Made by a program: the position numbers and the translations under genes
The notes under the pieces: model-generated
What the model was told of the DNA's origin: nothing
Seen by the model: only the letters and a program-made list of their open reading frames with translations
The model's database searches: none
From: Candidatus Saccharimonadales bacterium
GTDB taxonomy: Bacteria > Patescibacteriota > Saccharimonadia > Saccharimonadales > UBA10212
Direction: 5' to 3'
DNA: 64,000 nucleotides
Assembly (NCBI GenBank): GCA_035758565.1
Contig: DASTXL010000002.1
Coordinates: 19,118 to 83,117, forward strand
Part shown: in pieces, positions 1 through 64,000 of the stretch
Layout: each line of letters opens with the position of its first letter
Position numbering within the stretch: position 1 is the first letter of the stretch

Positions 1-325
1 AGTTCATAGGTTTAAGGACCATTTGATCCGAAGTTTCCTGACTTTTTACCAGAAAGAGTTCATTCCCAAATTTATCCCAATGGCCGCTGGCTTTATATAG
101 ATCATTTTTTGTAATGTGTGGTGTCCACACCTTGCGAAAGCCCCTCGCCTCTCGCAGCTCGTTAGAGTACCCGGCAAGCTCATCTCTTAATATGACACCT
201 CTTGGCGTAAATAAAGGTAAACCCGAGCCCACCAGTGGCGACATTACAAAAAGATCTAGCTCTTGGCCAAGACGACGGTGGTCGTCTTCGTCTAACCTAT
301 TTTCCTCATTCATGAAGTTCATCAT
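1..325 (-). CDS. thrS: threonyl-tRNA synthetase, first ~108 aa (partial; continues beyond window start)
   Basis: Own translation of the minus strand from the ATG at 325: MMNFMNEENRLDEDDHRRLGQELDLFVMSPLVGSGLPLFTPRGVILRDELAGYSNELREARGFRKVWTPHITKNDLYKASGHWDKFGNELFLVKSQETSDQMVLKPMN. It matches the class II ThrRS core (DHRKLG..LDLF, SGHW, LKPMNCP). An in-frame TAA lies at 332-334 and an AAGGTG SD-like motif precedes the ATG. The ORF is absent from the track because it runs off the window edge. Confidence 0.85.
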   Translation of the reverse strand, partial: MMNFMNEENRLDEDDHRRLGQELDLFVMSPLVGSGLPLFTPRGVILRDELAGYSNELREARGFRKVWTPHITKNDLYKASGHWDKFGNELFLVKSQETSDQMVLKPMN

Positions 326-583
326 AACACCTTAAGCAGACTATAAAAAGATAGTGAATATGAAAAACGGCTCTGAGTGTCCTCGCAATTACACTCAAGC
401 CGGTTTTTCATTAACACTTCGGCAAAACTCAACCTGCTTTAACTATATAGGCACTAGCACTTTAATGCTAGTACTTTTTTACTCGCCTTATCCACAAGTG
501 TGCATAAGTACTGTGCTCTATCTTAACGTCATATATGAGAACTTGCTAAACCACCCCTGGTAAGCTAGTATATTTAACGTCCC

Positions 584-660
584 GGGCACGTAGCTCAGTT
601 GGCTAGAGCGTCACATTGACGTTGTGGATGTCGGGGGTTCGAGCCCCTCCGTGCCCACCA
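584..660 (+). tRNA. tRNA-Val (anticodon GAC), CCA encoded
   Basis: Hand-folded cloverleaf: GGGCACG/CGTGCCC acceptor, GCTC/GAGC D stem, TCACA-TTGACGT-TGTGG anticodon arm, GGGGG-TTCGAGC-CCCTC T arm, A-CCA end. 77 nt. Confidence 0.9.
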
Positions 661-690
661 CGAAAACTTTGCTTTCAGGAGCAGAGTTTT

Positions 691-1794
691 TTATTTTCTA
701 TATTGTTCACAAATTCGCTGCAGGTAGCGAAGATTGTGAACCGAAGCCAAGGTTCCGGCTAGTGGATTATCTGTTTTATAAAGTTGTCTAAGGAAGGCTC
801 GACTGTAGCCAGTTTGACAAGCCTGGCAATCACACCCCTGTTCTATGACAGATTTATCAGCTGCAAAGGTCGCATTCTTAAGATTGAGCTTTTGGTCGCC
901 GCTCACCCAAACACTACCGTGACGTGCGTTACGAGTTGGGAGTACGCAATCCATCATGTCGATTCCGTGATTAAGTCCAAACCTTAAGTCGATTGGGTCA
1001 CCAACGCCCATGAGGTATCGGACTTTCGTAGGGTCGTACAATGCAGCCAGATACTCTAACATGCCATGCATTTCTTCTCTACTTTCACCAACTGACAATC
1101 CTCCAACGGCCACGCCATCCACATCTTGAGCCTGGACAAAATCAAGGCTGCGGGCCCGCAGTTTTTTGTCCAGCCCACCTTGAGAAATGCCGAATAACAG
1201 AGGTCGCTTGTTGGTAGCCATACCAACAGTTAGTCTCTTAAATTCAGCTACACAGCGCTCCAGCCAGCGGTGAGTACGCTCCAGCGCCTCGCTTGTTCGA
1301 TGCCGATCGCTTAGGCTTAGTCCAGTTAAATCATCAAAGGCCATAATGATGTCCGAGCCAAGTGCGAATTGAATCTGCATCGATTTTTCTGGCGAAATAA
1401 AAACTTTATCTCCCGTTTTTGGATCTTTAAATTCAACCCCTTCCTCTGTTATTTTTCTAACTTTGGCCAGCGAAAACACCTGAAAGCCACCAGAATCCGT
1501 TAGTATCGGGCCCTCCCACTTATTGAATTGGTGCAGTCCGCCAAACTTCTTAATAAGTGCCTCTCCAGGCTGAAGGTGCAAATGATAGGTGTTGCTCAGT
1601 AAAATTTGAGCGCCCGTATTCTTGACCTGAACGGGATCAACTCCTTTAACCGCCGCTCTGGTGGCTACCGGCATAAAGAGGGGTGTGATTACAGAACCCC
1701 GCCTAGTGTTGAGAATTCCACTGCGGGCAAATTTGCTTGACGTTTGTATCTGTTGAAAGGTGTTTTTAGACACTTGGTCTATTGTAGCAGGCAT
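691..1794 (-). CDS. tgt: queuine tRNA-ribosyltransferase
   Basis: ORF 691..1890 contains Tgt motifs (TPLFMPVATRAAVKG, LLSNTYHL, TDSGGFQVFSL, CxCxxC...). I place the start at the internal Met (MPATIDQ..., ATG at 1794) because the first 32 aa have no counterpart in Tgt. The 1890 start remains possible. Confidence 0.9.
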   Translation of the reverse strand: MPATIDQVSKNTFQQIQTSSKFARSGILNTRRGSVITPLFMPVATRAAVKGVDPVQVKNTGAQILLSNTYHLHLQPGEALIKKFGGLHQFNKWEGPILTDSGGFQVFSLAKVRKITEEGVEFKDPKTGDKVFISPEKSMQIQFALGSDIIMAFDDLTGLSLSDRHRTSEALERTHRWLERCVAEFKRLTVGMATNKRPLLFGISQGGLDKKLRARSLDFVQAQDVDGVAVGGLSVGESREEMHGMLEYLAALYDPTKVRYLMGVGDPIDLRFGLNHGIDMMDCVLPTRNARHGSVWVSGDQKLNLKNATFAADKSVIEQGCDCQACQTGYSRAFLRQLYKTDNPLAGTLASVHNLRYLQRICEQYRK

Positions 1795-1986
1795 TGACAG
1801 CAAATTGCCCAGATGATAACTTTGTCTACTGTTAATAGTGAGGTAAGTTTTGAGTACCACGAATGTTGGTAACCCGCTTGAAGGATTCAAGCTTTTTTAC
1901 GAAGAAATTATTAACGTAAAACCAGCTCAGCCCCGGATTCGCCGTACCAGGCAAGCCCGAGCCTAAGCGCTTAAAACAGAGAAGCA

Positions 1987-2012
1987 AACCCCGGTCTAAG
2001 GCCGGGGTTTTT
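1987..2012 (+). terminator. rho-independent terminator-like hairpin (AACCCCGG-tctaagg-CCGGGGTT + TTT)
   Basis: Perfect 8-bp GC-rich stem followed by a T-run. It lies in the tgt/nrdR divergent intergenic region with no upstream CDS on the plus strand. Confidence 0.5.
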
Positions 2013-2078
2013 AGTTTTCCATAATCTTAGATAAGTTTTCCACTGGTATTCTTACCAGCGTTATGACAATATGTTGAC

Positions 2079-2489
2079 ATGGTTTGTCCATATTGTGGCT
2101 CCGCAACAAGCGTTAAGAATAGCCGCCACCAAAAGCGCAACAATCAGATTTGGCGCCGCCGACAATGCTCTGTCTGTTTAGCAATCTTTACTACGCACGA
2201 ATCTATAGATGCGTCCTCGACATTTGTAGTTCAAAAAGGTGCGAGGACCGAACCATATAACCCGGCTATTTTATTAAGTGAATTAGTAAGTTGTCTACGC
2301 GACCGTAAAGGTGTTCATATGGCCGCTCAGGAGTTAAACGCGGTAATAACGCAAAATGTTCTTAAAAATGCCTCAAACGGCTTGATATTAGCTCGTAGCA
2401 TCACTAATGAGACCGCCGCCGTACTAAAAAGATTTGACCACCAGGCCTATCTTAGATTCTTGTCAGAGCACCCCTCCTTGGTGAAATGA
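2079..2489 (+). CDS. nrdR: transcriptional repressor NrdR (zinc ribbon + ATP-cone)
   Basis: N-terminal CPYCGS...CSVC zinc ribbon followed by an ATP-cone-like region. Length (136 aa) is typical of NrdR. Confidence 0.85.
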   Translation: MVCPYCGSATSVKNSRHQKRNNQIWRRRQCSVCLAIFTTHESIDASSTFVVQKGARTEPYNPAILLSELVSCLRDRKGVHMAAQELNAVITQNVLKNASNGLILARSITNETAAVLKRFDHQAYLRFLSEHPSLVK

Positions 2490-4100
2490 TTACATATTGG
2501 CGACGTCGGCGCGTTCGCTCTTGATGGCTTTTTCAGTAACGTTAAATTTGCTAATGTACCAGCCGAACATTAAGCGAGTCTGAGCATTGACGGCCGCAAA
2601 ACCGTTGTACAAGATTGTGGTAACTGGTAGATAAATCCACTGAACCATCATCCACAGAGTTCGTCGACGCTTATAGCGGGCCGGCTTTGGCGGCAGGGCT
2701 TGAAAACTCAAGTAAAGAGTCATTAGAATTCCAACCATTGCTACGGTTTGAAGCTTGCTGGCTACTTGTGGTAATTGGTTAGCTATATAGCTCTGAGGAT
2801 TAAGGAAGAAAGGCACTAGAGCGGCCAGAGCTATTATTAGCGGCGCGGTAGACCAGCTTAGGTGTCCCTCTAACAGGCGCCAGAACTTAGCTAAAACCTT
2901 AGTCTTTGGAATTCTATTGGGTTTTAAGAAACCATTATAAGCGACATAAGCGACATCAGAAGCGCCCCAGGCCCAACGCTGAATTTGTATAAACTGCATC
3001 TTTAGTGTGCGTTTATAGCTGTCTGTTAAAACGGCATCCTGATAAATAGGAACAAATATGGGGTATACATCGTGTTTGCCATCATAGCGAAAATAGGTAC
3101 GCCAGTACTGGTGCCCGTCTTCGACTATAGTCCTAACGCTCCAAAAATCTGTGTCGATTAAGGCCGCCAGCGGTTGAGCGTGCGAACTAAAATTACGCAG
3201 CATGTGCGGGCGCATAGATAGCACCACATTCCAGAATGAGTTACCGGTGGCTATTACCCTCATTGGGGCTGGGGCATCCCAAATATTATTGGTATACATC
3301 GGTATGGGCTGATACGAGGAGTATTTAGGCTCTTCAGTAGAACAATATGTGTAGGTCAGTGCGGCAAAGTACTGCGGGTCGGGCCGGTTATCGGCATCGA
3401 GCGTGGTGACCATAACGCGCAGCGGATCAATCTTCTGCTTTTCAATAAATTTTTGAAAGACAAATCCCGCGTAAGTGATGTTGCCGCCCTTGCCTATTAC
3501 TTCTCCGGGAATATCTGCCGGGTGCTTACTGGCAACCGCAGAATAGAATTTTGAACCATATTTCTTGATGAGATATTTAGCCAGATCATCGGCGGCCTTG
3601 CCGCCCCGTTCTTCGTAGGCCAACACCAGCATTATTTTTTTCATGTCATAGTCAGAAGCTAGCACTGACTGCACGGTTGACTCGACAATTTCTTGCGGTT
3701 CATTGTAAAAAGCAATGAAAACAGCGTGATAAATTTCGCTGGGTTTCATTCTCTCGGGCATGTATTGCTTAACCCGGGCTAAGTTTCGCTCGTGCCATTT
3801 GGGCAGGTTCTTGGTCTTTAGTTCGAGGATCTCTAGGTCGGCATTAAGTTTTTGCCACGGCATATTGCGGTGGCTTTTCATTTGCCGCCAACCCTGAAAG
3901 GATCGAACATTCAAGCCAACGGCTCGCACAAACCATAGAAGAAGATAGGCAATAATAAAATAAGTGGCTAGTCTGGGACTCACGATACTAAAGATCACCG
4001 GCAAGATAAGTACAATCCAGGTTAAAGCGCCCGGTAGGATTTCAAAAGCTCGATATCGCCAATCTCTATCTTCGGGCTGGGGAATCTCAATGGAGCGCAT
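2490..4100 (-). CDS. membrane-embedded family 2 glycosyltransferase (processive beta-glycan synthase-like)
   Basis: Multiple TM segments at both ends. TLDADN and QIQRWAWGA (QxxRW) motifs are typical of processive GT2 enzymes. Confidence 0.8.
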   Translation of the reverse strand: MRSIEIPQPEDRDWRYRAFEILPGALTWIVLILPVIFSIVSPRLATYFIIAYLLLWFVRAVGLNVRSFQGWRQMKSHRNMPWQKLNADLEILELKTKNLPKWHERNLARVKQYMPERMKPSEIYHAVFIAFYNEPQEIVESTVQSVLASDYDMKKIMLVLAYEERGGKAADDLAKYLIKKYGSKFYSAVASKHPADIPGEVIGKGGNITYAGFVFQKFIEKQKIDPLRVMVTTLDADNRPDPQYFAALTYTYCSTEEPKYSSYQPIPMYTNNIWDAPAPMRVIATGNSFWNVVLSMRPHMLRNFSSHAQPLAALIDTDFWSVRTIVEDGHQYWRTYFRYDGKHDVYPIFVPIYQDAVLTDSYKRTLKMQFIQIQRWAWGASDVAYVAYNGFLKPNRIPKTKVLAKFWRLLEGHLSWSTAPLIIALAALVPFFLNPQSYIANQLPQVASKLQTVAMVGILMTLYLSFQALPPKPARYKRRRTLWMMVQWIYLPVTTILYNGFAAVNAQTRLMFGWYISKFNVTEKAIKSERADVANM

Positions 4101-4104
4101 ATGC

Positions 4105-4461
4105 TTATTGTATAGAAATCAAAGCGTTAGCGACAATAATGGCCAGGACTACCAGAAAATTAGACATCGCAAGCAGCATAACAGATATTTGCTTACGCAA
4201 ATTATAGGTTCGGTAAGCCAACACAACAGCCGCGGCGGCACTAAAAATCATAAAAATAGCTAGAGCGTATATATCAATAGGCTTGCCACTTTGATAATAA
4301 ATTCCTACGAGATTTTGACGATAAGCGGCTGTGGTGGTGGGGTTTTTAGATACGTCAAAACGTATCAGAACCGTACTCACCCCAATAGCTGTTAGCGTTG
4401 CAAGAGCGGTTATAAGCAACAGTACTAGCCTGTCATGTAAAAATTTCTTAGAGATTTCCAC
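4105..4461 (-). CDS. small integral membrane protein (3-4 TM), unknown function
   Basis: 118-aa hydrophobic ORF tightly packed upstream of the GT2 gene on the same strand (4-nt gap). Confidence 0.6.
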   Translation of the reverse strand: MEISKKFLHDRLVLLLITALATLTAIGVSTVLIRFDVSKNPTTTAAYRQNLVGIYYQSGKPIDIYALAIFMIFSAAAAVVLAYRTYNLRKQISVMLLAMSNFLVVLAIIVANALISIQ

Positions 4462-4503
4462 TTATTTAAGTTTACACTTTTTTTATTACAGGTTTTCGAA
4501 TTT

Positions 4504-4578
4504 TGGTGCGGGTGGCGGGAGTCGAACCCGCGTCTCGGCCTTGGGAAGGCCATATAATAGCCGTTATACGACACCCGC
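4504..4578 (-). tRNA. tRNA-Gly (anticodon CCC), CCA encoded
   Basis: Reverse complement folds as GCGGGTG acceptor, TGGCC-TTCCCAA-GGCCG anticodon arm, GCGGG-TTCGACT-CCCGC T arm, A-CCA. 75 nt. Confidence 0.88.
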
Positions 4579-4602
4579 CCGCCCTCTTGCAAAGCTCCAT
4601 AG

Positions 4603-4678
4603 TGGAGCCGATAGGCGGATTCGAACCGCCGACCTTCACTTTACGAAAGTGCTGCTCTACCAGCTGAGCTATATCGGC
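4603..4678 (-). tRNA. tRNA-Thr (anticodon CGT), CCA encoded
   Basis: Reverse complement: GCCGATA acceptor, GCTC-AGCTGGTA-GAGC D arm, GCACT-TTCGTAA-AGTGA anticodon arm, GGCGG-TTCGAAT-CCGCC T arm, T-CCA. 76 nt. Confidence 0.88.
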
Positions 4679-4715
4679 ACCAAAGTAAAAAACCTGAGAG
4701 TTAGTATAACAGATG

Positions 4716-4892
4716 TTAGACAAGAGCTACTCGTTGGTAGGTAAGCGCTTTGTCTGTTCGAGCACTTTCTCGTTCAGCTAAAAATTTTATGTAAATATCG
4801 CAGGCAGCCGCAGCACCCGATGCCTGAACGACTCTTAAGAGTTGTGTCTCGATGCGCTCAGCCTTACTCGGCAGTATTTTTGTTTCATTCAT
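4716..4892 (-). CDS. 58-aa hypothetical protein (below the ORF-track cutoff)
   Basis: Own translation: MNETKILPSKAERIETQLLRVVQASGAAAACDIYIKFLAERESARTDKALTYQRVALV. A strong SD (AAGAGGGGA) lies 5 nt upstream of the ATG. No recognisable family. Confidence 0.4.
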   Translation of the reverse strand: MNETKILPSKAERIETQLLRVVQASGAAAACDIYIKFLAERESARTDKALTYQRVALV

Positions 4893-5028
4893 AACTATCC
4901 CCTCTTATATTTTCATGGTGCTCGCGCTTAAGAGGTAAGTCAATGTTTTGTTGCAATAACAACAAGTTTCTAAGGTGTTAGCTGTTGTTATGAATTCACA
5001 AAAACTGGCTACATTTTTTGTTCGAAAG

Positions 5029-5081
5029 TAAAACAACCACCTCCCAGGTGGCAGTTTTATTTATGGCGGGCCCGACCGGAT
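5029..5081 (-). repeat. orphan copy of the tRNA-Asp 3' end (17 nt incl. CCA) plus its downstream terminator hairpin
   Basis: 5029..5081 is near-identical to 5201..5253. Differences are confined to the hairpin loop/stem (cctccc vs ctttgc). Confidence 0.85.
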
Positions 5082-5235
5082 GAACGCTTGAGCTACTGCC
5101 TGCACCATATGCTCGGAGTAAACTCCTGCGCGTATGGCTTGTCATCGAACCGCGTCTACGCCGACTTCGGTTCGCATCGCAGACAAGGTCTGCCCAAAAT
5201 TAAAACAACCACTTTGCAGGTGGCAGTTTTATTTA

Positions 5236-5312
5236 TGGCGGGCCCGACCGGATTCGAACCGGCGATCTCCTCCGTGACAGGGAGGCATGTTAGGCCTCTA
5301 CACCACGAGCCC
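5236..5312 (-). tRNA. tRNA-Asp (anticodon GTC), CCA encoded
   Basis: Reverse complement: GGGCTCG acceptor, CCTCC-CTGTCAC-GGAGG anticodon arm, GCCGG-TTCGAAT-CCGGT T arm, G-CCA. 77 nt. Followed (minus strand) by an A-run/hairpin/T-run terminator at 5201..5233. Confidence 0.9.
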
Positions 5313-5374
5313 GCGTATCTTATTGAACAGCTGCTAGTCTATCAATTTACAGATAAAAAAGCAATTCGAGCGGC

Positions 5375-6478
5375 CTAAAAATGAACGTATGTTTTAACGG
5401 GCTCTTTGGCCTTCTCGGCGTTAATATAGCTTTGAATATCTTTTAGCTTGAATGAGATGTGCTGAGCCGTGACGCTAGCTCCATTAGTTTTATTTACTTT
5501 AACTATCTCGAGAGTAGGTCCGGCGTCTATTATGCCAGACACCTGCCCTTGTTTAAGCTTAAATAGCTCTTCTGTTACCTGAGGCGGAATGTTAGGATTC
5601 TCTTTAGTTATAGAGATGCCATAATCACCACCGTTATCCTTAGCCGAAGGATCATCTGAAAATTTCTTGGCCACATCGGTAAAGTTCGTACCACTGTTCA
5701 CTTGGGCCAAAGCTTGCTGCGCGCGGCTGTTGGTAGCGGTGTCTAGTTTAGCGACCACCTTCTCTGCCAATATTTGGTCTTTGAGACTCCGCTTGAAGTC
5801 ATTGACTGACCAACCCCAATAATCACGCAGCACGTCGGCAAATACCTTGTTATTACTACCCAGTCGGTTTTGAGCCCTAACTTCGGCTATACGATCATCC
5901 ACTTCTTTGTTAGACACGCTCACTCGATTTTGGCGCGCTAAAATCTTTACGTAAGAATTATTTATCACATCGTTCAATGCCTGCTTGCGAAACTGCAAAA
6001 GTTGCTGCTGGCCACTGCCACTGAAGTCCTTTTGCTGCTGTGTTTGATAGTAGTGAATATAGTGGCGCAGTTCGAAGAGGTAATTTTCGTAATCTACGTA
6101 GTTCCCGCCTGTTTTAGCTATCGGGAACGGCACAACTTGCGTAGCCCTATAAACAAAGGTGTTGTATTGATAAAACTTATATAGGGCCAAGCCGCAGTAA
6201 ATCATAAAAGCCACCAATGCACCGATAACAATAGACAAGGTGACCGTAACTATGCGGCGCTTAGAGTGCTGCAGAGGATAGATATACTTACGAGCGCCCT
6301 TAAGAACCTCCTCGCGGTGCTCGGTAATGTTCTCGTTAGTAATCCGCTGGACCGGCCCTAACTGAGGTGGCTCTTCTGGCTTTGGTGGCGCCAGCGGATT
6401 AAGGGTAGCTGCCTTTTCAGCAACCACCTCAGGCACTAACTCCCTTACTTTTTTAACCTTCTTAAATTTTTTGATCAT
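5375..6478 (-). CDS. membrane-anchored parvulin-type peptidyl-prolyl isomerase (PrsA/SurA-like foldase)
   Basis: N-terminal TM segment, SurA-like helical region, and a C-terminal PpiC-type pattern (FSDDPSAKDNGGDYG...LKQGQVSGIID...LEIVKV). Confidence 0.7.
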   Translation of the reverse strand: MIKKFKKVKKVRELVPEVVAEKAATLNPLAPPKPEEPPQLGPVQRITNENITEHREEVLKGARKYIYPLQHSKRRIVTVTLSIVIGALVAFMIYCGLALYKFYQYNTFVYRATQVVPFPIAKTGGNYVDYENYLFELRHYIHYYQTQQQKDFSGSGQQQLLQFRKQALNDVINNSYVKILARQNRVSVSNKEVDDRIAEVRAQNRLGSNNKVFADVLRDYWGWSVNDFKRSLKDQILAEKVVAKLDTATNSRAQQALAQVNSGTNFTDVAKKFSDDPSAKDNGGDYGISITKENPNIPPQVTEELFKLKQGQVSGIIDAGPTLEIVKVNKTNGASVTAQHISFKLKDIQSYINAEKAKEPVKTYVHF

Positions 6479-7071
6479 GACTCAATAATTTTTGGCTCCT
6501 CTGCCAACCCCAACCGTTGGGTAGGATGAATGCCCAGCTCTCGCAAAATCTCCACCATCTTCTTTTGTACACGCCCCGGGTGATGGACACTATGGATAAC
6601 AAGATCCCCCACGTACGTTTGCACGACTATTGTACCAAATCTTAGGACTGTTTGTTCGAGCCCCGAGATCTGGTAGTTAATCATTTGAATTTGTTCTAAG
6701 CCAATGTCTACTACATCAACCTGCAATAGGCTTCTGGTTTGTTGGATGAACCGCTGGGTAGTCATTATGTAAACACTAAAATACCAGCGCACCCACCACG
6801 GAAAAATCACCACGGCCGCCAAAGCAAGGCTCAACAAGAAGCTCAAAAAAAAGAACGTTATAGTTGGCGGGTTATTCTTATCTACGTATGTAAGTATCAA
6901 TGTGTACAGCGGCCCAACTAGTACTGCCAGCGAAGCAAAGAGCAACCCCTTGCGCATAACGATTGGATGCTTGCGAAAAACCAGCATAACATCTTCGTCG
7001 TCGAACTGCTCGCTAAAATAACGTGATTTTTGGGACTTAGGATGTGTCTCTTCACCTTCCTTAACGCTCAT
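6475..7071 (-). CDS. membrane protein with bacterial PH-like domain (YdbS/YdbT-like), unknown function
   Basis: Two TM helices after an FRKHPIV motif. ATGA overlap with the downstream PPIase gene suggests co-translation. Confidence 0.55.
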   Translation of the reverse strand: MSVKEGEETHPKSQKSRYFSEQFDDEDVMLVFRKHPIVMRKGLLFASLAVLVGPLYTLILTYVDKNNPPTITFFFLSFLLSLALAAVVIFPWWVRWYFSVYIMTTQRFIQQTRSLLQVDVVDIGLEQIQMINYQISGLEQTVLRFGTIVVQTYVGDLVIHSVHHPGRVQKKMVEILRELGIHPTQRLGLAEEPKIIES

Positions 7072-7116
7072 GTTTAGTATTTTAACTCAAAAGATATAGA
7101 ATTAAACAGACTACGA

Positions 7117-7187
7117 GGTCTGGTAGTTCAATGGATAAAACAACTCCGTTAAATCACCCTGCAAAATCGTGCGATTTGGCGAAGACC
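7117..7187 (+). pseudogene. tRNA-like fragment: duplicated 5' half of tRNA-Arg fused to unrelated sequence
   Basis: 7123..7150 (gtagttcaatggataaaacaactccgt) is identical to 7213..7240 of the intact tRNA-Arg. The remainder cannot form an anticodon or canonical T arm. Confidence 0.5.
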
Positions 7188-7206
7188 TAGTGGTATCAGA
7201 CAGGAA

Positions 7207-7281
7207 GCCCCTGTAGTTCAATGGATAAAACAACTCCGTCCTAAGGAGAAGCTAGAGGTTCGAATCCTCTCGGGGGCACCA
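7207..7281 (+). tRNA. tRNA-Arg (anticodon CCT), CCA encoded
   Basis: GCCCCTG/CGGGGGC acceptor, ACTCC-GTCCTAA-GGAGA anticodon arm, AGAGG-TTCGAAT-CCTCT T arm, A-CCA. 75 nt. Confidence 0.85.
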
Positions 7282-7797
7282 TTACTTGAGTTTGTCTGTT
7301 TGCTGAGTAAAATGCTCGTTAACTAGTTTGTAGTCAAATAGCTCTTCTGCTTTAAACCAGTGGGCTATTTCTTTCTTGGCTTCTTGGGCGTCGCCAGAGG
7401 CGTGAATCAAGTTGGGCATACCAGTCATTGTGCGTTCATTCACATGCGTATAGCTAAGGTGTGCGTAATCCCCACGAATGGTACCTGGCTGAGCCGACTT
7501 TGGCTCAGTGTCACCTACAAGCTTTCGAACTAGGTCAACGGCCTCTACGCCCTCTAAAACCGCTGCCACTACGGGACCAGTCATCATGGCGTCGGCATTT
7601 CGGCGATAGACTTCTTCGCCTCTTCGGGAAATAATCTTGCTGATTTCTTCGTAGTGGTAATGATAGTGATCTTCGTCTGGGAAAACCATTTTCATGCCAA
7701 TAAACTTCAATCCGACTCGCTCGAATCTGGCTATGATTTCGCCCATTAGGCCGCGTTGAACTGCGTCTGGCTTTAGGATTATGAGTGTTCGTTCCAT
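7282..7797 (-). CDS. ndk: nucleoside diphosphate kinase
   Basis: MERTLIILKPDAVQRGL...IRGDY...NLIHASD-type motifs. The stop codon abuts the tRNA-Arg 3' end. Confidence 0.9.
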   Translation of the reverse strand: MERTLIILKPDAVQRGLMGEIIARFERVGLKFIGMKMVFPDEDHYHYHYEEISKIISRRGEEVYRRNADAMMTGPVVAAVLEGVEAVDLVRKLVGDTEPKSAQPGTIRGDYAHLSYTHVNERTMTGMPNLIHASGDAQEAKKEIAHWFKAEELFDYKLVNEHFTQQTDKLK

Positions 7798-7899
7798 ATA
7801 TCTTTCCGTTTATTTTAGACTATTTTAACAGAGAAAGAGCCTGTTGGCCAAATTGAACAATAAAAATGTTCGTTTACTAACGTCTGTTACAATAAGCTT

Positions 7900-8814
7900 A
7901 TGCGATATGAAAACGCTGTCACTGATTTTCTGGAATACTTAGAGCTAGAACAAAATCGCTCTAAAAAGACCATAGAAAATTATAGTCATTACTTGATGCG
8001 CCTTTCCGACTATGCCGGTGATATTAAGCTTAAAGACATAGACCCAGAGCTTATACGCAAATGGCGGTTATGGCTTAACCGCCTGGGCACTAACAGTAGT
8101 GATGAACTATCTAAAATAACTCAAAACTATCACCTTATTGCCCTGCGCGGTTTTTTGCGATTCTGCGCCCGTCGGGGATGGGAAGCTATGCCGGCGGATA
8201 AGATTGAACTAGCCAGAACCAAACGCCCCCAGGTCACCTTTTTAACGCCAGAGGAATTAGAGCGCTTAGCCGCCCAGCCCGAAATATCTAAATTGGTAGG
8301 TGCCAGAGATAGAGCTATTATTGAACTACTGTTTTCTAGCGGCTTACGCGTGAGTGAACTAGTTGGCTTAGACCGCGACCACATCAACCTTAAAAGGCGA
8401 GAATTCATGGTCCGTGGTAAAGGTCAAAAAGACCGACCAATATTTATTAGCCAAGAAGCCGCCGATTGGATAGAAAAGTACTTAAGCATGCGGCAAGATA
8501 ACGCTAATCCCCTGTTCATCCGCTATAGCGGTATTAAAAAAGCAGACACAAGCGGCAACTTTCAAAGACTAACTGCCAGGAGCGTGCAGCGCATGGTAGC
8601 CCGCTACGCCAAACTGGCCGGCATAACCAAACACGTTAGTCCGCATACGCTCAGGCACTCATTTGCTACCGATTTACTAATGAACGGCGCAGATTTGCGC
8701 AGTGTTCAGGCCATGCTTGGCCATAGCAATATTTCCACTACTCAGATCTATACGCACGTTACTGACCCGCACTTAAAGGCCGTGCATGAGCAGTTTCATC
8801 ACAAGCGAAGCTAG
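7900..8814 (+). CDS. tyrosine site-specific recombinase, XerC/XerD family
   Basis: N-terminal SAM-like core-binding domain. C-terminal RHSFAT...LLGHSNISTTQIYTHV catalytic signature (R..H..R..Y). Confidence 0.88.
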   Translation: MRYENAVTDFLEYLELEQNRSKKTIENYSHYLMRLSDYAGDIKLKDIDPELIRKWRLWLNRLGTNSSDELSKITQNYHLIALRGFLRFCARRGWEAMPADKIELARTKRPQVTFLTPEELERLAAQPEISKLVGARDRAIIELLFSSGLRVSELVGLDRDHINLKRREFMVRGKGQKDRPIFISQEAADWIEKYLSMRQDNANPLFIRYSGIKKADTSGNFQRLTARSVQRMVARYAKLAGITKHVSPHTLRHSFATDLLMNGADLRSVQAMLGHSNISTTQIYTHVTDPHLKAVHEQFHHKRS

Positions 8815-8913
8815 CTTTTTATAAGAATCTATTGTAAAAATTAGCCAGATCTTCCTTTGATTGGTCTAAGGTGTAAATACCCGTTCCTTCAAAACTAAAG
8901 GTGGTGATCCGCC

Positions 8914-10392
8914 TTGCGCGGAACTCACTTTACCCTGAGCGGCCTGCTGTTGGTAGCTGTCTGCGTGGCGGTCGCAACCGCCAACGCCGCGTCCAGTAAG
9001 AGAACCTGCTCTAGCTACTACATCATCGATTCGCGTGGCTCAGGGGTAAAGAACCTGTACCAAATCAGTTCGCCAGGGAGGGTGTTCATCGGCGAGTTCA
9101 AGGTATTGGCCCGCCAGACGACGATCCAAGCAGTGGCCAACCCCTATCCTGCCGTTGGCATCCTACCGACGTTCAAGCGGGAGATGACCCAACTGTCGGT
9201 CAGTTCAGCCAAGATCCTGGCCTACGCCGATGCCATCCGCGATGGACTGAACGGCCTCGGCGCGCTGACCCGCATCAAACAAATCGGTGCTTACCACGAT
9301 TCGGTTCTTGAGGGTGAAAAGAACCTCAAGAAGATGATTGAAGGCGAGATCAGCTCGTGCCCATCGACAAGGATCGTGCTCGATGGTTACTCGCAGGGGG
9401 CTCAGGTAACTGGGGACGTTTACCAGTCGCTAACGTTCTCTCAGCGGCGACACATCTTCGGCGTTGTGCTCTTTGGCGACCCGAGATACAACCACTCCTC
9501 GGTCACCGACATGGCGAAGCGCGACAACAACGGCATCTTGCCCGTCAGGGATAAATTTCCCCGCGACAGCCGCGGCAAGGTACTGTCGTACTGCCACGCA
9601 CAAGATCCTGTATGTCAGGGTCTGGGACAGTTCGTGTTGCACGGATCTGGTGCACACAAAACCTACGCTAAAACTCACGAACCCGAAGAGGCCGCCGACC
9701 AGCTGATGAGCAAGTCGCCCTCGCCCAGCTCGGGTGGTTTAGCGCCGGTACTGGTAACCGCACCGCAGATCAGCGGGACACGGAGCCTTCAAGGCATCCC
9801 GCTGGCTCTTGTCGGTAACCAGCTCAGTGTCAACGACGGTGCCTGGAACGGCAACCCGACGTCGTTCAGCTACCAGTGGTACCGCTGTGACAGCCCGGCC
9901 GACCAGCGGGAGTTCGACAACTGCCGGCCGATCGACAAAGCGCTAGCTGCGAATTACACCCTGGCGACCGCTGACCTAGGGCACACAATCCAGGTCAAAG
10001 TCGTGGCCAAGAACGCTAGCGGGTCTACTGCAACCTATGGCTACACCCATACAAACTACACCCAGACCCCCGGGCTGTTCGGTAACGTTGGTGCACCAAA
10101 CCCAATTGCTGACGACTTCTGGGCCGACATCAATGGCACAAGGTGCACAGGTGCTTGCACGATGAATCCTGGCGACGTGGTCACCGCCCACCCAGGCAGC
10201 TGGGACGGCCAAGGCGGGTCAGCGGCCATCACCTTCCATTACCAGTGGCAGAGCTGCACAACTCCTGGCGAGGACTGCAGCGACATCCCCGGCGCAACGA
10301 ACGCCAGCTACTCGAAGAAAGCCAGTGATCGCTGGCTCCGGGTAGACATCTATGGTTCGAATGCCTACGGAGCAAACGGCTTGTACTGGTAG
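8914..10392 (+). CDS. secreted cutinase-family serine esterase with two C-terminal YQW-type beta repeats
   Basis: Signal peptide. GYSQGAQV nucleophile elbow, then D...H (QDPVCQG...HGSGAH). Two repeats of the pattern GxWxG..(S/T)F.YQW..C......I.GA....Y. GC-rich codon usage unlike flanking genes. TTG start in the track, so the exact start is uncertain. Confidence 0.75.
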   Translation: MRGTHFTLSGLLLVAVCVAVATANAASSKRTCSSYYIIDSRGSGVKNLYQISSPGRVFIGEFKVLARQTTIQAVANPYPAVGILPTFKREMTQLSVSSAKILAYADAIRDGLNGLGALTRIKQIGAYHDSVLEGEKNLKKMIEGEISSCPSTRIVLDGYSQGAQVTGDVYQSLTFSQRRHIFGVVLFGDPRYNHSSVTDMAKRDNNGILPVRDKFPRDSRGKVLSYCHAQDPVCQGLGQFVLHGSGAHKTYAKTHEPEEAADQLMSKSPSPSSGGLAPVLVTAPQISGTRSLQGIPLALVGNQLSVNDGAWNGNPTSFSYQWYRCDSPADQREFDNCRPIDKALAANYTLATADLGHTIQVKVVAKNASGSTATYGYTHTNYTQTPGLFGNVGAPNPIADDFWADINGTRCTGACTMNPGDVVTAHPGSWDGQGGSAAITFHYQWQSCTTPGEDCSDIPGATNASYSKKASDRWLRVDIYGSNAYGANGLYW

Positions 10393-10413
10393 TGCTGAGA
10401 TCGAGGGAGATAA

Positions 10414-10455
10414 GGGTTGGGGCGGCGGCTTTTAAACACAGCGCCGCTCCAACCC
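10414..10455 (+). terminator. 14-bp GC-rich hairpin after the cutinase-like gene
   Basis: GGGTTGGGGCGGCG ... CGCCGCTCCAACCC (one G-U pair), 22 nt after the stop codon. Confidence 0.6.
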
Positions 10456-10459
10456 GAAG

Positions 10460-11165
10460 TAAATTATCTTCGCAAGGTTACACCCCGCGAAGAGTAGTCG
10501 GCTAATTCGTGCTTAATTTCGTCTAACATAGCTTTATGATCCTGGTAATCTTTTAAGAAGTTCTCATAGTTATCGCCTTCGAAGATGTCTAGAATACGCT
10601 GCGGTTTAATCCATTCGGCTTCATAACCATCTAAATAATAAGGCAGGCTAGACCATTTATAACGGCGATAATCTCTTGGGTTCAAGTGAATATAGCGAGA
10701 AATATGCTGCAAGTACTTGTCTTGGCTTATGCGAGAAGCCTTAAAGGTTCCTTGGAACAACCGCCCTGTCCTTCTGTACTTGTTATTAAAGTACATGGTG
10801 TAAGCTGTCAGGATCGATTGAACTAATTTGCTTATGGCCTTACCGTCCTGAAATTGATAGACCAGCAGGTGAAAGTGATTAGGCATTAAGCAAAATGCTA
10901 GCAATTCAATATGGTCTTTATAGTGAGGGTGTGGATGTCCATATTTACTTACTGCCGGTTCATTACTGAGATGCCTTTTAATAATGCTAAGAAAGACGGC
11001 AAAATCTTCTGGTGATTTGAAAATTGCTTGTCTATCCACCCCACGGTTATAGATGTGGTAATAGCTTTCAGGGATATATTGTTTGACTATGTTCCTGGAA
11101 GGCATAAATGTACTATACAGTGCTTTGTTATGTCTTCGCAAGGTTACACCCTGCGAGAGTTCTGA
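10460..11165 (-). mobile_element. IS200/IS605-family insertion element (~0.7 kb) bounded by hairpin-containing direct repeats
   Basis: A Y1 transposase gene is flanked by 27-28 nt direct repeats at 10467..10494 and 11133..11159 (tcttcgcaaggttacacccYgcgaRag). Each can form a CTTCGC/GCGAAG-type hairpin. The element is AT-rich and lies between two GC-rich terminators. Confidence 0.7.
10464..11105 (-). CDS. IS200/IS605-type (Y1, REP-associated RayT-like) transposase
   Basis: MPSRNIVKQYIPESYYHIYNRGVDRQAIF...LLAFCLMPNHFHLLV (HuH motif) ...YIHLNP. I start it at the ATG at 11105. The track ORF (to 11480) reads through the IS end into the neighbouring GC-rich terminator. Confidence 0.85.
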   Translation of the reverse strand: MPSRNIVKQYIPESYYHIYNRGVDRQAIFKSPEDFAVFLSIIKRHLSNEPAVSKYGHPHPHYKDHIELLAFCLMPNHFHLLVYQFQDGKAISKLVQSILTAYTMYFNNKYRRTGRLFQGTFKASRISQDKYLQHISRYIHLNPRDYRRYKWSSLPYYLDGYEAEWIKPQRILDIFEGDNYENFLKDYQDHKAMLDEIKHELADYSSRGVTLRR

Positions 11166-11222
11166 GGGGGGGTTTGGGGGAGGGTTATAAATTGATAAGT
11201 AAAAATTATAAAAGTTGTTCTG

Positions 11223-11258
11223 CCCGAGGGGCGCGCACGGATTTGCGCGCCCCTCGGG
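11223..11258 (-). terminator. perfect 14-bp GC hairpin after the 302-aa GC-rich gene
   Basis: CCCGAGGGGCGCGC-acggattt-GCGCGCCCCTCGGG, 9 nt downstream of the minus-strand stop codon at 11267. Confidence 0.6.
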
Positions 11259-11266
11259 ACTTCGTC

Positions 11267-12175
11267 CTAGCCGTGTGACGTGAGCTGTGCGCAGCCGTCT
11301 TCTTTGCCGTTGAGCTTGAAGACGGCGTTCGACAGCTCCATGCTCCTGTCCGGGAACACGAGCTCGAAGGTCACATAGAGAGTGCCGCCAAGGTCCGGAG
11401 GGACCTGGAAGTTCTCCACCTGACCCAGCGGCGTTCCCGTCTCGCTGCACCTGTCCGTGGAATTGGGGTGGGTGAGCCACACGTAGACGAACGGCGCGAC
11501 GACCTCTCCGTCAGCGCACTTCCACTCCATGGGCTGGATCGGAAGACCCATCCACGTGACGCCGCTTGCCGGCTTCGTGTACTTCCAGCAGAAGGTCGAC
11601 GAACTGGCGAACGAACCGTCGTACACCGAGCCGCCCTCCATCTGCGGAGGAGTTAGCCATGCAGGCCTCCCCAAGACCGGGACGCCGCAGGGCTGCACGG
11701 GGTCAGCAACGCCCCATGCGCAAACCGCCGAGGCGGAAGGCGCAGTGGTCAGCTTGGCGCACTCGAGCTGGTCACCACCGAGATCGGCCGAGACCATCTT
11801 GGTGATGCTCAGGTACTTGCCGTTGTACTTCAGCTTCGACCGCAGGGTGACCGCGGCCTTGAACGCACCTGGAACCTGCAGCTTGAGCTTCGAGCCGGAG
11901 CCCGTCTGCGCTGAACCGCAGGTGTTGCCCGAGGAGTCGCTCCTCGTGACCACATAGGCCGGCGACTTGACGGCGATCTTCTTGCCTCCGCGCTTGATCC
12001 AGCCGGAGGCAGTCACGTAGTTCGTCGTCTTGTTGATGGTGACGGTGAGGCTCTTCTGCACCCGCAGGGCTGCCGACGACGGCTTCCCCTTGGCTGCGGC
12101 CGCGTTTGCGGCCAGAGCCACCGCCATGGCGAGAACGAATCCCGCCACCAGCAGCCTTTTGCTCATTCGTTTCAC
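11267..12175 (-). CDS. secreted hypothetical protein (GC-rich, foreign-looking)
   Basis: Signal peptide (LLVAGFVLAMAVALAANAAAA). Cys-containing beta-rich sequence with no recognisable family. GC3-rich codons like the cutinase-like gene. Confidence 0.7.
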   Translation of the reverse strand: MKRMSKRLLVAGFVLAMAVALAANAAAAKGKPSSAALRVQKSLTVTINKTTNYVTASGWIKRGGKKIAVKSPAYVVTRSDSSGNTCGSAQTGSGSKLKLQVPGAFKAAVTLRSKLKYNGKYLSITKMVSADLGGDQLECAKLTTAPSASAVCAWGVADPVQPCGVPVLGRPAWLTPPQMEGGSVYDGSFASSSTFCWKYTKPASGVTWMGLPIQPMEWKCADGEVVAPFVYVWLTHPNSTDRCSETGTPLGQVENFQVPPDLGGTLYVTFELVFPDRSMELSNAVFKLNGKEDGCAQLTSHG

Positions 12176-12274
12176 ATCCCTTCACCGCTGTCCTATAGCG
12201 GTATCGAGGTTGACGTTGTCAATCTAAGCTAGGACGACCATATTATATCATATAATACTAGATAATGCTAGAGG

Positions 12275-12883
12275 CTATTGGTCAATTTTTAAACTTTGCG
12301 TAATATGATCCCAAACAACTGTATTGGCTTGCCAGTTATCTTTATTAGAGGAGGTTAGAAAAAAATAGTATTCTGAGCCACTAATGACATATATGACCTC
12401 GCCCTCGAACAAGTTTTGATTCTTTGACGAAGAAAAAGTAAAAAACCAGGCATTATCTTTAATGTAATTATTTTTAAAAGTTTCTTGCGTACCAAGTTTT
12501 GTTTCCCACCCTAATGGCATTCTATCCGTAACAAATTTTTTAATGTTGGTGATGGTTTGACTATCCAGAGATACGATAGAATTTTTAGGCAGAGTATAAG
12601 TGCCAGTAACTGAAGCGGCAGCCATATAAGTTTCTCCATTTTTGCCACCACTCTTCCATTGATGAAGTAACTCCACCTGATCGTTGGAGCTACTATATTT
12701 GGTAAGTTCTACAGGTTTGTCGAAAGCGAGACCTGCGCCTTGTTCTGGGCCCGATAGCTTAAAACTAGAGTACTGTTCATACTCAAATGTAGCCTTATTT
12801 TTGGAATTCAGGACATATAGCCCTGCCCCAGCCCCTAAGATGACTATAGCCAAAACTAATATTGTTAGTGTTTTCTTATTCAT
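12275..12883 (-). CDS. membrane-anchored hypothetical protein
   Basis: N-terminal TM/signal anchor. AT-rich. Last gene of the minus-strand pilin gene string. Confidence 0.6.
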   Translation of the reverse strand: MNKKTLTILVLAIVILGAGAGLYVLNSKNKATFEYEQYSSFKLSGPEQGAGLAFDKPVELTKYSSSNDQVELLHQWKSGGKNGETYMAAASVTGTYTLPKNSIVSLDSQTITNIKKFVTDRMPLGWETKLGTQETFKNNYIKDNAWFFTFSSSKNQNLFEGEVIYVISGSEYYFFLTSSNKDNWQANTVVWDHITQSLKIDQ

Positions 12884-12892
12884 TTCGTTCCT

Positions 12893-15436
12893 TTAGCAAA
12901 TCGGCACCAATCTACCGAAGTAAATTATTCCAAAATCTGGGAGGAATGGTGCGCTTGTATTTAAGCCACAGCCTCCGCCACCGCCAGAGGACCCTCCTCC
13001 TCCACCAGAGGATCCGCCGCCGCCGGAGCTACCACCGCCACTAGGAGGCGGAGGAGGAGGTGGCGGCGGCGGACTGTATGAATCTGATACGGAAGTATTG
13101 CCTGTGTTACCAAAAACTGCGCTATGACAAACTATATTTATCGTGACAAAGCCGGGCCAGAAGGGCCAACCAAAAGTTTTGTTGTATTGAGGAACTCCCC
13201 AGTAGGTGCCAGTAGGTATATCTCCGTCATTAGTGGATTTACCACTTGCTTGGCAATAGTCAATATATCCGTTTGGCTGACTTGCATTCCAACTAACGCA
13301 AATTACATATGAGTGCACTCCATCGCGACACCACCCACTTTTAACCAGAGGCCAATCAGTGTATTCAGCAGCTATCGATGATATTGCTGTCACAGGAGGT
13401 GGCGGAACGGTGTAGCAGTTATTCCTATCCACTAGCTGGCCCCAGACACCAGCGCTGGCGCGGATTCCTAGACAAAATGTTTGATTGCCATAAGAACTAG
13501 CTCTTACGCCTGTGCGGAAAGGTCCGCCGTTATAGTAAACTCCGCAACTATTCACCGATGGATCAGAGTCTGTAGTGCTGTAGATGCAGTAATATCCGGA
13601 CCCTGGACTAACGGTGGGACAATTGCCGCTCCAAGAGAAGCTGGCCGTGCCATCACCATTATTCCAAACATTAGTGTTGGCGTCACAGCTCGGCGGATTT
13701 ATTCGAGTATTGCCGCCACCACGGCCGACATTCCAGACAGCCGTGGATGACTGCCGGCCAATAGGATCCCAGCAGGTTATTGAATAAGATTTGCCGCTAT
13801 CATCGTTCCAGTTGGTGCCAAAGCCCCTGCTATCTGACGCTCCAGATGGGTTTAGGCCATTATAGGTTTGGTTCCAAGGCTCGTTGCCAGAGCTCGAAAT
13901 AGTACATTTTGAAGCGTTAACCGACGACCAGCTGATGGTGTACGAAGAGCCGGCTTGGTATGACCCCGGCCCAGACAAACTGACGCGAGGCGGAGGCCAG
14001 GCCGTGACGGTTTTGGTAGCCGTTGTGCCGCCCGGACCCTTGCACTGCATGCTATAGGTTGTGTAATTAGAGATTCCGCCAAAGGCTTGGTTGCCAGTAC
14101 CGGTCACTCCGCTCCAGCTAGAGGCTGGGTTTTTATCACCACTCCAACCGCCGCTGGCATTGCACGAAGTAGCTGAGTCTGTGCTCTTCCAGTTAACAGT
14201 CGCCGCACTATCTACATAAACAACACCGCTATATCCGGAGCCGCCTGGCGTAGCGTCGCCGCTGTCGCGCGTCACGCCGCCGTCGTTGCCATTGTTGCCA
14301 GTTATGCTAAGCGTTAGCGTTGGCGGGACGGTTGGGATCCCACTGGAGTTACCGCTACAGGTACTTGGAGCGTCATTGAGAATATAGTTGTAGTAGCTCT
14401 TGTGAAGCTCAAGTTGCTTACACAAAGCTATAGCCGATCGAATGGCAAAGTCCGGCGCGGCATCGGCCGAAGCTGCTATGTTATCACCGGTGGTGTTGCT
14501 ATCTACCCTTTCTTGTAAACGCTTGGCGGCGTTGTTGGCTGTAGCCGTGGCGTCAATAACAGTTTGAACCTGCTCAAACTCTACGGCCTGCTGAGCACTG
14601 TTGTCGGCTTTAATCCGAACATCTGCCTGGTTATACATTGGAGTCAAGGTAACGTAGTAGTAGGAATCAGGAGCTATGTTGGCGTAAAGACCGTTGATTA
14701 TAGCGTTGCAGTCATAGCCAGAAGTTGTGGTGTCTGAATCGAAACCGACGACGTTCTTGGCATTGCAGGCCACTTGCTCCACTGACCCATCAGCTGTGGA
14801 GTATGGGAAAGTAGTAACGTTACCACCGCCAGAACCAGGCACAAGGAAAAAAGTTTTGGAGTTAGACTGGATGCCTGAAATTTGACCACTGGGAGGTACC
14901 GGGTAGAGACCTATTCTTAAGACCGGCGCATAGTTGTTATTATTCCAGGTTGGCAAATCGGAGAAGGATAAACTGCTCGGGAAGGCGTTCTTGGTGCGAT
15001 CCGTCGCCTGCCAAGAAACCATGACCTTGTCTACGGCATCGGAAGTTGTAGCCTTGATGATCTGCGAGCCATTAGGCGGTAATTGCTGGTACAAAAGATC
15101 AGTTGGCGTGGGATTGACCATCAAACAAGTAATTTTGGTGTTGCCGTCGCCGGAAAGATCTACCAGATTAGAAAGGCCCGGCTCTTTAAGCAGAGAGGTG
15201 CAGTCGTTGGAAGAAACAGTAGTGGGGTCGGACTGCCCTTTGATATAAGCCATGGCGTCATTAACGGCTGATTGAGCAGCATAAGAAGCGGCTGCACTCA
15301 ATTGATTATTGAGCGAGTTGGTCACAGCCCGGTCCATGATGCGGCTGAAGCCCAGGGTAATCAACGCCAAAAGAACCACCAGTACGCCTACAATGACGAT
15401 GGAGGCTAGGCCGTCTTGATTGTGTGTGCGTCTCAT
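12893..15436 (-). CDS. large PilX-N-like pilus-associated protein (847 aa) with poly-Pro / Gly-Ser C-terminal tail
   Basis: After the ATG at 15436 (ATGA overlap with the upstream gene stop): MRRTHNQDGLASIVIVGVLVVLLALITLGFSRIMDRAV...AAQSAVNDAMAYI. This resembles the PilX N-terminal domain of minor pilins. Ig-like, Cys-containing repeats follow. The C-terminus is PPPPPPPPPPSGGGSSGGGG.... Confidence 0.7.
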   Translation of the reverse strand: MRRTHNQDGLASIVIVGVLVVLLALITLGFSRIMDRAVTNSLNNQLSAAASYAAQSAVNDAMAYIKGQSDPTTVSSNDCTSLLKEPGLSNLVDLSGDGNTKITCLMVNPTPTDLLYQQLPPNGSQIIKATTSDAVDKVMVSWQATDRTKNAFPSSLSFSDLPTWNNNNYAPVLRIGLYPVPPSGQISGIQSNSKTFFLVPGSGGGNVTTFPYSTADGSVEQVACNAKNVVGFDSDTTTSGYDCNAIINGLYANIAPDSYYYVTLTPMYNQADVRIKADNSAQQAVEFEQVQTVIDATATANNAAKRLQERVDSNTTGDNIAASADAAPDFAIRSAIALCKQLELHKSYYNYILNDAPSTCSGNSSGIPTVPPTLTLSITGNNGNDGGVTRDSGDATPGGSGYSGVVYVDSAATVNWKSTDSATSCNASGGWSGDKNPASSWSGVTGTGNQAFGGISNYTTYSMQCKGPGGTTATKTVTAWPPPRVSLSGPGSYQAGSSYTISWSSVNASKCTISSSGNEPWNQTYNGLNPSGASDSRGFGTNWNDDSGKSYSITCWDPIGRQSSTAVWNVGRGGGNTRINPPSCDANTNVWNNGDGTASFSWSGNCPTVSPGSGYYCIYSTTDSDPSVNSCGVYYNGGPFRTGVRASSYGNQTFCLGIRASAGVWGQLVDRNNCYTVPPPPVTAISSIAAEYTDWPLVKSGWCRDGVHSYVICVSWNASQPNGYIDYCQASGKSTNDGDIPTGTYWGVPQYNKTFGWPFWPGFVTINIVCHSAVFGNTGNTSVSDSYSPPPPPPPPPPSGGGSSGGGGSSGGGGGSSGGGGGCGLNTSAPFLPDFGIIYFGRLVPIC

Positions 15437-16272
15437 GAATGTAACCCCTCGTAAACCCCTGTGCTCAAACGGGTGACGGAACAAAATGCTTGGTCTTGCT
15501 GTCCGCCCGTGCAAGCTATTTTGTCTGGATCGTTGAGATCAGAAAACGCACTGTCCGCCCCGAATGCAATGGTTATGTTTACATTATAAAGTTCACCATT
15601 AGCACTAGCAATATCGAGCTTCATTAGGCGCATGTGATTACCAAGCATTTCGGCCGGCTTATTAAATGGCAAAGTGCCCGACGCGCAGCCGGTTGATGTG
15701 GGACAAGGCTCGGCACAGGCTGTAGCGCCTGGCAAAATATCCTTAACCAGGCCGAAGTTGCCGCCTGGTGAATAATCTTCTGGCTGGCTGGTGTCTAGCT
15801 CTTTGGGCGAAACATTAAAGGTGTAGCGCACGCCGCCAATACAGTAGTAATAATAGTTATAGCTGGCACCTTTTTGCAGGGTGGAAACACTGGCAGCATT
15901 CTCGATATTGCTAGTAACGTCGTTCATTACCTGGCTGGTTATGTTCTGTGTTTGATTAATGGTTACGCCTTTGTAAAAAATGCGGCCGATTGAGGTAAAG
16001 CCGGCTAGCGCTACTAGTAAAACGAGGCTAAAGACAGATGTGGCGATCATTAATTCAATGATCGTGAAACCTCCTGGCGCCAGCGCCGTTCTACCCTGCT
16101 GACTAGCAGAGCTAGTCACTCTGGTAGAACTTTTGGCCAATTGCGGCGTCAACTGTGTACGATACTCGCTCAACGTATTGCATATACGCTTCGCTCGTTT
16201 CTCCTGGTTTCCTTGCACTTGGCTCAAACGCTGATGCCAGGATTGCGGTGCCCTCTTCATCTCTTTAATCAT
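15433..16272 (-). CDS. minor pilin / pseudopilin with prepilin-type N-terminal cleavage-methylation motif
   Basis: APGG|FTIIELMIATSVFSLVLLVALAGF (G-1, E+5). It is preceded by a 66-aa basic leader if the ATG at 16272 is used. Internal TTG/GTG starts are possible. Confidence 0.75.
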   Translation of the reverse strand: MIKEMKRAPQSWHQRLSQVQGNQEKRAKRICNTLSEYRTQLTPQLAKSSTRVTSSASQQGRTALAPGGFTIIELMIATSVFSLVLLVALAGFTSIGRIFYKGVTINQTQNITSQVMNDVTSNIENAASVSTLQKGASYNYYYYCIGGVRYTFNVSPKELDTSQPEDYSPGGNFGLVKDILPGATACAEPCPTSTGCASGTLPFNKPAEMLGNHMRLMKLDIASANGELYNVNITIAFGADSAFSDLNDPDKIACTGGQQDQAFCSVTRLSTGVYEGLHS

Positions 16273-16284
16273 AAGCTATTTGCC
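16245..16284 (-). promoter_or_regulatory. conserved 5' module of pilin genes, copy 1 (copy 2 at 17821..17859, related copy at 21070..21110)
   Basis: gcggtgccctcttcatct(c)t(t/a)taatcataagctatttgcc is shared nearly identically. On the coding strand it reads GCTTATGAT..ATGAAGAGGGCACCGC. Confidence 0.6.
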
Positions 16285-16290
16285 CTAAAG

Positions 16291-17793
16291 TTAACAGCCT
16301 CCACTACTGGCATTCTTAAACGAAGACAGCTCGTCGTTGCCGACATTGGTTGATCCCATATTCGCCACATTAGAAGCGGCCACGTAACAAGCGCCCTGGA
16401 AATTGGCATCCTTATACAAAATTTCGCGACGACCAGGCGGAACCAACACCGATGATATAGTGTCGTTTAAGCCCTGAGAGCTAAGATTAGATTCGTTGCT
16501 ACTGAAATAAGTGCAGTTTTGGAAATTAGCATCTATGCAAAAGCCCGGGTTGTTATTCACAAATACCGTGGTCTGAGCAGACTTGGAACCGCCAGGGCCA
16601 GTGCAATCTAAGGTGTACCTTTTGGTACCCGAACTCAAATGGTCGAGAGTCTGCTGGCCATCTTTAGGCCGAATACTACCGCTCCAACTAGCATCCGAGC
16701 TGGAAGCCGTACAGGAAGTTACATTAGAAACCGTCCACTTAAGAGTGGTGCCTTGGTAATATTCAATGGAGTCTTTGCTAGAAGTTAAGCTGACTTTTGG
16801 AGCATCGGCAATTGGCACGGTTACGCTAGCCTGGCTTGATGAACCCCCCGGTTGATTGCTGTCACAAGTGATTGCGTAGGTGGTGTCCGAGTTAATGGCA
16901 GCTGTATTGAAACTGCTTGAGACTCTCCGGTCTGGGTTACTCATCCAGTCAGACGGGCCAGCCGATGGATAGCAGTCGGCGGCATCGGTTGCTTGCCAAA
17001 TTAAAGTGGTAGTCCCGCCGCTAGCAACCGACGCTGGCGCGGCTTTGAAGATTATATCGGGCGCTGCAGCCGACGCTACGGTAATAGTTGCACTACGTGT
17101 CTCGGTAGAAACTCCGTCGGTACCTGTGCAGGTTAAGGTATAGGTTTTGCTGGCGGTTAGGTTGGTAAACGTCTGCTGGCCAGAAGTAGGCTGGCTGCCG
17201 CTCCAGTCGCCAGAGGCTTGGCAGCTCAAGGCTCCCCCTGACTTAGTTGACCATTTAATGGTTACCTGGCCGCCAGAAGCTATAGCCGCCGTTTCTGGAG
17301 TCAAGGTCAGTCCGATCGGCGACGTAGTGATCGGCCCTAGCGGCACTTGGTAATACAAAACCACCGAATCCTGAGTAGACATGCCTTGCCATTCACTAGT
17401 TACGGCATAGGTTTGGTTAGACGAGTTAAATTTTATAATCACCCCAAAAGGATCCTGACCATCCAGGTGACAGTAGCCGCTAGAATCGGGAGACGAACTA
17501 TCTTTGGTAGTTGGATCAACACAAAAACTTGTGCCGTTAGTAGGGTAGTCGGACAAATTGCCGGAGTTAGCGGCGTCGCGCAGCAGTTCAACCTGCTCTT
17601 TAGCGAAAGCCAAAGCCCGGTTACGGTTGGCGGCATCGGTACCAGCATTCAGGCTGCGGGTAGCCGCTGTGAATGATAGCGCCAACACCAAGCCTAGAGC
17701 GGTCACGCTCAACAGAACTTCTATAAGCGTGTCGCCTGTATGATTTAAAAGGCTTCTTTTAGATAGCGTTTTATTTTTATGCAAGCGCCTCAT
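16291..17793 (-). CDS. large type IV pilin-like protein (500 aa) with Ig-like repeats and C-terminal beta/gamma-crystallin-like domain
   Basis: MRRLHKNKTLSKRSLLNHTG|DTLIEVLLSV (E+5 conserved). Four repeats of about 90 aa of the type SGG..T..W....A..C.ASG.WSG. The C-terminus has two Greek-key-like motifs (NFQ.C.YF...NDTISSV; YKDANFQGACY...NDELSSF). Confidence 0.8.
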   Translation of the reverse strand: MRRLHKNKTLSKRSLLNHTGDTLIEVLLSVTALGLVLALSFTAATRSLNAGTDAANRNRALAFAKEQVELLRDAANSGNLSDYPTNGTSFCVDPTTKDSSSPDSSGYCHLDGQDPFGVIIKFNSSNQTYAVTSEWQGMSTQDSVVLYYQVPLGPITTSPIGLTLTPETAAIASGGQVTIKWSTKSGGALSCQASGDWSGSQPTSGQQTFTNLTASKTYTLTCTGTDGVSTETRSATITVASAAAPDIIFKAAPASVASGGTTTLIWQATDAADCYPSAGPSDWMSNPDRRVSSSFNTAAINSDTTYAITCDSNQPGGSSSQASVTVPIADAPKVSLTSSKDSIEYYQGTTLKWTVSNVTSCTASSSDASWSGSIRPKDGQQTLDHLSSGTKRYTLDCTGPGGSKSAQTTVFVNNNPGFCIDANFQNCTYFSSNESNLSSQGLNDTISSVLVPPGRREILYKDANFQGACYVAASNVANMGSTNVGNDELSSFKNASSGGC

Positions 17794-17914
17794 TTTGGTT
17801 GCCCCAACTCCCGGTCGGTCGCGGTGCCCTCTTCATCTTATAATCATAAGCTATTTGCCAACAGTTTGCCACTCTGGTTTGACTGGCGGTGACTTGCTTG
17901 ATTATGCTAATGCT

Positions 17915-18511
17915 ATGGCTTCTGACAAGAATAGTGGATCGCTGCCCGTTCGTGGAGTTATCGCTTTAGCGGTTTTGCTAGCGATTGCCGTGGGCGTAGC
18001 TGCCTATTTCCAGTTTCGACCAACAAAAACTCCTATCAGCCAAAAGACATCTCAAAATACTAAGAAACCGACGACTCCAACCGTATCAAAACAGCAGGCC
18101 GCCTCAAACTCAGAAATGACGCTTAGCGAATTGGGTGTTAAGTTTAAGCTATCTTCTAAGCTCAACGGCCTAACCTACACCGTCACGACCGCGCCGAGCA
18201 GCCAGGGAGATCTGATAACCATACAACTCTATTTAAAGAGTTACTCAGATTTGGCCAACCAGTGCGCCGGAACCACCTCTGGCACCAACCATGCTTTTGC
18301 CAACCTCTCAAAAGTCACCGGATCTGCTGCCAGCCAGCCGGATAGCAGCATCGTAGCTAGGGTCAACGGCTCGGTAATTGTTAATAGCGGTTCGTCCGTG
18401 CCGCCGACCGTAGCCTGTAAGGACGCTCAAACAAGAAGTCAGCTAGATGCCTTGGGCAATCAGCTAACTACCGAGCTAAAACAGTCTTTTGCTAGCGCTT
18501 CTCCTATATAG
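17915..18511 (+). CDS. membrane-anchored hypothetical protein
   Basis: I start it at MASDKNSGSLPVRGVIALAVLLAIAVGVAAYF (ATG at 17915). The track ORF from 17795 overlaps the conserved pilin 5' module on the other strand. Confidence 0.55.
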   Translation: MASDKNSGSLPVRGVIALAVLLAIAVGVAAYFQFRPTKTPISQKTSQNTKKPTTPTVSKQQAASNSEMTLSELGVKFKLSSKLNGLTYTVTTAPSSQGDLITIQLYLKSYSDLANQCAGTTSGTNHAFANLSKVTGSAASQPDSSIVARVNGSVIVNSGSSVPPTVACKDAQTRSQLDALGNQLTTELKQSFASASPI

Positions 18512-18514
18512 AGC

Positions 18515-20155
18515 TTATTGGGTGTGGAAGGATTGCACGCTCCCGCAGCTAGTGCCAACACTGTTGTGGGCACATAGTTGGTAGTAGAAATTGCGATTAT
18601 CTTCTTCGCCGCGGTAGGCCCAGTCTAGGTCAATATGCGTACCGACGCCAACATTACCGGCACCACCACCAGGCAGTGAGCTACAGTTAGTAATTTGCTC
18701 GCCGTTATTTAAATCGCTGTCGTTATCCCACTTGAAGTAACAGCTGTCCACATTAGTGGCGTTAGGGTTGACGGTGCCGGCCAGCTCCCAACCAGAAGAA
18801 TTTGATACGCCAGCCTTAACATCGTGCGTTGCTCCGCCGGTAGTTACACTTGGGGCCAGCATGCCAAATAGTACCGGGTCGCCACAGACAATATTGCTTG
18901 GATTGTAATTGTTATAGGCGCAAACCCTGTAAAAATACTCGTAACTATTACAGTTGTAGTAATTCACAGGTGTGCCATTGCCCCAGTAAGAACCGTAGCG
19001 CGTATCGGTGATAGCGTAATTGACTGCTGGCTCGCTAAAAGCCGAGGTAGTTAGAGTGCAGCCGCTCATATTGGAATTAATACTCCATTCATACCAGGCG
19101 GTAGTGGCATAACCATTCGGGTTGATATTGCTCCTGAAATAAACATTGCCATTGCCATAGACAATGGGCGTCAAAGTAGTGACGACCGGGGCGACATCCA
19201 CAGTGGTTACCGATTGCGTCACGCGTTTTGACGGAGCACCGGGTTGGCCAGTGCAATTTAAGGCGAAGGTTGTGTCGGAGTTTAAAGGTACGCTTGCCTC
19301 GCTGCCCCTGGTACCTTTATCGCCACCCCACGGTCCGCCATCGGCCCGGCAATCAGTAGCGTTGGAGGTTGTCCAAGTCAGCGTTACCCTATTACCCCGA
19401 GTAACGGGATTGGGCGAGGCAGAAAAATTGATAGTAGGGGCCGGCAAGGGTGAAACATAGATCTTAGCACTGCGGGTCATTGACGAGCCATCGGCTGCTA
19501 CGCATGTCAGACTATAAGTTTGTGAAGTTGTAATATTGTTAAGGTTTAGCGTGCCCGAGTTAGCTTTGGGCCCCGACCAGGCGCCAGAAGCGTTGCAGGT
19601 AGCGCTGGCCGTATTAGTTGTCACATTCCAAGATAGCTGGCTAGACTCACCGTAAGAAATAACGGCTGGTGAAGCAGAAATTGAGACGTTGACATTGGGT
19701 GTAGTAGTAATCGGGTCGGCCGGCACTTGGTAATAAAGGCTGACTTGATCCTCGATATTTATTCCCTGCCACTGCGCAGCCACGTTATAGACCTGGTTAG
19801 ACGAGTCATACTTTATAGCTACTCCAAAAATACTCTCACCGTTGAGGTGGCAAAGGCCGTCGCTGCCGACATTTTGTTGGCCGCCAGTTGAAGGATCGAT
19901 GCAAAAGGCGCTGCCGTTAGTTGGAAAATCTTTGATAGCGCCGTCATTGGCCGCAGTTCTAAGAAGCTCTACTTGTTCCTGAGCATAAGCCAAAGCTTGA
20001 TTGCGGTTAGCCGCATCGGTACCAGCATTAAGACTTCGTGACGACGAAGTAAATGACATGGCTAGCACTAGACCAAGGATAGAAACCGACAATAAAACCT
20101 CAATGATCGTATCGCCACGTTGCTGCTTGATTTTTTTGATTTGGTCTAGGAGCAT
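18515..20155 (-). CDS. large type IV pilin-like protein (546 aa), paralogue of 16291..17793
   Basis: MLLDQIKKIKQQRG|DTIIEVLLSV. The N-terminal 150 aa are closely similar to the 500-aa paralogue. Ig-like repeats follow. The C-terminus has two modules of the VNPNG..T...(W/F)..-...Y(Y/R)..A.N..G..CG....F type. Confidence 0.8.
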   Translation of the reverse strand: MLLDQIKKIKQQRGDTIIEVLLSVSILGLVLAMSFTSSSRSLNAGTDAANRNQALAYAQEQVELLRTAANDGAIKDFPTNGSAFCIDPSTGGQQNVGSDGLCHLNGESIFGVAIKYDSSNQVYNVAAQWQGINIEDQVSLYYQVPADPITTTPNVNVSISASPAVISYGESSQLSWNVTTNTASATCNASGAWSGPKANSGTLNLNNITTSQTYSLTCVAADGSSMTRSAKIYVSPLPAPTINFSASPNPVTRGNRVTLTWTTSNATDCRADGGPWGGDKGTRGSEASVPLNSDTTFALNCTGQPGAPSKRVTQSVTTVDVAPVVTTLTPIVYGNGNVYFRSNINPNGYATTAWYEWSINSNMSGCTLTTSAFSEPAVNYAITDTRYGSYWGNGTPVNYYNCNSYEYFYRVCAYNNYNPSNIVCGDPVLFGMLAPSVTTGGATHDVKAGVSNSSGWELAGTVNPNATNVDSCYFKWDNDSDLNNGEQITNCSSLPGGGAGNVGVGTHIDLDWAYRGEEDNRNFYYQLCAHNSVGTSCGSVQSFHTQ

Positions 20156-21084
20156 GACAAGCTATCGACCTCCGTACTAATACCTTGGGCGGTGTTTTTG
20201 ACCTTGACCTCTGCTCGGTCGCCGCCGCTTTGTACACAGATATTCCAGCTACCTATTCGACGATAGCCGCTGCCACTATAGCCGTCGTTAGCCGATGCGC
20301 AGGAGCTGTTAAGTGAGACGCATTCGGCCATAGAAGTTGAATATGGCGTGTTGCCGCCACCAGAAAACGGAAAGGCCACGCTTTCTAGATTGGACTGCGC
20401 CCCGCCCGAATCAGACAAATCGGCATAAATTCCGACTAAATCGCCGTAGCCATCCAAAACGCTACCATCTGTTATCGATGTAGCTTTGGCACTCAAAAAA
20501 CTAACATCAGTAGGCAGATTATAGACATCTACCATCACCATTGCGCCGTTGTTGGATGCAATTTGCGGATTAGTTTCTTCTAGGATTTTAGCCGTCTTGC
20601 CGGTATCGGTTCCGCCGCTATAAATATTACGGTTACCGATAACCGTATAAACATAGACTTTGCTGCTCCCCGGGATAAGTTGGATAACTCTGCCCAGGAA
20701 TAAACAATCAAAATTGCTGCCTTGAGAACCGCCGGCCGATGGGCTCAAACTAGCTTTGCCGCCCGATATTGAGCAGCTGTAGGTTTTGGCGCCGGAATAA
20801 ACTCCGGAATTTACCTCGTTGGCATAAGATTCCAGTTTAGAGGCAAAGTCGTACATATTCTGCGATAAGGCTGTTCTGCCCTGCGAGCCGTGGAACATCA
20901 GTACCGCGCTCGAAAATAAGATACCGGTTACGGCCAAAACGATCATAACCTCTATTATCGTGTAACCGCGCGACTTGTTCTCAAGGTCAGACCTTGCAAA
21001 AAGAGATGAAAAATATATTGATTTTGGTAAAAATCTCTTTGCTTTTTGCAAGGTCTGACCTTGAGAGTAGCGAGCCCACTTCAT
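20146..21084 (-). CDS. minor pilin with prepilin-type N-terminus and 39-aa leader
   Basis: ...ENKSRG|YTIIEVMIVLAVTGILFSSAVLMF. The leader MKWARYSQGQTLQKAKRF... is homologous to the leader of 15433..16272. 10-nt overlap with the downstream pilin gene. Confidence 0.75.
   Translation of the reverse strand: MKWARYSQGQTLQKAKRFLPKSIYFSSLFARSDLENKSRGYTIIEVMIVLAVTGILFSSAVLMFHGSQGRTALSQNMYDFASKLESYANEVNSGVYSGAKTYSCSISGGKASLSPSAGGSQGSNFDCLFLGRVIQLIPGSSKVYVYTVIGNRNIYSGGTDTGKTAKILEETNPQIASNNGAMVMVDVYNLPTDVSFLSAKATSITDGSVLDGYGDLVGIYADLSDSGGAQSNLESVAFPFSGGGNTPYSTSMAECVSLNSSCASANDGYSGSGYRRIGSWNICVQSGGDRAEVKVKNTAQGISTEVDSLSCS
20982..21063. repeat. perfect 22-bp inverted repeat with 38-nt spacer inside the pilin leader-coding region
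   Basis: CAAGGTCAGACCTTGCAAAAAG (20982..21003) is the exact reverse complement of CTTTTTGCAAGGTCTGACCTTG (21042..21063). Each arm also contains the near-palindrome CAAGGTCNGACCTTG. Confidence 0.9.
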
Positions 21085-21125
21085 CTTACTAGCGATTATA
21101 GCATAAGCGCTAAGGGTCTAACCCC

Positions 21126-21923
21126 TTAACCACCAAGCACGCGGTTGTACCAATCCAAGAGAGATTGGCCGAAAATCATAACCACGGCTGTAGCCATAAT
21201 CAAAAACGGTCCGTAGGGTAATCTTGAGCTAAGATTTTTTTTCTGAAGTGTTAATAGCGGCACCGCGATGAGCGTTCCAGCTACCGAAGCCAAGAAAATC
21301 ATTAAAAAGCTTAAGGCCGGCGCGGCCAGCAACGTGCCGGTTACTAAACCAAGTCGCACGTCGCCGTAACCAATCCATTTACCCTGGCTAATTATGTAGA
21401 GCACCAGAAAAAACCCACTGGCTACCACAATAGATCCTGCCCAAAGTAGCAGAGCATGCGGTTTGTGATCCTCTACCGTAACTAGGTAAATCAGCCTGCC
21501 CGCTGCTGCCACTGCAAACGTTGGATAAATGATTTTACTGGGCAAAAGCATCCATTTTAAATCGTAAATAGCCAGGGCTGTCAGACCGACCAGCGAAATG
21601 AGCCAAGCTGCAAAAAGTGCTTTGCTGCCGAGGTTGCTAAAGCCAAGCGGCCACCAGTAATAAGAAGCGGCAAATAACAGCCCTGCGATTATCTCGACCG
21701 CCGGATGCTGCCAAGAAACCTTAGCTTTGCAATAACGACAGCGGCCAGCTAAAGACAGCCAACTTAATACCGGCACCAGATCCCATACTGCCAGTTCGTG
21801 ACCGCAATGGTCGCAGTGACTGCGACCGTGCACAAAATCTTGACCGGCATGCATACGCTCGACTAAAACGTTTATAAAACTGCCCAAGATTAACCCTAAA
21901 ATAAGTAGTGCCACCAAAATCAT
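21126..21923 (-). CDS. pilD: prepilin peptidase / N-methyltransferase (A24 family)
   Basis: CDHCGH...CRYC zinc-binding motif, multiple TM helices, and a GYGDVRLG active-site Asp motif. Confidence 0.9.
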   Translation of the reverse strand: MILVALLILGLILGSFINVLVERMHAGQDFVHGRSHCDHCGHELAVWDLVPVLSWLSLAGRCRYCKAKVSWQHPAVEIIAGLLFAASYYWWPLGFSNLGSKALFAAWLISLVGLTALAIYDLKWMLLPSKIIYPTFAVAAAGRLIYLVTVEDHKPHALLLWAGSIVVASGFFLVLYIISQGKWIGYGDVRLGLVTGTLLAAPALSFLMIFLASVAGTLIAVPLLTLQKKNLSSRLPYGPFLIMATAVVMIFGQSLLDWYNRVLGG

Positions 21924-22282
21924 TACTCTTATGCTAACAGATTTACTGCTTTAAGGCTGACAAAAACGCACTTTGATGAAGAGCCAAACTACTCCTACTT
22001 TTATATGGACAAAATATGTACTTTTAAAAAGTACCAAGCTATTCCAACTTTGTGCCGACAAAGTTGGACAAAACTCTCGAGCCTGGTTCAAAAACCAGGC
22101 GTTCATTCAGGCACCAAAATTAAGTGAACCTTGCGGAACTCACTAACGTTCAAACAGTCCTCGGTTCTGCCTAATTTTGGCTATTCATTCACCCTGTTTT
22201 TGAGGGCTCGAATTATTTATAACCAACGTTGGGTCTGGAGTTTTCCAGGCTTAAGAAAACAGGTTAATTTGAGCGAGCGAGT

Positions 22283-22374
22283 ACTTGTTTAAAAAAGTGG
22301 GTTAAGCCTAGTGCAGCCGGAGCCTGCCCGACCTGCGGGCGGCTCCGCGCGAAACGCACACTTTTTAAACAAGT
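22283..22374 (-). terminator. large nested stem-loop immediately downstream of pilA
   Basis: ACTTGTTTAAAAA(A)GTG pairs with CACTTTTTAAACAAGT and encloses a second CGGAGCC/GGCTCCG hairpin. It starts 8 nt after the pilA stop codon. Confidence 0.45.
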
Positions 22375-22381
22375 GCGAGCG

Positions 22382-22849
22382 TTAGTCGCCGGCGCAGGCG
22401 TTCTCTGGATCGCCGGTGGTTTCTATTTGGTAGCCAATGGCGAATGAACGATCGGATGGATTGGAAGTTATAGCCCCAGTCTGCGGATCACAAGTGGCGC
22501 CTTTATAGATCACTAGCTGGGTGGTGCTTCCGTAAGCTCCGCCGCTACCCGGGATGGTCGAAGTTAGGGTAGGTGTGGTATCCATAATAGACCAGTGTTG
22601 GCCGCTAGTTAGAGAAGACATGTCGCTATACTGAGCTGGCAAAACTCCGGCGTGATTAGAGGCATATTCACTGACTAGGCCTGATAGGTTGCTAGCGTCG
22701 TTCTTGCGCTGGGTATTTCGGGCACTACGTTCAAGCGCGGGTACGGCTACGAACACGATGGCCATGATCAAGCCGGCAATAGCCAAAACAATCGTAACTT
22801 CGATGATAGTGAAGCCTGATTGACCCTTTTTCCTCAATAAATTTTTCAT
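22382..22849 (-). CDS. pilA: major type IV pilin
   Basis: MKNLLRKKGQSG|FTIIEVTIVLAIAGLIMAIVFVAVPA. Short leader, 155 aa, C-terminal Cys pair. Standalone transcription unit flanked by strong hairpins. Confidence 0.88.
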   Translation of the reverse strand: MKNLLRKKGQSGFTIIEVTIVLAIAGLIMAIVFVAVPALERSARNTQRKNDASNLSGLVSEYASNHAGVLPAQYSDMSSLTSGQHWSIMDTTPTLTSTIPGSGGAYGSTTQLVIYKGATCDPQTGAITSNPSDRSFAIGYQIETTGDPENACAGD

Positions 22850-23024
22850 TGTGCCCTTCTTTTAGCCCCCTATTTTAGTTGAAATTGTTTTTATTGCTTA
22901 TGCACTCATTTAAGCATAACAGGTTTGATAGTCAAGCCCCGTAGTAGACTTTCGATTCGTCCGGCTAGCAGGACTATTATTCACCGACGGTGAATAATAT
23001 CGAAAGCTCACTAGGGGTCAAGCC

Positions 23025-24239
23025 TTAAATCTGTAGGTTCTTGCCAGCCAAACTATAGATTGGCAACAATACGGCCGCTACCACCACAAGCGCGATTACG
23101 CCGACCACTACCATCAAGGCCGGTTCGATGATGGTAGATATAGATTTAACCTGATTATCAACTTCTTTTTCGTAGTAATCGGCCAGTTTGGTGAACATGC
23201 CCTCGAGCTGGCCGGATTGCTCGCCAACCCGGATCATACCAGACACTAGATCGGGGAAATTGGGATCTTTGGCTAGACTATCGCTTAGGGGTTTACCGCC
23301 CTTAACATCTTCTGCAGCCTTATTGATAGCGTTTTCTATTTGCACGTTACCAACCGCTTGGGCACTAGTTGAAAGCATCTTTATAATTGGAACGCCGCTA
23401 GCCACCAAAGTGGCCGCTGCCCGAGCAAAACGAGCCATATAAAGTTCGGTAAACAGATTAGAGGCTGGCCACATCCGCAGCTTGATCCGGTCAACTAACT
23501 GCTTGCCGGGGCCGGTTCTGGCATAACGCGTACCAAAAAACGCCGCTCCCACTACGATTACTATGGTAATCCACCAAAAATGCGTCACCGCATGGGTTAG
23601 TCCCAGAAGTATGCGCGTCATAAACGGTAGCTCAGCCCCAGGAATCGAGGAGTATAGATTTTGAACCTGCGGCAAAACGCTGGTCATCATGAATAACACC
23701 ACGGCAATCAGTACAAAAATAACGATAATCGGATATATAAAAGCCGAGCGAACCCGAGACATGATCTCGGCGTCTTTTTCTTGCTGATTGGCTAAGCGTT
23801 CCAAGCTGGTATCTAATGTACCCGAAGCTTCACCGGCAGCTACTAAGCTAACGTAAACGTCATTAAAGATCTTGGGGTGTTTGGCCATGGCATTGGCCAA
23901 GCTCGATCCAGCCTCGACATCTTTAATAACCTTACCAATTATCTCTTTAAGAGGTTTATTGGTCATTTGAGTCTCAACCGAGCTTAAACTCTGCACTAGT
24001 GGCAAGCCGGCATTTACCAGCGTAGCGAGCTGACGCGAGAAAATAATCCTCTGTTTGCCAGGAATTCTATTAAAAATAGAGCGCAGACCGTTTTCTTCGC
24101 CTTTGACTTTTAGTTCAAGCGGCGCCCAACCACGCTCTACTAATAAGCGGGTGGCGGTAGCTTCATTCTCGGCTTCTACCTCAGCAGTTATTTTCTGGCC
24201 GCTTTTAGGGTCACGCGCCGTATAAATATAGGTCAGCAT
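23025..24239 (-). CDS. pilC: type IV pilus platform protein PilC (GspF family)
   Basis: Two GspF-type repeats (FSRQLATLVNAGLPLVQSL / FARAAATLVASGVPIIKML) and three TM segments. Confidence 0.9.
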   Translation of the reverse strand: MLTYIYTARDPKSGQKITAEVEAENEATATRLLVERGWAPLELKVKGEENGLRSIFNRIPGKQRIIFSRQLATLVNAGLPLVQSLSSVETQMTNKPLKEIIGKVIKDVEAGSSLANAMAKHPKIFNDVYVSLVAAGEASGTLDTSLERLANQQEKDAEIMSRVRSAFIYPIIVIFVLIAVVLFMMTSVLPQVQNLYSSIPGAELPFMTRILLGLTHAVTHFWWITIVIVVGAAFFGTRYARTGPGKQLVDRIKLRMWPASNLFTELYMARFARAAATLVASGVPIIKMLSTSAQAVGNVQIENAINKAAEDVKGGKPLSDSLAKDPNFPDLVSGMIRVGEQSGQLEGMFTKLADYYEKEVDNQVKSISTIIEPALMVVVGVIALVVVAAVLLPIYSLAGKNLQI

Positions 24240-25318
24240 TACTTAGCCTGCTCCTCGCGCATTATTCTATCTAACTCGGTGACATCAACAGCGAAATTCC
24301 GGGCCTCGTCGTAGCTTATGATCCCGCGCTGAATTAACGCGGCCAAGTTAGCATCCATAGCCTGCATGCCGTACTGCGTGCCCGTCTGAATAACCGCATC
24401 TAGCTGATAATTCTTGCCCTCGCGAATGATGTTGCGCACTGCCGGTGTAGCAATCAGCACCTCTGTAGCCGGCACGCGGCCGCCCTGCAAAGAGGGCACC
24501 AGACGTTGCGAGCAAATGGCCTGGAGCACGTTGCCAATCTGGCTTTTTACTTGGGGCTGTTGGTGCGGCGGAAAAACGTCGATCATACGGTCGATAGATT
24601 GACTGGCCGAGTTGGTGTGCAGGGTGGCCAGCACTAGGTGTCCGGTTTCGGCAATGGTAACGGCGGCGGCGATTGTCTCAAGATCGCGCATTTCGCCGAT
24701 AAGAACCACATCTGGATCTTCACGCAGCGTAGAGCGCAAGGCAGCACTAAAGCTATAGGTGTCGTAGTGCACTTCGCGCTGAACAATAGCGGCTTTTTTG
24801 GATTGGTGAGTATATTCGATTGGATCCTCAACAGTAATGATGTGTGCCGGCCGTTCATTGTTGATTTTCTCTATAAGAGCCGCCAGCGTGGTCGATTTGC
24901 CAGATCCCGTCGGACCAGTAACCAAGACCAAACCCCTAGGGAAATTGGCAAAATTAGCCACAATGGGCGGTAAACCAAGCTGGTCGATCGCTGGGATTTC
25001 GTTAGGAATCAAGCGCATGGCGGCGGCCAAGTTGCCGCGCTCGTGAAAGGCATTAACACGGAAGCGGCCCAGATCACCGAAAGCGAAAGAAAAATCGAGT
25101 TCTTTGTCGCGCAGTAAAATTTTCTTCTGGTCTTCATCCATCAGGCTAAAAAGCAACTGCTCAACCGCGTCTTCTTTAAGCGGTTCACTTTGCGGAACGG
25201 GGCCAAGCGCGCCGTTAACACGTAACATCGGCGGCAAACCAACTTGCAAATGCAGGTCTGACGCCTTGCGTTTAATAACTTGTTCCAGCAGAATTTCTAT
25301 TTTTGGCTGCGGCTGCAT
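24239..25318 (-). CDS. pilT: twitching-motility retraction ATPase PilT
   Basis: 359 aa. Walker A GPTGSGKSTT, Asp box, Walker B and His box (ATLHTNSA). No N-terminal GSPII domains, as in PilT. Confidence 0.88.
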   Translation of the reverse strand: MQPQPKIEILLEQVIKRKASDLHLQVGLPPMLRVNGALGPVPQSEPLKEDAVEQLLFSLMDEDQKKILLRDKELDFSFAFGDLGRFRVNAFHERGNLAAAMRLIPNEIPAIDQLGLPPIVANFANFPRGLVLVTGPTGSGKSTTLAALIEKINNERPAHIITVEDPIEYTHQSKKAAIVQREVHYDTYSFSAALRSTLREDPDVVLIGEMRDLETIAAAVTIAETGHLVLATLHTNSASQSIDRMIDVFPPHQQPQVKSQIGNVLQAICSQRLVPSLQGGRVPATEVLIATPAVRNIIREGKNYQLDAVIQTGTQYGMQAMDANLAALIQRGIISYDEARNFAVDVTELDRIMREEQAK

Positions 25319-25336
25319 TATAATCCCTTCCCGGCC

Positions 25337-27133
25337 TTAGCTATCACCGGTGGCCACCCTATCGACTTCAAGCAGTGTTGTTAGACCGGCCAACGATTTC
25401 AGGTAACCGTCTTGGCGCATAGCGACCATCCCTTGGGCAATGGCGGCTTTTTGAATACTCGAGCTCGGCGCATGCTTTAGGATTAAATCCTGAATAGTTT
25501 CCGAAACTTCGAAGACCTCATATAGGCCGATGCGACCTTTAAAACCCGTTGGGTTCTCGGGTGTTACCTTACCCTTGACCAAAGTATAAGCGTTTTGGCC
25601 AGCCAGTGGCAAGGTTTGATAACCCAGATCAGCAGCCACCCGTGGCATCTCTTCGTGGGTCTTGGGCAGCAGCCCGGCAAGTGTCGCCTGGATAGCTTTG
25701 GTCTCGGCCTGGCTAGAAGGGTAAGTTTCGCCTCCGGGCACAGCGCGGCGCACCAGGCGTTGGCCAATCACTGTGTGCACGGTACTGGCGATCAAAAAGG
25801 GTTCAACGCCCATGTCTAGTAGGCGCGGCAAAATACCGGCCGCACTATTGGTGTGCAAGGTTGAGAAAACTAAGTGTCCGGTTAGGGCCGCCTGCACGGC
25901 CAAGCTGGCTGTTTCTTTGTCGCGGATTTCGCCTACCATGATTACGTCGGGGTCTTGGCGCAAAATCGAGCGCAGACCGTTAGCAAAGGTCAGACCTACG
26001 TCGGGATTAATTTGAATTTGGTTGACCCCGTCAATTTTATATTCCACCGGATCTTCGAGGGTAACAATATTGATAGAGTCGCGCTTGATTTCTTGGATCA
26101 TAGCGTACATGCTGGTGCTCTTACCGGAACCAGTCGGGCCAGATGTCAGGATCATGCCGTGCGGCAGCTGCAGACCTTTGCGAATAGTTTTAAGCGCCCG
26201 GCCGGTATAACCCATGGCCTCAAGCTCAACCTTGGTGCCGTCTTTATCTAGCAAACGCAAGACTACTTGCTCGCCCCAAATAACCGGACTGACGGCCACG
26301 CGCAGGTCAACAGCTTTGCCGGCGATCTTAACTGTAAACTGGCCGTCTTGCGGGATGCGGTGTTCATCAATCTTTAAGTTGGCTAAAATTTTTATACGGC
26401 TGATTAAGGGCGCTTCAGCGCTTTTTGGCAGCTTCATAACTTCTAGCAAAACACCGTCTACCCGACAGCGAACCTTGATTTCGTTTTCTAACGGCTCGAT
26501 GTGCACGTCGCTAGCGCGGTTCTTGCCGGCGTAATCTAAAATGGCGCTCAAAGCCTTACTAACCGGTGAATCCTGAACAATTGTTTGAACCTTTTTCTCG
26601 GCCGTACCAACCGGCACCATATCGGCGTTTTCGGTAGGCTGTGGCGCTAATTCTGCCGACAGCATCGAGTTAACACCCTGCTCTAAGCTTTTACTAGAAT
26701 ACTGACCTAGTACATGCTTGACGCCGGCCTCGCTTGCGGCATAAACCTTAAGTGGCCGACCAATTTTATTACTCAGAAAATCGACTGCTTGAACGTTGCC
26801 CGCGTCAAGCATGGCGACAACTAGGCGGGTTTGCATTTCACCTAAAGGAACCGCCATGTAATGTTCGGCAATGTCGTGCGGCAAGAGTCCTAAAACGTCT
26901 GGGTTAACTTGGACGGTGGTGAGATTTACATAGGGCAAATTGTTGGCATCAGCCAAGGCTTTGGTGAGCTGCTCATCATTAATACGGCCTTCCTGCATCA
27001 ATAGAGCAAAGATAGGTTGCCCGCTTGCTTTGGCCTTGTTTTTGTATTCATCTAGTTCAACAGCCGTTAAAAGGCCGTCACTTACTAAGGATTTTTCGAC
27101 ATTTTTCTCTGTATCGGGTGATAGTATCGTCAT
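25337..27133 (-). CDS. pilB: type IV pilus assembly ATPase PilB (GspE family)
   Basis: N-terminal GSPII-type domain, Walker A GPTGSGKSTS, His box STLHTNSAAG. 598 aa. Confidence 0.9.
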   Translation of the reverse strand: MTILSPDTEKNVEKSLVSDGLLTAVELDEYKNKAKASGQPIFALLMQEGRINDEQLTKALADANNLPYVNLTTVQVNPDVLGLLPHDIAEHYMAVPLGEMQTRLVVAMLDAGNVQAVDFLSNKIGRPLKVYAASEAGVKHVLGQYSSKSLEQGVNSMLSAELAPQPTENADMVPVGTAEKKVQTIVQDSPVSKALSAILDYAGKNRASDVHIEPLENEIKVRCRVDGVLLEVMKLPKSAEAPLISRIKILANLKIDEHRIPQDGQFTVKIAGKAVDLRVAVSPVIWGEQVVLRLLDKDGTKVELEAMGYTGRALKTIRKGLQLPHGMILTSGPTGSGKSTSMYAMIQEIKRDSINIVTLEDPVEYKIDGVNQIQINPDVGLTFANGLRSILRQDPDVIMVGEIRDKETASLAVQAALTGHLVFSTLHTNSAAGILPRLLDMGVEPFLIASTVHTVIGQRLVRRAVPGGETYPSSQAETKAIQATLAGLLPKTHEEMPRVAADLGYQTLPLAGQNAYTLVKGKVTPENPTGFKGRIGLYEVFEVSETIQDLILKHAPSSSIQKAAIAQGMVAMRQDGYLKSLAGLTTLLEVDRVATGDS

Positions 27134-27139
27134 ATCTAC

Positions 27140-27403
27140 CTACTGCGATGAGCTAAACGGCGAACTGTTAGAATTGCCTAACTGAATAGCCTGAGTTGGG
27201 TCAAGCGCGTTACTGTTGAGAAAGTTTTTATAGGCCGAGTCGTTTTTAACGTCGGGGAAAGAGGTCGGCAGTGCCGGCACAGAATTAATAGTTATACTGC
27301 CCCGCTTAGGACCGTGAACAAACATGCCGGCCAAAACCAAACCGACAAAAAACGCAATTACGCCGGCCAGTACGAACAATGAGTCCTTTTCGTTGGTTTT
27401 CAT
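27140..27403 (-). CDS. small single-pass membrane protein in the pil operon
   Basis: 87 aa with one TM helix. 4-nt overlap with the upstream gene. Function unknown. Confidence 0.55.
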   Translation of the reverse strand: MKTNEKDSLFVLAGVIAFFVGLVLAGMFVHGPKRGSITINSVPALPTSFPDVKNDSAYKNFLNSNALDPTQAIQLGNSNSSPFSSSQ

Positions 27404-28086
27404 TTGATTGCCTCCGGAGTTATGCCTAGAGTTTTAGCTGGTTGGAAATAAGTAGTCACATTGGCGTTAAGCGATAAGTTATTCTCTGTTCCGGCCAGCT
27501 GCAGACTGGTGACATCAAAGGGCCTGATTGAGCGCTCCAGATCTTTTAGCACGTTTTGAATTGAAGCGTAATTACCGCTGCCTGTTATGCCAAGACTGAT
27601 AGCTACTGGCTGCGGATTGGCTAGTGGATCGTTTTTGATTGTGCTGGTTTGGTCAGTGCCGGTAATGTTCGGCGAGCCTATGCCATCGTCGGTCAAAATC
27701 TTGGTAATGCTGGCAAGCGTAGCTGGATAGTCGTACATAGTCGGCAAGGCATCAATAGCAATGCGAGCGTTATCAATATTTGGCGGGATTGCTTGGGCGC
27801 TGGAGTCGTTTTTGCCGCCGAGCACATTCTGCGGATCAGTATTTTCGAACAGGCTGCTGTATTGAGTACTTAAAAGTGCCGCCCGCGTAAGGTTTGCATC
27901 GAGCTGTTTGCTAGCCTTATTACCAGCCGAGATGGCTCGCTGCTGGTACAAGGCTTTAGAAAGTAGGGTTTTAGAGCCCAGCAGACAAAAAACAGCCACC
28001 AGCACAGCCACGGTAAAACTAGCCAGGTTCTGGACTTCTTTGTTACTCAGCGTAATAGTGCTTTTTTTGCTTAGCTGAATTTTCAT
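27400..28086 (-). CDS. pilO: PilO-like bitopic pilus alignment protein
   Basis: Positioned after pilN, with an N-terminal TM, a coiled segment and a C-terminal alpha/beta region. The assignment rests on position and architecture only. Confidence 0.55.
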   Translation of the reverse strand: MKIQLSKKSTITLSNKEVQNLASFTVAVLVAVFCLLGSKTLLSKALYQQRAISAGNKASKQLDANLTRAALLSTQYSSLFENTDPQNVLGGKNDSSAQAIPPNIDNARIAIDALPTMYDYPATLASITKILTDDGIGSPNITGTDQTSTIKNDPLANPQPVAISLGITGSGNYASIQNVLKDLERSIRPFDVTSLQLAGTENNLSLNANVTTYFQPAKTLGITPEAIK

Positions 28087-28776
28087 TTAGCGGCCTCCCC
28101 CAAATAAACTACCCGGATCGTTGCCGCCGCGCGTGGTGGTCGAGTTGGGCACGATTAGCTGCGGCGCAATGGCTTTGCCGTTAGCATCGGTTAGATCGTT
28201 AGCAAACAGAGTCGGATCAAAATTGGCAGTTATTGAATAGGTAACGCCTACTTGGCTAATGGCAAAATTAGTCTCAACTACAGATGAAAAAGCTGCTTTG
28301 GCGTCCGAGGTGCCAACCTTGTACTGGGTATATTTAAGCGTATCGACAAGAGCGTTAACCGTAGTGGCCGAATCGGCCGAGCCGTCAATTTTCAACAAGT
28401 TAGTCTTAGTATCAAGCGACAGATTGTTAACACTGGCCGTTGGTGGAGTTATTTTGGACAGATAGCCAAAAATACGTGAGGTGTCGTGCTGGGACGAATG
28501 CAGACTGGAGGCGGCGGCCAGCTGATTCTGGACGGTTATAATCGTGCTGATGTTGCTAACCTTTTCGAGCTTAGAAGACTTAGAATCCACTGCGCTCTTC
28601 GAGCTGCTAATCTGAGCTTTTTGTACACCCTCGGTGTAAGCCAGAAGTAGAACGAACAGAGCGGCGCAAGCTAGAGCTGCCATTATCGCTTTACGGACAA
28701 TTTGAGCCTCGCGGGCCTCATTGCTCATGGCCTGATATTTGGATGGCGGCAGTAAATTAAACTGAACGTTTGCCAT
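28087..28776 (-). CDS. pilN: PilN-like pilus assembly protein
   Basis: N-terminal FNLLP motif followed by a TM helix, directly after pilM (1-nt overlap). Confidence 0.7.
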   Translation of the reverse strand: MANVQFNLLPPSKYQAMSNEAREAQIVRKAIMAALACAALFVLLLAYTEGVQKAQISSSKSAVDSKSSKLEKVSNISTIITVQNQLAAASSLHSSQHDTSRIFGYLSKITPPTASVNNLSLDTKTNLLKIDGSADSATTVNALVDTLKYTQYKVGTSDAKAAFSSVVETNFAISQVGVTYSITANFDPTLFANDLTDANGKAIAPQLIVPNSTTTRGGNDPGSLFGGGR

Positions 28777-29816
28777 TATGCCCTCTCCGCTAGGCCGGCG
28801 GCCACGCTAAAATGATTCGATACAGCCAACAGGTCATTTTGCAAATTAGCTGGATAGGTGATGTTGCGCCAGCTGTTGCCAATCTCGACATTTAAACTAA
28901 ACTTATTGGCTACATAAAGCGGAAATAGAGGCAAGGTGCTGGCCCCGCCCGTAACAATAATTTTAGACACGCTAACACCGGTGTAACGCGTCTGAAAGAA
29001 TTGGATTGATTTTTGGATTTCGCCTATTAAAACATCAACTGTGCCGATAATAGCGTTATAGACTCGCCCTTCTAAATTATCTTTGTTAAGGCCAAACTTG
29101 AAGACATAGTCCTGAGCTTGGGCGTCGGCAATACCCATGTTCTGGGCGGCCGCTCTTACTAAGGTTTGGGTGCCAATTTGGATAGTCCGCACCAATCTAG
29201 GCCCGCCGTTGGTGGTAATAATCAAATCGGTTGATAAGTTGCCGATATCGAGCACCATTTGTGGTTGAGGTTCTCCAGCCGGCACTAGCGCCCGGACCAA
29301 CGCCAGGCTATCCGGCTCCAGGGCTATTACGTTTAAACCAGCGTCTTCGATGGCTTTGAGGCGGCTTTCGGCCAACGAATTCTCAACACTTGATAACAAA
29401 ACTTCAACCTTCTTAGAATTGGCGGGCGAATCGCCCAATACCGTCCAATCGATTTTGGATTTGGCCAAAGGCGTTGGTATGAAAGATTCTGCCTGATAGG
29501 TGATGGTTTTCGCCAGTTCGTCTGGAGCTAGCTTATCCAGGTCAATCACCGAAGTGAAAACCTTGTTGGAAGGTAGATTGGCGGCCACGTCTTTAGTAGA
29601 CAAGCCGACTTGCTTGACCAGCGCAGCAATTGCCTGTGTCAGGGCTTGAAAATCAGCCGGCGTAGCCGGGTTGCCGGCATTGGCGCTCAAAGGCGCTTGG
29701 CCGTACTTAACCAGTTCTTTTTTGTCTTTGGCGGACTTGAGTTGGACGACTCTTAAGGCCGTAGTACCGATGTCAAGCCCGAAGAAGTCCGGTTGCCCAC
29801 CGCTAAATATGCTCAT
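28776..29816 (-). CDS. pilM: actin-like ATPase PilM
   Basis: FGLDIGTTALRVVQL phosphate-1 motif and VLDIGNLSTDL / IIVTGGAS motifs of the PilM/FtsA-like fold. Confidence 0.85.
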   Translation of the reverse strand: MSIFSGGQPDFFGLDIGTTALRVVQLKSAKDKKELVKYGQAPLSANAGNPATPADFQALTQAIAALVKQVGLSTKDVAANLPSNKVFTSVIDLDKLAPDELAKTITYQAESFIPTPLAKSKIDWTVLGDSPANSKKVEVLLSSVENSLAESRLKAIEDAGLNVIALEPDSLALVRALVPAGEPQPQMVLDIGNLSTDLIITTNGGPRLVRTIQIGTQTLVRAAAQNMGIADAQAQDYVFKFGLNKDNLEGRVYNAIIGTVDVLIGEIQKSIQFFQTRYTGVSVSKIIVTGGASTLPLFPLYVANKFSLNVEIGNSWRNITYPANLQNDLLAVSNHFSVAAGLAERA

Positions 29817-30062
29817 AACTTACTAAATTATAGCATAAGGGGTATCTCATCTAAACAAGTTGCGAGTCCGATCCGACTCCAAAATCCTTCTTATTTGAGT
29901 TTAGTGCAAAGAAAGGATCGGATGACGCTAGAGGATCTTGAAAGACTTCTATTGGCTGAGTGCGGTGCTAGGCGGCGGCGAGCACTGGAGCGCACTGTAT
30001 TTCAATACAGTGAGTGAGTAGTGGAGCGTCTGACGCCGCAGTACGCCACAAGTAAACGTCGG

Positions 30063-31193
30063 CTAAAAGATTGGCGGGAGACTGGTAACACTTTCTACCT
30101 TGTAGGTATTGGTTGTCGACGGATTAAAGAACGGCCCGCCCATTATCATGGCTGGGGAGTAATTTATAACCTCGCCGATGTTGCCGCTGCCCAAAGCTCC
30201 ACCAAGGTTGTCTTCTCCTGTCGAGGCACCGGTCACGTCGCCATTTATACGGGTCAAAATAACCTGTTTGGCGATGAAGGCGCCGTTAACGGTTAGCTTG
30301 TTGGAGCAAGCCGTCAAAAAGGCTGGGTACGAATACAACACTTGATCGCTAGTTGCGCCGTGGCATGTCCAAATATTGCCGTCATCGGAGGCAAAGTTGC
30401 TGGTAGCCGGCTGGGAGATATAAACCCCGTCCAGCTCACTAACCGAAGGATCAATATAAATACTGCCTTTGGCAATCAGTGCAAACTTGGGAACATTATC
30501 AACTTTGTCGAGCGTGTATGTAATGTTGTGAGTAATGTATACCGGACCGTTCACGAATACCGTTACTTGAACCCCGGCTGCTATATTTACCGCACCGCCA
30601 TCGTCCAAATGGTAAGGCGAACCGGTGGCACTGTAGCTACCAGTGGTCGGAGCCCCTGGTAGGCCGCCAGCACCAAGCGCTGTTGGGCTCTTTGGAATTT
30701 TCAGATCGTAATAATCTGGAATACAGCTAGATTGAGGCACGTTGCCTTCAAACCCACCACCCCAACTCGAACCGGAAGCCGTGTTAGCAAAAGTTGTGTA
30801 GCTGTGGCTAACCGAGCCGGCTTGCGCACCGCCGCTATAAAAACCAATGCTGGAGCCGGCATTGCCCTGCACCGGACCCAGAGCAATAGCTCCGTATTGG
30901 CTGGAGGCACCGCCGGCAGCCTTGCCGCCATTATCTTTAGCAAAAGCAAACACGCCGCCGTCGTTGGGATTGCTGGCTGTGGCGTACTGATAATTTGCGT
31001 TGCAGCTGTTGCCTTTTGTTGAGGTATTAAACGCTCCGCCAATAAATACATCGCTGCCAAAGGATTTGAAATAAGATTTTGTGACCGTATCGGCCGAAGC
31101 CGTGGCGCCAAACGACATAGTTGCGACCAGCAACAAACTAGCGAGGCCCGAGAGCAAAAGTCTATTTAATCCCACTATTTGGCGCTTGCTCAT
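30063..31193 (-). CDS. secreted Gly/Ser/Ala-rich hypothetical protein (first gene upstream of pilM)
   Basis: Signal peptide (LLLVATMSFGATASA). No recognisable family. Same strand as the pil operon. Confidence 0.65.
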   Translation of the reverse strand: MSKRQIVGLNRLLLSGLASLLLVATMSFGATASADTVTKSYFKSFGSDVFIGGAFNTSTKGNSCNANYQYATASNPNDGGVFAFAKDNGGKAAGGASSQYGAIALGPVQGNAGSSIGFYSGGAQAGSVSHSYTTFANTASGSSWGGGFEGNVPQSSCIPDYYDLKIPKSPTALGAGGLPGAPTTGSYSATGSPYHLDDGGAVNIAAGVQVTVFVNGPVYITHNITYTLDKVDNVPKFALIAKGSIYIDPSVSELDGVYISQPATSNFASDDGNIWTCHGATSDQVLYSYPAFLTACSNKLTVNGAFIAKQVILTRINGDVTGASTGEDNLGGALGSGNIGEVINYSPAMIMGGPFFNPSTTNTYKVESVTSLPPIF

Positions 31194-31278
31194 AATATAC
31201 GTAAGCAGTATACCTCTAGGCCACTTCCGCTAGCAAATAATCCTTGTTGGCAAGTAATTCTTATGCTTAGAATTAGCT

Positions 31279-31884
31279 ATGCCCCGGCGAAAAAAATTAT
31301 CCGCTTCTGAAAAAGCTTTGAACTACTTAAAAGCTCACCGGCGGCTTAGTTTGACGCTGGTAATCGCTATTTTGATACTCTGTTATTTCCCGCTTCACGC
31401 CTACCGAATCTACGCCGATGAGCACAAGTTCTCTCAAAGCCGATCAGCAATTGATGATGCCTATTCTAAAATTTCTTCGAGCATCGGCGAGGCCGACGAT
31501 ATAAAACGCCAAAGCAGTTGCTTCAAAGATTCGGGCCTACTTAGAGACCATGTTACCTGCGCTGTAGAAACCGATTTTATTTACAGCAGCGCCAATCAGA
31601 ATCAAGCCAATACTCTAATGGGCAAAATCCAGCAAGCCATAGCTGCCAGCCACCACTTTAAACCTAGCCATAAACTATCAAAGGCTTTAAGCAACGACCT
31701 TGTCTACGATACGTATTATCATGATGCCGAGGACACCTACCGCGGCCCGCATGGCATCGATTGCAGCGTAAAGTATTCGTTCGATACTCTCGATGAGGTT
31801 GATCTAACTTGGCGCGATCAATCACTCAAACCCTTTGAGATTTTCTTTAGCTGCTCTGGCGGCTCAGCCAAGACCGTTTACTAG
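31279..31884 (+). CDS. single-pass membrane hypothetical protein
   Basis: 201-aa ORF with an N-terminal TM anchor (LSLTLVIAILILCYFPL). No family recognised. Confidence 0.55.
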   Translation: MPRRKKLSASEKALNYLKAHRRLSLTLVIAILILCYFPLHAYRIYADEHKFSQSRSAIDDAYSKISSSIGEADDIKRQSSCFKDSGLLRDHVTCAVETDFIYSSANQNQANTLMGKIQQAIAASHHFKPSHKLSKALSNDLVYDTYYHDAEDTYRGPHGIDCSVKYSFDTLDEVDLTWRDQSLKPFEIFFSCSGGSAKTVY

Positions 31885-31988
31885 CCTTTTAGCAAAATTA
31901 TCAGCTCAAGCAGAATAACTACACAGACTATAACAACCGCTAGTTCTAGTAGCGTAAATCCATCTTGCGGGAGGGTCGGTTTCCTCAT
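31881..31988 (-). CDS. 35-aa micro-ORF consisting only of a prepilin-type signal and hydrophobic helix
   Basis: Own translation: MRKPTLPQDG|FTLLELAVVIVCVVILLELIILLKG (G-1, F+1, E+5). Below the track cutoff. It may be a relic rather than a gene. Confidence 0.35.
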   Translation of the reverse strand: MRKPTLPQDGFTLLELAVVIVCVVILLELIILLKG

Positions 31989-32086
31989 TTTCTCTGCCTT
32001 CTTATCTCAATAATAGCATTACCGATATGGCCTAATAACCATTAAGATTTTGTTATACTTATGCATAAGAGGATTATTGGCTAGAA

Positions 32087-32947
32087 ATGGTAACAAAAAG
32101 CCTGGGTGGAATTATGCTTGCAAGCGAACGTACTTGGCTTAGGTCAAAGAAGTTTTGGCTGGCCATTTTAACGCTGTCGGCACTAGCTATCCCAGCCAGT
32201 GCCATGGCTATCACTACCATTTCGCAGGGCTTTACTACTACCGACAAGGTCGCTGTTGGCTCGATTGTCAGCATTAAGAACAACACTACCGATGAAGTCA
32301 AAGCCGCCAACACCGATAATGCTAGCGGCATTTATGGTGTGGTTATCAACCAAGACAACGCTCTGCTGGCTCTATCGAGCGAACAAGGCAGTCAAATCCA
32401 GGTGGCTACTAGCGGTGTGGTCCAGGTTTTAGTGTCAGACATTAATGGCAGTCTTAACACTGGTGATGAAGTAACTGCTTCGCCCATCAACGGTGTTGGC
32501 ATGAAGGCTACCAGCAACTCCAAGGTTATCGGTATCGCTCAAGGGCCGTTGAACAGCTCCAACGCCAGCCCAGAAACATATACCGATAAATCCGGCAAAC
32601 ACAGCGTCCACGTCGGTTCGATACCGGTGTTGATTAATGTGTCTTATTACTATAAGCAGCCAGACAAAACTTTGATCCCGTCAGCGCTTCAAAACGTTGC
32701 CAATGCCTTTGCCGGCAAAAACGTTAGCGCCCTGCCGATCTTGATCAGTATGGGTATTTTTATTATCACTGTTGTTGTAGTTGCCAGCATCGTTTATTCG
32801 ATGATTAAGAGCAGCATAATTTCGGTTGGCCGCAACCCCATGAGCCAGTCCGCCATTTACCGGGATCTGATTCAGATGTCGGCACTGGTGGTTGGCATTT
32901 TGGCTGTGGCCGTAGCGGCAATTTATATGGTGTTATCTAAGTTTTGA
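32087..32947 (+). CDS. fusion of a secreted ~215-aa domain with an ATP-synthase subunit c-like helical hairpin lacking the carboxylate
   Basis: Signal peptide, then a beta-rich domain. The last 71 aa are LPILISMGIFIITVVVVASIVYSMIKSSIISVGRNPMSQSAIYRDLIQMSALVVGILAVAVAAIYMVLSKF: two TM helices joined by an R-N-P loop, sitting in the atpE position directly before b-delta-alpha-gamma-beta-epsilon. Confidence 0.7.
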   Translation: MVTKSLGGIMLASERTWLRSKKFWLAILTLSALAIPASAMAITTISQGFTTTDKVAVGSIVSIKNNTTDEVKAANTDNASGIYGVVINQDNALLALSSEQGSQIQVATSGVVQVLVSDINGSLNTGDEVTASPINGVGMKATSNSKVIGIAQGPLNSSNASPETYTDKSGKHSVHVGSIPVLINVSYYYKQPDKTLIPSALQNVANAFAGKNVSALPILISMGIFIITVVVVASIVYSMIKSSIISVGRNPMSQSAIYRDLIQMSALVVGILAVAVAAIYMVLSKF

Positions 32948-33570
32948 TTATGAGTAGTCACGTAATGTTAGAAGCTTTTTTGGTGTTCGACATATTTTTG
33001 GCTGGCGCGGTGGCTGCCGAAGCCTTGCGTCATGCCCTGGCTCACTATCGGCCGCATAAGCATGATGCCGAACACGATTTGCCCCCAGGCGCCCACCTAA
33101 CTCCAGCCATGCGCGAAAAGTTGCTTGAAGACGCCCAAGCCAACTTCGAGACTGTGATGCATTCGGCCGCCCGTGATTTGCAGAAAGACTTAGCCGCAAC
33201 TGCCGAAGACATCAAGCAAGAAATCGCCAAACTTGGCGAGCAAGCCAAGAATGAAGAGTTGGAACACTACAAAGCCACAGTGGCTGAACTGCAAGCCCAA
33301 ACCAAGAACGACATTGCCGGGACCGACAAAGAACTAGCTGCCCAGAAAGCTGAAATGAAGACCAAGTTAGCTGAAGAAATGGCCGCCGAAAAGAAACAAT
33401 TGGTTGATCAAATGAATACTAAACTCGCTGATGCTATCGCTTCCTTCTTGACCGAAACCCTAGGCGCTGAAGTCGATCTTGGCGCCCAAAGCGCCTACCT
33501 AACAAAGATGCTTGACCAGCATAAAGATGAACTAGCCCAGGAGTTTGCCAGTGAGCAAAACGAACAATAA
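32944..33570 (+). CDS. atpF: ATP synthase subunit b-like (one TM + long coiled coil)
   Basis: N-terminal TM helix followed by an Ala/Glu/Lys/Gln-rich helix of about 150 aa. Assigned from operon position. 4-nt overlap with the upstream gene. Confidence 0.6.
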   Translation: MIMSSHVMLEAFLVFDIFLAGAVAAEALRHALAHYRPHKHDAEHDLPPGAHLTPAMREKLLEDAQANFETVMHSAARDLQKDLAATAEDIKQEIAKLGEQAKNEELEHYKATVAELQAQTKNDIAGTDKELAAQKAEMKTKLAEEMAAEKKQLVDQMNTKLADAIASFLTETLGAEVDLGAQSAYLTKMLDQHKDELAQEFASEQNEQ

Positions 33571-34051
33571 ATTAGTTCTAGACGAAGCCATTAGTTCGGT
33601 TCAAGATCTTCGGGCCGCCATTATGGAATTGCGAGAATACGCCCGCTGGTTTGCCCATGACTCTATCAAAAAGCAGGTCAAGGCTAAGGGCGGCAAAAAG
33701 CCGGCTCCGACTCTCTCGACACCGGCAGACACAATTCTTCGCCAGTGGACGGGCGGCAAACCAACCGTTACCAGCCTAGACGAGTTAATCTCTACGTTAG
33801 AAAGCTATACCAACACCGCGCCGCAAATCAGCATCACGCTAGCTGCCCCGCCGCCGGCCAGCCTTAAAAAAACACTGGTTGCGTGGTGCCGCAAAAATCT
33901 TAGCCATAATGTGCTGGTGAACTTCCAGTTCAATTCTACGATTTTGGGAGGTATGGTTTTGCGTTCCGGCAGCCACGTTTACGACTGGTCGTTTAGAAAA
34001 CAAATCTTAGCCGGCCGCAATAAATTCCCGGAGATCCTCCGCAATGCCTAA
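33545..34051 (+). CDS. atpH: ATP synthase subunit delta (OSCP)-like
   Basis: The C-terminal part (ISITLAAPP...VNFQFNSTILGGMVLRSGSHVYDWSFRKQI) matches the OSCP C-terminal pattern (..liGG..v..g....D.S....l). Non-ATG start. Confidence 0.55.
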   Translation: MPVSKTNNKLVLDEAISSVQDLRAAIMELREYARWFAHDSIKKQVKAKGGKKPAPTLSTPADTILRQWTGGKPTVTSLDELISTLESYTNTAPQISITLAAPPPASLKKTLVAWCRKNLSHNVLVNFQFNSTILGGMVLRSGSHVYDWSFRKQILAGRNKFPEILRNA

Positions 34052-34062
34052 GCTGTTAGCTA

Positions 34063-34150
34063 AGGGAAAAGAGCAGCCCGAGCAAAAATCACACTTTTTG
34101 CCCGGCGCGATGAGGAAAACCGTAGGTTGTCCTCATAAGGCGAAACGCCA
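34063..34150 (+). repeat. two-hairpin intergenic element, copy A (atpH-atpA spacer)
   Basis: GGGAAAAGAGCAGCCCGAGCAAAAATCACACTTTTTGCCCGGCGCGATGAGGAAAACCGTAGGTTGTCCTCAT. Hairpin 1 is at 34078..34105 and hairpin 2 at 34110..34136. Homologous to 62350..62430 with compensatory changes. Confidence 0.75.
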
Positions 34151-34161
34151 GTGGAGCCGCC

Positions 34162-36189
34162 ATGTTTGATAATCCAAAATTCCAGAAATTAGTTGAGGCC
34201 GACAATCTAACCGGTGAAGTTGTAGCTACCAATAGTTTTATTGTCGAAGTCAAGGGTCTGGAGGGTGTACGACTGGGTGCCCAGGTCTTGTTCGAAGACG
34301 GCCAGCGCGGGCTGGTGCGCGAAGCTTACGGCGACCGCGTAATTTTATTTAACATTGACTCCGAGCGTATCGAACCCGGCACTCTGGCAGTGGTCGAAAA
34401 CGATACATTAAGCGTACCAGTCGGCAAAAATCTGGTTGGACGGGTTATTAGCCCTTTGGGCGAAGCCCGCGACGGCAAGGGCGCCGTGGCCGCTACTAAA
34501 ATGGCCGGTATTTTTAACCAAGCACCCGGCATTATGGACCGCAGCGTGCTCAACGAACAGCTGGTCAGCGGCGTCACGGCCGTCGACATGTTCTTCCCTG
34601 TTGTACTCGGCCAACGTATCGCTATCTTGGGCGACTCCAAAGCCGGTAAAAGTACTTTTTTGTCGCAGCTATCGGCCAACCAGGAAGGCACCAATCGCAT
34701 AGTTATTTACGTTTTGATCGGCAAACGCAAAGTCGACGTGGAGCGCCTACTGTCCAACTTGCGCGAATCCGGTGCCATGAAGCACACCATCGTGGTGATG
34801 GCCGATATCTTCGATTCTTTGACTCAATCATACTTGGCGCCATACGCCGCCTGTGCCATGGCCGAAGAATTATGGTACGGCGGCGAAGACGTAATTGTTA
34901 TTTACGATGACCTTTCCAGCCACGCCGAGGCCTACCGCCAGCTGTCTTTACTGCAAGAGGTCGACCCAGGTCGCGATTCTTTCCCGGGCGATATTTTTTA
35001 TGCCCACTCATCTTTGCTGGAGCGCGCCGGCAAACTTTTAACCAACATGAAGACGCTAACCGCCCTGCCAGTGGTCATGACACCGAACGACGACATTACA
35101 GGCTATCTTTCTACCTCGATCATGTCTATTACGGATGGTCAGATTGTTTTCGATCTTGGCTTGTTCCGTGAAGGTATCCGCCCGGCCGTTAATGCCGGCC
35201 TGTCCGTTTCGCGCGTTGGTGGCCAAGCGCAAACTCACCGCCAAAAAGGCGTTACCAGCACCTTATTTCAAAAGCTTGCCAAATATACCCAGGCCGAGGA
35301 GTTCTCGCACTTCGGCTCCAGCCTAAGCAAAGACGCTACTATTGATTTGCGCCTCGGCAAGCAAATCTATAGTATTTTGCAGCAGCCACCTTCTGAATTA
35401 CACTCGCTGGTTGATCAAGAATTAATGTTAGAAACGGTTCTTTTGGGAGGCGGACAGGTAGATATCAACACAGCTGGCTTAAAAGAGGCTGTCAAAAAAG
35501 TAACGCCTAAGCCCAAAGACGAAAAAGATTTTGACCGCATCGAAGCCGATTTGCTTAAGAAATTCACTGTTCAGCCGGCCGGCGCCGCGGCTCCAGCTAC
35601 GCAAGCCCCGGGCCAACCGCCCGCCCCAGGTCAGCCTAGCGATAATAAAGACAACAAGATCGATGTAAAAACCGAAGACAAAGATAAAGACAATAAAAAA
35701 GAAGAATCTAAAGAGTCTGATAAGTCCAAAGCGCCCGAGCAAAAGACGGAAGAAAAACCAGAGCAGCCACCAGCCCCGCAACAGAAGCCAGAAGAAAATC
35801 AGGCCGAGGTGGCGCCAGCAGAGGCCGGAGCCGAAGCTAAACCGTCTGAGCCAGAAACCCAAGCGCCCATTCAAACCGAACCGAGATCCGATCAAAGCAC
35901 CCAGCAGGGCTCAGAACCAAAGTCCGAGCCAAGCGCTGAGCAAAAAACAGAAGCAGCCGAGCCTAAGCCAGATGAGGCCGTATCGGAATCTAAACCAGAA
36001 GCAGCCCAGACGCTTTCGACTGAACCGCCTAAACCAGAGGAGACACCGCAGCCGAAACCTAAGCGTCCGCTAATCAAGGCTAGTGTCCGTCACCGCAAAA
36101 AGAAGATTCAATCAGAGCCACCCAAGAAATCCCGCATCAAACCGCACGCCCAACTAAAACGCAAGAAAGAGAAATCTCGTGCGCGTTAA
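34162..36189 (+). CDS. atpA: F1 ATPase alpha-like subunit with ~220-aa Pro/Glu/Lys-rich C-terminal extension
   Basis: Divergent P-loop (GDSKAGKST), ITDGQIVF, and RPAVNAGLSVSRVGGQAQ alpha signatures. Residues from about 455 to 675 are low complexity and end in a strongly basic stretch. Confidence 0.85.
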   Translation: MFDNPKFQKLVEADNLTGEVVATNSFIVEVKGLEGVRLGAQVLFEDGQRGLVREAYGDRVILFNIDSERIEPGTLAVVENDTLSVPVGKNLVGRVISPLGEARDGKGAVAATKMAGIFNQAPGIMDRSVLNEQLVSGVTAVDMFFPVVLGQRIAILGDSKAGKSTFLSQLSANQEGTNRIVIYVLIGKRKVDVERLLSNLRESGAMKHTIVVMADIFDSLTQSYLAPYAACAMAEELWYGGEDVIVIYDDLSSHAEAYRQLSLLQEVDPGRDSFPGDIFYAHSSLLERAGKLLTNMKTLTALPVVMTPNDDITGYLSTSIMSITDGQIVFDLGLFREGIRPAVNAGLSVSRVGGQAQTHRQKGVTSTLFQKLAKYTQAEEFSHFGSSLSKDATIDLRLGKQIYSILQQPPSELHSLVDQELMLETVLLGGGQVDINTAGLKEAVKKVTPKPKDEKDFDRIEADLLKKFTVQPAGAAAPATQAPGQPPAPGQPSDNKDNKIDVKTEDKDKDNKKEESKESDKSKAPEQKTEEKPEQPPAPQQKPEENQAEVAPAEAGAEAKPSEPETQAPIQTEPRSDQSTQQGSEPKSEPSAEQKTEAAEPKPDEAVSESKPEAAQTLSTEPPKPEETPQPKPKRPLIKASVRHRKKKIQSEPPKKSRIKPHAQLKRKKEKSRAR

Positions 36190-36197
36190 ATTAATAA

Positions 36198-36330
36198 GGG
36201 AAAAGAGTAGCACCGGTCCGGCAATTGCCGGATTTGGATTTATTCCAAAAGGTGCGTTGAGGAAAACCGGGGTCCCTGCAAAGTTTACTTTGTGGGGTGA
36301 TGGTACCGTAGGTTGTCCTCAAAAGGCAGA
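36198..36330 (+). repeat. two-hairpin intergenic element, copy B (atpA-atpG spacer), expanded
   Basis: It shares the 5' TAAGGGAAAAGAG motif and the TTGAGGAAAACC...CCGTAGGTTGTCCTCAA hairpin (36257..36322) with copy A. The stem changes are compensatory (A-T to T-A). Confidence 0.65.
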
Positions 36331-36345
36331 GCGGAGCGGAACCGC

Positions 36346-37200
36346 ATGAGACGCGCTAACCAAATCGAAAAAGACAGCGAGCAGATTGAAACCGTCGAAG
36401 ACCTGACCGGTGTTTTTGAAAGTATTGCCTCGACCCAGGTTGCCAAAGTCAAAAACAAAGTTGAGCTTTCTAAGCAATTCTTTCAGTTGATCTGGGCTCG
36501 TTATACGGCTGTTCGTTTTGACCCATCAATGCGCATAACCAACCGCGATATTGGCACCACAGACAAAACCGCTTTTATTGTTATCTCTGGCGAAGCCGGT
36601 TTGTCAGGCGACATCGACCAACGCTTGATTGAATCAATGCTGCAAAGCTACGACGCTAAGACTTGCGATATCGTCGTGCTTGGCACCCACGGCGCCACTC
36701 AGCTAAAGCAGCGCGGCGTACCTTATATCAAATTTTTTAAGGTACCAGAAACCGATAAATATATTGATGTAAGCCCGGTGATCAACATCGTGCTGCCCTA
36801 TTCGCGCATCATTGTTTATTACGAAGAATATGTAAGCTTGGGTGTCCAGGAAGTCAAAACCATCGATCTAATCTCCAGCATGCGCGATATGAGCGAGCAG
36901 GCCGACGAAGAGGTTATGACGCCCTTTGATACCATCTTCGAACCGTCGCTCGACGAAATTGCCGAGCAAATGGAAATGACTATGATGACTCTGGCGCTGT
37001 CTGAGGCTATTTTGGAATCCAGTCTGGCCCAAGCCGCCAGCCGCTTTAACGCCATGGCCGTTGCCAAAAAGCGCGCCCTTGAGCTGCTAATGCAATACCA
37101 GATGGAATTTCACCGGGCTAAACGCGGCGAAAGCGACCGCGCCCTGCGCGAAGTTATGGTAAGTTTAAAGAAGAAAAAGCATCGGGTGGACGCGAGATAA
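36346..37200 (+). CDS. atpG: F1 ATPase gamma-like subunit
   Basis: Length and N-/C-terminal helices (final ...AKRGESDRALREVMVSLKK) are consistent with gamma. I prefer the ATG at 36346 (MRRANQIEKD) to the track TTG at 36313, which lies inside the repeat hairpin. Confidence 0.7.
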   Translation: MRRANQIEKDSEQIETVEDLTGVFESIASTQVAKVKNKVELSKQFFQLIWARYTAVRFDPSMRITNRDIGTTDKTAFIVISGEAGLSGDIDQRLIESMLQSYDAKTCDIVVLGTHGATQLKQRGVPYIKFFKVPETDKYIDVSPVINIVLPYSRIIVYYEEYVSLGVQEVKTIDLISSMRDMSEQADEEVMTPFDTIFEPSLDEIAEQMEMTMMTLALSEAILESSLAQAASRFNAMAVAKKRALELLMQYQMEFHRAKRGESDRALREVMVSLKKKKHRVDAR

Positions 37201-37201
37201 G

Positions 37202-38860
37202 ATGGCAACAAAAGCAAAAACTAAACCAGCTGGCAAAAGGGCCGCGCCCAAAAAAATGACGGCCAAATCGGCTAGCAAGGCTAGAAAGGCAGCACCCAGC
37301 AAAGTTGCCGAACCGCAAGCCGGCGGTGCTTTTGTGGGCATCATCAAATCTTTGCGCGGTCTGATGGTTGAGGTTGAAATTTTGGGCGAGCGCCCAGAAG
37401 AAAAAGAGTTGCTCAACGTCGAGGGTCATCCGGAAGTATTTTTGGAAGTAAACTTCTTTAAGGCCGGCTCGGCCGTGTGCCTAAACTTGAGCAACTCGCA
37501 GGTCATGGCCTGCGGCCAAAAAATTACCCGCACCCGCAGCAAAGTTTCGGTGCCGGTTGGGCCAAAAAGCTTGGGCCGGGTCTTTAACGCGCTGGGCGAA
37601 CCGCTTGATAAAGGCCAAGCCGTTACCGAAAACCGCCGGCCAATTTCTGAACCTACCGGCACCCGCAGCTATCGCAATAGCCAAAAGCTGGAGTTGCTTG
37701 AAACCGGGCTAAAAGTTATCGACTTTTTAACGCCGTTTGTTAAGGGGCGCAAAATTGGCATTGTGGGCGGTGCCGGTGTGGGCAAAACGGTGTTAACAAC
37801 CGAGATGATCCATAACGTTAGCCGTAGTAGTAAAAGCCTAGCTATTTACTGCGGTGTTGGCGAGCGTATTCGCGAAGGCAACGAACTTTACGAAACTTTA
37901 AAAGACACCGATGTGCTCAAAAACACGGTGATGTTTTTTGGCCAGATGGACTCCACACCGACTATTCGCTCAATGGTGGCGCCGGCTGCCGCCACAGCCG
38001 CCGAGTACTTCCGCGACGAAGAAGGCAAAGATATCCTGTTCTTTGTTGACAATATTTACCGCCATATTCAGGCTCTAACCGAGCTATCTACCAACCTCGG
38101 TTTAATCCCATCCGAGGGTGGTTATTCGCCGCTAGTTTTTGCAGAGCTGCGTCGTTTGCAGGACCGCTTGAGCTCTACCGAACAAGGCACCATCACTAGC
38201 GTGCAGGCTGTTTTTATTCCGGCGGACGACCTTTCCGACCCAGCTGTGCAGGCAATCAGCCAGCAGCTCGACTCGGTGCTGGTGCTCGACCGCTCCATTG
38301 CCGAGCAAGGCATCCGCCCGGCCGTTAACTTGCTCAAGACTACTTCTTCCCTGCTGACGCCGGCCATTGTTGGCGAGCGCCATTACCAGCTGGCCGGCAA
38401 AGTTCAAGCCATCATGCAAAAGTATGACTCGCTCAAGAACATCATCGCCATCGTTGGCGAAAACGAACTTAGTCCAGTGGACCGCGCCGATTACCAAAAC
38501 GCCAAAAAACTGATTGAATTCTTTAACCAAGACTTCTCGGTTGCCGAGAAGTTCAGCGGCCGTCCAGGCCAGTACTTTACACTCGAGCAAACTCTGGACG
38601 GTATTGAGGCTATTCTGCAAGGCAAAGAAGTTCCCGGCGCTAAACCGGCGGATGCTAAAGCAACAGATAAGCCAGCCGACGGAGCTCCGGCCGCACCAGC
38701 CCAGGGACAAACTCCGGCTCCGGCCGAGGGCCAAAAACCAGCCGAAGGCCAAAAACCAGCCGAAGGCCAAGCTAAGACACCGGACAATAAGACCGAAGAA
38801 GAGTCTAAAAAGAAGAAAGGGGCCTTAAGTGGGCTTACTAAAGCGTTCCACAGGCGGTGA
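37202..38860 (+). CDS. atpD: F1 ATPase beta subunit with Lys-rich N-terminal and Pro/Ala/Glu/Lys-rich C-terminal extensions
   Basis: Walker A GGAGVGKTV, and DNIYRH.QA...S...G..PS..GY.P motifs. N-terminal extension of about 45 aa (MATKAKTKPAGKRAAPKK...). The C-terminal tail contains three AEGQKP repeats. Confidence 0.9.
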   Translation: MATKAKTKPAGKRAAPKKMTAKSASKARKAAPSKVAEPQAGGAFVGIIKSLRGLMVEVEILGERPEEKELLNVEGHPEVFLEVNFFKAGSAVCLNLSNSQVMACGQKITRTRSKVSVPVGPKSLGRVFNALGEPLDKGQAVTENRRPISEPTGTRSYRNSQKLELLETGLKVIDFLTPFVKGRKIGIVGGAGVGKTVLTTEMIHNVSRSSKSLAIYCGVGERIREGNELYETLKDTDVLKNTVMFFGQMDSTPTIRSMVAPAAATAAEYFRDEEGKDILFFVDNIYRHIQALTELSTNLGLIPSEGGYSPLVFAELRRLQDRLSSTEQGTITSVQAVFIPADDLSDPAVQAISQQLDSVLVLDRSIAEQGIRPAVNLLKTTSSLLTPAIVGERHYQLAGKVQAIMQKYDSLKNIIAIVGENELSPVDRADYQNAKKLIEFFNQDFSVAEKFSGRPGQYFTLEQTLDGIEAILQGKEVPGAKPADAKATDKPADGAPAAPAQGQTPAPAEGQKPAEGQKPAEGQAKTPDNKTEEESKKKKGALSGLTKAFHRR

Positions 38861-39101
38861 GCTGCAGGTTGTTGCCCGGGCGCCCTTTAACGTTTATTAC
38901 GAAGGTCCGGCCCAAACCCTGTCGGCAGCCAATAAAATTGGTCAGTTTGATGTGCTGCCCGGCCACGCCGATTTTTTCTCTGTTTTGAGTCCTGGAGAAG
39001 TCAGTATTAATACCGGCAGCGGCGAACCAGTCACCTTTCCTATAAATAATGGCATTATTACTGTCCGCGACGACAACGTGATGCTTTTTTGCAATATGTA
39101 G
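38829..39101 (+). CDS. atpC: F1 ATPase epsilon-like subunit (beta-sandwich only, 90 aa)
   Basis: LQVVARAPFNVYYEGPAQTLSAANKIGQFDVLPGHADFFSVLSPGEVSI fits the epsilon N-terminal domain pattern. No C-terminal helical hairpin. The GTG start overlaps atpD and the exact start is uncertain. Confidence 0.6.
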   Translation: MGLLKRSTGGELQVVARAPFNVYYEGPAQTLSAANKIGQFDVLPGHADFFSVLSPGEVSINTGSGEPVTFPINNGIITVRDDNVMLFCNM

Positions 39102-39106
39102 CATTA

Positions 39107-39133
39107 ATGAGACACCCCTTCGGGGTTTCTCAT
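39107..39133 (+). terminator. stem-loop with UUCG loop directly after the ATPase operon
   Basis: ATGAGA-C-ACCCC-ttcg-GGGGT-T-TCTCAT, 6 nt after the atpC stop codon. It resembles hairpin 2 of the repeat family (62399..62425). Confidence 0.5.
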
Positions 39134-39691
39134 CGGATCTGGCGGAGTTAATCCGCCTTCGCCTTCGGCGAACCGCCCCTTCTCTTCCCGAGAAAGGATC
39201 TCTCTTTTCCCCTACTGGTTGATCCAGGCTCGAGCCTCGATTATTCCTCATGGGTCCGGGCATCGGCTTTTTCTTAAGAGGGACAGAACGTACAAAAAGC
39301 CAGTGAACCTGCGAAACGGCGGGCGGACTTGGCTATAGTTTTGGCTTTACTCACTTTCAGAACGCCAAAATTCATCAGTTTCCTCGAGCCTGGGCGAACT
39401 TTGGCCTCTCTAAAACTTCGGCATCTTTCGTGCCCTGATTTGGCGTTGTGAGAATCAGGCGTCCTTGGGTGCGAGAGCTCTCAAACAAGCCTCCTCTTTT
39501 TCCTCCTGCTGACTGATTCAGGCTCGAAAAAACAGAGGGAGAAAGCGATTAAAAACAGGCAGAATCGAGGATTGTCTGAGCGACAGCGAGTTCCGCAGAT
39601 TCACCAGTTTTTATGAGTGAGCGACCATCTTGTTTTTGAATGCCTGCCGGTTTTTGGGTTCCGTTTTTGGCAGTCAAAAATGGAACGAATG

Positions 39692-40696
39692 CTATTGTTC
39701 TACTACGTAATCAAAGCTACAGCTAATTCCTGCTGGAACTGAGCCCGCTATGGTAAAGCCGCTCGTTGTTCTGCTGGCTATATAAACGTTATTGCAAGAA
39801 GAGCTGCCAATCCCAGAGATCACCACGTGTGGAGTGCTATTATAATGAGTCCTGAAGCTTACGGTTCCCAGTGTGCCACTTGCCCCGCCGCCGCCAGCAT
39901 TAACGTTAACGGTTCCCGCCGCATCGTTTCCGCCCACTGTGCCCGTACCGCCAGAACCCAGATTACCGGGACTGAAGCCGGGCGTGCTTCCACTTGTAAG
40001 CACGTGACCAGCCACAGTTATATTGCCCGTTTGAAACGAGCCTATAGCCAGCGTGCCGCCTACCGCCAAGTTGCCAGAAATATTCGCACTATTATTAACA
40101 GTTAGAAGCTGAGCAATAGTAGTGGCACCTTGCAGCTTGGTAGAGCCGGTAACCGTCAAACCATTGCGCAGAGCCAGGTTAGATAAGGTTCCATCGCCAT
40201 TGACATTCAGGTCGCTTAACGATGTTTTGCCAGCCTCAAGCTGTGTCAGGCTGGCGTCAGCAGCTACGAATTTGCTGTTGAGCTTAAGCTGGCCGGCAAT
40301 ACTCACATCACCGCCCACCTGCAACTTGCCGTCGAATTTAGCATCCGGGTTAACGGTAAGCTCGATTCCAGAATCACCAATAGCCGTACGGTTAACACCC
40401 AGCTTGCTCAATGCATCCTGGTTAATTGTCACCTGGCCTTGGTTAGAAGCAGCTGCTTTGCCCTGGCTTTTTAGTACAAAGGCAATGATTCCGGCGTTGA
40501 CGGCCAATATAGCTACAACCACAGCCAGTCCTATAAAGGTACCTTTGTGGCTCGGCCGGTAAGAACCGCGGCGATAAGTCTTAGCGCCAGACTTTGGCGC
40601 AGCTGCTGCTGTTGGCGCCTCCGCGCCCGCAGCGGCGTTTTCGTTCTGCGGCTTCAATTCTTCGGCTTGTGGCAAATTGGATGGTTCGTCGGCCAT
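39692..40696 (-). CDS. membrane-anchored beta-helix-repeat surface protein
   Basis: Cytoplasmic N-terminus, one TM (FIGLAVVVAILAVNAGIIAFVL), and repetitive G..(L/V).(V/L).G motifs. The C-terminal ~70 aa (VSFRTHYNSTPHVVISG...SGFTI...FDYVV) is weakly reminiscent of an H-type-lectin-like fold. Confidence 0.65.
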   Translation of the reverse strand: MADEPSNLPQAEELKPQNENAAAGAEAPTAAAAPKSGAKTYRRGSYRPSHKGTFIGLAVVVAILAVNAGIIAFVLKSQGKAAASNQGQVTINQDALSKLGVNRTAIGDSGIELTVNPDAKFDGKLQVGGDVSIAGQLKLNSKFVAADASLTQLEAGKTSLSDLNVNGDGTLSNLALRNGLTVTGSTKLQGATTIAQLLTVNNSANISGNLAVGGTLAIGSFQTGNITVAGHVLTSGSTPGFSPGNLGSGGTGTVGGNDAAGTVNVNAGGGGASGTLGTVSFRTHYNSTPHVVISGIGSSSCNNVYIASRTTSGFTIAGSVPAGISCSFDYVVEQ

Positions 40697-40944
40697 CTTT
40701 ATATATAAACCCCCTGGCTTCTTTCCTTATTATAACGCTTAAGCTCTTGCCCGGCCAACGCCTAGGTGGTTGCAAATTTAGCTAATTTTTACCAGAATGA
40801 AGCTTATGGTGAACTCACTTCACACATCTTTCACGCTACAACCCAGTTTGGCGCCACCAGCCAGTAATTTTGTTCGTCAACGTGGTGGCAACCACGCTTC
40901 CTTACAAGAATCACTAGCTGGCACTCGCCAAATTGGCTTTCACT

Positions 40945-41715
40945 ATGCGAAAGGTACGTGAAGTGAGTTCAAAGCTTTTGGGGAGGCTTGGTGGTTTCAT
41001 AGTGGCTGCATTTGTGGTTGCTGGATTGTTCATGGGCGTGGCCCTGGCCGACGACACGCTGCAATCGCCGCATTATCAGCTAGAAGAAAGCATTGTTGGC
41101 AGCGGCGGTTTAATAAATTCTAGCTCGCCCAATTATCAATCCAACGAAGCTATTGGCGATACCGCCATTGGCAACTCCAGCTCGTCTAACTTTCAGATCA
41201 ATGCCGGCAACAAAACCACGCCGGATCCCACCTTGGCTTTTGGCGTAACCAGCCCCAACGCTACTTTTGGCAACTTTGATGCCAACTCTACTTCCACCGC
41301 TACTGCCACCTTTACCGTTTCGGACTACACCAGCTTTGGCTATGCCGTTCAGATTGTTGGCAGTCCGCCTTCTTATAATGGCCACGCCATTGCCGCCATG
41401 GGCACCGACGCTCAAGGCGGACCGCAGTCTCCACAAACCGGTATTGAGCAGTTCGGCATTAACCTGGTAGCCAACACCAGCCCGGTGAGTTTTGGCGCCA
41501 ACCCCGATAAAGGTCAATTCGGCGAAGGTGTGGCTGCCAGCAACTACAGCACTGCTAATAAATATAGGTATGTAGAGGGTGAAACTATTGCCACGGCTCC
41601 AAAAAGTTCGGGCGTAACTATATTTACCATTAGCTATGTGGTTAATGTGACTCACCTTACCCCTGCCGGCCAGTACACCAGCGCCCAATCAGTCATCTGT
41701 ACCGGCACATTTTAA
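40945..41715 (+). CDS. secreted surface-locus protein, paralogue 1 (shortest)
   Basis: Signal peptide. Shares QFGINLV and the C-terminal ...TISYVVNV....PAGQYTSAQSVICTGTF strand with the next two genes. The track start is a TTG at 40933. Confidence 0.7.
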   Translation: MRKVREVSSKLLGRLGGFIVAAFVVAGLFMGVALADDTLQSPHYQLEESIVGSGGLINSSSPNYQSNEAIGDTAIGNSSSSNFQINAGNKTTPDPTLAFGVTSPNATFGNFDANSTSTATATFTVSDYTSFGYAVQIVGSPPSYNGHAIAAMGTDAQGGPQSPQTGIEQFGINLVANTSPVSFGANPDKGQFGEGVAASNYSTANKYRYVEGETIATAPKSSGVTIFTISYVVNVTHLTPAGQYTSAQSVICTGTF

Positions 41716-41842
41716 TCTCACTCCTTTATATATAGATATAAAATTGTGGATAACTTCCTGTTCGCTTTTGTTGACTTGGTGATTTTGCTTATGCTAGACT
41801 CCAGTTAAAGCACGAAAATTAAAAGCTTAAAAAACAAAAAAG

Positions 41843-43117
41843 ATGAAGATAAATAAAAACGTTTTACCAGCAATCCTTGGCTTAGTTTTAATGGCGGGAG
41901 CACTTTTGTCTGCCCTGCCTGCTCACTATGCTCTAGCCGATGGCGTACAAATTACTGACCGCAGCTTAACCTTAGAAAGCAGCGGAGATACAGGCGTATC
42001 AGACATTGACAGCAACGGGGTGCCAGACGGCGGCAACATGCCAGGCGCTACAGTAAAGCATTTATTCAAATTCACCGTAAATAGTGGCGCCAGCATCGGT
42101 TCAATGGTCTTCCAGTATTGCACCACCGCCGCTCCAGTAGCTGCCGGGGTGCATTGTGTCGCCCCAACTGGCATGAGTGTTAACGGCGTTACGTTGACAG
42201 GAGCTACGTCAGGCGGCAGCTCCGATAACACTTGGACTGGTATGCAAAAGACCACTGTCGATGATGCCAGCGACACTACTATTAATGAAGTGATCCTCGA
42301 AAAAACTTCTGCAGCTCCAATCGCCACCGGCACAGTTCTTACGTTTGAATTGAGCGGCGTTGTCAACCCCACTAGTGCTCAGACATTCTTCGTCCGGATT
42401 TCGACATTAGATGGAACTGATGGAACGGGTAATATTAAAGATAGTGGCACTGTAGCCGCCGCCACCTCCGAACAGGTAAACCTATCCGGAACGATGCCCG
42501 AATCCCTAGTGTTCTGCGCAGGCAGCACTATTGGTTTAACTAACGGCGTGCCTGACTGTACTACCGCTGGTACCGACACTATTAACTTCAACTCTCTGTT
42601 CTCGCCAACCGCAACATCCTTTGCCACCTCTCAGATGGCTGCCTCTACCAACGCTGGTCAAGGCTACGCCATCACCGTAAATGGCCCCACTATGACCTCT
42701 GGTTCTAACACTATAAACCCAATCAATACGGGTACTTCGCCTAACTCCGACCAAAGTAAGTTTGGCAACAGCCAGTTCGGCCTAAATCTCAAACAGAATA
42801 CAGGTACCGAGTATACTAACGCTCCAAACATTTCGGCCAACGGCACCGAACCAGATAGCGCAGAGATTTCTCCAGCCTCTGGCAGTGGCAACTACCACGG
42901 CGAGGCCGCACCAGCTTCTGGCTACGATGTAGCCGGTTACTTCCGCTATAACGACGGTAGCGTAGTTGCCGATAGCGGTAGCGGCTACACCCTAAACGCC
43001 CCCGGCGGCACCGACGCCCAGATCTACACTGTCAGCTACATAGTCAACGTTCCTGGTAGCCAGCCCGCTGGTAGCTACACCACTACCCTGACCTACATCT
43101 GCACACCGACCTTCTAG
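41843..43117 (+). CDS. secreted surface-locus protein, paralogue 2
   Basis: Signal peptide. GTMPESLVFCAGSTIGL, QFGLNL, and the C-terminal YTVSYIVNVPGSQPAGSYTTTLTYICTPTF. Confidence 0.75.
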   Translation: MKINKNVLPAILGLVLMAGALLSALPAHYALADGVQITDRSLTLESSGDTGVSDIDSNGVPDGGNMPGATVKHLFKFTVNSGASIGSMVFQYCTTAAPVAAGVHCVAPTGMSVNGVTLTGATSGGSSDNTWTGMQKTTVDDASDTTINEVILEKTSAAPIATGTVLTFELSGVVNPTSAQTFFVRISTLDGTDGTGNIKDSGTVAAATSEQVNLSGTMPESLVFCAGSTIGLTNGVPDCTTAGTDTINFNSLFSPTATSFATSQMAASTNAGQGYAITVNGPTMTSGSNTINPINTGTSPNSDQSKFGNSQFGLNLKQNTGTEYTNAPNISANGTEPDSAEISPASGSGNYHGEAAPASGYDVAGYFRYNDGSVVADSGSGYTLNAPGGTDAQIYTVSYIVNVPGSQPAGSYTTTLTYICTPTF

Positions 43118-43277
43118 TTCAACCCTGGTTCAAGTGTTCGAAAAAGTGAGAAAAATAAAAAGGGAGAAACAAAAGTAAGACAAATGCGTAGCACAACTTA
43201 GAAAATTATTTAAAATAATCCACAACCATTAGCTATTTTCTTTGACGCTGCTTTAGTGCTCATGCTAATATTTCTGC

Positions 43278-44423
43278 ATGACCGTGAGTGGAAAGCGGAT
43301 ATTACCTGTTGTCTTAGGATTAGTTTTAACATCGACAATTCTGGGGTCAGCCCTGCCTAATAAAACGGCATCGGCTGCTCAAATAACTCCGCGAAAACTC
43401 ATCCTAGAAGGTATTGGGGCCGTGGGCGGATCTACGCCAGGCGGCACCGTCAACCATCACTTTGTCTTTACGGCGCCGGGTAGCACTGCTATTCAATCGA
43501 TTAAATTTACTTATTGTACCCAAGCGCGTGTTGCCCTTCCCTGTACTACACCTACAAACATGGATGCTACCAATGCCACCGTTGGCACATTAACGGGCAC
43601 TACTGGCTGGACTAAGCAAGCATCGAGCGCAAATAGCTATACCTTAACTAACGCTGCCGCGGTAGATGTGAGCGCAGGCGCAGAAATTACTTTGGACGGC
43701 GTAAAAAACACTACTGATGCTAATACAGCCTTTTATGTAGATATAACCACTTATACATCCACCGACGCCACTACTGGCGCAACAGATGATGGTTGGGTAG
43801 CGGCCGCCACGGCTAATCAGATCCAATTATCTGGAACTATGCCCGAAAGCCTAGTTTTCTGTGCCGGCAGCACTATTGGTTTAGATACTAATAGCCTGCC
43901 CGATTGCACGCAGGCTAACAACGCTGTAGTTGACTTTAACCAGCTATTTTCTCCTAGTGATACATCCTTCGCCACTTCACAGTTAGCAGCTTCTACCAAT
44001 GCCGGCAACGGCTACTCAATTACTGTGAACGGACCAACGCTCACTTCTGGCTCTAACACTATCTCGCCCATGGACGGCACAACCAATGGTCCAACCAGCG
44101 TAAAAGGTACTAGTCAATTTGGCTTAAACCTTGTAGTTAATGATAGCTCGCCTTATACTGGCGCACCGGTTATCACTGGTAGTGCCGATATCACCCCTGC
44201 CTCATCTACTTCTACCCTGCGCGGTGAACCAAAAACTGACTATGCATCAAATGGTAGCTTTAAGTACATAGACGGTGACGCCATAGCCGATAGCTCTCAC
44301 GGTGGCGCCGGTGGTACCGACATGCAGATGTATACAGTTTCTTATATTGTTAACGTAGACGGCGCTCAACAGGCTGGTACGTATACCACCACCTTAAGCT
44401 ACATCTGCACAGCTCAGTTCTAG
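43278..44423 (+). CDS. secreted surface-locus protein, paralogue 3
   Basis: Signal peptide. Identical GTMPESLVFCAGSTIGL block, and the C-terminal YTVSYIVNVDGAQQAGTYTTTLSYICTAQF. Confidence 0.75.
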   Translation: MTVSGKRILPVVLGLVLTSTILGSALPNKTASAAQITPRKLILEGIGAVGGSTPGGTVNHHFVFTAPGSTAIQSIKFTYCTQARVALPCTTPTNMDATNATVGTLTGTTGWTKQASSANSYTLTNAAAVDVSAGAEITLDGVKNTTDANTAFYVDITTYTSTDATTGATDDGWVAAATANQIQLSGTMPESLVFCAGSTIGLDTNSLPDCTQANNAVVDFNQLFSPSDTSFATSQLAASTNAGNGYSITVNGPTLTSGSNTISPMDGTTNGPTSVKGTSQFGLNLVVNDSSPYTGAPVITGSADITPASSTSTLRGEPKTDYASNGSFKYIDGDAIADSSHGGAGGTDMQMYTVSYIVNVDGAQQAGTYTTTLSYICTAQF

Positions 44424-44426
44424 CGC

Positions 44427-45443
44427 ATGAAGAGACTCGCTTTAGCTGCTGCAAGCTTAATAGCCATAACAACCGTTTTAAGCAGCTCTACGCCCGCTAT
44501 ATTGGCTGCTGCTGCCACGTCTAATGCCGCTACGAGCGGCCAGGCCCTAGAAATCGCCCCGCCGGTCATTACCATGACTGTAAACCCCGGCCAGGTGGTT
44601 CATACGCAACTGCAGCTGCGCGATATAGCTAGCGGCGATTTGTATGTTACCGGCCAAACCAACGACTTTGTAGCCGCCGGCGAGGACGGTACGCCTAAAA
44701 TCCTCTTAAACAACAATGAAAACGATCCCTATTCGCTAAAAGATTGGATTACCCCGCCAGCTGCCCTGACTTTGCAGCCTAAACAAATCAAGACTCTGCC
44801 AATTACCATCAACGTACCGGCTAATGCCTCGCCGGGCGGTCACTACGGTGTTATACGTTTCTCTGCGGTACCGCCAGAGCTAAAAGGTACCGGCGTTTCC
44901 CTGTCGGCCAGTTTAGGGTCTTTGGTATTACTAACCGTTAACGGAAATATTCAGCATAAACTAGCTATTCAACAGTTTTCTGTAAGCAAAAACGGCAAAG
45001 CCGGCCACTTATTCCAATCCACGCCACTTACCTTAACAGAAGTTATCAAAAACACCGGTAATGTACACGAGGAACCAACGGCTGTTATAACTGTTAAAGA
45101 TTTCTTTGGCCGAACACTGGCTGGTGTTTCTGTTAACTATGCCAAACGTAACGTATTGCCGGGTAGCTCTCGTAAATTTGTCGAGCCATTAGATAAAACG
45201 GCTTATGGCTCTCATAGGTTCTTTGGCCGCTACACCGCTACCATGAAGCTGACCTACGCCAATAACCAAACCTTAACCTCATCGGTGTCATTCTGGGTTA
45301 TTCCTTATAAGCTTATCTTCATAATAATTATTCTTTTGATCGCCGGCTTCTTCTTTGTGCGCTATCTGGTCCGCCGCCATGACGAAAAGGTTATGAGGCG
45401 CATGCATAAAATGCAGTCTCAGAAGTTTCAAAACAAAAAATAA
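44427..45443 (+). CDS. two-Ig-like-domain protein with C-terminal TM anchor (DUF916/DUF3324-like, WxL-locus CscA-like; chaperone-like)
   Basis: Signal peptide, LEIAPPVITMTVNPGQ..., ..NVPANASPGGHYGVIRF.., a second beta domain, then a TM helix (LIFIIIILLIAGFFFV) and a basic tail. It starts 3 nt after the preceding stop codon. Confidence 0.7.
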   Translation: MKRLALAAASLIAITTVLSSSTPAILAAAATSNAATSGQALEIAPPVITMTVNPGQVVHTQLQLRDIASGDLYVTGQTNDFVAAGEDGTPKILLNNNENDPYSLKDWITPPAALTLQPKQIKTLPITINVPANASPGGHYGVIRFSAVPPELKGTGVSLSASLGSLVLLTVNGNIQHKLAIQQFSVSKNGKAGHLFQSTPLTLTEVIKNTGNVHEEPTAVITVKDFFGRTLAGVSVNYAKRNVLPGSSRKFVEPLDKTAYGSHRFFGRYTATMKLTYANNQTLTSSVSFWVIPYKLIFIIIILLIAGFFFVRYLVRRHDEKVMRRMHKMQSQKFQNKK

Positions 45444-45534
45444 TAGCAAGTTTTAGCCCTATTTATCTTAAAGCATAAGTGTTATATAGTATTTTTAGGG
45501 TAACTATACCTAAACAAAAATTACTAAAAACAAA

Positions 45535-46506
45535 ATGAACAACTGGCTGAAAATTAGTCATTGGCGCCACAGCGGTCGGCTCAGGGCCCATGAATTCACA
45601 TCTTATCCTCCCCTGTTTTTGATGTTATTCGTGGTTGGTTTCGCCCTGACTGTGTGCACGGTTTCGGCCAAAACGCCTTATGACGGCCCGGAATCGGGCT
45701 ACGTGGGTCTTTCTGGAACTATGCCCGGACCACCGCCCAAAGTAGCCGCCACTATCAAGTCGCCAAGCGGCCAGCAACATTTCAGCACCTCGCCGGTTAC
45801 TGTCAGCGGTACCTGCCCAGAAAACACCGTAGTTCAAATCTACAAGAACGAGATCTTTGGCGGTTCGGCAACTTGTGGCAATGACGGCACTTACTCTCTA
45901 AAAGTTGACCTTATTTACGGCCAGAACACCTTGGTAGCCCGCGACTTTAACGCGTTGAACGAGGCCGGGCCGGACTCTAACAGCGTAATAGTTTTTAACG
46001 ACGAGGCACCGGCCCAGAGCGCAGCCTTAGCTCCCTTAGACCTCGGCGGCGCCCAGCTACTCCTTAACTCCGATGCTGTTTACCGCGGAGTGTTCCCTAA
46101 CCAGTCATTTAGCATACCGGTTGATATATTGGGCGGCAGCGCTCCTTATGCCGTTGATATTCAGTGGGGCGACTCAAGTAACAAGATAGTTCCTAGAAAT
46201 GATAACCAGACTTTTAATGTCCAGCACACCTATTCCAAGCCTGGCAACTATCAAATATCCATGCAAGGCACTGACGGTCAGGGCCGCGTTGCTTTCTTGG
46301 CCGTAGCCGCCATCGTAAACGGCCAGCCACTAGTAAGCGCATCTACCGGCTCCGGCGGCTCTTCTGGCTCTTCTGCCAGCAAACTAACAGTTTTATGGCC
46401 GCTGTGGGCCAGCTCGGTCGCTATGGTGGTGACTTTCTGGCTGGGTGAGAGGCGTGAAAAAAAGGTTTTGGCTCACCGCGGATTTAATTTTCAGACTCAT
46501 ATTTAA
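45535..46506 (+). CDS. membrane protein with Ig-like and PKD-like domains, TM segments at both ends
   Basis: PKD-like stretch IQWGDSS...FNVQHTYSKPGNYQISMQGTDGQG, with N- and C-terminal hydrophobic helices. Confidence 0.65.
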   Translation: MNNWLKISHWRHSGRLRAHEFTSYPPLFLMLFVVGFALTVCTVSAKTPYDGPESGYVGLSGTMPGPPPKVAATIKSPSGQQHFSTSPVTVSGTCPENTVVQIYKNEIFGGSATCGNDGTYSLKVDLIYGQNTLVARDFNALNEAGPDSNSVIVFNDEAPAQSAALAPLDLGGAQLLLNSDAVYRGVFPNQSFSIPVDILGGSAPYAVDIQWGDSSNKIVPRNDNQTFNVQHTYSKPGNYQISMQGTDGQGRVAFLAVAAIVNGQPLVSASTGSGGSSGSSASKLTVLWPLWASSVAMVVTFWLGERREKKVLAHRGFNFQTHI

Positions 46507-46658
46507 TTAAGCCGAGAATTGTCATTTTTACTCTAGTAAAATGCTTGTGCAAATCGCCTATTGAGATTATGCTTTAAGTAGGTAAAAAGCTTGTTTGGGG
46601 GCAGATACCTATCTCGTTTATTACTAACGAATGGGGCGTTAGGGATTAGGGGTTAGTC

Positions 46659-49600
46659 TTGTTGAGTTTCCGACGAAAGGTAGTTTCTTATACCCTGTTG
46701 GCAGGTCTCTTTGTTATTGCTCCGTTAATGATTTTTAGCCCGGCCGAAGCGGCTAGCGGCATCAACCAACAATTGAACTTTCAGGGCCGTTTGCTTAACT
46801 CGCAAGGGGCGGTCGTACCTGATGGTTATTACAATATGGAATTTAAGATCTACCAGGATGGCGATGGCCAAAGCGCCGGAGACACCACCGGATCCCCAAC
46901 CGGAAGCTTAAAGTGGACCGAAGACTGGCTCAATACCGGCTCCACCCAAGGTGTTAAAGTCGTAAATGGCTATCTATCGGTCCAGCTAGGTTCCCGCACC
47001 GCTTTTGGTAGCAGCGTTAACTGGAACTCCGATACTTTGTGGCTGTCTATGCAGGTCGGCAACACCAGCAACTGTACAATCAGCACCGGTTTCCAAACGG
47101 ATTGTGGCGGAGACGGCGAAATGACCCCCATGAAACGCCTGTCTTCTACCCCGTACGCCCTGGATGCCGGCATGTTAAACGGTTTAACAAGCGCCGCTTT
47201 TGTGCAGCTAGCCCAAGGTGTCCAGACAGATGCCACCAGCGCCAGCAGTATCTTTATCAACAAGACTGGCTCTAGCGGCAATATAGTCGAGCTGCAAAAA
47301 GGCGGTTCGGACGCCTTTGTAATCGGCAATACTGGTGACGTCAGCTTTGGCAATAGCGCTAACCACAGTATTTCGATTGCTACGGCAGCCGCCTCGAGCG
47401 GCGGCAAGGGCCTAACGGTAGCCGGCGGCGCGGCCGGCACCGGCACGGGTGCCCTAGCCGGTGGTGCCTTAACGCTTAACGGTGGAGCTGGTGGCGGTTC
47501 TGGTGGCGCTGGTGGCAACGTTAATATTGACGGCGGCCTGGCCAACGGCGCTGGCTTCAATGGCACTATAAATATTGCTACCAATAATGTTGGCACTGTA
47601 AATATTGGCAAGGCTGCCTCGGCCAGCAATATCACCGTTCAGGGCGGCAACGGCTCAACCGCCGTAAGTATCCAGACATTAGCCGCCGGCACTATAGGTG
47701 TCGGCTCAAATAACATTGCTAACACCATCCAGATTGGCAGCACTTCGCTGTCTTCGGGCACGCAGACAGTTAACGTGGGCAACAATAACACCTCTGGCGG
47801 CACAACCAATGTTACGATCGGGGCCGGCGGTTCAGCGGCCGGCGGTACAACAGCCATTCAATCTAAAGGCAACACCACGATAGCTACAAACGGTACCTTA
47901 CGGGCAACTTTTGATAACTTAAATAATCTTTATCTGGGCAACGGTACGAGTAATAGCGCCCCGAGTAACTTCGCTATTACCGGAACGGCTAGCAGCACAT
48001 CTGGTACGGCCGGGGGCACTCTAACTGTAAAAGGTGGTGACTCCTCCACCGGTAATACTAATGGCGGCAATTTGATCTTGACTGCTGGCGCTGGGGCTGG
48101 GACTGGAACAAGCGGCAGTGTAATTGTTAAGCCCAACGGCTCAGACAGCACCACGGCCTTTCAAGTACAAAAGTCAGACGGCGTAACCGCAATGCTAACT
48201 GTCGATACCAAAAACGGTCTGATTGGCTTAGGCGCCGCACCGACAGCAGGCGGTGCTTTAGTTCAAGTCAGCACTACCTTAAGTGCCGGCACCTCCTTAA
48301 CGGCCCCTAGCGTGATAGCTACAACCGGAGTTTACACTGGGGCCAGTGGCGGTACTGAGCGCATCGACGGTAGCGGCAACCTAGTTAACATTGGTAATAT
48401 AACCGGCTCGGCCGCTGTGGCCTTTCAAGGTGGTGCTGGTACTAGTGGCTTAACCGGCGGTAGTGGCGGTGGTGTCAGCATCACAGCTGGTGCTGGCGGT
48501 AACGGCACCGCAACCAATGGTAACGGCGGCGACGTTACTATATCTTCCGGTGCAGCCGGAACCGGAATAGGCACGGCTGGCACAGTTGGTTCGGTAATCG
48601 TAAAGAACCCAGCCAACTCTACCACAGCTTTTCAAGTGCAAAACTCTACTAACAGCAAGGCTGTTTTGGCTGTGGATACTACCAATAATCAAATTGTGCT
48701 GGGCTCTCCCGGAGCGGGCGGCCTGAGCGGACAAATCAAGCTCTACTTTGCTGGCAGCACCGGTAGTATTACTTTGATACCACAAGATCCTGGATCTAAT
48801 AACTACAACCTGACTATTCCTTCCGGTGGCGGCACCATTTGTACCACGGCCAACGGTTTATGTTCCGGTGGTGGCACGGGTAGCGGCGGTTTGGCCAAAA
48901 ACGCTGTTGATAGCTCTAGCGCCGATGCTGGTACCGGCTACCTATATACCTTCACTAACTCTGGTAATGCCGGTAGTGGTGGCGTTTTGAGCCTAGATAA
49001 CGGCAATAACACCGGGCCGGTTGCTTATCTTAAGGGCACCTCTGCTAAAGCCCTTCAGGTGCAAACTTCGGCTGGTTACAACGCCTTAGTACTCGACACT
49101 TCGACTACTCCTGCCCACCTTAAAGTTTATGACGGCACTGCCACAGGTGCTTATGCTGATATTTCTTACAATGACGGCACCAGTTCGGCTATTTTTACAG
49201 CCTCTGCCGGCACTGCTCAGTTCGGCGGCGGCAGCGTACCTACCTTATTAACGGCCGGCTCCGGACAAGCCGTAACCATAACTGGCCATACCAGCTCTAG
49301 CTGGACTCTTGATAACGGCGATTTGACGCTCGATGTGACTGGTGCGAGCGCCAATTTAAATATTGGCACCGGCGCACTAGCTAAAACAGTTAATATAGGC
49401 AATCAAACGGGCGCTACGGCCGTTAATATCAAGGCTGGTAGCGGCAATATTAATTTTATCCCTGTTGGCACCGGTAACACAGGCGTGGTTATTAAGCCAA
49501 CCAATGCCAGTACTCTGGCATTTCAGGTCCAAAACTCTAGCAGCAGCAAGTCCGTAATGTCTGTTGATAACAGCAATAACCAAGTAGTAGTTGGTGATGG

Positions 49601-52600
49601 TAGCGCCTCTGGCATTACTGGCAAATTAGCCTTTAGCTACACCGGAGCCAGTGGCAAAATTATTCTGACTCCTAGTGGCAGCCCCGGCTCGAGTACCTTT
49701 ACCCTGCAATTACCGTCAGAGAACGGCACGCTTTGTACGACGGCCGGCTCGGCCGCTTGTTTGGCGGTTTATGGTGGTGGTACGGCTGGTAACTTTATAG
49801 CTAAAGACGCCGTTGACACCTCTAGTGCCGACTCCGGTGCCGGTGCCCTGCTAACCCTAACCAACTCCGGCAGCGCCGGTTCAGGCAATGTGCTTAAACT
49901 TAATAACAATAACAATACTGGCTCTACTTTAGACGCCACTACAACCGGCAATCCAGGTGCGGGCAAGGCTGTGATTTACGCCGAGAATAAAAACGCTGCC
50001 CCAACCGGCAACCTAATTGATCTTGAATCAGGCACTGTGCCCACTAGCATGTTTAGCGTTGACGCAGCCGGCAATGTTAACAATGCCGGCACACTAACCA
50101 GCGCCGGCGATATAACCAGCTCAACCGGAATAATTAACAGCGATACCTTAAGCGGCAATGCCCTCACCTTTGGTGGCGCCAGTGCTGCGCTGATCCAGTC
50201 CGCCGCTTCGCAGGCATTAAATATCACTGGTCATACCGACTCCACTTGGTCACTTGATGCCGGCAATTTAACTTTGCAAACTTCGGCCGCTAATTCAACC
50301 CTAACCCTAGACGCTGGCTCTAGTGCTAATGGCACTATAAATATCGGCAATGGTGGTGCCTCTTCTATTAGCGTAGAGGCGGCCAATATTTCTTTGGGCA
50401 ACAATGCGGCCTCTACTGTTCAGATCGGCTCTGCCAGTTTATCCAGTGGCACCCAAAATATTTATATAGGCAATAACACTTCTTCTGGCGGCACAACCAA
50501 CATTGTAATCGGTGACGGCGGTTCGGCGTCTGGCGGTTCAATCACCGTAAGATCTAGCGGCACCGCAGTTTTGTCGGGATCAACCACCAGTGTATCGGCT
50601 ACCGGCACCGCTAGCTTATCTGGTGGCACCACTAATATTAGCTCTACTGGCACAACCACTGTTTCGGGCGCTACAACCAACGTTTCTTCAACTGGGACTA
50701 CCAACATTAGCTCGACCGGCAACACAACTATTGCCACGAACAGCACCACCCGAGCTACCTTTGACACATCTAACCATTTATACCTCGGGAATGGTACGTC
50801 GGCAGCCTCGCCCAACAACTTCACTATCTTAGGAACGAACAGCAGCGCAACTGGCGTGGCTGGCGCAACTGTTTATTTGCAGGGTGGCAACGCTACAGTT
50901 GGCAGCGCCAACGGCGGCAATGTAAGTATTAGCGGAGGCAGCGGTACAGGTACCGGCGTAGCTGGCTTGGTCTTGATATCAACTCCGACTTTCTCTACCA
51001 CCACTAACGATCCGAACTGTTATACCGGCGGAAGTTTGGTATCAACCAGCTGTACCATTGCCCAAGCGTCCGTTGACGACTCTGCCGGAATAATTGTCGG
51101 CTTCTTTAATGTTGGCCAGATCGCCACTTTGCCCAGTCCAACAATTAACATACCGGGGCGAGTTGTTTACGTAACTGCCGCCAATGGTTCGTCTGACTTC
51201 ACGCTGGAAGTTAATGGTGGTGGCACCGGAAACGACATAGCTATGCGCCAAAACACCACAGCCACCATGGTCTGGAGCGGCTCCAAATGGACGGCTGCCG
51301 GCGCCTCTAGTTCCACTACCCTGCAGGCAGCCTACGACAATACCCTGCAGAGCGCCGGTGGTGCCGAACTTGTAGTTAGCCATACCTCGGCAACCAACGG
51401 CTTAACCATTCGTGATAGTTCAATTAACCCAGTTAACGGTACTTTGTTAAGCGTTCAGACTTCTTCAGCCGCTACGCTTATTTCCGTCAATGGCAATGTT
51501 ACGGAATACGCCAGCGATGCTGGCGCTGAAACGGCCGGCAATACTACGAACACCTTCCCGGCCGGCACTTGGTCGACCGTTGGCTCCAGTTCGGTTAGTC
51601 GCTATACAACTGTTGGCAATTACGTTGATACTGGTCAGGCTTCGGTTTCTGTCGGCACTACTACGGCTGCTAACGATGGAGTTAAAAACACTCTCGACAC
51701 CGCGCTCACCGCCAACATGAACTACAACGTCTCGTTTGCCGTCCGCTTGCTTTCCGGCACCTTTACCGATTTGAATGTCTATTACTCTAGTGATGGTACC
51801 ACCGCTTCTGTTGTCTGTACTACCGGCAAAGCCGCTACCATAAGTATTTGGACTAAGATTAACTGTACTTTTGCGGCGCCGGCGAGTGGAATCACATCGA
51901 GTAATGCCATTTTGATCAGGCAGGCATCAAGCGGCACAGCCCGCAGCTTCTATATCGACAATCTGTCGGTAACCATCGCCGCCGACTTTAACTACGCTAC
52001 TGATGGAGGCGTTGACGATAACGCGAACTTTTCTACTAATTGGACCAGTGTAGCTAGCGCTACTGTCAGCCGCAATACTGGCGTTGGTAATGACGCCAGC
52101 GATAGTGCGGAGGTAGATGCCACTACAACTGGTCAGGGTGTGCGCAACGAACTATCTATCAACCCATTGCCAAACACTCTGTATCGAATAACCGTGTACG
52201 TTTCGAGTACTGCCTCCGGTTTTAATAGTTTTACCGTTCGCTATTCGCCAAATGGCGGCACCAACTTTGTTAACTGCGCCGACTATAATACTCAATCTAT
52301 TTCGGATACGGCTAACGCGTTTACCAAAGTAACCTGCTATATAAATACCAGCGGCACAGCCGTTACCGATCCGGATGTCTACTTTACCCAGTCCGATACA
52401 GCTACCCGCACCTTCTACGTAGACACCTTTTCGATGACGTTGTCTACCGACAGTACGCCGAACGTTCAAATCGGTGGCGGCAACGACGGCGGCCCAGTCA
52501 CCCTTCTAACTCTCGACCGAGCCGCTTCTGCGCCAATTGCCTCTAACAACGACGCCTTCTTGGGCTCGATGTACTACGATACTACGCTCGGCAAACTGCA

Positions 52601-53177
52601 GTGCTATGAAGCCGATGGTTGGGGCGCTTGTGGTTCCAGCCCCGATAATATCGTGACCATCTCGCCGGAATACACCAATGCCGTTATGCACGGAACCGGT
52701 ATTGGTACTATGACTTCTGATATTTGTTCGGATACTTTGCACGTCAATGACGGCACTTCTGGCCAACCAACTATCTGCGGCACCAACGAAACTTACAACT
52801 TCTACAAGTGGACCTCGCCGCAAGCCAGTGCTCAAACCTACAGTATTTACGTTACCTATCAGCTGCCAGACACCTTTAAGACCTTTGCTTCTGGCCAGAC
52901 CTCGATTATGGGCCGCACCGATAGTAGCAATGCCACTGTTCAGTACAGTGTTTACAAAGAGGATTCAACCACTGGTCTCTCGCAGTGTGGTCCTACTGTA
53001 TCGGTCTCTACCGGGTCGGTATCTTCGTGGAAAGTAGGCGTAGCCAGCGGTGCCGCTGACCCATCGACCTGTGGATTTGCCCCGAGCGACAGCATTGTAT
53101 TTAAGATCGATGTAGTAGCCAGTCAAAACGCCGATGCTTACGTGGGCAACCTCAACTTCACCTTCAGCAACAAGTAG
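46659..53177 (+). CDS. giant (2172 aa) secreted Gly/Thr/Ser/Asn-rich fibre-like protein with two C-terminal CBM-like domains
   Basis: Signal peptide. Tail-fibre-like N-terminal module (LNFQGRLLNSQG...). Three copies of STTAFQVQNS..SK.V..VD..NNQ.V.G...G..G...., and two ...FYIDNLSVT / FYVDTFSMT jelly-roll-like modules. Continuous ORF, TTG start. Confidence 0.8.
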   Translation: MLSFRRKVVSYTLLAGLFVIAPLMIFSPAEAASGINQQLNFQGRLLNSQGAVVPDGYYNMEFKIYQDGDGQSAGDTTGSPTGSLKWTEDWLNTGSTQGVKVVNGYLSVQLGSRTAFGSSVNWNSDTLWLSMQVGNTSNCTISTGFQTDCGGDGEMTPMKRLSSTPYALDAGMLNGLTSAAFVQLAQGVQTDATSASSIFINKTGSSGNIVELQKGGSDAFVIGNTGDVSFGNSANHSISIATAAASSGGKGLTVAGGAAGTGTGALAGGALTLNGGAGGGSGGAGGNVNIDGGLANGAGFNGTINIATNNVGTVNIGKAASASNITVQGGNGSTAVSIQTLAAGTIGVGSNNIANTIQIGSTSLSSGTQTVNVGNNNTSGGTTNVTIGAGGSAAGGTTAIQSKGNTTIATNGTLRATFDNLNNLYLGNGTSNSAPSNFAITGTASSTSGTAGGTLTVKGGDSSTGNTNGGNLILTAGAGAGTGTSGSVIVKPNGSDSTTAFQVQKSDGVTAMLTVDTKNGLIGLGAAPTAGGALVQVSTTLSAGTSLTAPSVIATTGVYTGASGGTERIDGSGNLVNIGNITGSAAVAFQGGAGTSGLTGGSGGGVSITAGAGGNGTATNGNGGDVTISSGAAGTGIGTAGTVGSVIVKNPANSTTAFQVQNSTNSKAVLAVDTTNNQIVLGSPGAGGLSGQIKLYFAGSTGSITLIPQDPGSNNYNLTIPSGGGTICTTANGLCSGGGTGSGGLAKNAVDSSSADAGTGYLYTFTNSGNAGSGGVLSLDNGNNTGPVAYLKGTSAKALQVQTSAGYNALVLDTSTTPAHLKVYDGTATGAYADISYNDGTSSAIFTASAGTAQFGGGSVPTLLTAGSGQAVTITGHTSSSWTLDNGDLTLDVTGASANLNIGTGALAKTVNIGNQTGATAVNIKAGSGNINFIPVGTGNTGVVIKPTNASTLAFQVQNSSSSKSVMSVDNSNNQVVVGDGSASGITGKLAFSYTGASGKIILTPSGSPGSSTFTLQLPSENGTLCTTAGSAACLAVYGGGTAGNFIAKDAVDTSSADSGAGALLTLTNSGSAGSGNVLKLNNNNNTGSTLDATTTGNPGAGKAVIYAENKNAAPTGNLIDLESGTVPTSMFSVDAAGNVNNAGTLTSAGDITSSTGIINSDTLSGNALTFGGASAALIQSAASQALNITGHTDSTWSLDAGNLTLQTSAANSTLTLDAGSSANGTINIGNGGASSISVEAANISLGNNAASTVQIGSASLSSGTQNIYIGNNTSSGGTTNIVIGDGGSASGGSITVRSSGTAVLSGSTTSVSATGTASLSGGTTNISSTGTTTVSGATTNVSSTGTTNISSTGNTTIATNSTTRATFDTSNHLYLGNGTSAASPNNFTILGTNSSATGVAGATVYLQGGNATVGSANGGNVSISGGSGTGTGVAGLVLISTPTFSTTTNDPNCYTGGSLVSTSCTIAQASVDDSAGIIVGFFNVGQIATLPSPTINIPGRVVYVTAANGSSDFTLEVNGGGTGNDIAMRQNTTATMVWSGSKWTAAGASSSTTLQAAYDNTLQSAGGAELVVSHTSATNGLTIRDSSINPVNGTLLSVQTSSAATLISVNGNVTEYASDAGAETAGNTTNTFPAGTWSTVGSSSVSRYTTVGNYVDTGQASVSVGTTTAANDGVKNTLDTALTANMNYNVSFAVRLLSGTFTDLNVYYSSDGTTASVVCTTGKAATISIWTKINCTFAAPASGITSSNAILIRQASSGTARSFYIDNLSVTIAADFNYATDGGVDDNANFSTNWTSVASATVSRNTGVGNDASDSAEVDATTTGQGVRNELSINPLPNTLYRITVYVSSTASGFNSFTVRYSPNGGTNFVNCADYNTQSISDTANAFTKVTCYINTSGTAVTDPDVYFTQSDTATRTFYVDTFSMTLSTDSTPNVQIGGGNDGGPVTLLTLDRAASAPIASNNDAFLGSMYYDTTLGKLQCYEADGWGACGSSPDNIVTISPEYTNAVMHGTGIGTMTSDICSDTLHVNDGTSGQPTICGTNETYNFYKWTSPQASAQTYSIYVTYQLPDTFKTFASGQTSIMGRTDSSNATVQYSVYKEDSTTGLSQCGPTVSVSTGSVSSWKVGVASGAADPSTCGFAPSDSIVFKIDVVASQNADAYVGNLNFTFSNK

Positions 53178-53261
53178 TGTTTTGCGTGGCAACTTTACAT
53201 GCCGTTTATGCTAAAATAACAGGTATAAACAAGAACCCTAGAAGGGGCGCCAGAAAGAGTT

Positions 53262-56200
53262 ATGGGGAGAGCTAAAAACTCAAGGCTGGAGCAACCTCTG
53301 CCACGTGTGGCCGGGGCTCGTATTTCTATTCCAGTAACTTTTGCCGGCGCAAAAAAAAGCGTCCGAACTAAGCCGTCTATAACTGCAACTATTAAAAGCC
53401 TAAGATACCGCGAGCTAGTCAAGCGCTGGCCTTTTCTTGATACTCTCAAAGCTCGTACTGGCTTAGCTTTAATGGCCATTGTGCTAGTTTTTAGCGCGGT
53501 TGAACCTTTTATCGCCCCTTCTTATTCTTACGCGCTGGGGCCCGCCGAGGGTTTGCTGTCGCCAATAAACCAGCCTATGGCAGACAAACTTAAATACGAT
53601 CCCGAATCGCAAGTTTTTAATTTTAACCAAAACCAACCGGCCGCAGATCCTGGATCGCTAGGGACTAGCGGCAAGGAAGTTAGTGCTAAAGCCTACGCCA
53701 ATCCAAGAAACGGCATAAGCGTTACTGATCCAGTTAATAAGATTGACTTTTCTATGACGCCAAAATTCAGCATAGGCGCCGGGCGCCAAGACGGCAACAG
53801 AGTTATTTACCCTCTTGGCGATGGCAACGGCTGGGCGGTCTATACTATGCACTCCATAGGTATAAAAGAAGACTTGGTACTGACAAGTTCACCCGGAGAC
53901 ACCGCTACCTTTAACTACGATTTAAATCTTGGCAACGGTCTGCAGGCGCGGCTCGAAAAAGACGGCAGTATTGGCGTCTACGGTAACACTTTGTTCAGCG
54001 GCAATATAACTACCGGCACTAAAAAAGACGCTGCTTTGCTGGAAAAAGCTCGCAAAAATGCACCCAAAAACACTTATCTTTTCAGTATTCCGAAACCGGT
54101 GATTATGGAACTTAAGCAGAAGCAGTCGGCCGCCAGTGCCAGCTACGAACTCCACGGCAATCACTTAAGCATAAAGGTCAGCGGCCTTACCAAAGCCCAT
54201 TACCCTATAACTATCGACCCTAGCATTTTTGTCGTGACGACTCAGCAATTCATGAACGGCAATAACGAAACCAATATCGACTTTGACGTAGCCGATAAAC
54301 TGATCGAAAAAGGAGAAACTACCGGCGCCCGCTTTGACTCTTGGAATTCTACTCGCAGCCTGAACAACCCGATCTGGCAACAAGGTGTGGCTGCGGCCGG
54401 TGGCTATATTTATACGGTCGGCGGCAACTATGCTAACGGTTTGGCTACGACTTTTAGTACTCAAGGCGGCGCCAATTATGTTGTGCCTTCGGGTTATAGC
54501 ACTATCACTGTCAGTATGTGGGGTGGTGGCGGTGGTGGCGGTGGTGGCGGTCGTAGTGGTAATGGTGGAGATGGTGGTGGTGGTGGCTATATCAAGACCA
54601 CCCTTTCGGTTACGCCCGGAGAAACCTTGAGCGTACTTGTTGGAGGCGGAGGCGGAGGCGGAACCGGTCGAGGCGATAGCGGTGATGGCGGTGGAGGTGG
54701 CGGTTACTCGCGTATTGCACGTGGTAGCACCACTCTTGCTTTAGCAGCCGGTGGCGCCGGAGGGGGTGGTGGCGGATACAACAGCGGCACCAATGGTGGT
54801 TCCGGTGGTGCCGGTGGCGGCACTTCCGGTGTTAATGGTAGCGCCTCCGGGTCGGCTGGGGGTGGTGGCGGTGGTTCATCATCATCTGGAGGCTCGGGCG
54901 GCACCGGAGGAAACAATAGCGGGTCGGCTGGATCCTCCTTGAACGGTGGTGATGGTGGAGACGGTCGCAGCGGACAAGGCAGTGACGGTAGCACCAGCAA
55001 TGGTGCCGGAAATGGCGCAGGTGGTTCCGGCGGACTAGGCAGCGTCAGTAACAACTACGCTGGTGGCGGTGGTGGTGGTGGTGGATATTACGGCGGTGGT
55101 GGTGGCTCCGGTTCAACCAGTAGGAATGGCGCAGGTGGCGGTGGTGGTGGTTCCAGCTATTCCAGTGGCAGTAACACAACTGATACAGCAGGCAGCGGCC
55201 AGACACCGGGCAACGGTAGCGATCCTGCTAACAATGGCGCCGGTACTGGCGGCAATGGCAGTGGCAACAATGGTTCCGGTGGTAGCAATGGTTTGGTTAT
55301 TATCAACGCCGGTACAGGTTCGGTTAATACTTCGGATGTCACCTGGGCACAATTCAATACTGATAGTGGAGCTATCGACAGCGCCAACCCGGGCAACGGC
55401 ACCTGCGGCGGCTGGTGCACTACTACCGCATATAGTTTGCCGGCAGCTAGAAGCGCTTTATCACTGGTCGCCTACAATGGCTTCCTCTACGCCATAGGCG
55501 GCGAAGATTCAACCTGCACTAGTGGCAATGGCACCGGTGACGGCGGTATCTGCAAGACTGTTTATATAGCTAAGATAGGGGCTAACGGCGAGCCTCAGCT
55601 ATGGAGTCCTGTTAGTACCGATAAGTCAACCTGGACTTACTGGTACCGCGATACAGACCTGACAACTCCGCGCAGTATGATTGTCGCGGTTGCCTATAAC
55701 TCGCACATGTATCTTATGGGCGGAAAGACTAGCAGTGGCGGAGTGGTTTCAGTCAGTAACAGCGCCCAAGTCGCCGACATCACTGCTACCGGACGATTAA
55801 GCAGTTGGTCAACTCAAACCAATCTTCCCTATGCCGACTACGCTTATGGAGCGCATGCTTATAACGACTACCTTTATCTTATAGGCGGTGCCAGCTCAGT
55901 CGGCGGAAGTCCTCTTGCCAGCGTTTATTACAACCATATTAACAGTGACGGTACGCTTAATAGCTGGGTCCAGACCACTAGTATGGCTACCGGTAAGCTT
56001 ACAATGGGCGGGGATTTTTCGGCTATTTGGGGCGGTTATATATATGTCAGTGGTGGCTGCACGGCCACCACTTCGACGGGTGGTTATTGTACGGCATTTG
56101 CTTCAGACACCCAGCTGGCCAGCATTAACGCCGATGGTAGCCTGGACAACTGGGACACCGATGCAGCGGTAGCCGATGGCAGGATGGGCCATAACATTGT

Positions 56201-59200
56201 TGCCTGGCGCAATTATATATATGAGATTGGCGGCTGTACCGCTCAGGATACATCCACCGGCGCTTGCACTGCTTCCATTGGTACAATCAAATACGGGGTC
56301 ATCAACCAAGCCGGGGACGTGAACCTTGTCAGTACTTCGGTCCCTAACGGCACATCGCCCTGTTCCGGCGCTAATCCCTATCAATGCGACTTGCCGCCGG
56401 CCGGTGCTGGCAGCGGTCAGAATGGTCAGATGTTAAATGCTACAGTCATTGTCAATGGTTACCTCTACATCTCGGGGGGTTGTACGAGCACTAGCTGCCG
56501 CAACACCTCCAATAACACGACTTACGCGGCCATCAATAGTACTGGCGAACTAACGGCACCATCGGCTTGTACTTCTGACGGTAATACGTTGGTTGGTGCT
56601 TGGTGCGTCGATAATACGCACTCTATCTCTTCGGGGCGGCAAGTTAGCGGCGTGGCGGCGGCAGCCACTGCTGTCTATGGCAATTACGTATATATCATCG
56701 GCGGCATGGATGGTACCGGTAACAACAACCTGATTTTCTACACGACCGTTAATACCGACGGCAGCATCAACACCTGGACGACCGAAAGCATGACCTCTGC
56801 CGGTGCTACCGGCGTATCTTACGAATACGCTTATGCCCGCTCTAACCCCGGATCGGCCTCAACGGCTCCGGCCAACCTGTTCATATTCGGCGGCTGTACC
56901 AGTACGACCAATGCCTCCTGTACGGCTTATACTGATGCTGTTTATAAATGCGACATCCAGGCGAACGGCGCTATCGCCAACTGTACCACCAGCGGTCAGC
57001 TGCAGATCGGCACGGTCAGCGGTGCCAGTGGCGCCGGACTGGCCGCCATGGGTGGTACCATCTACGCTAGTCGAATTTATTTGATCGGCGGCATTGCTCC
57101 CGGTCAGACTGGCGGTCTAGCCACTATACGTTACGCTCAGCTCGATGACAGCAACAATGTCGTGGCGGTCAACGGCAGCAGCTGGACGGAGGACCCCAAC
57201 CAGTTGCCGAGCGCCAGACAACTCTCCGCGGGCTTTGGATATAACGGCTACATTTACGTTATGGGCGGTTATAACAGTAGTAGCGGCGTGCTCAACGACA
57301 TTAACTTTTCTAAGATCAATGTCAGCGATGGCAGCATCAATCCGTTCAGCACCTCGGCCGAGACTATCAATCCGCGCTGGGGGTTGAAGGTTCCGGTTTC
57401 CAGCTCCTACGCCTACGTTGTCGGGGGCTGCCGAACCGGATCGGCGCCAACCGGTTGCACCAGCATGGAACCCAGCGTGGATAAGATTGAGATCTATAAT
57501 AACGACAGCGGCGCGGCGGCCGGCTTTTCAACGGCTTCGCATACCTATACAACCAGCGCCAACCGACTCGGGGCGGGTTCTACTGTATTAAATGGCTACA
57601 TATACGTGGCCGGCGGCTGTACTAGCACTACTGACTGCACCACCGCTACGACTAATGTTTCTTACGCCCAAATTGATGCTCAGGGTGCCATTGGTGCCTG
57701 GGCCAGCACTTCCGCTGCTCTACCGGCGGCCCGCACTTGGGGCAAATTGGTTACTGCCGGCGGATCATTATATTTTGTCGGCGGCCAGGATAGTTCCGGC
57801 GCGCCGCAATCGACGGTTTATTACGCCACGCCGTCATCCGGCAACGTCACGTCGTGGGGGGCAGCCAGCAATGGCTTGCCGGCAGCCAGGGCAAATTTCG
57901 GGGCGACTGTCTGGAATAACCGTATTTATGTGGTGGGCGGGGTTAACTCGACTGCCGGTTCAGCAAGTTATTCCACCTCTGGCTCTCATACCTTTAGTGT
58001 ACCTAACGGCATCAGCGCCATCACTGTCAAAGCCTGGGGCGGCGGTGGTGGCGGTGGAGGCGGTGGTGCCCGTGGAGGCGGTGGTGATGGTGGAGCTGGT
58101 GGCTATGCAAGTTCAACTCTAACCGTCACGCCAGGCGAAAGTTTGAATGTCTACGTCGGTGGTGGTGGCGGTGGTGGCACGGGCAGCTCTGGCGGCAACA
58201 ACACCGGCGGTGGCGGTGGTGGCGGCGGATATTCCAGCGTTGCCCGTGGCAGCACCCAGTTATTGATAGCTTCTGGTGGTGCTGGTGGTGGCGGTGGTAA
58301 CGGTGGTAGCTTTACCCAAGCTGGTGGTGCTGGTGCAGCCGGTGGCGATGATAGCGGCGGTCAAGATGGTTCAGGCAGCGGGAGTGCCAATGGTGGTAGT
58401 GGGGCAAGTACGACAGCCGGTGGTAGTGGTGGATCGGGCGGTGGCAACAGCGGCTCGAATGGTAGTTCTTTAGCTGGTGGTGCTGGTGCTGACGGCCGTA
58501 GCGCCGAAGGAGCCGATGGTAGCGGCGCTGCTGGTGGTACTGAGGGTGGTGCCGCTGGTGGCTCACACGACGCTACAAATGGCTACGCCGGTGGTGGTGG
58601 CGGTGGTGCTGGTTACTTCGGTGGTGGCGGTGGATCGGGCGGTGGATACTACGGCTTTGGTAGCTACTTCTATGCTGCTGGTGGTGGCGGTAGCGGCTCT
58701 GAGTATTTGAGCGGCATTAATCAAACCGCCCAAGCGGGCAGCGGGCAGACACCTGGTAATTCCGGCGATGCTTCGCGCGGCTCGGCTGGCAACGGTGGTA
58801 ACGGCGGCAATGCCGGCCAAACTGGCTCGGCCGGTAATGCCGGGTTAGTCGTGATATCTTACGGCAGCACGGCGTCTCTTTATATCAGCCCGCAGCTTAA
58901 TGCCGGTGGCGATATAACCTCGGCCTGGACAACCAGCAGCAGTTCGTTTAATACTCCGCGCAGCGGCCTGACGGCCGTGGCCTACGCCAACAATCTTTAT
59001 ATCTTCGGGGGCACTGACGGAACAAATTATTACAGCGACAGCCAGTATGCCCAACTTAATTCCAGTGACGGATCGGTTGGCTCCTGGTCTTACTCCACCA
59101 CCCTGCCGACGCCGCTCGCCCAAGGCGACGGTTTTGCCGCCAATGGTTATATGTATCTGTTCGGCGGACGCTCGTCGGCGACATCATGCACGCCTACAAC

Positions 59201-59867
59201 TCTGGTGGCCCCAATCAGTGCCAATACACCTGTCGCTACTGGTAACCATCCGACCGGTATCGGTACTTGGTTCTCGACCAATCAGAAATATACTGGTAAC
59301 CGCTATGGCAATAATGCGGAATATTATCAAGGCAAGGCATATGTGCTGGGCGGCGCCTGTGGCAGCACCCTTTCCTATGCCAGTCCCGTAACTCAGCAAA
59401 CGGCCTTGCTATCCCAGCCTCAAGTGGCAAAATACTCGATTATGTTCGATACCGATTCTGATGTTTTCCCTAGCACCTGGCTGCTTAACGGCGTAGACAA
59501 CTCAATTGGCGCCAAGTGGCAGCTTAGCTACCGATCTATGACTAACACCACTACTTTCTGTACTTCACCGGCAATGACCACATGGGGGCAAGTTACTAAT
59601 TTTGGCAATGTGACACTTGGCACGCCAGGAGCTTACATACCCAAAAATGGCAGCGGCACGAACACTAACTGCGCCAGATTCTTCGATATGGTCGTTACCG
59701 TTGACAGCTCGCAGGCTTATGGTTATCCGGACGACGTTACGCGTGGGCCGACTATTACAGACCTAACACTACAATTTACTGCCGACCCGTCTAAACACTT
59801 AATGCATGGCCGTACCTTCACCGGTGGTTTGCAGATGCCCGACGATACGCCATATTACACTCACTGA
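53262..59867 (+). CDS. giant (about 2200 aa) membrane-anchored protein: Kelch-type beta-propellers interleaved with two poly-glycine domains
   Basis: TM anchor near residue 75. Many Kelch-like blades (Y.G.(L/I)Y..GG). Two homologous Gly-rich domains at about 54460..55330 and 57960..58860 (..ITV..WGGGGGGGGGG..GG.GG.GGY....L.VTPGE.L.V.VGGGGGGG..). The exact start is uncertain. Confidence 0.8.
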   Translation: MGRAKNSRLEQPLPRVAGARISIPVTFAGAKKSVRTKPSITATIKSLRYRELVKRWPFLDTLKARTGLALMAIVLVFSAVEPFIAPSYSYALGPAEGLLSPINQPMADKLKYDPESQVFNFNQNQPAADPGSLGTSGKEVSAKAYANPRNGISVTDPVNKIDFSMTPKFSIGAGRQDGNRVIYPLGDGNGWAVYTMHSIGIKEDLVLTSSPGDTATFNYDLNLGNGLQARLEKDGSIGVYGNTLFSGNITTGTKKDAALLEKARKNAPKNTYLFSIPKPVIMELKQKQSAASASYELHGNHLSIKVSGLTKAHYPITIDPSIFVVTTQQFMNGNNETNIDFDVADKLIEKGETTGARFDSWNSTRSLNNPIWQQGVAAAGGYIYTVGGNYANGLATTFSTQGGANYVVPSGYSTITVSMWGGGGGGGGGGRSGNGGDGGGGGYIKTTLSVTPGETLSVLVGGGGGGGTGRGDSGDGGGGGGYSRIARGSTTLALAAGGAGGGGGGYNSGTNGGSGGAGGGTSGVNGSASGSAGGGGGGSSSSGGSGGTGGNNSGSAGSSLNGGDGGDGRSGQGSDGSTSNGAGNGAGGSGGLGSVSNNYAGGGGGGGGYYGGGGGSGSTSRNGAGGGGGGSSYSSGSNTTDTAGSGQTPGNGSDPANNGAGTGGNGSGNNGSGGSNGLVIINAGTGSVNTSDVTWAQFNTDSGAIDSANPGNGTCGGWCTTTAYSLPAARSALSLVAYNGFLYAIGGEDSTCTSGNGTGDGGICKTVYIAKIGANGEPQLWSPVSTDKSTWTYWYRDTDLTTPRSMIVAVAYNSHMYLMGGKTSSGGVVSVSNSAQVADITATGRLSSWSTQTNLPYADYAYGAHAYNDYLYLIGGASSVGGSPLASVYYNHINSDGTLNSWVQTTSMATGKLTMGGDFSAIWGGYIYVSGGCTATTSTGGYCTAFASDTQLASINADGSLDNWDTDAAVADGRMGHNIVAWRNYIYEIGGCTAQDTSTGACTASIGTIKYGVINQAGDVNLVSTSVPNGTSPCSGANPYQCDLPPAGAGSGQNGQMLNATVIVNGYLYISGGCTSTSCRNTSNNTTYAAINSTGELTAPSACTSDGNTLVGAWCVDNTHSISSGRQVSGVAAAATAVYGNYVYIIGGMDGTGNNNLIFYTTVNTDGSINTWTTESMTSAGATGVSYEYAYARSNPGSASTAPANLFIFGGCTSTTNASCTAYTDAVYKCDIQANGAIANCTTSGQLQIGTVSGASGAGLAAMGGTIYASRIYLIGGIAPGQTGGLATIRYAQLDDSNNVVAVNGSSWTEDPNQLPSARQLSAGFGYNGYIYVMGGYNSSSGVLNDINFSKINVSDGSINPFSTSAETINPRWGLKVPVSSSYAYVVGGCRTGSAPTGCTSMEPSVDKIEIYNNDSGAAAGFSTASHTYTTSANRLGAGSTVLNGYIYVAGGCTSTTDCTTATTNVSYAQIDAQGAIGAWASTSAALPAARTWGKLVTAGGSLYFVGGQDSSGAPQSTVYYATPSSGNVTSWGAASNGLPAARANFGATVWNNRIYVVGGVNSTAGSASYSTSGSHTFSVPNGISAITVKAWGGGGGGGGGGARGGGGDGGAGGYASSTLTVTPGESLNVYVGGGGGGGTGSSGGNNTGGGGGGGGYSSVARGSTQLLIASGGAGGGGGNGGSFTQAGGAGAAGGDDSGGQDGSGSGSANGGSGASTTAGGSGGSGGGNSGSNGSSLAGGAGADGRSAEGADGSGAAGGTEGGAAGGSHDATNGYAGGGGGGAGYFGGGGGSGGGYYGFGSYFYAAGGGGSGSEYLSGINQTAQAGSGQTPGNSGDASRGSAGNGGNGGNAGQTGSAGNAGLVVISYGSTASLYISPQLNAGGDITSAWTTSSSSFNTPRSGLTAVAYANNLYIFGGTDGTNYYSDSQYAQLNSSDGSVGSWSYSTTLPTPLAQGDGFAANGYMYLFGGRSSATSCTPTTLVAPISANTPVATGNHPTGIGTWFSTNQKYTGNRYGNNAEYYQGKAYVLGGACGSTLSYASPVTQQTALLSQPQVAKYSIMFDTDSDVFPSTWLLNGVDNSIGAKWQLSYRSMTNTTTFCTSPAMTTWGQVTNFGNVTLGTPGAYIPKNGSGTNTNCARFFDMVVTVDSSQAYGYPDDVTRGPTITDLTLQFTADPSKHLMHGRTFTGGLQMPDDTPYYTH

Positions 59868-59881
59868 TATAGTAGATAGAG

Positions 59882-60670
59882 ATGAGAATACAAGTTCGGG
59901 ATGATACGGGTAAGCCGCTAGGCGCTATTCAGATCAAAGTTGTTGATCTTGGCGAGAGCGAAGTGGCTCAGCAAAATAATTCAGCGTGGAAACGTGTCTT
60001 AGACAAAGTCATTCTAAGGTTTGCCCACGCACCCAACGAATCAAAAAAGAAGGATAAGGCTTTAGGCCAGGTTAAAACCGTTGAGATAAATATCAGCCTG
60101 CCCTCGCTGTCTAAAAACCCTCTTAAAAAAATCTTTTCTGGATTCAGGGCGCTGCCAAAGCGTAAGAAAATTTTGAGTCTAGCGGTCTGCTTGGCCCTGA
60201 TAGCTTTAGTGACTATCTTAACGATATTTGGGGGGAATAATAATCAGCCGGTTGCCGCTAGCAGTGGTCAAGATCAACCCACCCTAACCCGCGGGACGCC
60301 TAAATATTCGACCGCCCTACCGACTGGTAAAACAATTCAGCAGCTTGGTGGTTGGGCACGCGTTAGCCCGCCTGGGCGCAGTCCGGTTTATGCTTACGTC
60401 GATAAGATCGGCGACGTTCGAGTTGACGTTAGCGAACAACCGCTGCCGGCCAACTTCAAAAATAATACAGACGGTCAGATTGCTCAGCTGGCCCAAAACT
60501 TTAGCGCCAACGATAAAGTAATGGCCGGTGATACAGCCGTTTATATCGGCACCTCGGCCGAAGGTCCGCAGTCAGTTATTTTAACTAAAAAGAAGTTGTT
60601 AATTCTTATAAAGTCCACGTCGTTTATTACTAACGAGCAATGGATAAGTTACGTTAATTCCCTGCAGTAG
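59882..60670 (+). CDS. single-pass membrane hypothetical protein
   Basis: 262-aa ORF with a central TM (ILSLAVCLALIALVTILTIF). No family recognised. Confidence 0.55.
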   Translation: MRIQVRDDTGKPLGAIQIKVVDLGESEVAQQNNSAWKRVLDKVILRFAHAPNESKKKDKALGQVKTVEINISLPSLSKNPLKKIFSGFRALPKRKKILSLAVCLALIALVTILTIFGGNNNQPVAASSGQDQPTLTRGTPKYSTALPTGKTIQQLGGWARVSPPGRSPVYAYVDKIGDVRVDVSEQPLPANFKNNTDGQIAQLAQNFSANDKVMAGDTAVYIGTSAEGPQSVILTKKKLLILIKSTSFITNEQWISYVNSLQ

Positions 60671-61217
60671 TCGATTGCAGACCGCCGCTAGCCGTCACGT
60701 CTAAATTGCCCTGCACCACACCGCTCTTGCCGTTCAGAGCACAAGTTATGGTGACCGGCCACATACCCGGCGGCGTATCCGCACCCACTAACCAAGTCCA
60801 AGTAACGTTGCCGAAATCATCAGCTGTTTTTGGAACAAGTCCGGAATCGTGGGCCGGAACTTTGTTATAGAGCACCTTGATCATGCAGGCGGCACCACGA
60901 GTGGTTCTAACGCTAACCGAAGCCTGAGTATTAACCACCACCATGGAATCTATGGCTTCAATCGAAACTCCAACCGGTGTATTTGGAGTCGGAGCCGCGC
61001 GCGTAATTGTTGGCTCTTGTATTTCCGGTGCGGCAGCGGCCGTAGCAATTGGCTTTGTGGTTGAGTTTTGATCGGAGTAATAAGTATAGCCAATGCCACC
61101 AACGGTAGCCAAAAGCATCAATGCACTCGCCGCCACCATTGATTTTTTAAACCAAGCAGGCACCCAGACCTTTGGCTGATCACGATAAACCGGGCCTTTT
61201 TTTCTACCCCCAAACAT
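60654..61217 (-). CDS. single-pass membrane hypothetical protein with small beta-rich ectodomain
   Basis: 187-aa ORF with an N-terminal TM. Convergent with, and overlapping by 17 nt, the previous gene. Confidence 0.55.
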   Translation of the reverse strand: MFGGRKKGPVYRDQPKVWVPAWFKKSMVAASALMLLATVGGIGYTYYSDQNSTTKPIATAAAAPEIQEPTITRAAPTPNTPVGVSIEAIDSMVVVNTQASVSVRTTRGAACMIKVLYNKVPAHDSGLVPKTADDFGNVTWTWLVGADTPPGMWPVTITCALNGKSGVVQGNLDVTASGGLQSTTAGN

Positions 61218-61269
61218 TCTTTTATCTTACCACGCCACCATAACTTGCATATCTGTTAAAATAGCTGAT

Positions 61270-62349
61270 ATGGCTTTATCTATTGGGATTGTAGGCCTGC
61301 CTAACGTCGGCAAGTCCACTCTTTTTAACGCACTAACCGACGCCGAGGCGCTGGCAGCTAATTATCCATTCGCCACAATCGAACCGAACACAGGGATTGT
61401 TCCAATCCCTGACTCAAGGCTAGAGAAGCTGGCTAAACTTTACCACTCTCAAAAAATTGCTCCGGCTACTGTTACATTTACCGACATCGCTGGTCTAGTG
61501 GCTGGGGCTAGTCAAGGCGAAGGTTTGGGCAACCAGTTCTTGAGCCATATCAGAAGCTGTAATGCTATTTGCCAAGTAGTCAGAGCTTTCGATGACCCAA
61601 ATATTCAGCACGTAGCCGGCCAGGCCGACCCCAAGCGTGATATTGAAGTAGTTAATACCGAGTTAATTCTAGCCGATCTACAAACCGTGGAGCGACGCCT
61701 GCCTAAACTCGAAAAAGAAGCCCGCGCTGATCTTAAGCTTAGGCCTTTGGTCGCCACATTAGAAAAGCTCAAGGCGGGCCTTAGCGAGGGCAAGCTTGCC
61801 GGGTCATTTTTAGACAAAGAAGAGTTAGAGGCTATTGCCGACCTGCAGCTTCTTTCTGCTAAGCCTTTTATCATTGTTTATAATTTGGACGAACAGCAGT
61901 TGAATGATCAAAAGCTTAAAGAAAATTTAAGGGCAATAGTCGCTCCCTGTCCGACCGTGTTTGTTAGTGCCAAACTAGAAAGCGAACTCCGGGGTTTAGA
62001 TACCAGCGACCAGGCCGAACTTTTGGCCAGCTACGGACAAGATGAAAGCGGCTTGAACTTGCTTATCCACGCCGCCTATCAGGCATTAGGCTTGCAAAGC
62101 TACCTAACAGCCGGCGAGAAAGAAGTTCGCGCCTGGACCGTGCCAGTTGGCGCCACAGCTCCTCAAGCAGCCGGCGTTATCCATAGCGATTTCGAAAGAG
62201 GGTTTATTGCCGCCCAAGTAATCGATTATAACGACTTGATGGCTGCCGGATCAGAAACAGCGGCGCGAGCAGCCGGCAAACTACGAACCGAAGGCAAAAA
62301 TTACGTTATGCAGCCTAACGATGTAGTTGAATTCCGTTTTAATGTATAG
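61270..62349 (+). CDS. ychF: ribosome-binding ATPase YchF (Obg-like GTPase family)
   Basis: IGIVGLPNVGKSTLFNALT G1 motif, DIAGLV G3, and the C-terminal TGS-like ...IHSDFERGFI.A.VI.Y.D.... Confidence 0.92.
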   Translation: MALSIGIVGLPNVGKSTLFNALTDAEALAANYPFATIEPNTGIVPIPDSRLEKLAKLYHSQKIAPATVTFTDIAGLVAGASQGEGLGNQFLSHIRSCNAICQVVRAFDDPNIQHVAGQADPKRDIEVVNTELILADLQTVERRLPKLEKEARADLKLRPLVATLEKLKAGLSEGKLAGSFLDKEELEAIADLQLLSAKPFIIVYNLDEQQLNDQKLKENLRAIVAPCPTVFVSAKLESELRGLDTSDQAELLASYGQDESGLNLLIHAAYQALGLQSYLTAGEKEVRAWTVPVGATAPQAAGVIHSDFERGFIAAQVIDYNDLMAAGSETAARAAGKLRTEGKNYVMQPNDVVEFRFNV

Positions 62350-62430
62350 TTTCTCGGGAAGATAGCCCGAGCAAATTTCACACAATTTGCCCGGCGCGAT
62401 AAGAAACCCTGGAGGGGTGTCTTATTCAGC
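62350..62430 (+). repeat. two-hairpin intergenic element, copy C (inserted at the ychF 3' end)
   Basis: TTTCTCGGGAAGATAGCCCGAGCAAATTTCACACAATTTGCCCGGCGCGATAAGAAACCCTGGAGGGGTGTCTTAT. Collinear with copy A, with compensatory stem changes (AAAAA/TTTTT to AAATT/AATTT; ATGAGGA/TCCTCAT to ATAAGA/TCTTAT). Confidence 0.75.
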
Positions 62431-62475
62431 GTTATGCAGCCAAATGACGTAGTTGAATTCCGTTTTAACGTATAA
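62431..62475 (+). repeat. second copy of the last 45 nt of ychF (displaced gene end), followed by the terminator
   Basis: It differs from 62305..62349 at 5 positions, all third-codon positions (CCT/CCA, AAC/AAT, GAT/GAC, AAT/AAC, TAG/TAA). Both copies encode VMQPNDVVEFRFNV-stop. Confidence 0.85.
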
Positions 62476-62502
62476 AAAGAGTCCCGTTTTAGAGACTCTT
62501 TT
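62476..62502 (+). terminator. rho-independent terminator (AAAGAGTC...GACTCTTT + T-run)
   Basis: 8-bp stem with a T-rich tail, immediately after the displaced ychF end. Confidence 0.65.
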
Positions 62503-62523
62503 GGAGTACGGTTTTTAAGCTTT

Positions 62524-63210
62524 CTAAAAATCGTGTACTAAGTTGCTACTGCCAAAACCAGACGCGTTATGCGTACTGAGCGAACCCATGGTATACGGCG
62601 TCGGTGCCCGCCGGGCTGCCAACATCGCAGTGGCGCCCACCAGTTTAGGGGTGTGTGGCGATCGCAAGAAGGCCGGCCGGTGCAAGTGATGCTGGTGCAA
62701 TGACGGATGCGAGTTATCGGCTGTAGCCGTTGCCTGATCAGCAGGCATTTGAGTGGTAGAGGGCGGCTGATTTTGGCCAGCGCTGACAATACTTGCCGGG
62801 TTTGGCTGCTGGTACGACTGCCTGATGGCCATCACCTGTCGCTGCACAAAGCCAGTCAGTTGGCGCAGATGTCTCTTATATTTTGTGCTGGTAAATTTGT
62901 GCTGCTTGTTAAGGGTAAAGATCGTAATGGTTGCGTCGAACATGCGGCTACTATAGTCCACCTCACTGATCATGTCGTAGCGGATATCTTCTAGGTTCAT
63001 AAAGAAGGTCTTTTTATCGATCAAAAGCAGGCGCTGGTCAGTAGCGATTAAAATAGCGTAGCCGCCAAAGTATCTACCAGGAACTACGCTTATAATTTCC
63101 TCACCGTCCATTAATATATTTTGAAGTTCTTTTATTTCTGCTCGAAACCAACGAGAAATTCTCACTCCCAGTTTGGATAACCGGGCCTCTATAATACTCG
63201 CGTGCACCAT
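62524..63210 (-). CDS. hypothetical protein with N-terminal bacterial PH-like domain and low-complexity C-terminus
   Basis: ...DGEEIISVVPGRYFGGYAILIATDQRLLLIDKK... resembles YokE-like PH domains. The C-terminal half is Gln/Pro/His-rich. Confidence 0.55.
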   Translation of the reverse strand: MVHASIIEARLSKLGVRISRWFRAEIKELQNILMDGEEIISVVPGRYFGGYAILIATDQRLLLIDKKTFFMNLEDIRYDMISEVDYSSRMFDATITIFTLNKQHKFTSTKYKRHLRQLTGFVQRQVMAIRQSYQQPNPASIVSAGQNQPPSTTQMPADQATATADNSHPSLHQHHLHRPAFLRSPHTPKLVGATAMLAARRAPTPYTMGSLSTHNASGFGSSNLVHDF

Positions 63211-63325
63211 ATCCGCCTCCTCGACTTAAGTAACTATATGATGCCTGTTTATTAACGCCTTCTCAGTAATTTTAAGCACTTGAGAATTATGATTTTTATC
63301 ACGAAAATTTCAACATAAGGAGTTA

Positions 63326-63994
63326 TTGTGCCACAATAAAGGTATGCTAGCGACTAAAAGACAGTTCGCAGCACTCGTTAACCTGTTTCAGGGTGGGACT
63401 AAACTCGTTTATAAAAAAGGTGAATTTATCATCCGTCCGGGCGAATCACCAAGCAATGTCTTTTTTATCGAAAGCGGCCTAGTGAAGGCCTATAACATTA
63501 GTAAGTACGGCGAAGAAAATCTGCTTATTATTCGCAAAAGCCACGAGATTTTTCCGCTGATTTGGGCTATTACCGGCCAGGAGCGCGACATTATTTATCA
63601 GGCCATGACCCAAAGCGTTATAAGGCGGCTCGATCAACAGACATATTTAGACTTTCTGCGCAGCCACCCTAGCGCCCTGCCTCCGATCCTGGATATGGTT
63701 ACCGAAATGTATAGGATTCACTCGGAACGAATTTTAAATCTTGAATATCGAACAGTTCGCGAGCGCCTAATTTCATTCCTGCTGACTATGGCGGCACGCT
63801 TTGGCAGCGAGGTCTCTGACGGCGTCAGGATCAATGTGCCACTTCGCCATCAAGACATAGCTAGCTCCATCAACTCTACGCGGGAAACTGCTAGCCGACA
63901 GCTATCAATACTCGAGCGCAAAGGCTTGGTCGGCAGTAAGCAGTTTTACATCACACTCAAAGACAAGGCGGCCTTGGAAGCCTATTTGGGCTAG
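63326..63994 (+). CDS. Crp/Fnr-family transcriptional regulator (cNMP-binding + HTH)
   Basis: Beta-roll pattern (GEFIIRPGESPSNVFFIESGLVKAY) and a C-terminal HTH (HQDIASSINSTRETASRQLSILERKGLV). The start is either the TTG at 63326 or the ATG at 63344. Confidence 0.8.
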   Translation: MCHNKGMLATKRQFAALVNLFQGGTKLVYKKGEFIIRPGESPSNVFFIESGLVKAYNISKYGEENLLIIRKSHEIFPLIWAITGQERDIIYQAMTQSVIRRLDQQTYLDFLRSHPSALPPILDMVTEMYRIHSERILNLEYRTVRERLISFLLTMAARFGSEVSDGVRINVPLRHQDIASSINSTRETASRQLSILERKGLVGSKQFYITLKDKAALEAYLG

Positions 63995-64000
63995 TGGCTA

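Follow-up and report, generated by a model that had tools for sequence, protein, structure and literature searches.

The window analysed here, 64,000 nucleotides of a Candidatus Saccharimonadales MAG, is confirmed to carry a genuine repeat four times: three copies (A, B and C) lie on the plus strand and one (D) on the minus strand. The repeat, termed family E, is an inserting family, as supported by empty sites and target duplications, and orthologous comparisons show, at the level of sequence, that its copies stay under selection after landing. A unit spans about 85-135 nt and holds no protein-coding gene. The search for further copies proposed by the first-pass annotation was productive: a covariance model of the family, R1, identified 47 additional copies with 55-101 bits in 41 related loci.

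Architecture of the four window copies

Read 5' to 3', the unit consists of a purine tail, GGGA(n)GAG, a hairpin P1 with variable interior and branches, a single G, a hairpin P2 and often a small hairpin P3. P2 has polypurine/polypyrimidine arms with a conserved A·G mismatch; its loop accepts an extra sub-hairpin and is the only place where GUAG is found, in some copies. The optional P3 has a GNRA-type loop and is one of two alternative 3' modules in the family, the other being UUAC followed by a tRNA. All features of the window are listed in Table 1.

Table 1. Family E copies in the window, with their parts and neighbouring features.
Feature	Position	Strand	Remarks
Copy A	34061..34151	+	atpH-atpA spacer; R1 90.5 bits, E = 1e-26
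Copy A, tail UAAGGGAAAAGAGCA	34061-34075	+	
Copy A, P1	34076-34108	+	
Copy A, linking G	34109	+	
Copy A, P2	34110-34136	+	
Copy A, P3 GGCGAAACGCC	34139-34149	+	
atpA Shine-Dalgarno GGAG; ATG	34153-34156; 34162	+	directly downstream of copy A
Copy B	36195..36322	+	atpA-atpG spacer; fold z = -4.1
Copy B, tail UAAGGGAAAAGAGUA	36195-36209	+	
Copy B, branched P1 domain	36210-36255	+	closed by GCACC/GGUGC
Copy B, P2 UUGAGGAAAACC...GGUUGUCCUCAA	36257-36322	+	extra sub-hairpin ~36271-36307
Copy C ('type 2' subfamily)	62350..62429	+	immediately 3' of ychF stop; R1 70.6 bits, E = 2e-20
Copy C, tail UUUCUCGGGAAGAUA	62350-62364	+	
Copy C, P1	62365-62397	+	
Copy C, P2 AUAAGAAACCCUGGAGGGGUGUCUUAU	62399-62425	+	
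T1, final 15 codons and stop of ychF	62304..62349	+	upstream member of the repeat flanking copy C
T2, orphan duplicate of the ychF 3' end	62430..62477	+	terminator-like hairpin follows
Copy D (type 2)	39107..39216	−	adjoins atpC stop; R1 36.7 bits, E = 1e-9; fold z = -4.8
Copy D, P2 AUGAGAAACCCCGAAGGGGUGUCUCAU	39133->39107	−	
Copy D, branched P1-region domain	~39179->39135	−	
Copy D, tail/P0 CCUUUCUCGGGAAGAGAAGG	~39197->39178	−	
Copy D, second GGGGAAAAGAGA motif	39212->39201	−	precedes tail/P0
Doubtful partial copy, P1-like hairpin GCAGCCGGAGC...GCUCCGCGCG, without P2	22301..22380	+	R1 16.8 bits, inside the range of chance matches (<=31 bits)

Copies A and C had been described as collinear in the first-pass annotation, and they are: the sequences read as noted there and are 81% identical over 52 ungapped nt. 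Copy B does share the 5' motif and hairpin 2 of copy A, as that annotation had it; its hairpin 1, however, is not lost but expanded and branched. Because hairpin 1 is replaced, copy B reaches an R1 score of 13.5 bits, which is not significant alone. Its P1 sub-hairpin UUGGAUUUAUUCCAA matches GCGGAUUUAUUCCGC in the orthologous copy of locus L007, a canonical element (9903-9995, 84.1 bits), and its P2 sub-hairpin module recurs in L091 and L033. An 18-mer, AACCGTAGGTTGTCCTCA, occurs at A and B only (allowing up to one mismatch), with 0.04 occurrences expected by chance. Both copies are operon-internal; downstream of B follow a short hairpin, GGAG and the atpG ATG (36346). The stem-loop after atpC, taken at first for a hairpin-2-like instance, does contain hairpin 2, yet it belongs to a complete copy, D, with the 5' motif CUCGGGAAGAG and a branched hairpin-1 domain unlike that of the other copies. 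A U-run after P2 or P3 was found in none of copies A, B, C and D, and an intrinsic terminator was rejected for want of a U-tract.

Copy C lies within a direct repeat that was absent from the first-pass annotation. The repeat is 45 nt long (62304-62348 and 62430-62474, 91% identity) and its flank alignment scores 35, compared to a maximum of 10 for shuffled flanks. T2 could encode the same VMQPNDVVEFRFNV and stop as T1, the five differences between the two being synonymous third-position changes throughout. At ychF, the synonymous divergence of the relatives is too great to reveal the native member of the pair. The ychF locus is also present on a Logan contig from SRR25158471, the source sample. 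An origin of T1/T2 pairs as template and variable repeats of a DGR was rejected since the differences are not adenine-specific.

Covariation and fold

R1 separates the family well from background: about 80 chance hits to the scan pattern, all on GC-rich contigs of unrelated origin, reach no more than 31 bits. Since 40 of the 47 additional copies came from a search pattern in which the outer P1 stem is prescribed, the invariance of this stem is uninformative and the sample is skewed to one subfamily. A sequence-only HMM (nhmmer) retrieved nothing past the copies already found by the covariance model.

In an alignment of 40 sequences, pairing holds in 98.5% of cells, as opposed to 85.3% after shuffling, and none of 500 shuffles reaches the observed value. 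Cells changed on both sides number 114, compared to 40.5 after shuffling, and sliding the 3' partner by 1-3 columns reduces pairing to 38-57%. The compensatory pairs quoted earlier for the hairpins of the window copies are present and hold in this larger alignment, which bears out the original preference for selection on structure over chance palindromes. Variable pairs comprise 14 G·U and 4 A·C combinations and thus point to the GGGAA strand as the folding strand. Against this, the A·C mismatch conserved in P1 would become G·U if the opposite strand folded. A NusB/E boxA on the reverse strand, which ends in GCUCUUUUCCC, was rejected because the tRNA, 5S and 23S contexts set the other strand as sense.

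The purine tail is a mirror image of the P2 purine strand, with a score of 7.35 versus 6.76 ± 0.09 for permuted arms; in 5,000 permutations of arms among copies this value was never reached, and the relation also holds in a G-rich variant (L047). No Watson-Crick (pseudoknot) pairing of the tail was found anywhere in the element, the relation to P2 being one of mirror rather than complement. The tail is likely to run alongside P2, forming a third strand. Purine-motif triplexes are known mainly for DNA, and the mirror repeat may point to a DNA-level structure. RNA folds contain the separate hairpins P0-P3 and no long stem joining the 5' and 3' termini, and the element ends show no apparent stem of the length that a classical RNase III site requires. 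P1 and P2, one G apart, may stack to give a helix of about 28 bp.

Family E is apparently undescribed so far. With gathering thresholds, Rfam 15 yields only five tRNAs in the whole window; no match is obtained for 33500-39600 (copies A, B and D) even at E <= 10 with lax filters, so that the novelty suggested at first stands. Matches in 19 copy-carrying loci are confined to rRNA and tRNA, and full-text searches of the literature returned no description of the family. Hammerhead (CUGAUGA...GAAA) and HDV-like (nested P1/P2/P3) cores were compared by eye and rejected, as strand order and core motifs do not fit.

Insertion, genomic contexts and conservation in place

Each window copy has an empty counterpart in relatives. 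A scan of the genome collection based on AtpG yielded five loci. Two of the relatives, L007 and L009, have overlapping atpH and atpA genes with no spacer, hence an empty copy A site. The copy B site is empty in L008 and L009, the copy being shared only with the closest relative, L007. In L132, L133 and L134, ychF abuts or overlaps a convergent bPH gene, leaving no copy C. In L007 and L008 the site of copy D is empty; there, 3-35 nt separate the stop of atpC and the convergent gene, and therefore the 590-nt spacer after atpC is wholly lineage-specific.

Target duplications of 17-45 nt, scoring far above shuffled flanks, surround 10 of 51 copies, and in the remaining copies no flanking duplication is detectable. 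Between the duplication and the conserved core lies a filler of variable length (0-25 nt). Terminal inverted repeats were not found in copy C, L114, L128, L045, L110 and L018, where the duplications set the ends and these vary in sequence; upstream of the copies there is no conserved flanking tetranucleotide.

The proposal of a REP- or MITE-like mobile repeat is supported with regard to insertion, as seen from empty sites and duplications, and not supported with regard to the defining features of these classes. REPs associated with RAYTs are imperfect palindromes of 20-40 nt with a GTAG 5' head, usually in inverted pairs (REPIN/BIME); family E units combine two to three different hairpins with a purine tail and form no inverted doublets. 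A MITE was rejected for the lack of terminal inverted repeats and of a fixed-length target duplication. PATEs derived from IS200/IS605 have subterminal hairpins, make no target duplication and insert 3' of a fixed tetra- or pentanucleotide; family E does have two hairpins, but its duplications are long and no flanking tetranucleotide is conserved. The variable duplications and imprecise junctions are SINE-like, whereas a 3' A-tail was not seen in the copies.

The contexts of the 51 copies are as follows. Twelve end 3-18 nt ahead of a tRNA gene on the same strand and have a -10-like box 25-35 nt upstream of the element; two lie directly 5' of 5S rRNA, and two interrupt a 23S rRNA gene in the sense direction. 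One of the latter (L117:446-538) occupies a hairpin loop immediately ahead of GGUAGgGGAGCG (hairpin at LSU model positions 1206-1226). We take this loop to be the helix-45 equivalent, a classical site of intervening sequences (IVSs). The second is found near LSU model positions 1720-1760. Thus, 16 of the 51 copies either immediately precede a stable-RNA gene or lie within one, and all 16 are in sense. Location in a variable 23S helix, in sense, is limited to the two 23S copies, the window copies being outside rRNA. Operon copies occur in atp, between rplW and rplB (S10) and upstream of secY (spc), and a further one upstream of argS. Some 9-12 copies, the majority from the CGGGAAG/AACCCC subfamily, are antisense to both neighbours, so that a sense-RNA role cannot hold for every copy. 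The five tRNA genes of the window lack the element, and a scan of viral contigs with the family pattern gave no match.

Hence, family E extends beyond the atp operon and beyond spacers between cistrons. Of the earlier suggestion of an intercistronic processing or stability element, this confinement falls, while a processing or stability role at the RNA level is plausible in view of the contexts; copies in pre-tRNA and 5S leaders, in the 23S helix-45 loop and in operon spacers strengthen it.

With respect to conservation in place, the window and L007 agree at 48% of the four-fold degenerate sites of atpG, while copy B matches its L007 counterpart at about 90% or more in the tail and P2, and changes in P1 are compensatory. 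The orthologous tRNA-Gln leader copies of L088 and L112 likewise differ by compensatory changes.

Interpretation and comparison with known systems

We favour, at about an even chance, the reading that family E is a probably Saccharimonadales-specific, small insertional, IVS-like RNA spacer or processing module in transcribed DNA. We infer transcription, cleavage, an RNA-level role and a benefit to the host. Each copy would be co-transcribed with its host gene, and the GGGAA... strand would fold independently into the conserved module. The element would persist where a compact genome tolerates or trims extra RNA, i.e., in pre-tRNA and pre-5S leaders, 23S loops and cistron spacers. Its 5' edge usually carries UAA, UAG or UGA and its 3' part adjoins a Shine-Dalgarno sequence and start codon; as up to 45 nt of target are frequently doubled on insertion, formerly overlapping gene ends would be kept intact. 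Selection by the host would then preserve the fold, as for an intron.

A bolder version, quite unlikely in our estimation, makes family E a new bacterial mobile structured RNA, its purine tail folded back as an intramolecular triple helix onto the polypurine hairpin, copied via RNA or template switching and excised from, or protecting, rRNA, tRNA and mRNA precursors. Such copying would account for duplications of varying length, for filler at the junctions and for the preference for sense orientation where transcription is high. If this SINE- or IVS-like reading is true, the element carries its own processing or exonuclease-blocking fold.

The strongest rival, unlikely but a serious contender, is a host cis-acting RNA element, a portable endoribonuclease site or a 5' barrier to 5'->3' exonucleases, that separates or stabilises tRNA, 5S, 23S and cistron segments in highly expressed transcripts, insertion being no more than the origin of new sites. 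The purifying selection on tail and P2 in place, next to neutral sites of about 48% identity, would be expected of it, as would the strong enrichment at stable-RNA genes and the copies in the atp, S10 and spc operons; a specific tertiary fold is suggested by conserved unpaired nucleotides, the A·G mismatch and P3 loops of GNRA type. Yet the same operons and genes do without the element in close relatives, as do the five window tRNA genes, and antisense copies exist. Moreover, the element does not keep a constant spacing from the tRNA 5' end and so cannot itself define the mature end.

Improbable is a DNA-level element whose single-stranded hairpins and mirror tail would serve as the recognition site of a transposase or recombinase, HUH-type or other, similar to REP/RAYT or PATE. 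The orientation bias would then reflect the direction of replication rather than transcription, and genes with high expression mostly point in the direction of replication. The pair of distinct subterminal hairpins with their mismatches and bulges, the strand asymmetry and the polypurine mirror repeat, which fits a purine-motif (H-DNA-like) triplex characteristic of DNA, agree with such an element. IS200/IS605 and RAYT systems, however, insert at a fixed target without duplicating it, and the long variable duplications with filler at both junctions are unexpected for them, as is the lack of a conserved flanking tetranucleotide. No transposase was identified in the 64-kb window, and an immobile copy would need no conservation in place, yet orthologous sites are conserved.

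Very improbable is a new small self-cleaving ribozyme or self-excising intervening sequence that leaves precursor RNAs. It would fit the modular conserved core with optional peripheral hairpins, the conserved junction nucleotides, the IVS site in 23S rRNA and the tRNA-adjacent positions, and would have to be a new class, given that no known family matches. Against it, the element resembles none of the hammerhead, HDV-like, twister, pistol and hatchet cores (Rfam and inspection by eye), its spacing to flanking mature ends varies, and no pseudoknot-type Watson-Crick covariation was found. Highly improbable, finally, are genes for trans-acting small RNAs with 3' ends generated by RNase P cleavage at the following tRNA or shielded by P3: despite the -10-like box ahead of the tRNA-linked copies and the two alternative 3' modules, most copies sit inside operons or rRNA without a promoter of their own, and the only conserved single-stranded seed would be the tail, which co-varies with P2 intramolecularly.

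Family E matters because CPR/Patescibacteria genomes rank among the most compact, with overlapping genes and almost no spacers; its spread shows survival of mobile sequence under extreme streamlining. The element reaches essential operons, pre-tRNA leaders and large rRNA, with self-folding and duplication of the interrupted gene ends. With about 50 sequences, strong covariation and a possible tail-hairpin triplex it is a new RNA motif, whose covariance model could mark elements now annotated as unexplained spacers or spurious ORFs and also serve as a lineage marker.

Among known systems, IVSs at helices 25 and 45 of 23S rRNA occur in Salmonella, Leptospira and Coxiella. Family E resembles them in its sense copy in the helix-45-equivalent loop, its sporadic occurrence among relatives and its reduced host genomes. 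It differs in that classical IVSs are confined to rRNA and have a long terminal stem cut by RNase III, their excision leaving the rRNA in unligated fragments, whereas family E lies mostly outside rRNA and has a conserved multi-hairpin core, with no such stem apparent in its folds. In Saccharibacteria, 64 of 66 rRNA insertions are short (<=250 bp), without intron or homing-endonuclease features, and uncharacterised (PMC11270868); family E is a candidate identity for at least part of these.

Like REP/BIME, ERIC, Correia (NEMIS) and RUP/BOX elements, family E is short, gene-free, multi-copy, hairpin-forming and insertion-polymorphic. Those repeats are co-transcribed with their neighbours, as family E would be, and Correia elements also alter mRNA processing. 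Unlike these MITE-like repeats, family E has compensatory covariation, conservation in place and sites in rRNA and pre-tRNA, and is not a single palindrome. Its long flanking duplications of variable length recall IS1634 (IS1549-type, IS4 family), the textbook bacterial case of long, variable-length direct repeats; IS1634/IS1549 elements, however, measure 1.5-2 kb and have a transposase and terminal inverted repeats, neither of which is present in family E, and the latter has variable junction filler. MIRUs, which overlap the stop and start codons of flanking genes, and Rickettsia palindromic elements (RPEs) are likewise small repeats in compact genomes that preserve neighbouring reading frames. 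MIRUs, in contrast, form tandem arrays with small ORFs and RPEs are in-frame and translated, whereas family E is single, untranslated and structured. The RNase III hairpins between early cistrons of phage T7 share with family E an internal-loop hairpin that adjoins the downstream ribosome-binding site. T7 sites are immobile and not multi-copy, and their cleavage was shown by experiment, while that of family E is only inferred. By analogy, a T7-like intercistronic mode of action may apply in the atp, S10 and spc operons.

Architecture of the E elements in the window

The window belongs to a Candidatus Saccharimonadales (TM7/CPR) MAG. Copies A, B and C of the structured repeat family E read in the window sequence as the first-pass annotation described them (see table for positions). 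Copies A and C share 81% identity over 52 nt without gaps, and an 18-mer bridging the loop and 3' arm of hairpin P2 occurs in the window only in A and B, against a chance expectation of 0.04 matches. The hairpin-2-like stem-loop reported after atpC as a fourth instance is present, but it is part of a complete copy, D, on the opposite strand rather than a stem-loop alone. The reverse complement of D carries the same 5' motif as copy C, UUUCUCGGGAAGA, and a different branched domain where hairpin 1 would be; its hairpin 2, AUGAGAAACCCCGAAGGGGUGUCUCAU, differs from that of copy C, AUAAGAAACCCUGGAGGGGUGUCUUAU, by compensatory changes.

RNA folding (fold z-scores -2.3 to -4.8) reveals parts common to all four window copies. 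The E purine tail reads (UAA/UAG)GGGA(n)GAG(C/U)A. Canonical P1 consists of GCCCGAGC, a 16-nt inner hairpin and GCCCGGCGC; it contains a bulged C and a mismatched A·C. A single G links it to P2, in which an A·G mismatch separates the outer stem of 6-7 bp from an inner one of 4-5 bp with a small loop. P3, GGC-GNRA/GAA-GCC, is a further short hairpin that often follows. Copy B does keep the 5' motif and a hairpin 2 with expanded loop; the earlier description is to be completed by a branched P1 and, in the fold, an extra sub-hairpin in the P2 loop. A and B form type 1 (tail GGGAAAAGAG, P2 arm GAGAAAAACC), C and D type 2 (tail CUCGGGAAGAG, P2 arm GAGAAACCCC).

Features of the window and of related loci, with scores of the covariance model R1
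Feature	Position	Strand	Observation
E copy A	34061-34151	+	R1 90.5 bits
E copy B	36195-36322	+	R1 13.5 bits
E copy C	62350-62429	+	R1 70.6 bits
E copy D	39107-39216	-	R1 36.7 bits
E, at least 47 copies in 41 related loci			R1 55-101 bits
Chance matches, ~80 loci			R1 <=31 bits
atpH, atpA, atpG, atpD, atpC	33545-39101		genes around the finding
atpA	34162-36189		675 aa
atpD	37202-38860		552 aa
ychF	61270-62349		gene around the finding
Target pair at copy C	62304-62349, 62430-62477		5/5 differences at third positions
Target pair, L119	9380-9560		6/6 differences at third positions
Target pair, L031	400-600		7/7 differences at third positions
Repeat X	39515-39690	-
Repeat X	22040-22215	+
34-nt direct repeat	39200-39233, 39494-39527	-	+ coordinates, read on -
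P1-like hairpin	22270-22380		R1 only 16.8 bits
57-nt repeat at tRNA-Asp	5025-5081, 5197-5253		93% identical
Giant ORFs	46659-53177, 53262-59867		2172 and 2201 aa
L117, rRNA operon	1-2997		three E copies
L121	1-10161		16S 3' end, tRNA-Ala, tRNA-Ile at 9084-10161; 23S 5' end at 1-214

Some neighbouring genes are themselves unusual. AtpA has a Lys/Arg-rich C-terminal extension of ~190 aa past its Pfam domains, common to the relatives L007 (636 aa) and L008 (647 aa) and absent in L009 (501 aa), while the Pfam nucleotide-binding domain of AtpD begins only at residue 169. The two giant ORFs are adjacent, and their long Gly-rich GGTGGNGGN codon repeats dominate the direct-repeat output of the window; on a relative's contig, similar ORFs of ~1850-2200 aa with Kelch-like matches lie upstream of ychF.

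Family model and covariation

L007, the closest relative among those fetched (AtpG 82% identical), carries a canonical E copy between atpA and atpG, where the window has copy B. JGI metagenome contigs were scanned with AGCCCGAGC-N(6-36)-GCCCGGCGCGAT, leaving hairpin 2 and the P1 interior free. Among the matches listed, at least about 40 show the full E architecture; the remaining ones are chance matches inside GC-rich coding sequence. R1 was built from 40 sequences, and the covariance-model search that the annotation had suggested did recover further copies (see table), seven of 47 lying outside the scan pattern.

The covariation of the hairpins, first noticed in the window copies, is borne out by a MAFFT alignment of E: 98.5% of the cells form pairs versus 85.3% after shuffling, the former value being reached in none of 500 shuffles, and both sides have changed in 114 cells versus 40.5 in the shuffled alignments. 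Sliding the 3' partner by 1-3 columns lowers pairing to 38-57%, and 10 of the 13 pairs able to vary show double changes. The outer P1 stem is invariant because the scan pattern fixed it; in copies outside the pattern it co-varies, e.g., GCCGGAGC/GCCCCGC in L117 and L038. Variable pairs include 14 G·U versus 4 A·C, and thus the GGGAA... strand is the one under structural selection. Comparison with Rfam 15 gave no match of E to a described family, and no description of it was found in the literature.

Read backwards, the tail matches the 5' arm of P2 (e.g., ACGAGAAAAGGG versus AUGAGAAAAACC). Both co-vary: two, four or five A residues in the tail accompany three, five or six in the arm, tails with GAGC, GAU, GGU and GGGC go with arms with AUGAG, AUAAG, AUAGG and AUGGG, respectively, and in L047 G-runs replace A-runs in both. 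The within-copy mirror score is 7.35 versus 6.76 ± 0.09 with arms permuted among copies (0/5000; 0/5000 for type 2 and 130/5000 for type 1), a test that is inflated by copy relatedness. Such a mirror repeat is not producible by duplication or inversion. Since the tail enters at the P1 base and the P2 purine strand leaves the same junction, the tail could run alongside P2 with its direction antiparallel to that of the P2 purine strand, and may form a triple strand there of the kind known from G·G-C and A·A-U triples.

Genomic distribution, insertion and persistence

Contexts were counted for 51 copies, among the matches listed plus the window. Twelve lie just ahead of a co-oriented tRNA gene, with 3-18 nt between the two, and cover nine isoacceptors; a consensus -10 box (TATAAT/TACAAT, then CACCCCTGTT) 25-35 nt upstream of the element places them inside the pre-tRNA leader. 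Two copies lie directly 5' of 5S rRNA and two, in sense orientation, inside the 23S rRNA gene. One of the latter maps near LSU model positions 1720-1760, the other to the loop of the hairpin at positions 1206-1226, directly before GGUAGgGGAGCG, which, going by the E. coli sequence, we equate with helix 45, a site where classical intervening sequences occur. Intercistronic copies occur in atpH/atpA, atpA/atpG and rplW/rplB and upstream of secY and argS, while others sit between convergent genes or at the 3' end of a gene. Of the 51, about 9-12 are antisense to both neighbours, mostly type 2.

The three copies of L117 all belong to a single rRNA operon and lie within 2.9 kb, two in 23S and one directly before 5S, and its helix-45 insertion has ~45 nt of extra unrelated sequence ahead of the element. 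In L121, the 16S and 23S ends are ~8.9 kb apart on the same strand, and the E copy between tRNA-Ala and tRNA-Ile is the only antisense one among the stable-RNA-linked copies. According to a study of rRNA insertions across the CPR, 64 of 66 in Saccharibacteria are short (<=250 bp), without intron or homing-endonuclease features and otherwise uncharacterised (PMC11270868).

Repeat X (~170 nt, 74-78% identical, without ORF) lies in unusually long non-coding regions (~460-590 nt), upstream of and co-oriented with E or E-like sequence (copy D; a doubtful copy at 22301). Its copies end in ..CACCCTGTTTTT and ..CCCTCTGTTTTTT, resembling the promoter-proximal motif of tRNA-linked copies elsewhere, and a non-coding transcript may thus start from a promoter within X. 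The 34-nt direct repeat, UCGAGCCUG(G/A)AUCA..CAG(U/C)AGG(G/A)GAAAAGAG, contains the E-type purine motif in each of its two members, which are 294 nt apart; after the copy at 39494-39527 no recognisable P1/P2 follows. The P1-like hairpin GCAGCCGGAGC...GCUCCGCGCG sits within a longer inverted repeat (GAGUACUUGUUUAAAAAAGUG / CACACUUUUUAAACAAGUGCGAG) between type IV pilin and prepilin peptidase genes, on the opposite strand.

Relatives display empty sites. In L007 and L009, a few bases are shared by atpH and atpA (..CGTAATGTTTGATAA..), where the window has a 110-nt spacer with copy A; atpC is followed by a convergent gene after 3-35 nt in L007 and L008 and after 590 nt, ending in copy D, in the window; in L132 and L134, the convergent bPH gene directly adjoins ychF or overlaps it, where the window has copy C and a duplicated gene end. 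Direct target repeats of 17-45 nt, scoring far above shuffled flanks, surround 10 of the 51 copies, separated from the conserved core by 0-25 nt of non-conserved filler. Of the mobile repeat proposed earlier, insertion is thus upheld, but terminal inverted repeats were not seen in the E copies. The duplicated segments are 3' gene ends (ychF in the window, another gene in L114) or 5' ends including start codons (L128, L045), which explains why a gene stays intact when the insertion falls within ~45 nt of either of its ends. Among type-1 copies, many start with UAA, UAG or UGA, and many copies end beside GGAG and an ATG.

A target-insert-target layout as at copy C also occurs at tRNA-Asp, where the last 19 nt of the tRNA and its terminator hairpin are repeated around a 115-nt insert that is not E. 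This could be what is left of an integration at the 3' end of the tRNA; alternatively, a different element may have followed the insertion route of E.

In three duplicated-target pairs, all 18 differences fall on third codon positions, contrary to the prediction of simple target-site-duplication decay; this holds even in L119 and L031, whose orphan copies have lost the start codon. The orphan copy in L114 has a frameshift and non-synonymous changes. Possibly the in-gene copy was replaced by diverged alleles via recombination while the orphan copy stayed frozen, or the insert came together with the donor's gene end.

At four-fold degenerate sites, atpG of the window and atpG of L007 share only 48% identity; copy B agrees with the L007 copy at 18 of 19 tail positions, P2 is nearly identical, and the inner P1 hairpin shows a compensatory change from GCGG/CCGC to UUGG/CCAA. 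Compensatory differences also distinguish orthologous copies in tRNA-Gln leaders (L088, L112) and upstream of secY (L050, L115). From this conservation at orthologous sites it follows that inserted copies do not decay; the covariation of the family bears out the selection on structure postulated from the window.

Possible nature of the elements

With about even confidence, we regard E as small insertional elements without a protein-coding gene, whose predicted sense transcript folds into a conserved, self-contained module. In this reading they sit in spacers and precursor parts of highly expressed RNAs and are kept there by selection. The constraint on inserted copies implies either that the host needs them or that disruption of the fold harms the neighbouring RNA; that E is genuinely an element of the host for RNA processing or stability appears somewhat unlikely. 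Triplexes of the purine motif are known above all from DNA, and the mirror repeat, which fits them, therefore keeps a single-stranded-DNA reading alive. As a transposon end of this type, E is improbable. The variable duplications and the filler at the junctions speak against a transposase of the classical cut-and-paste kind; template switching, a retro-type insertion or, after uptake of DNA, illegitimate recombination facilitated by homology would each be compatible with them. A new ribozyme is decidedly improbable, and a trans-acting small RNA most improbable of all. Taken as small insertional elements, the E copies present a module like that of intervening sequences, but one that is not restricted to rRNA.
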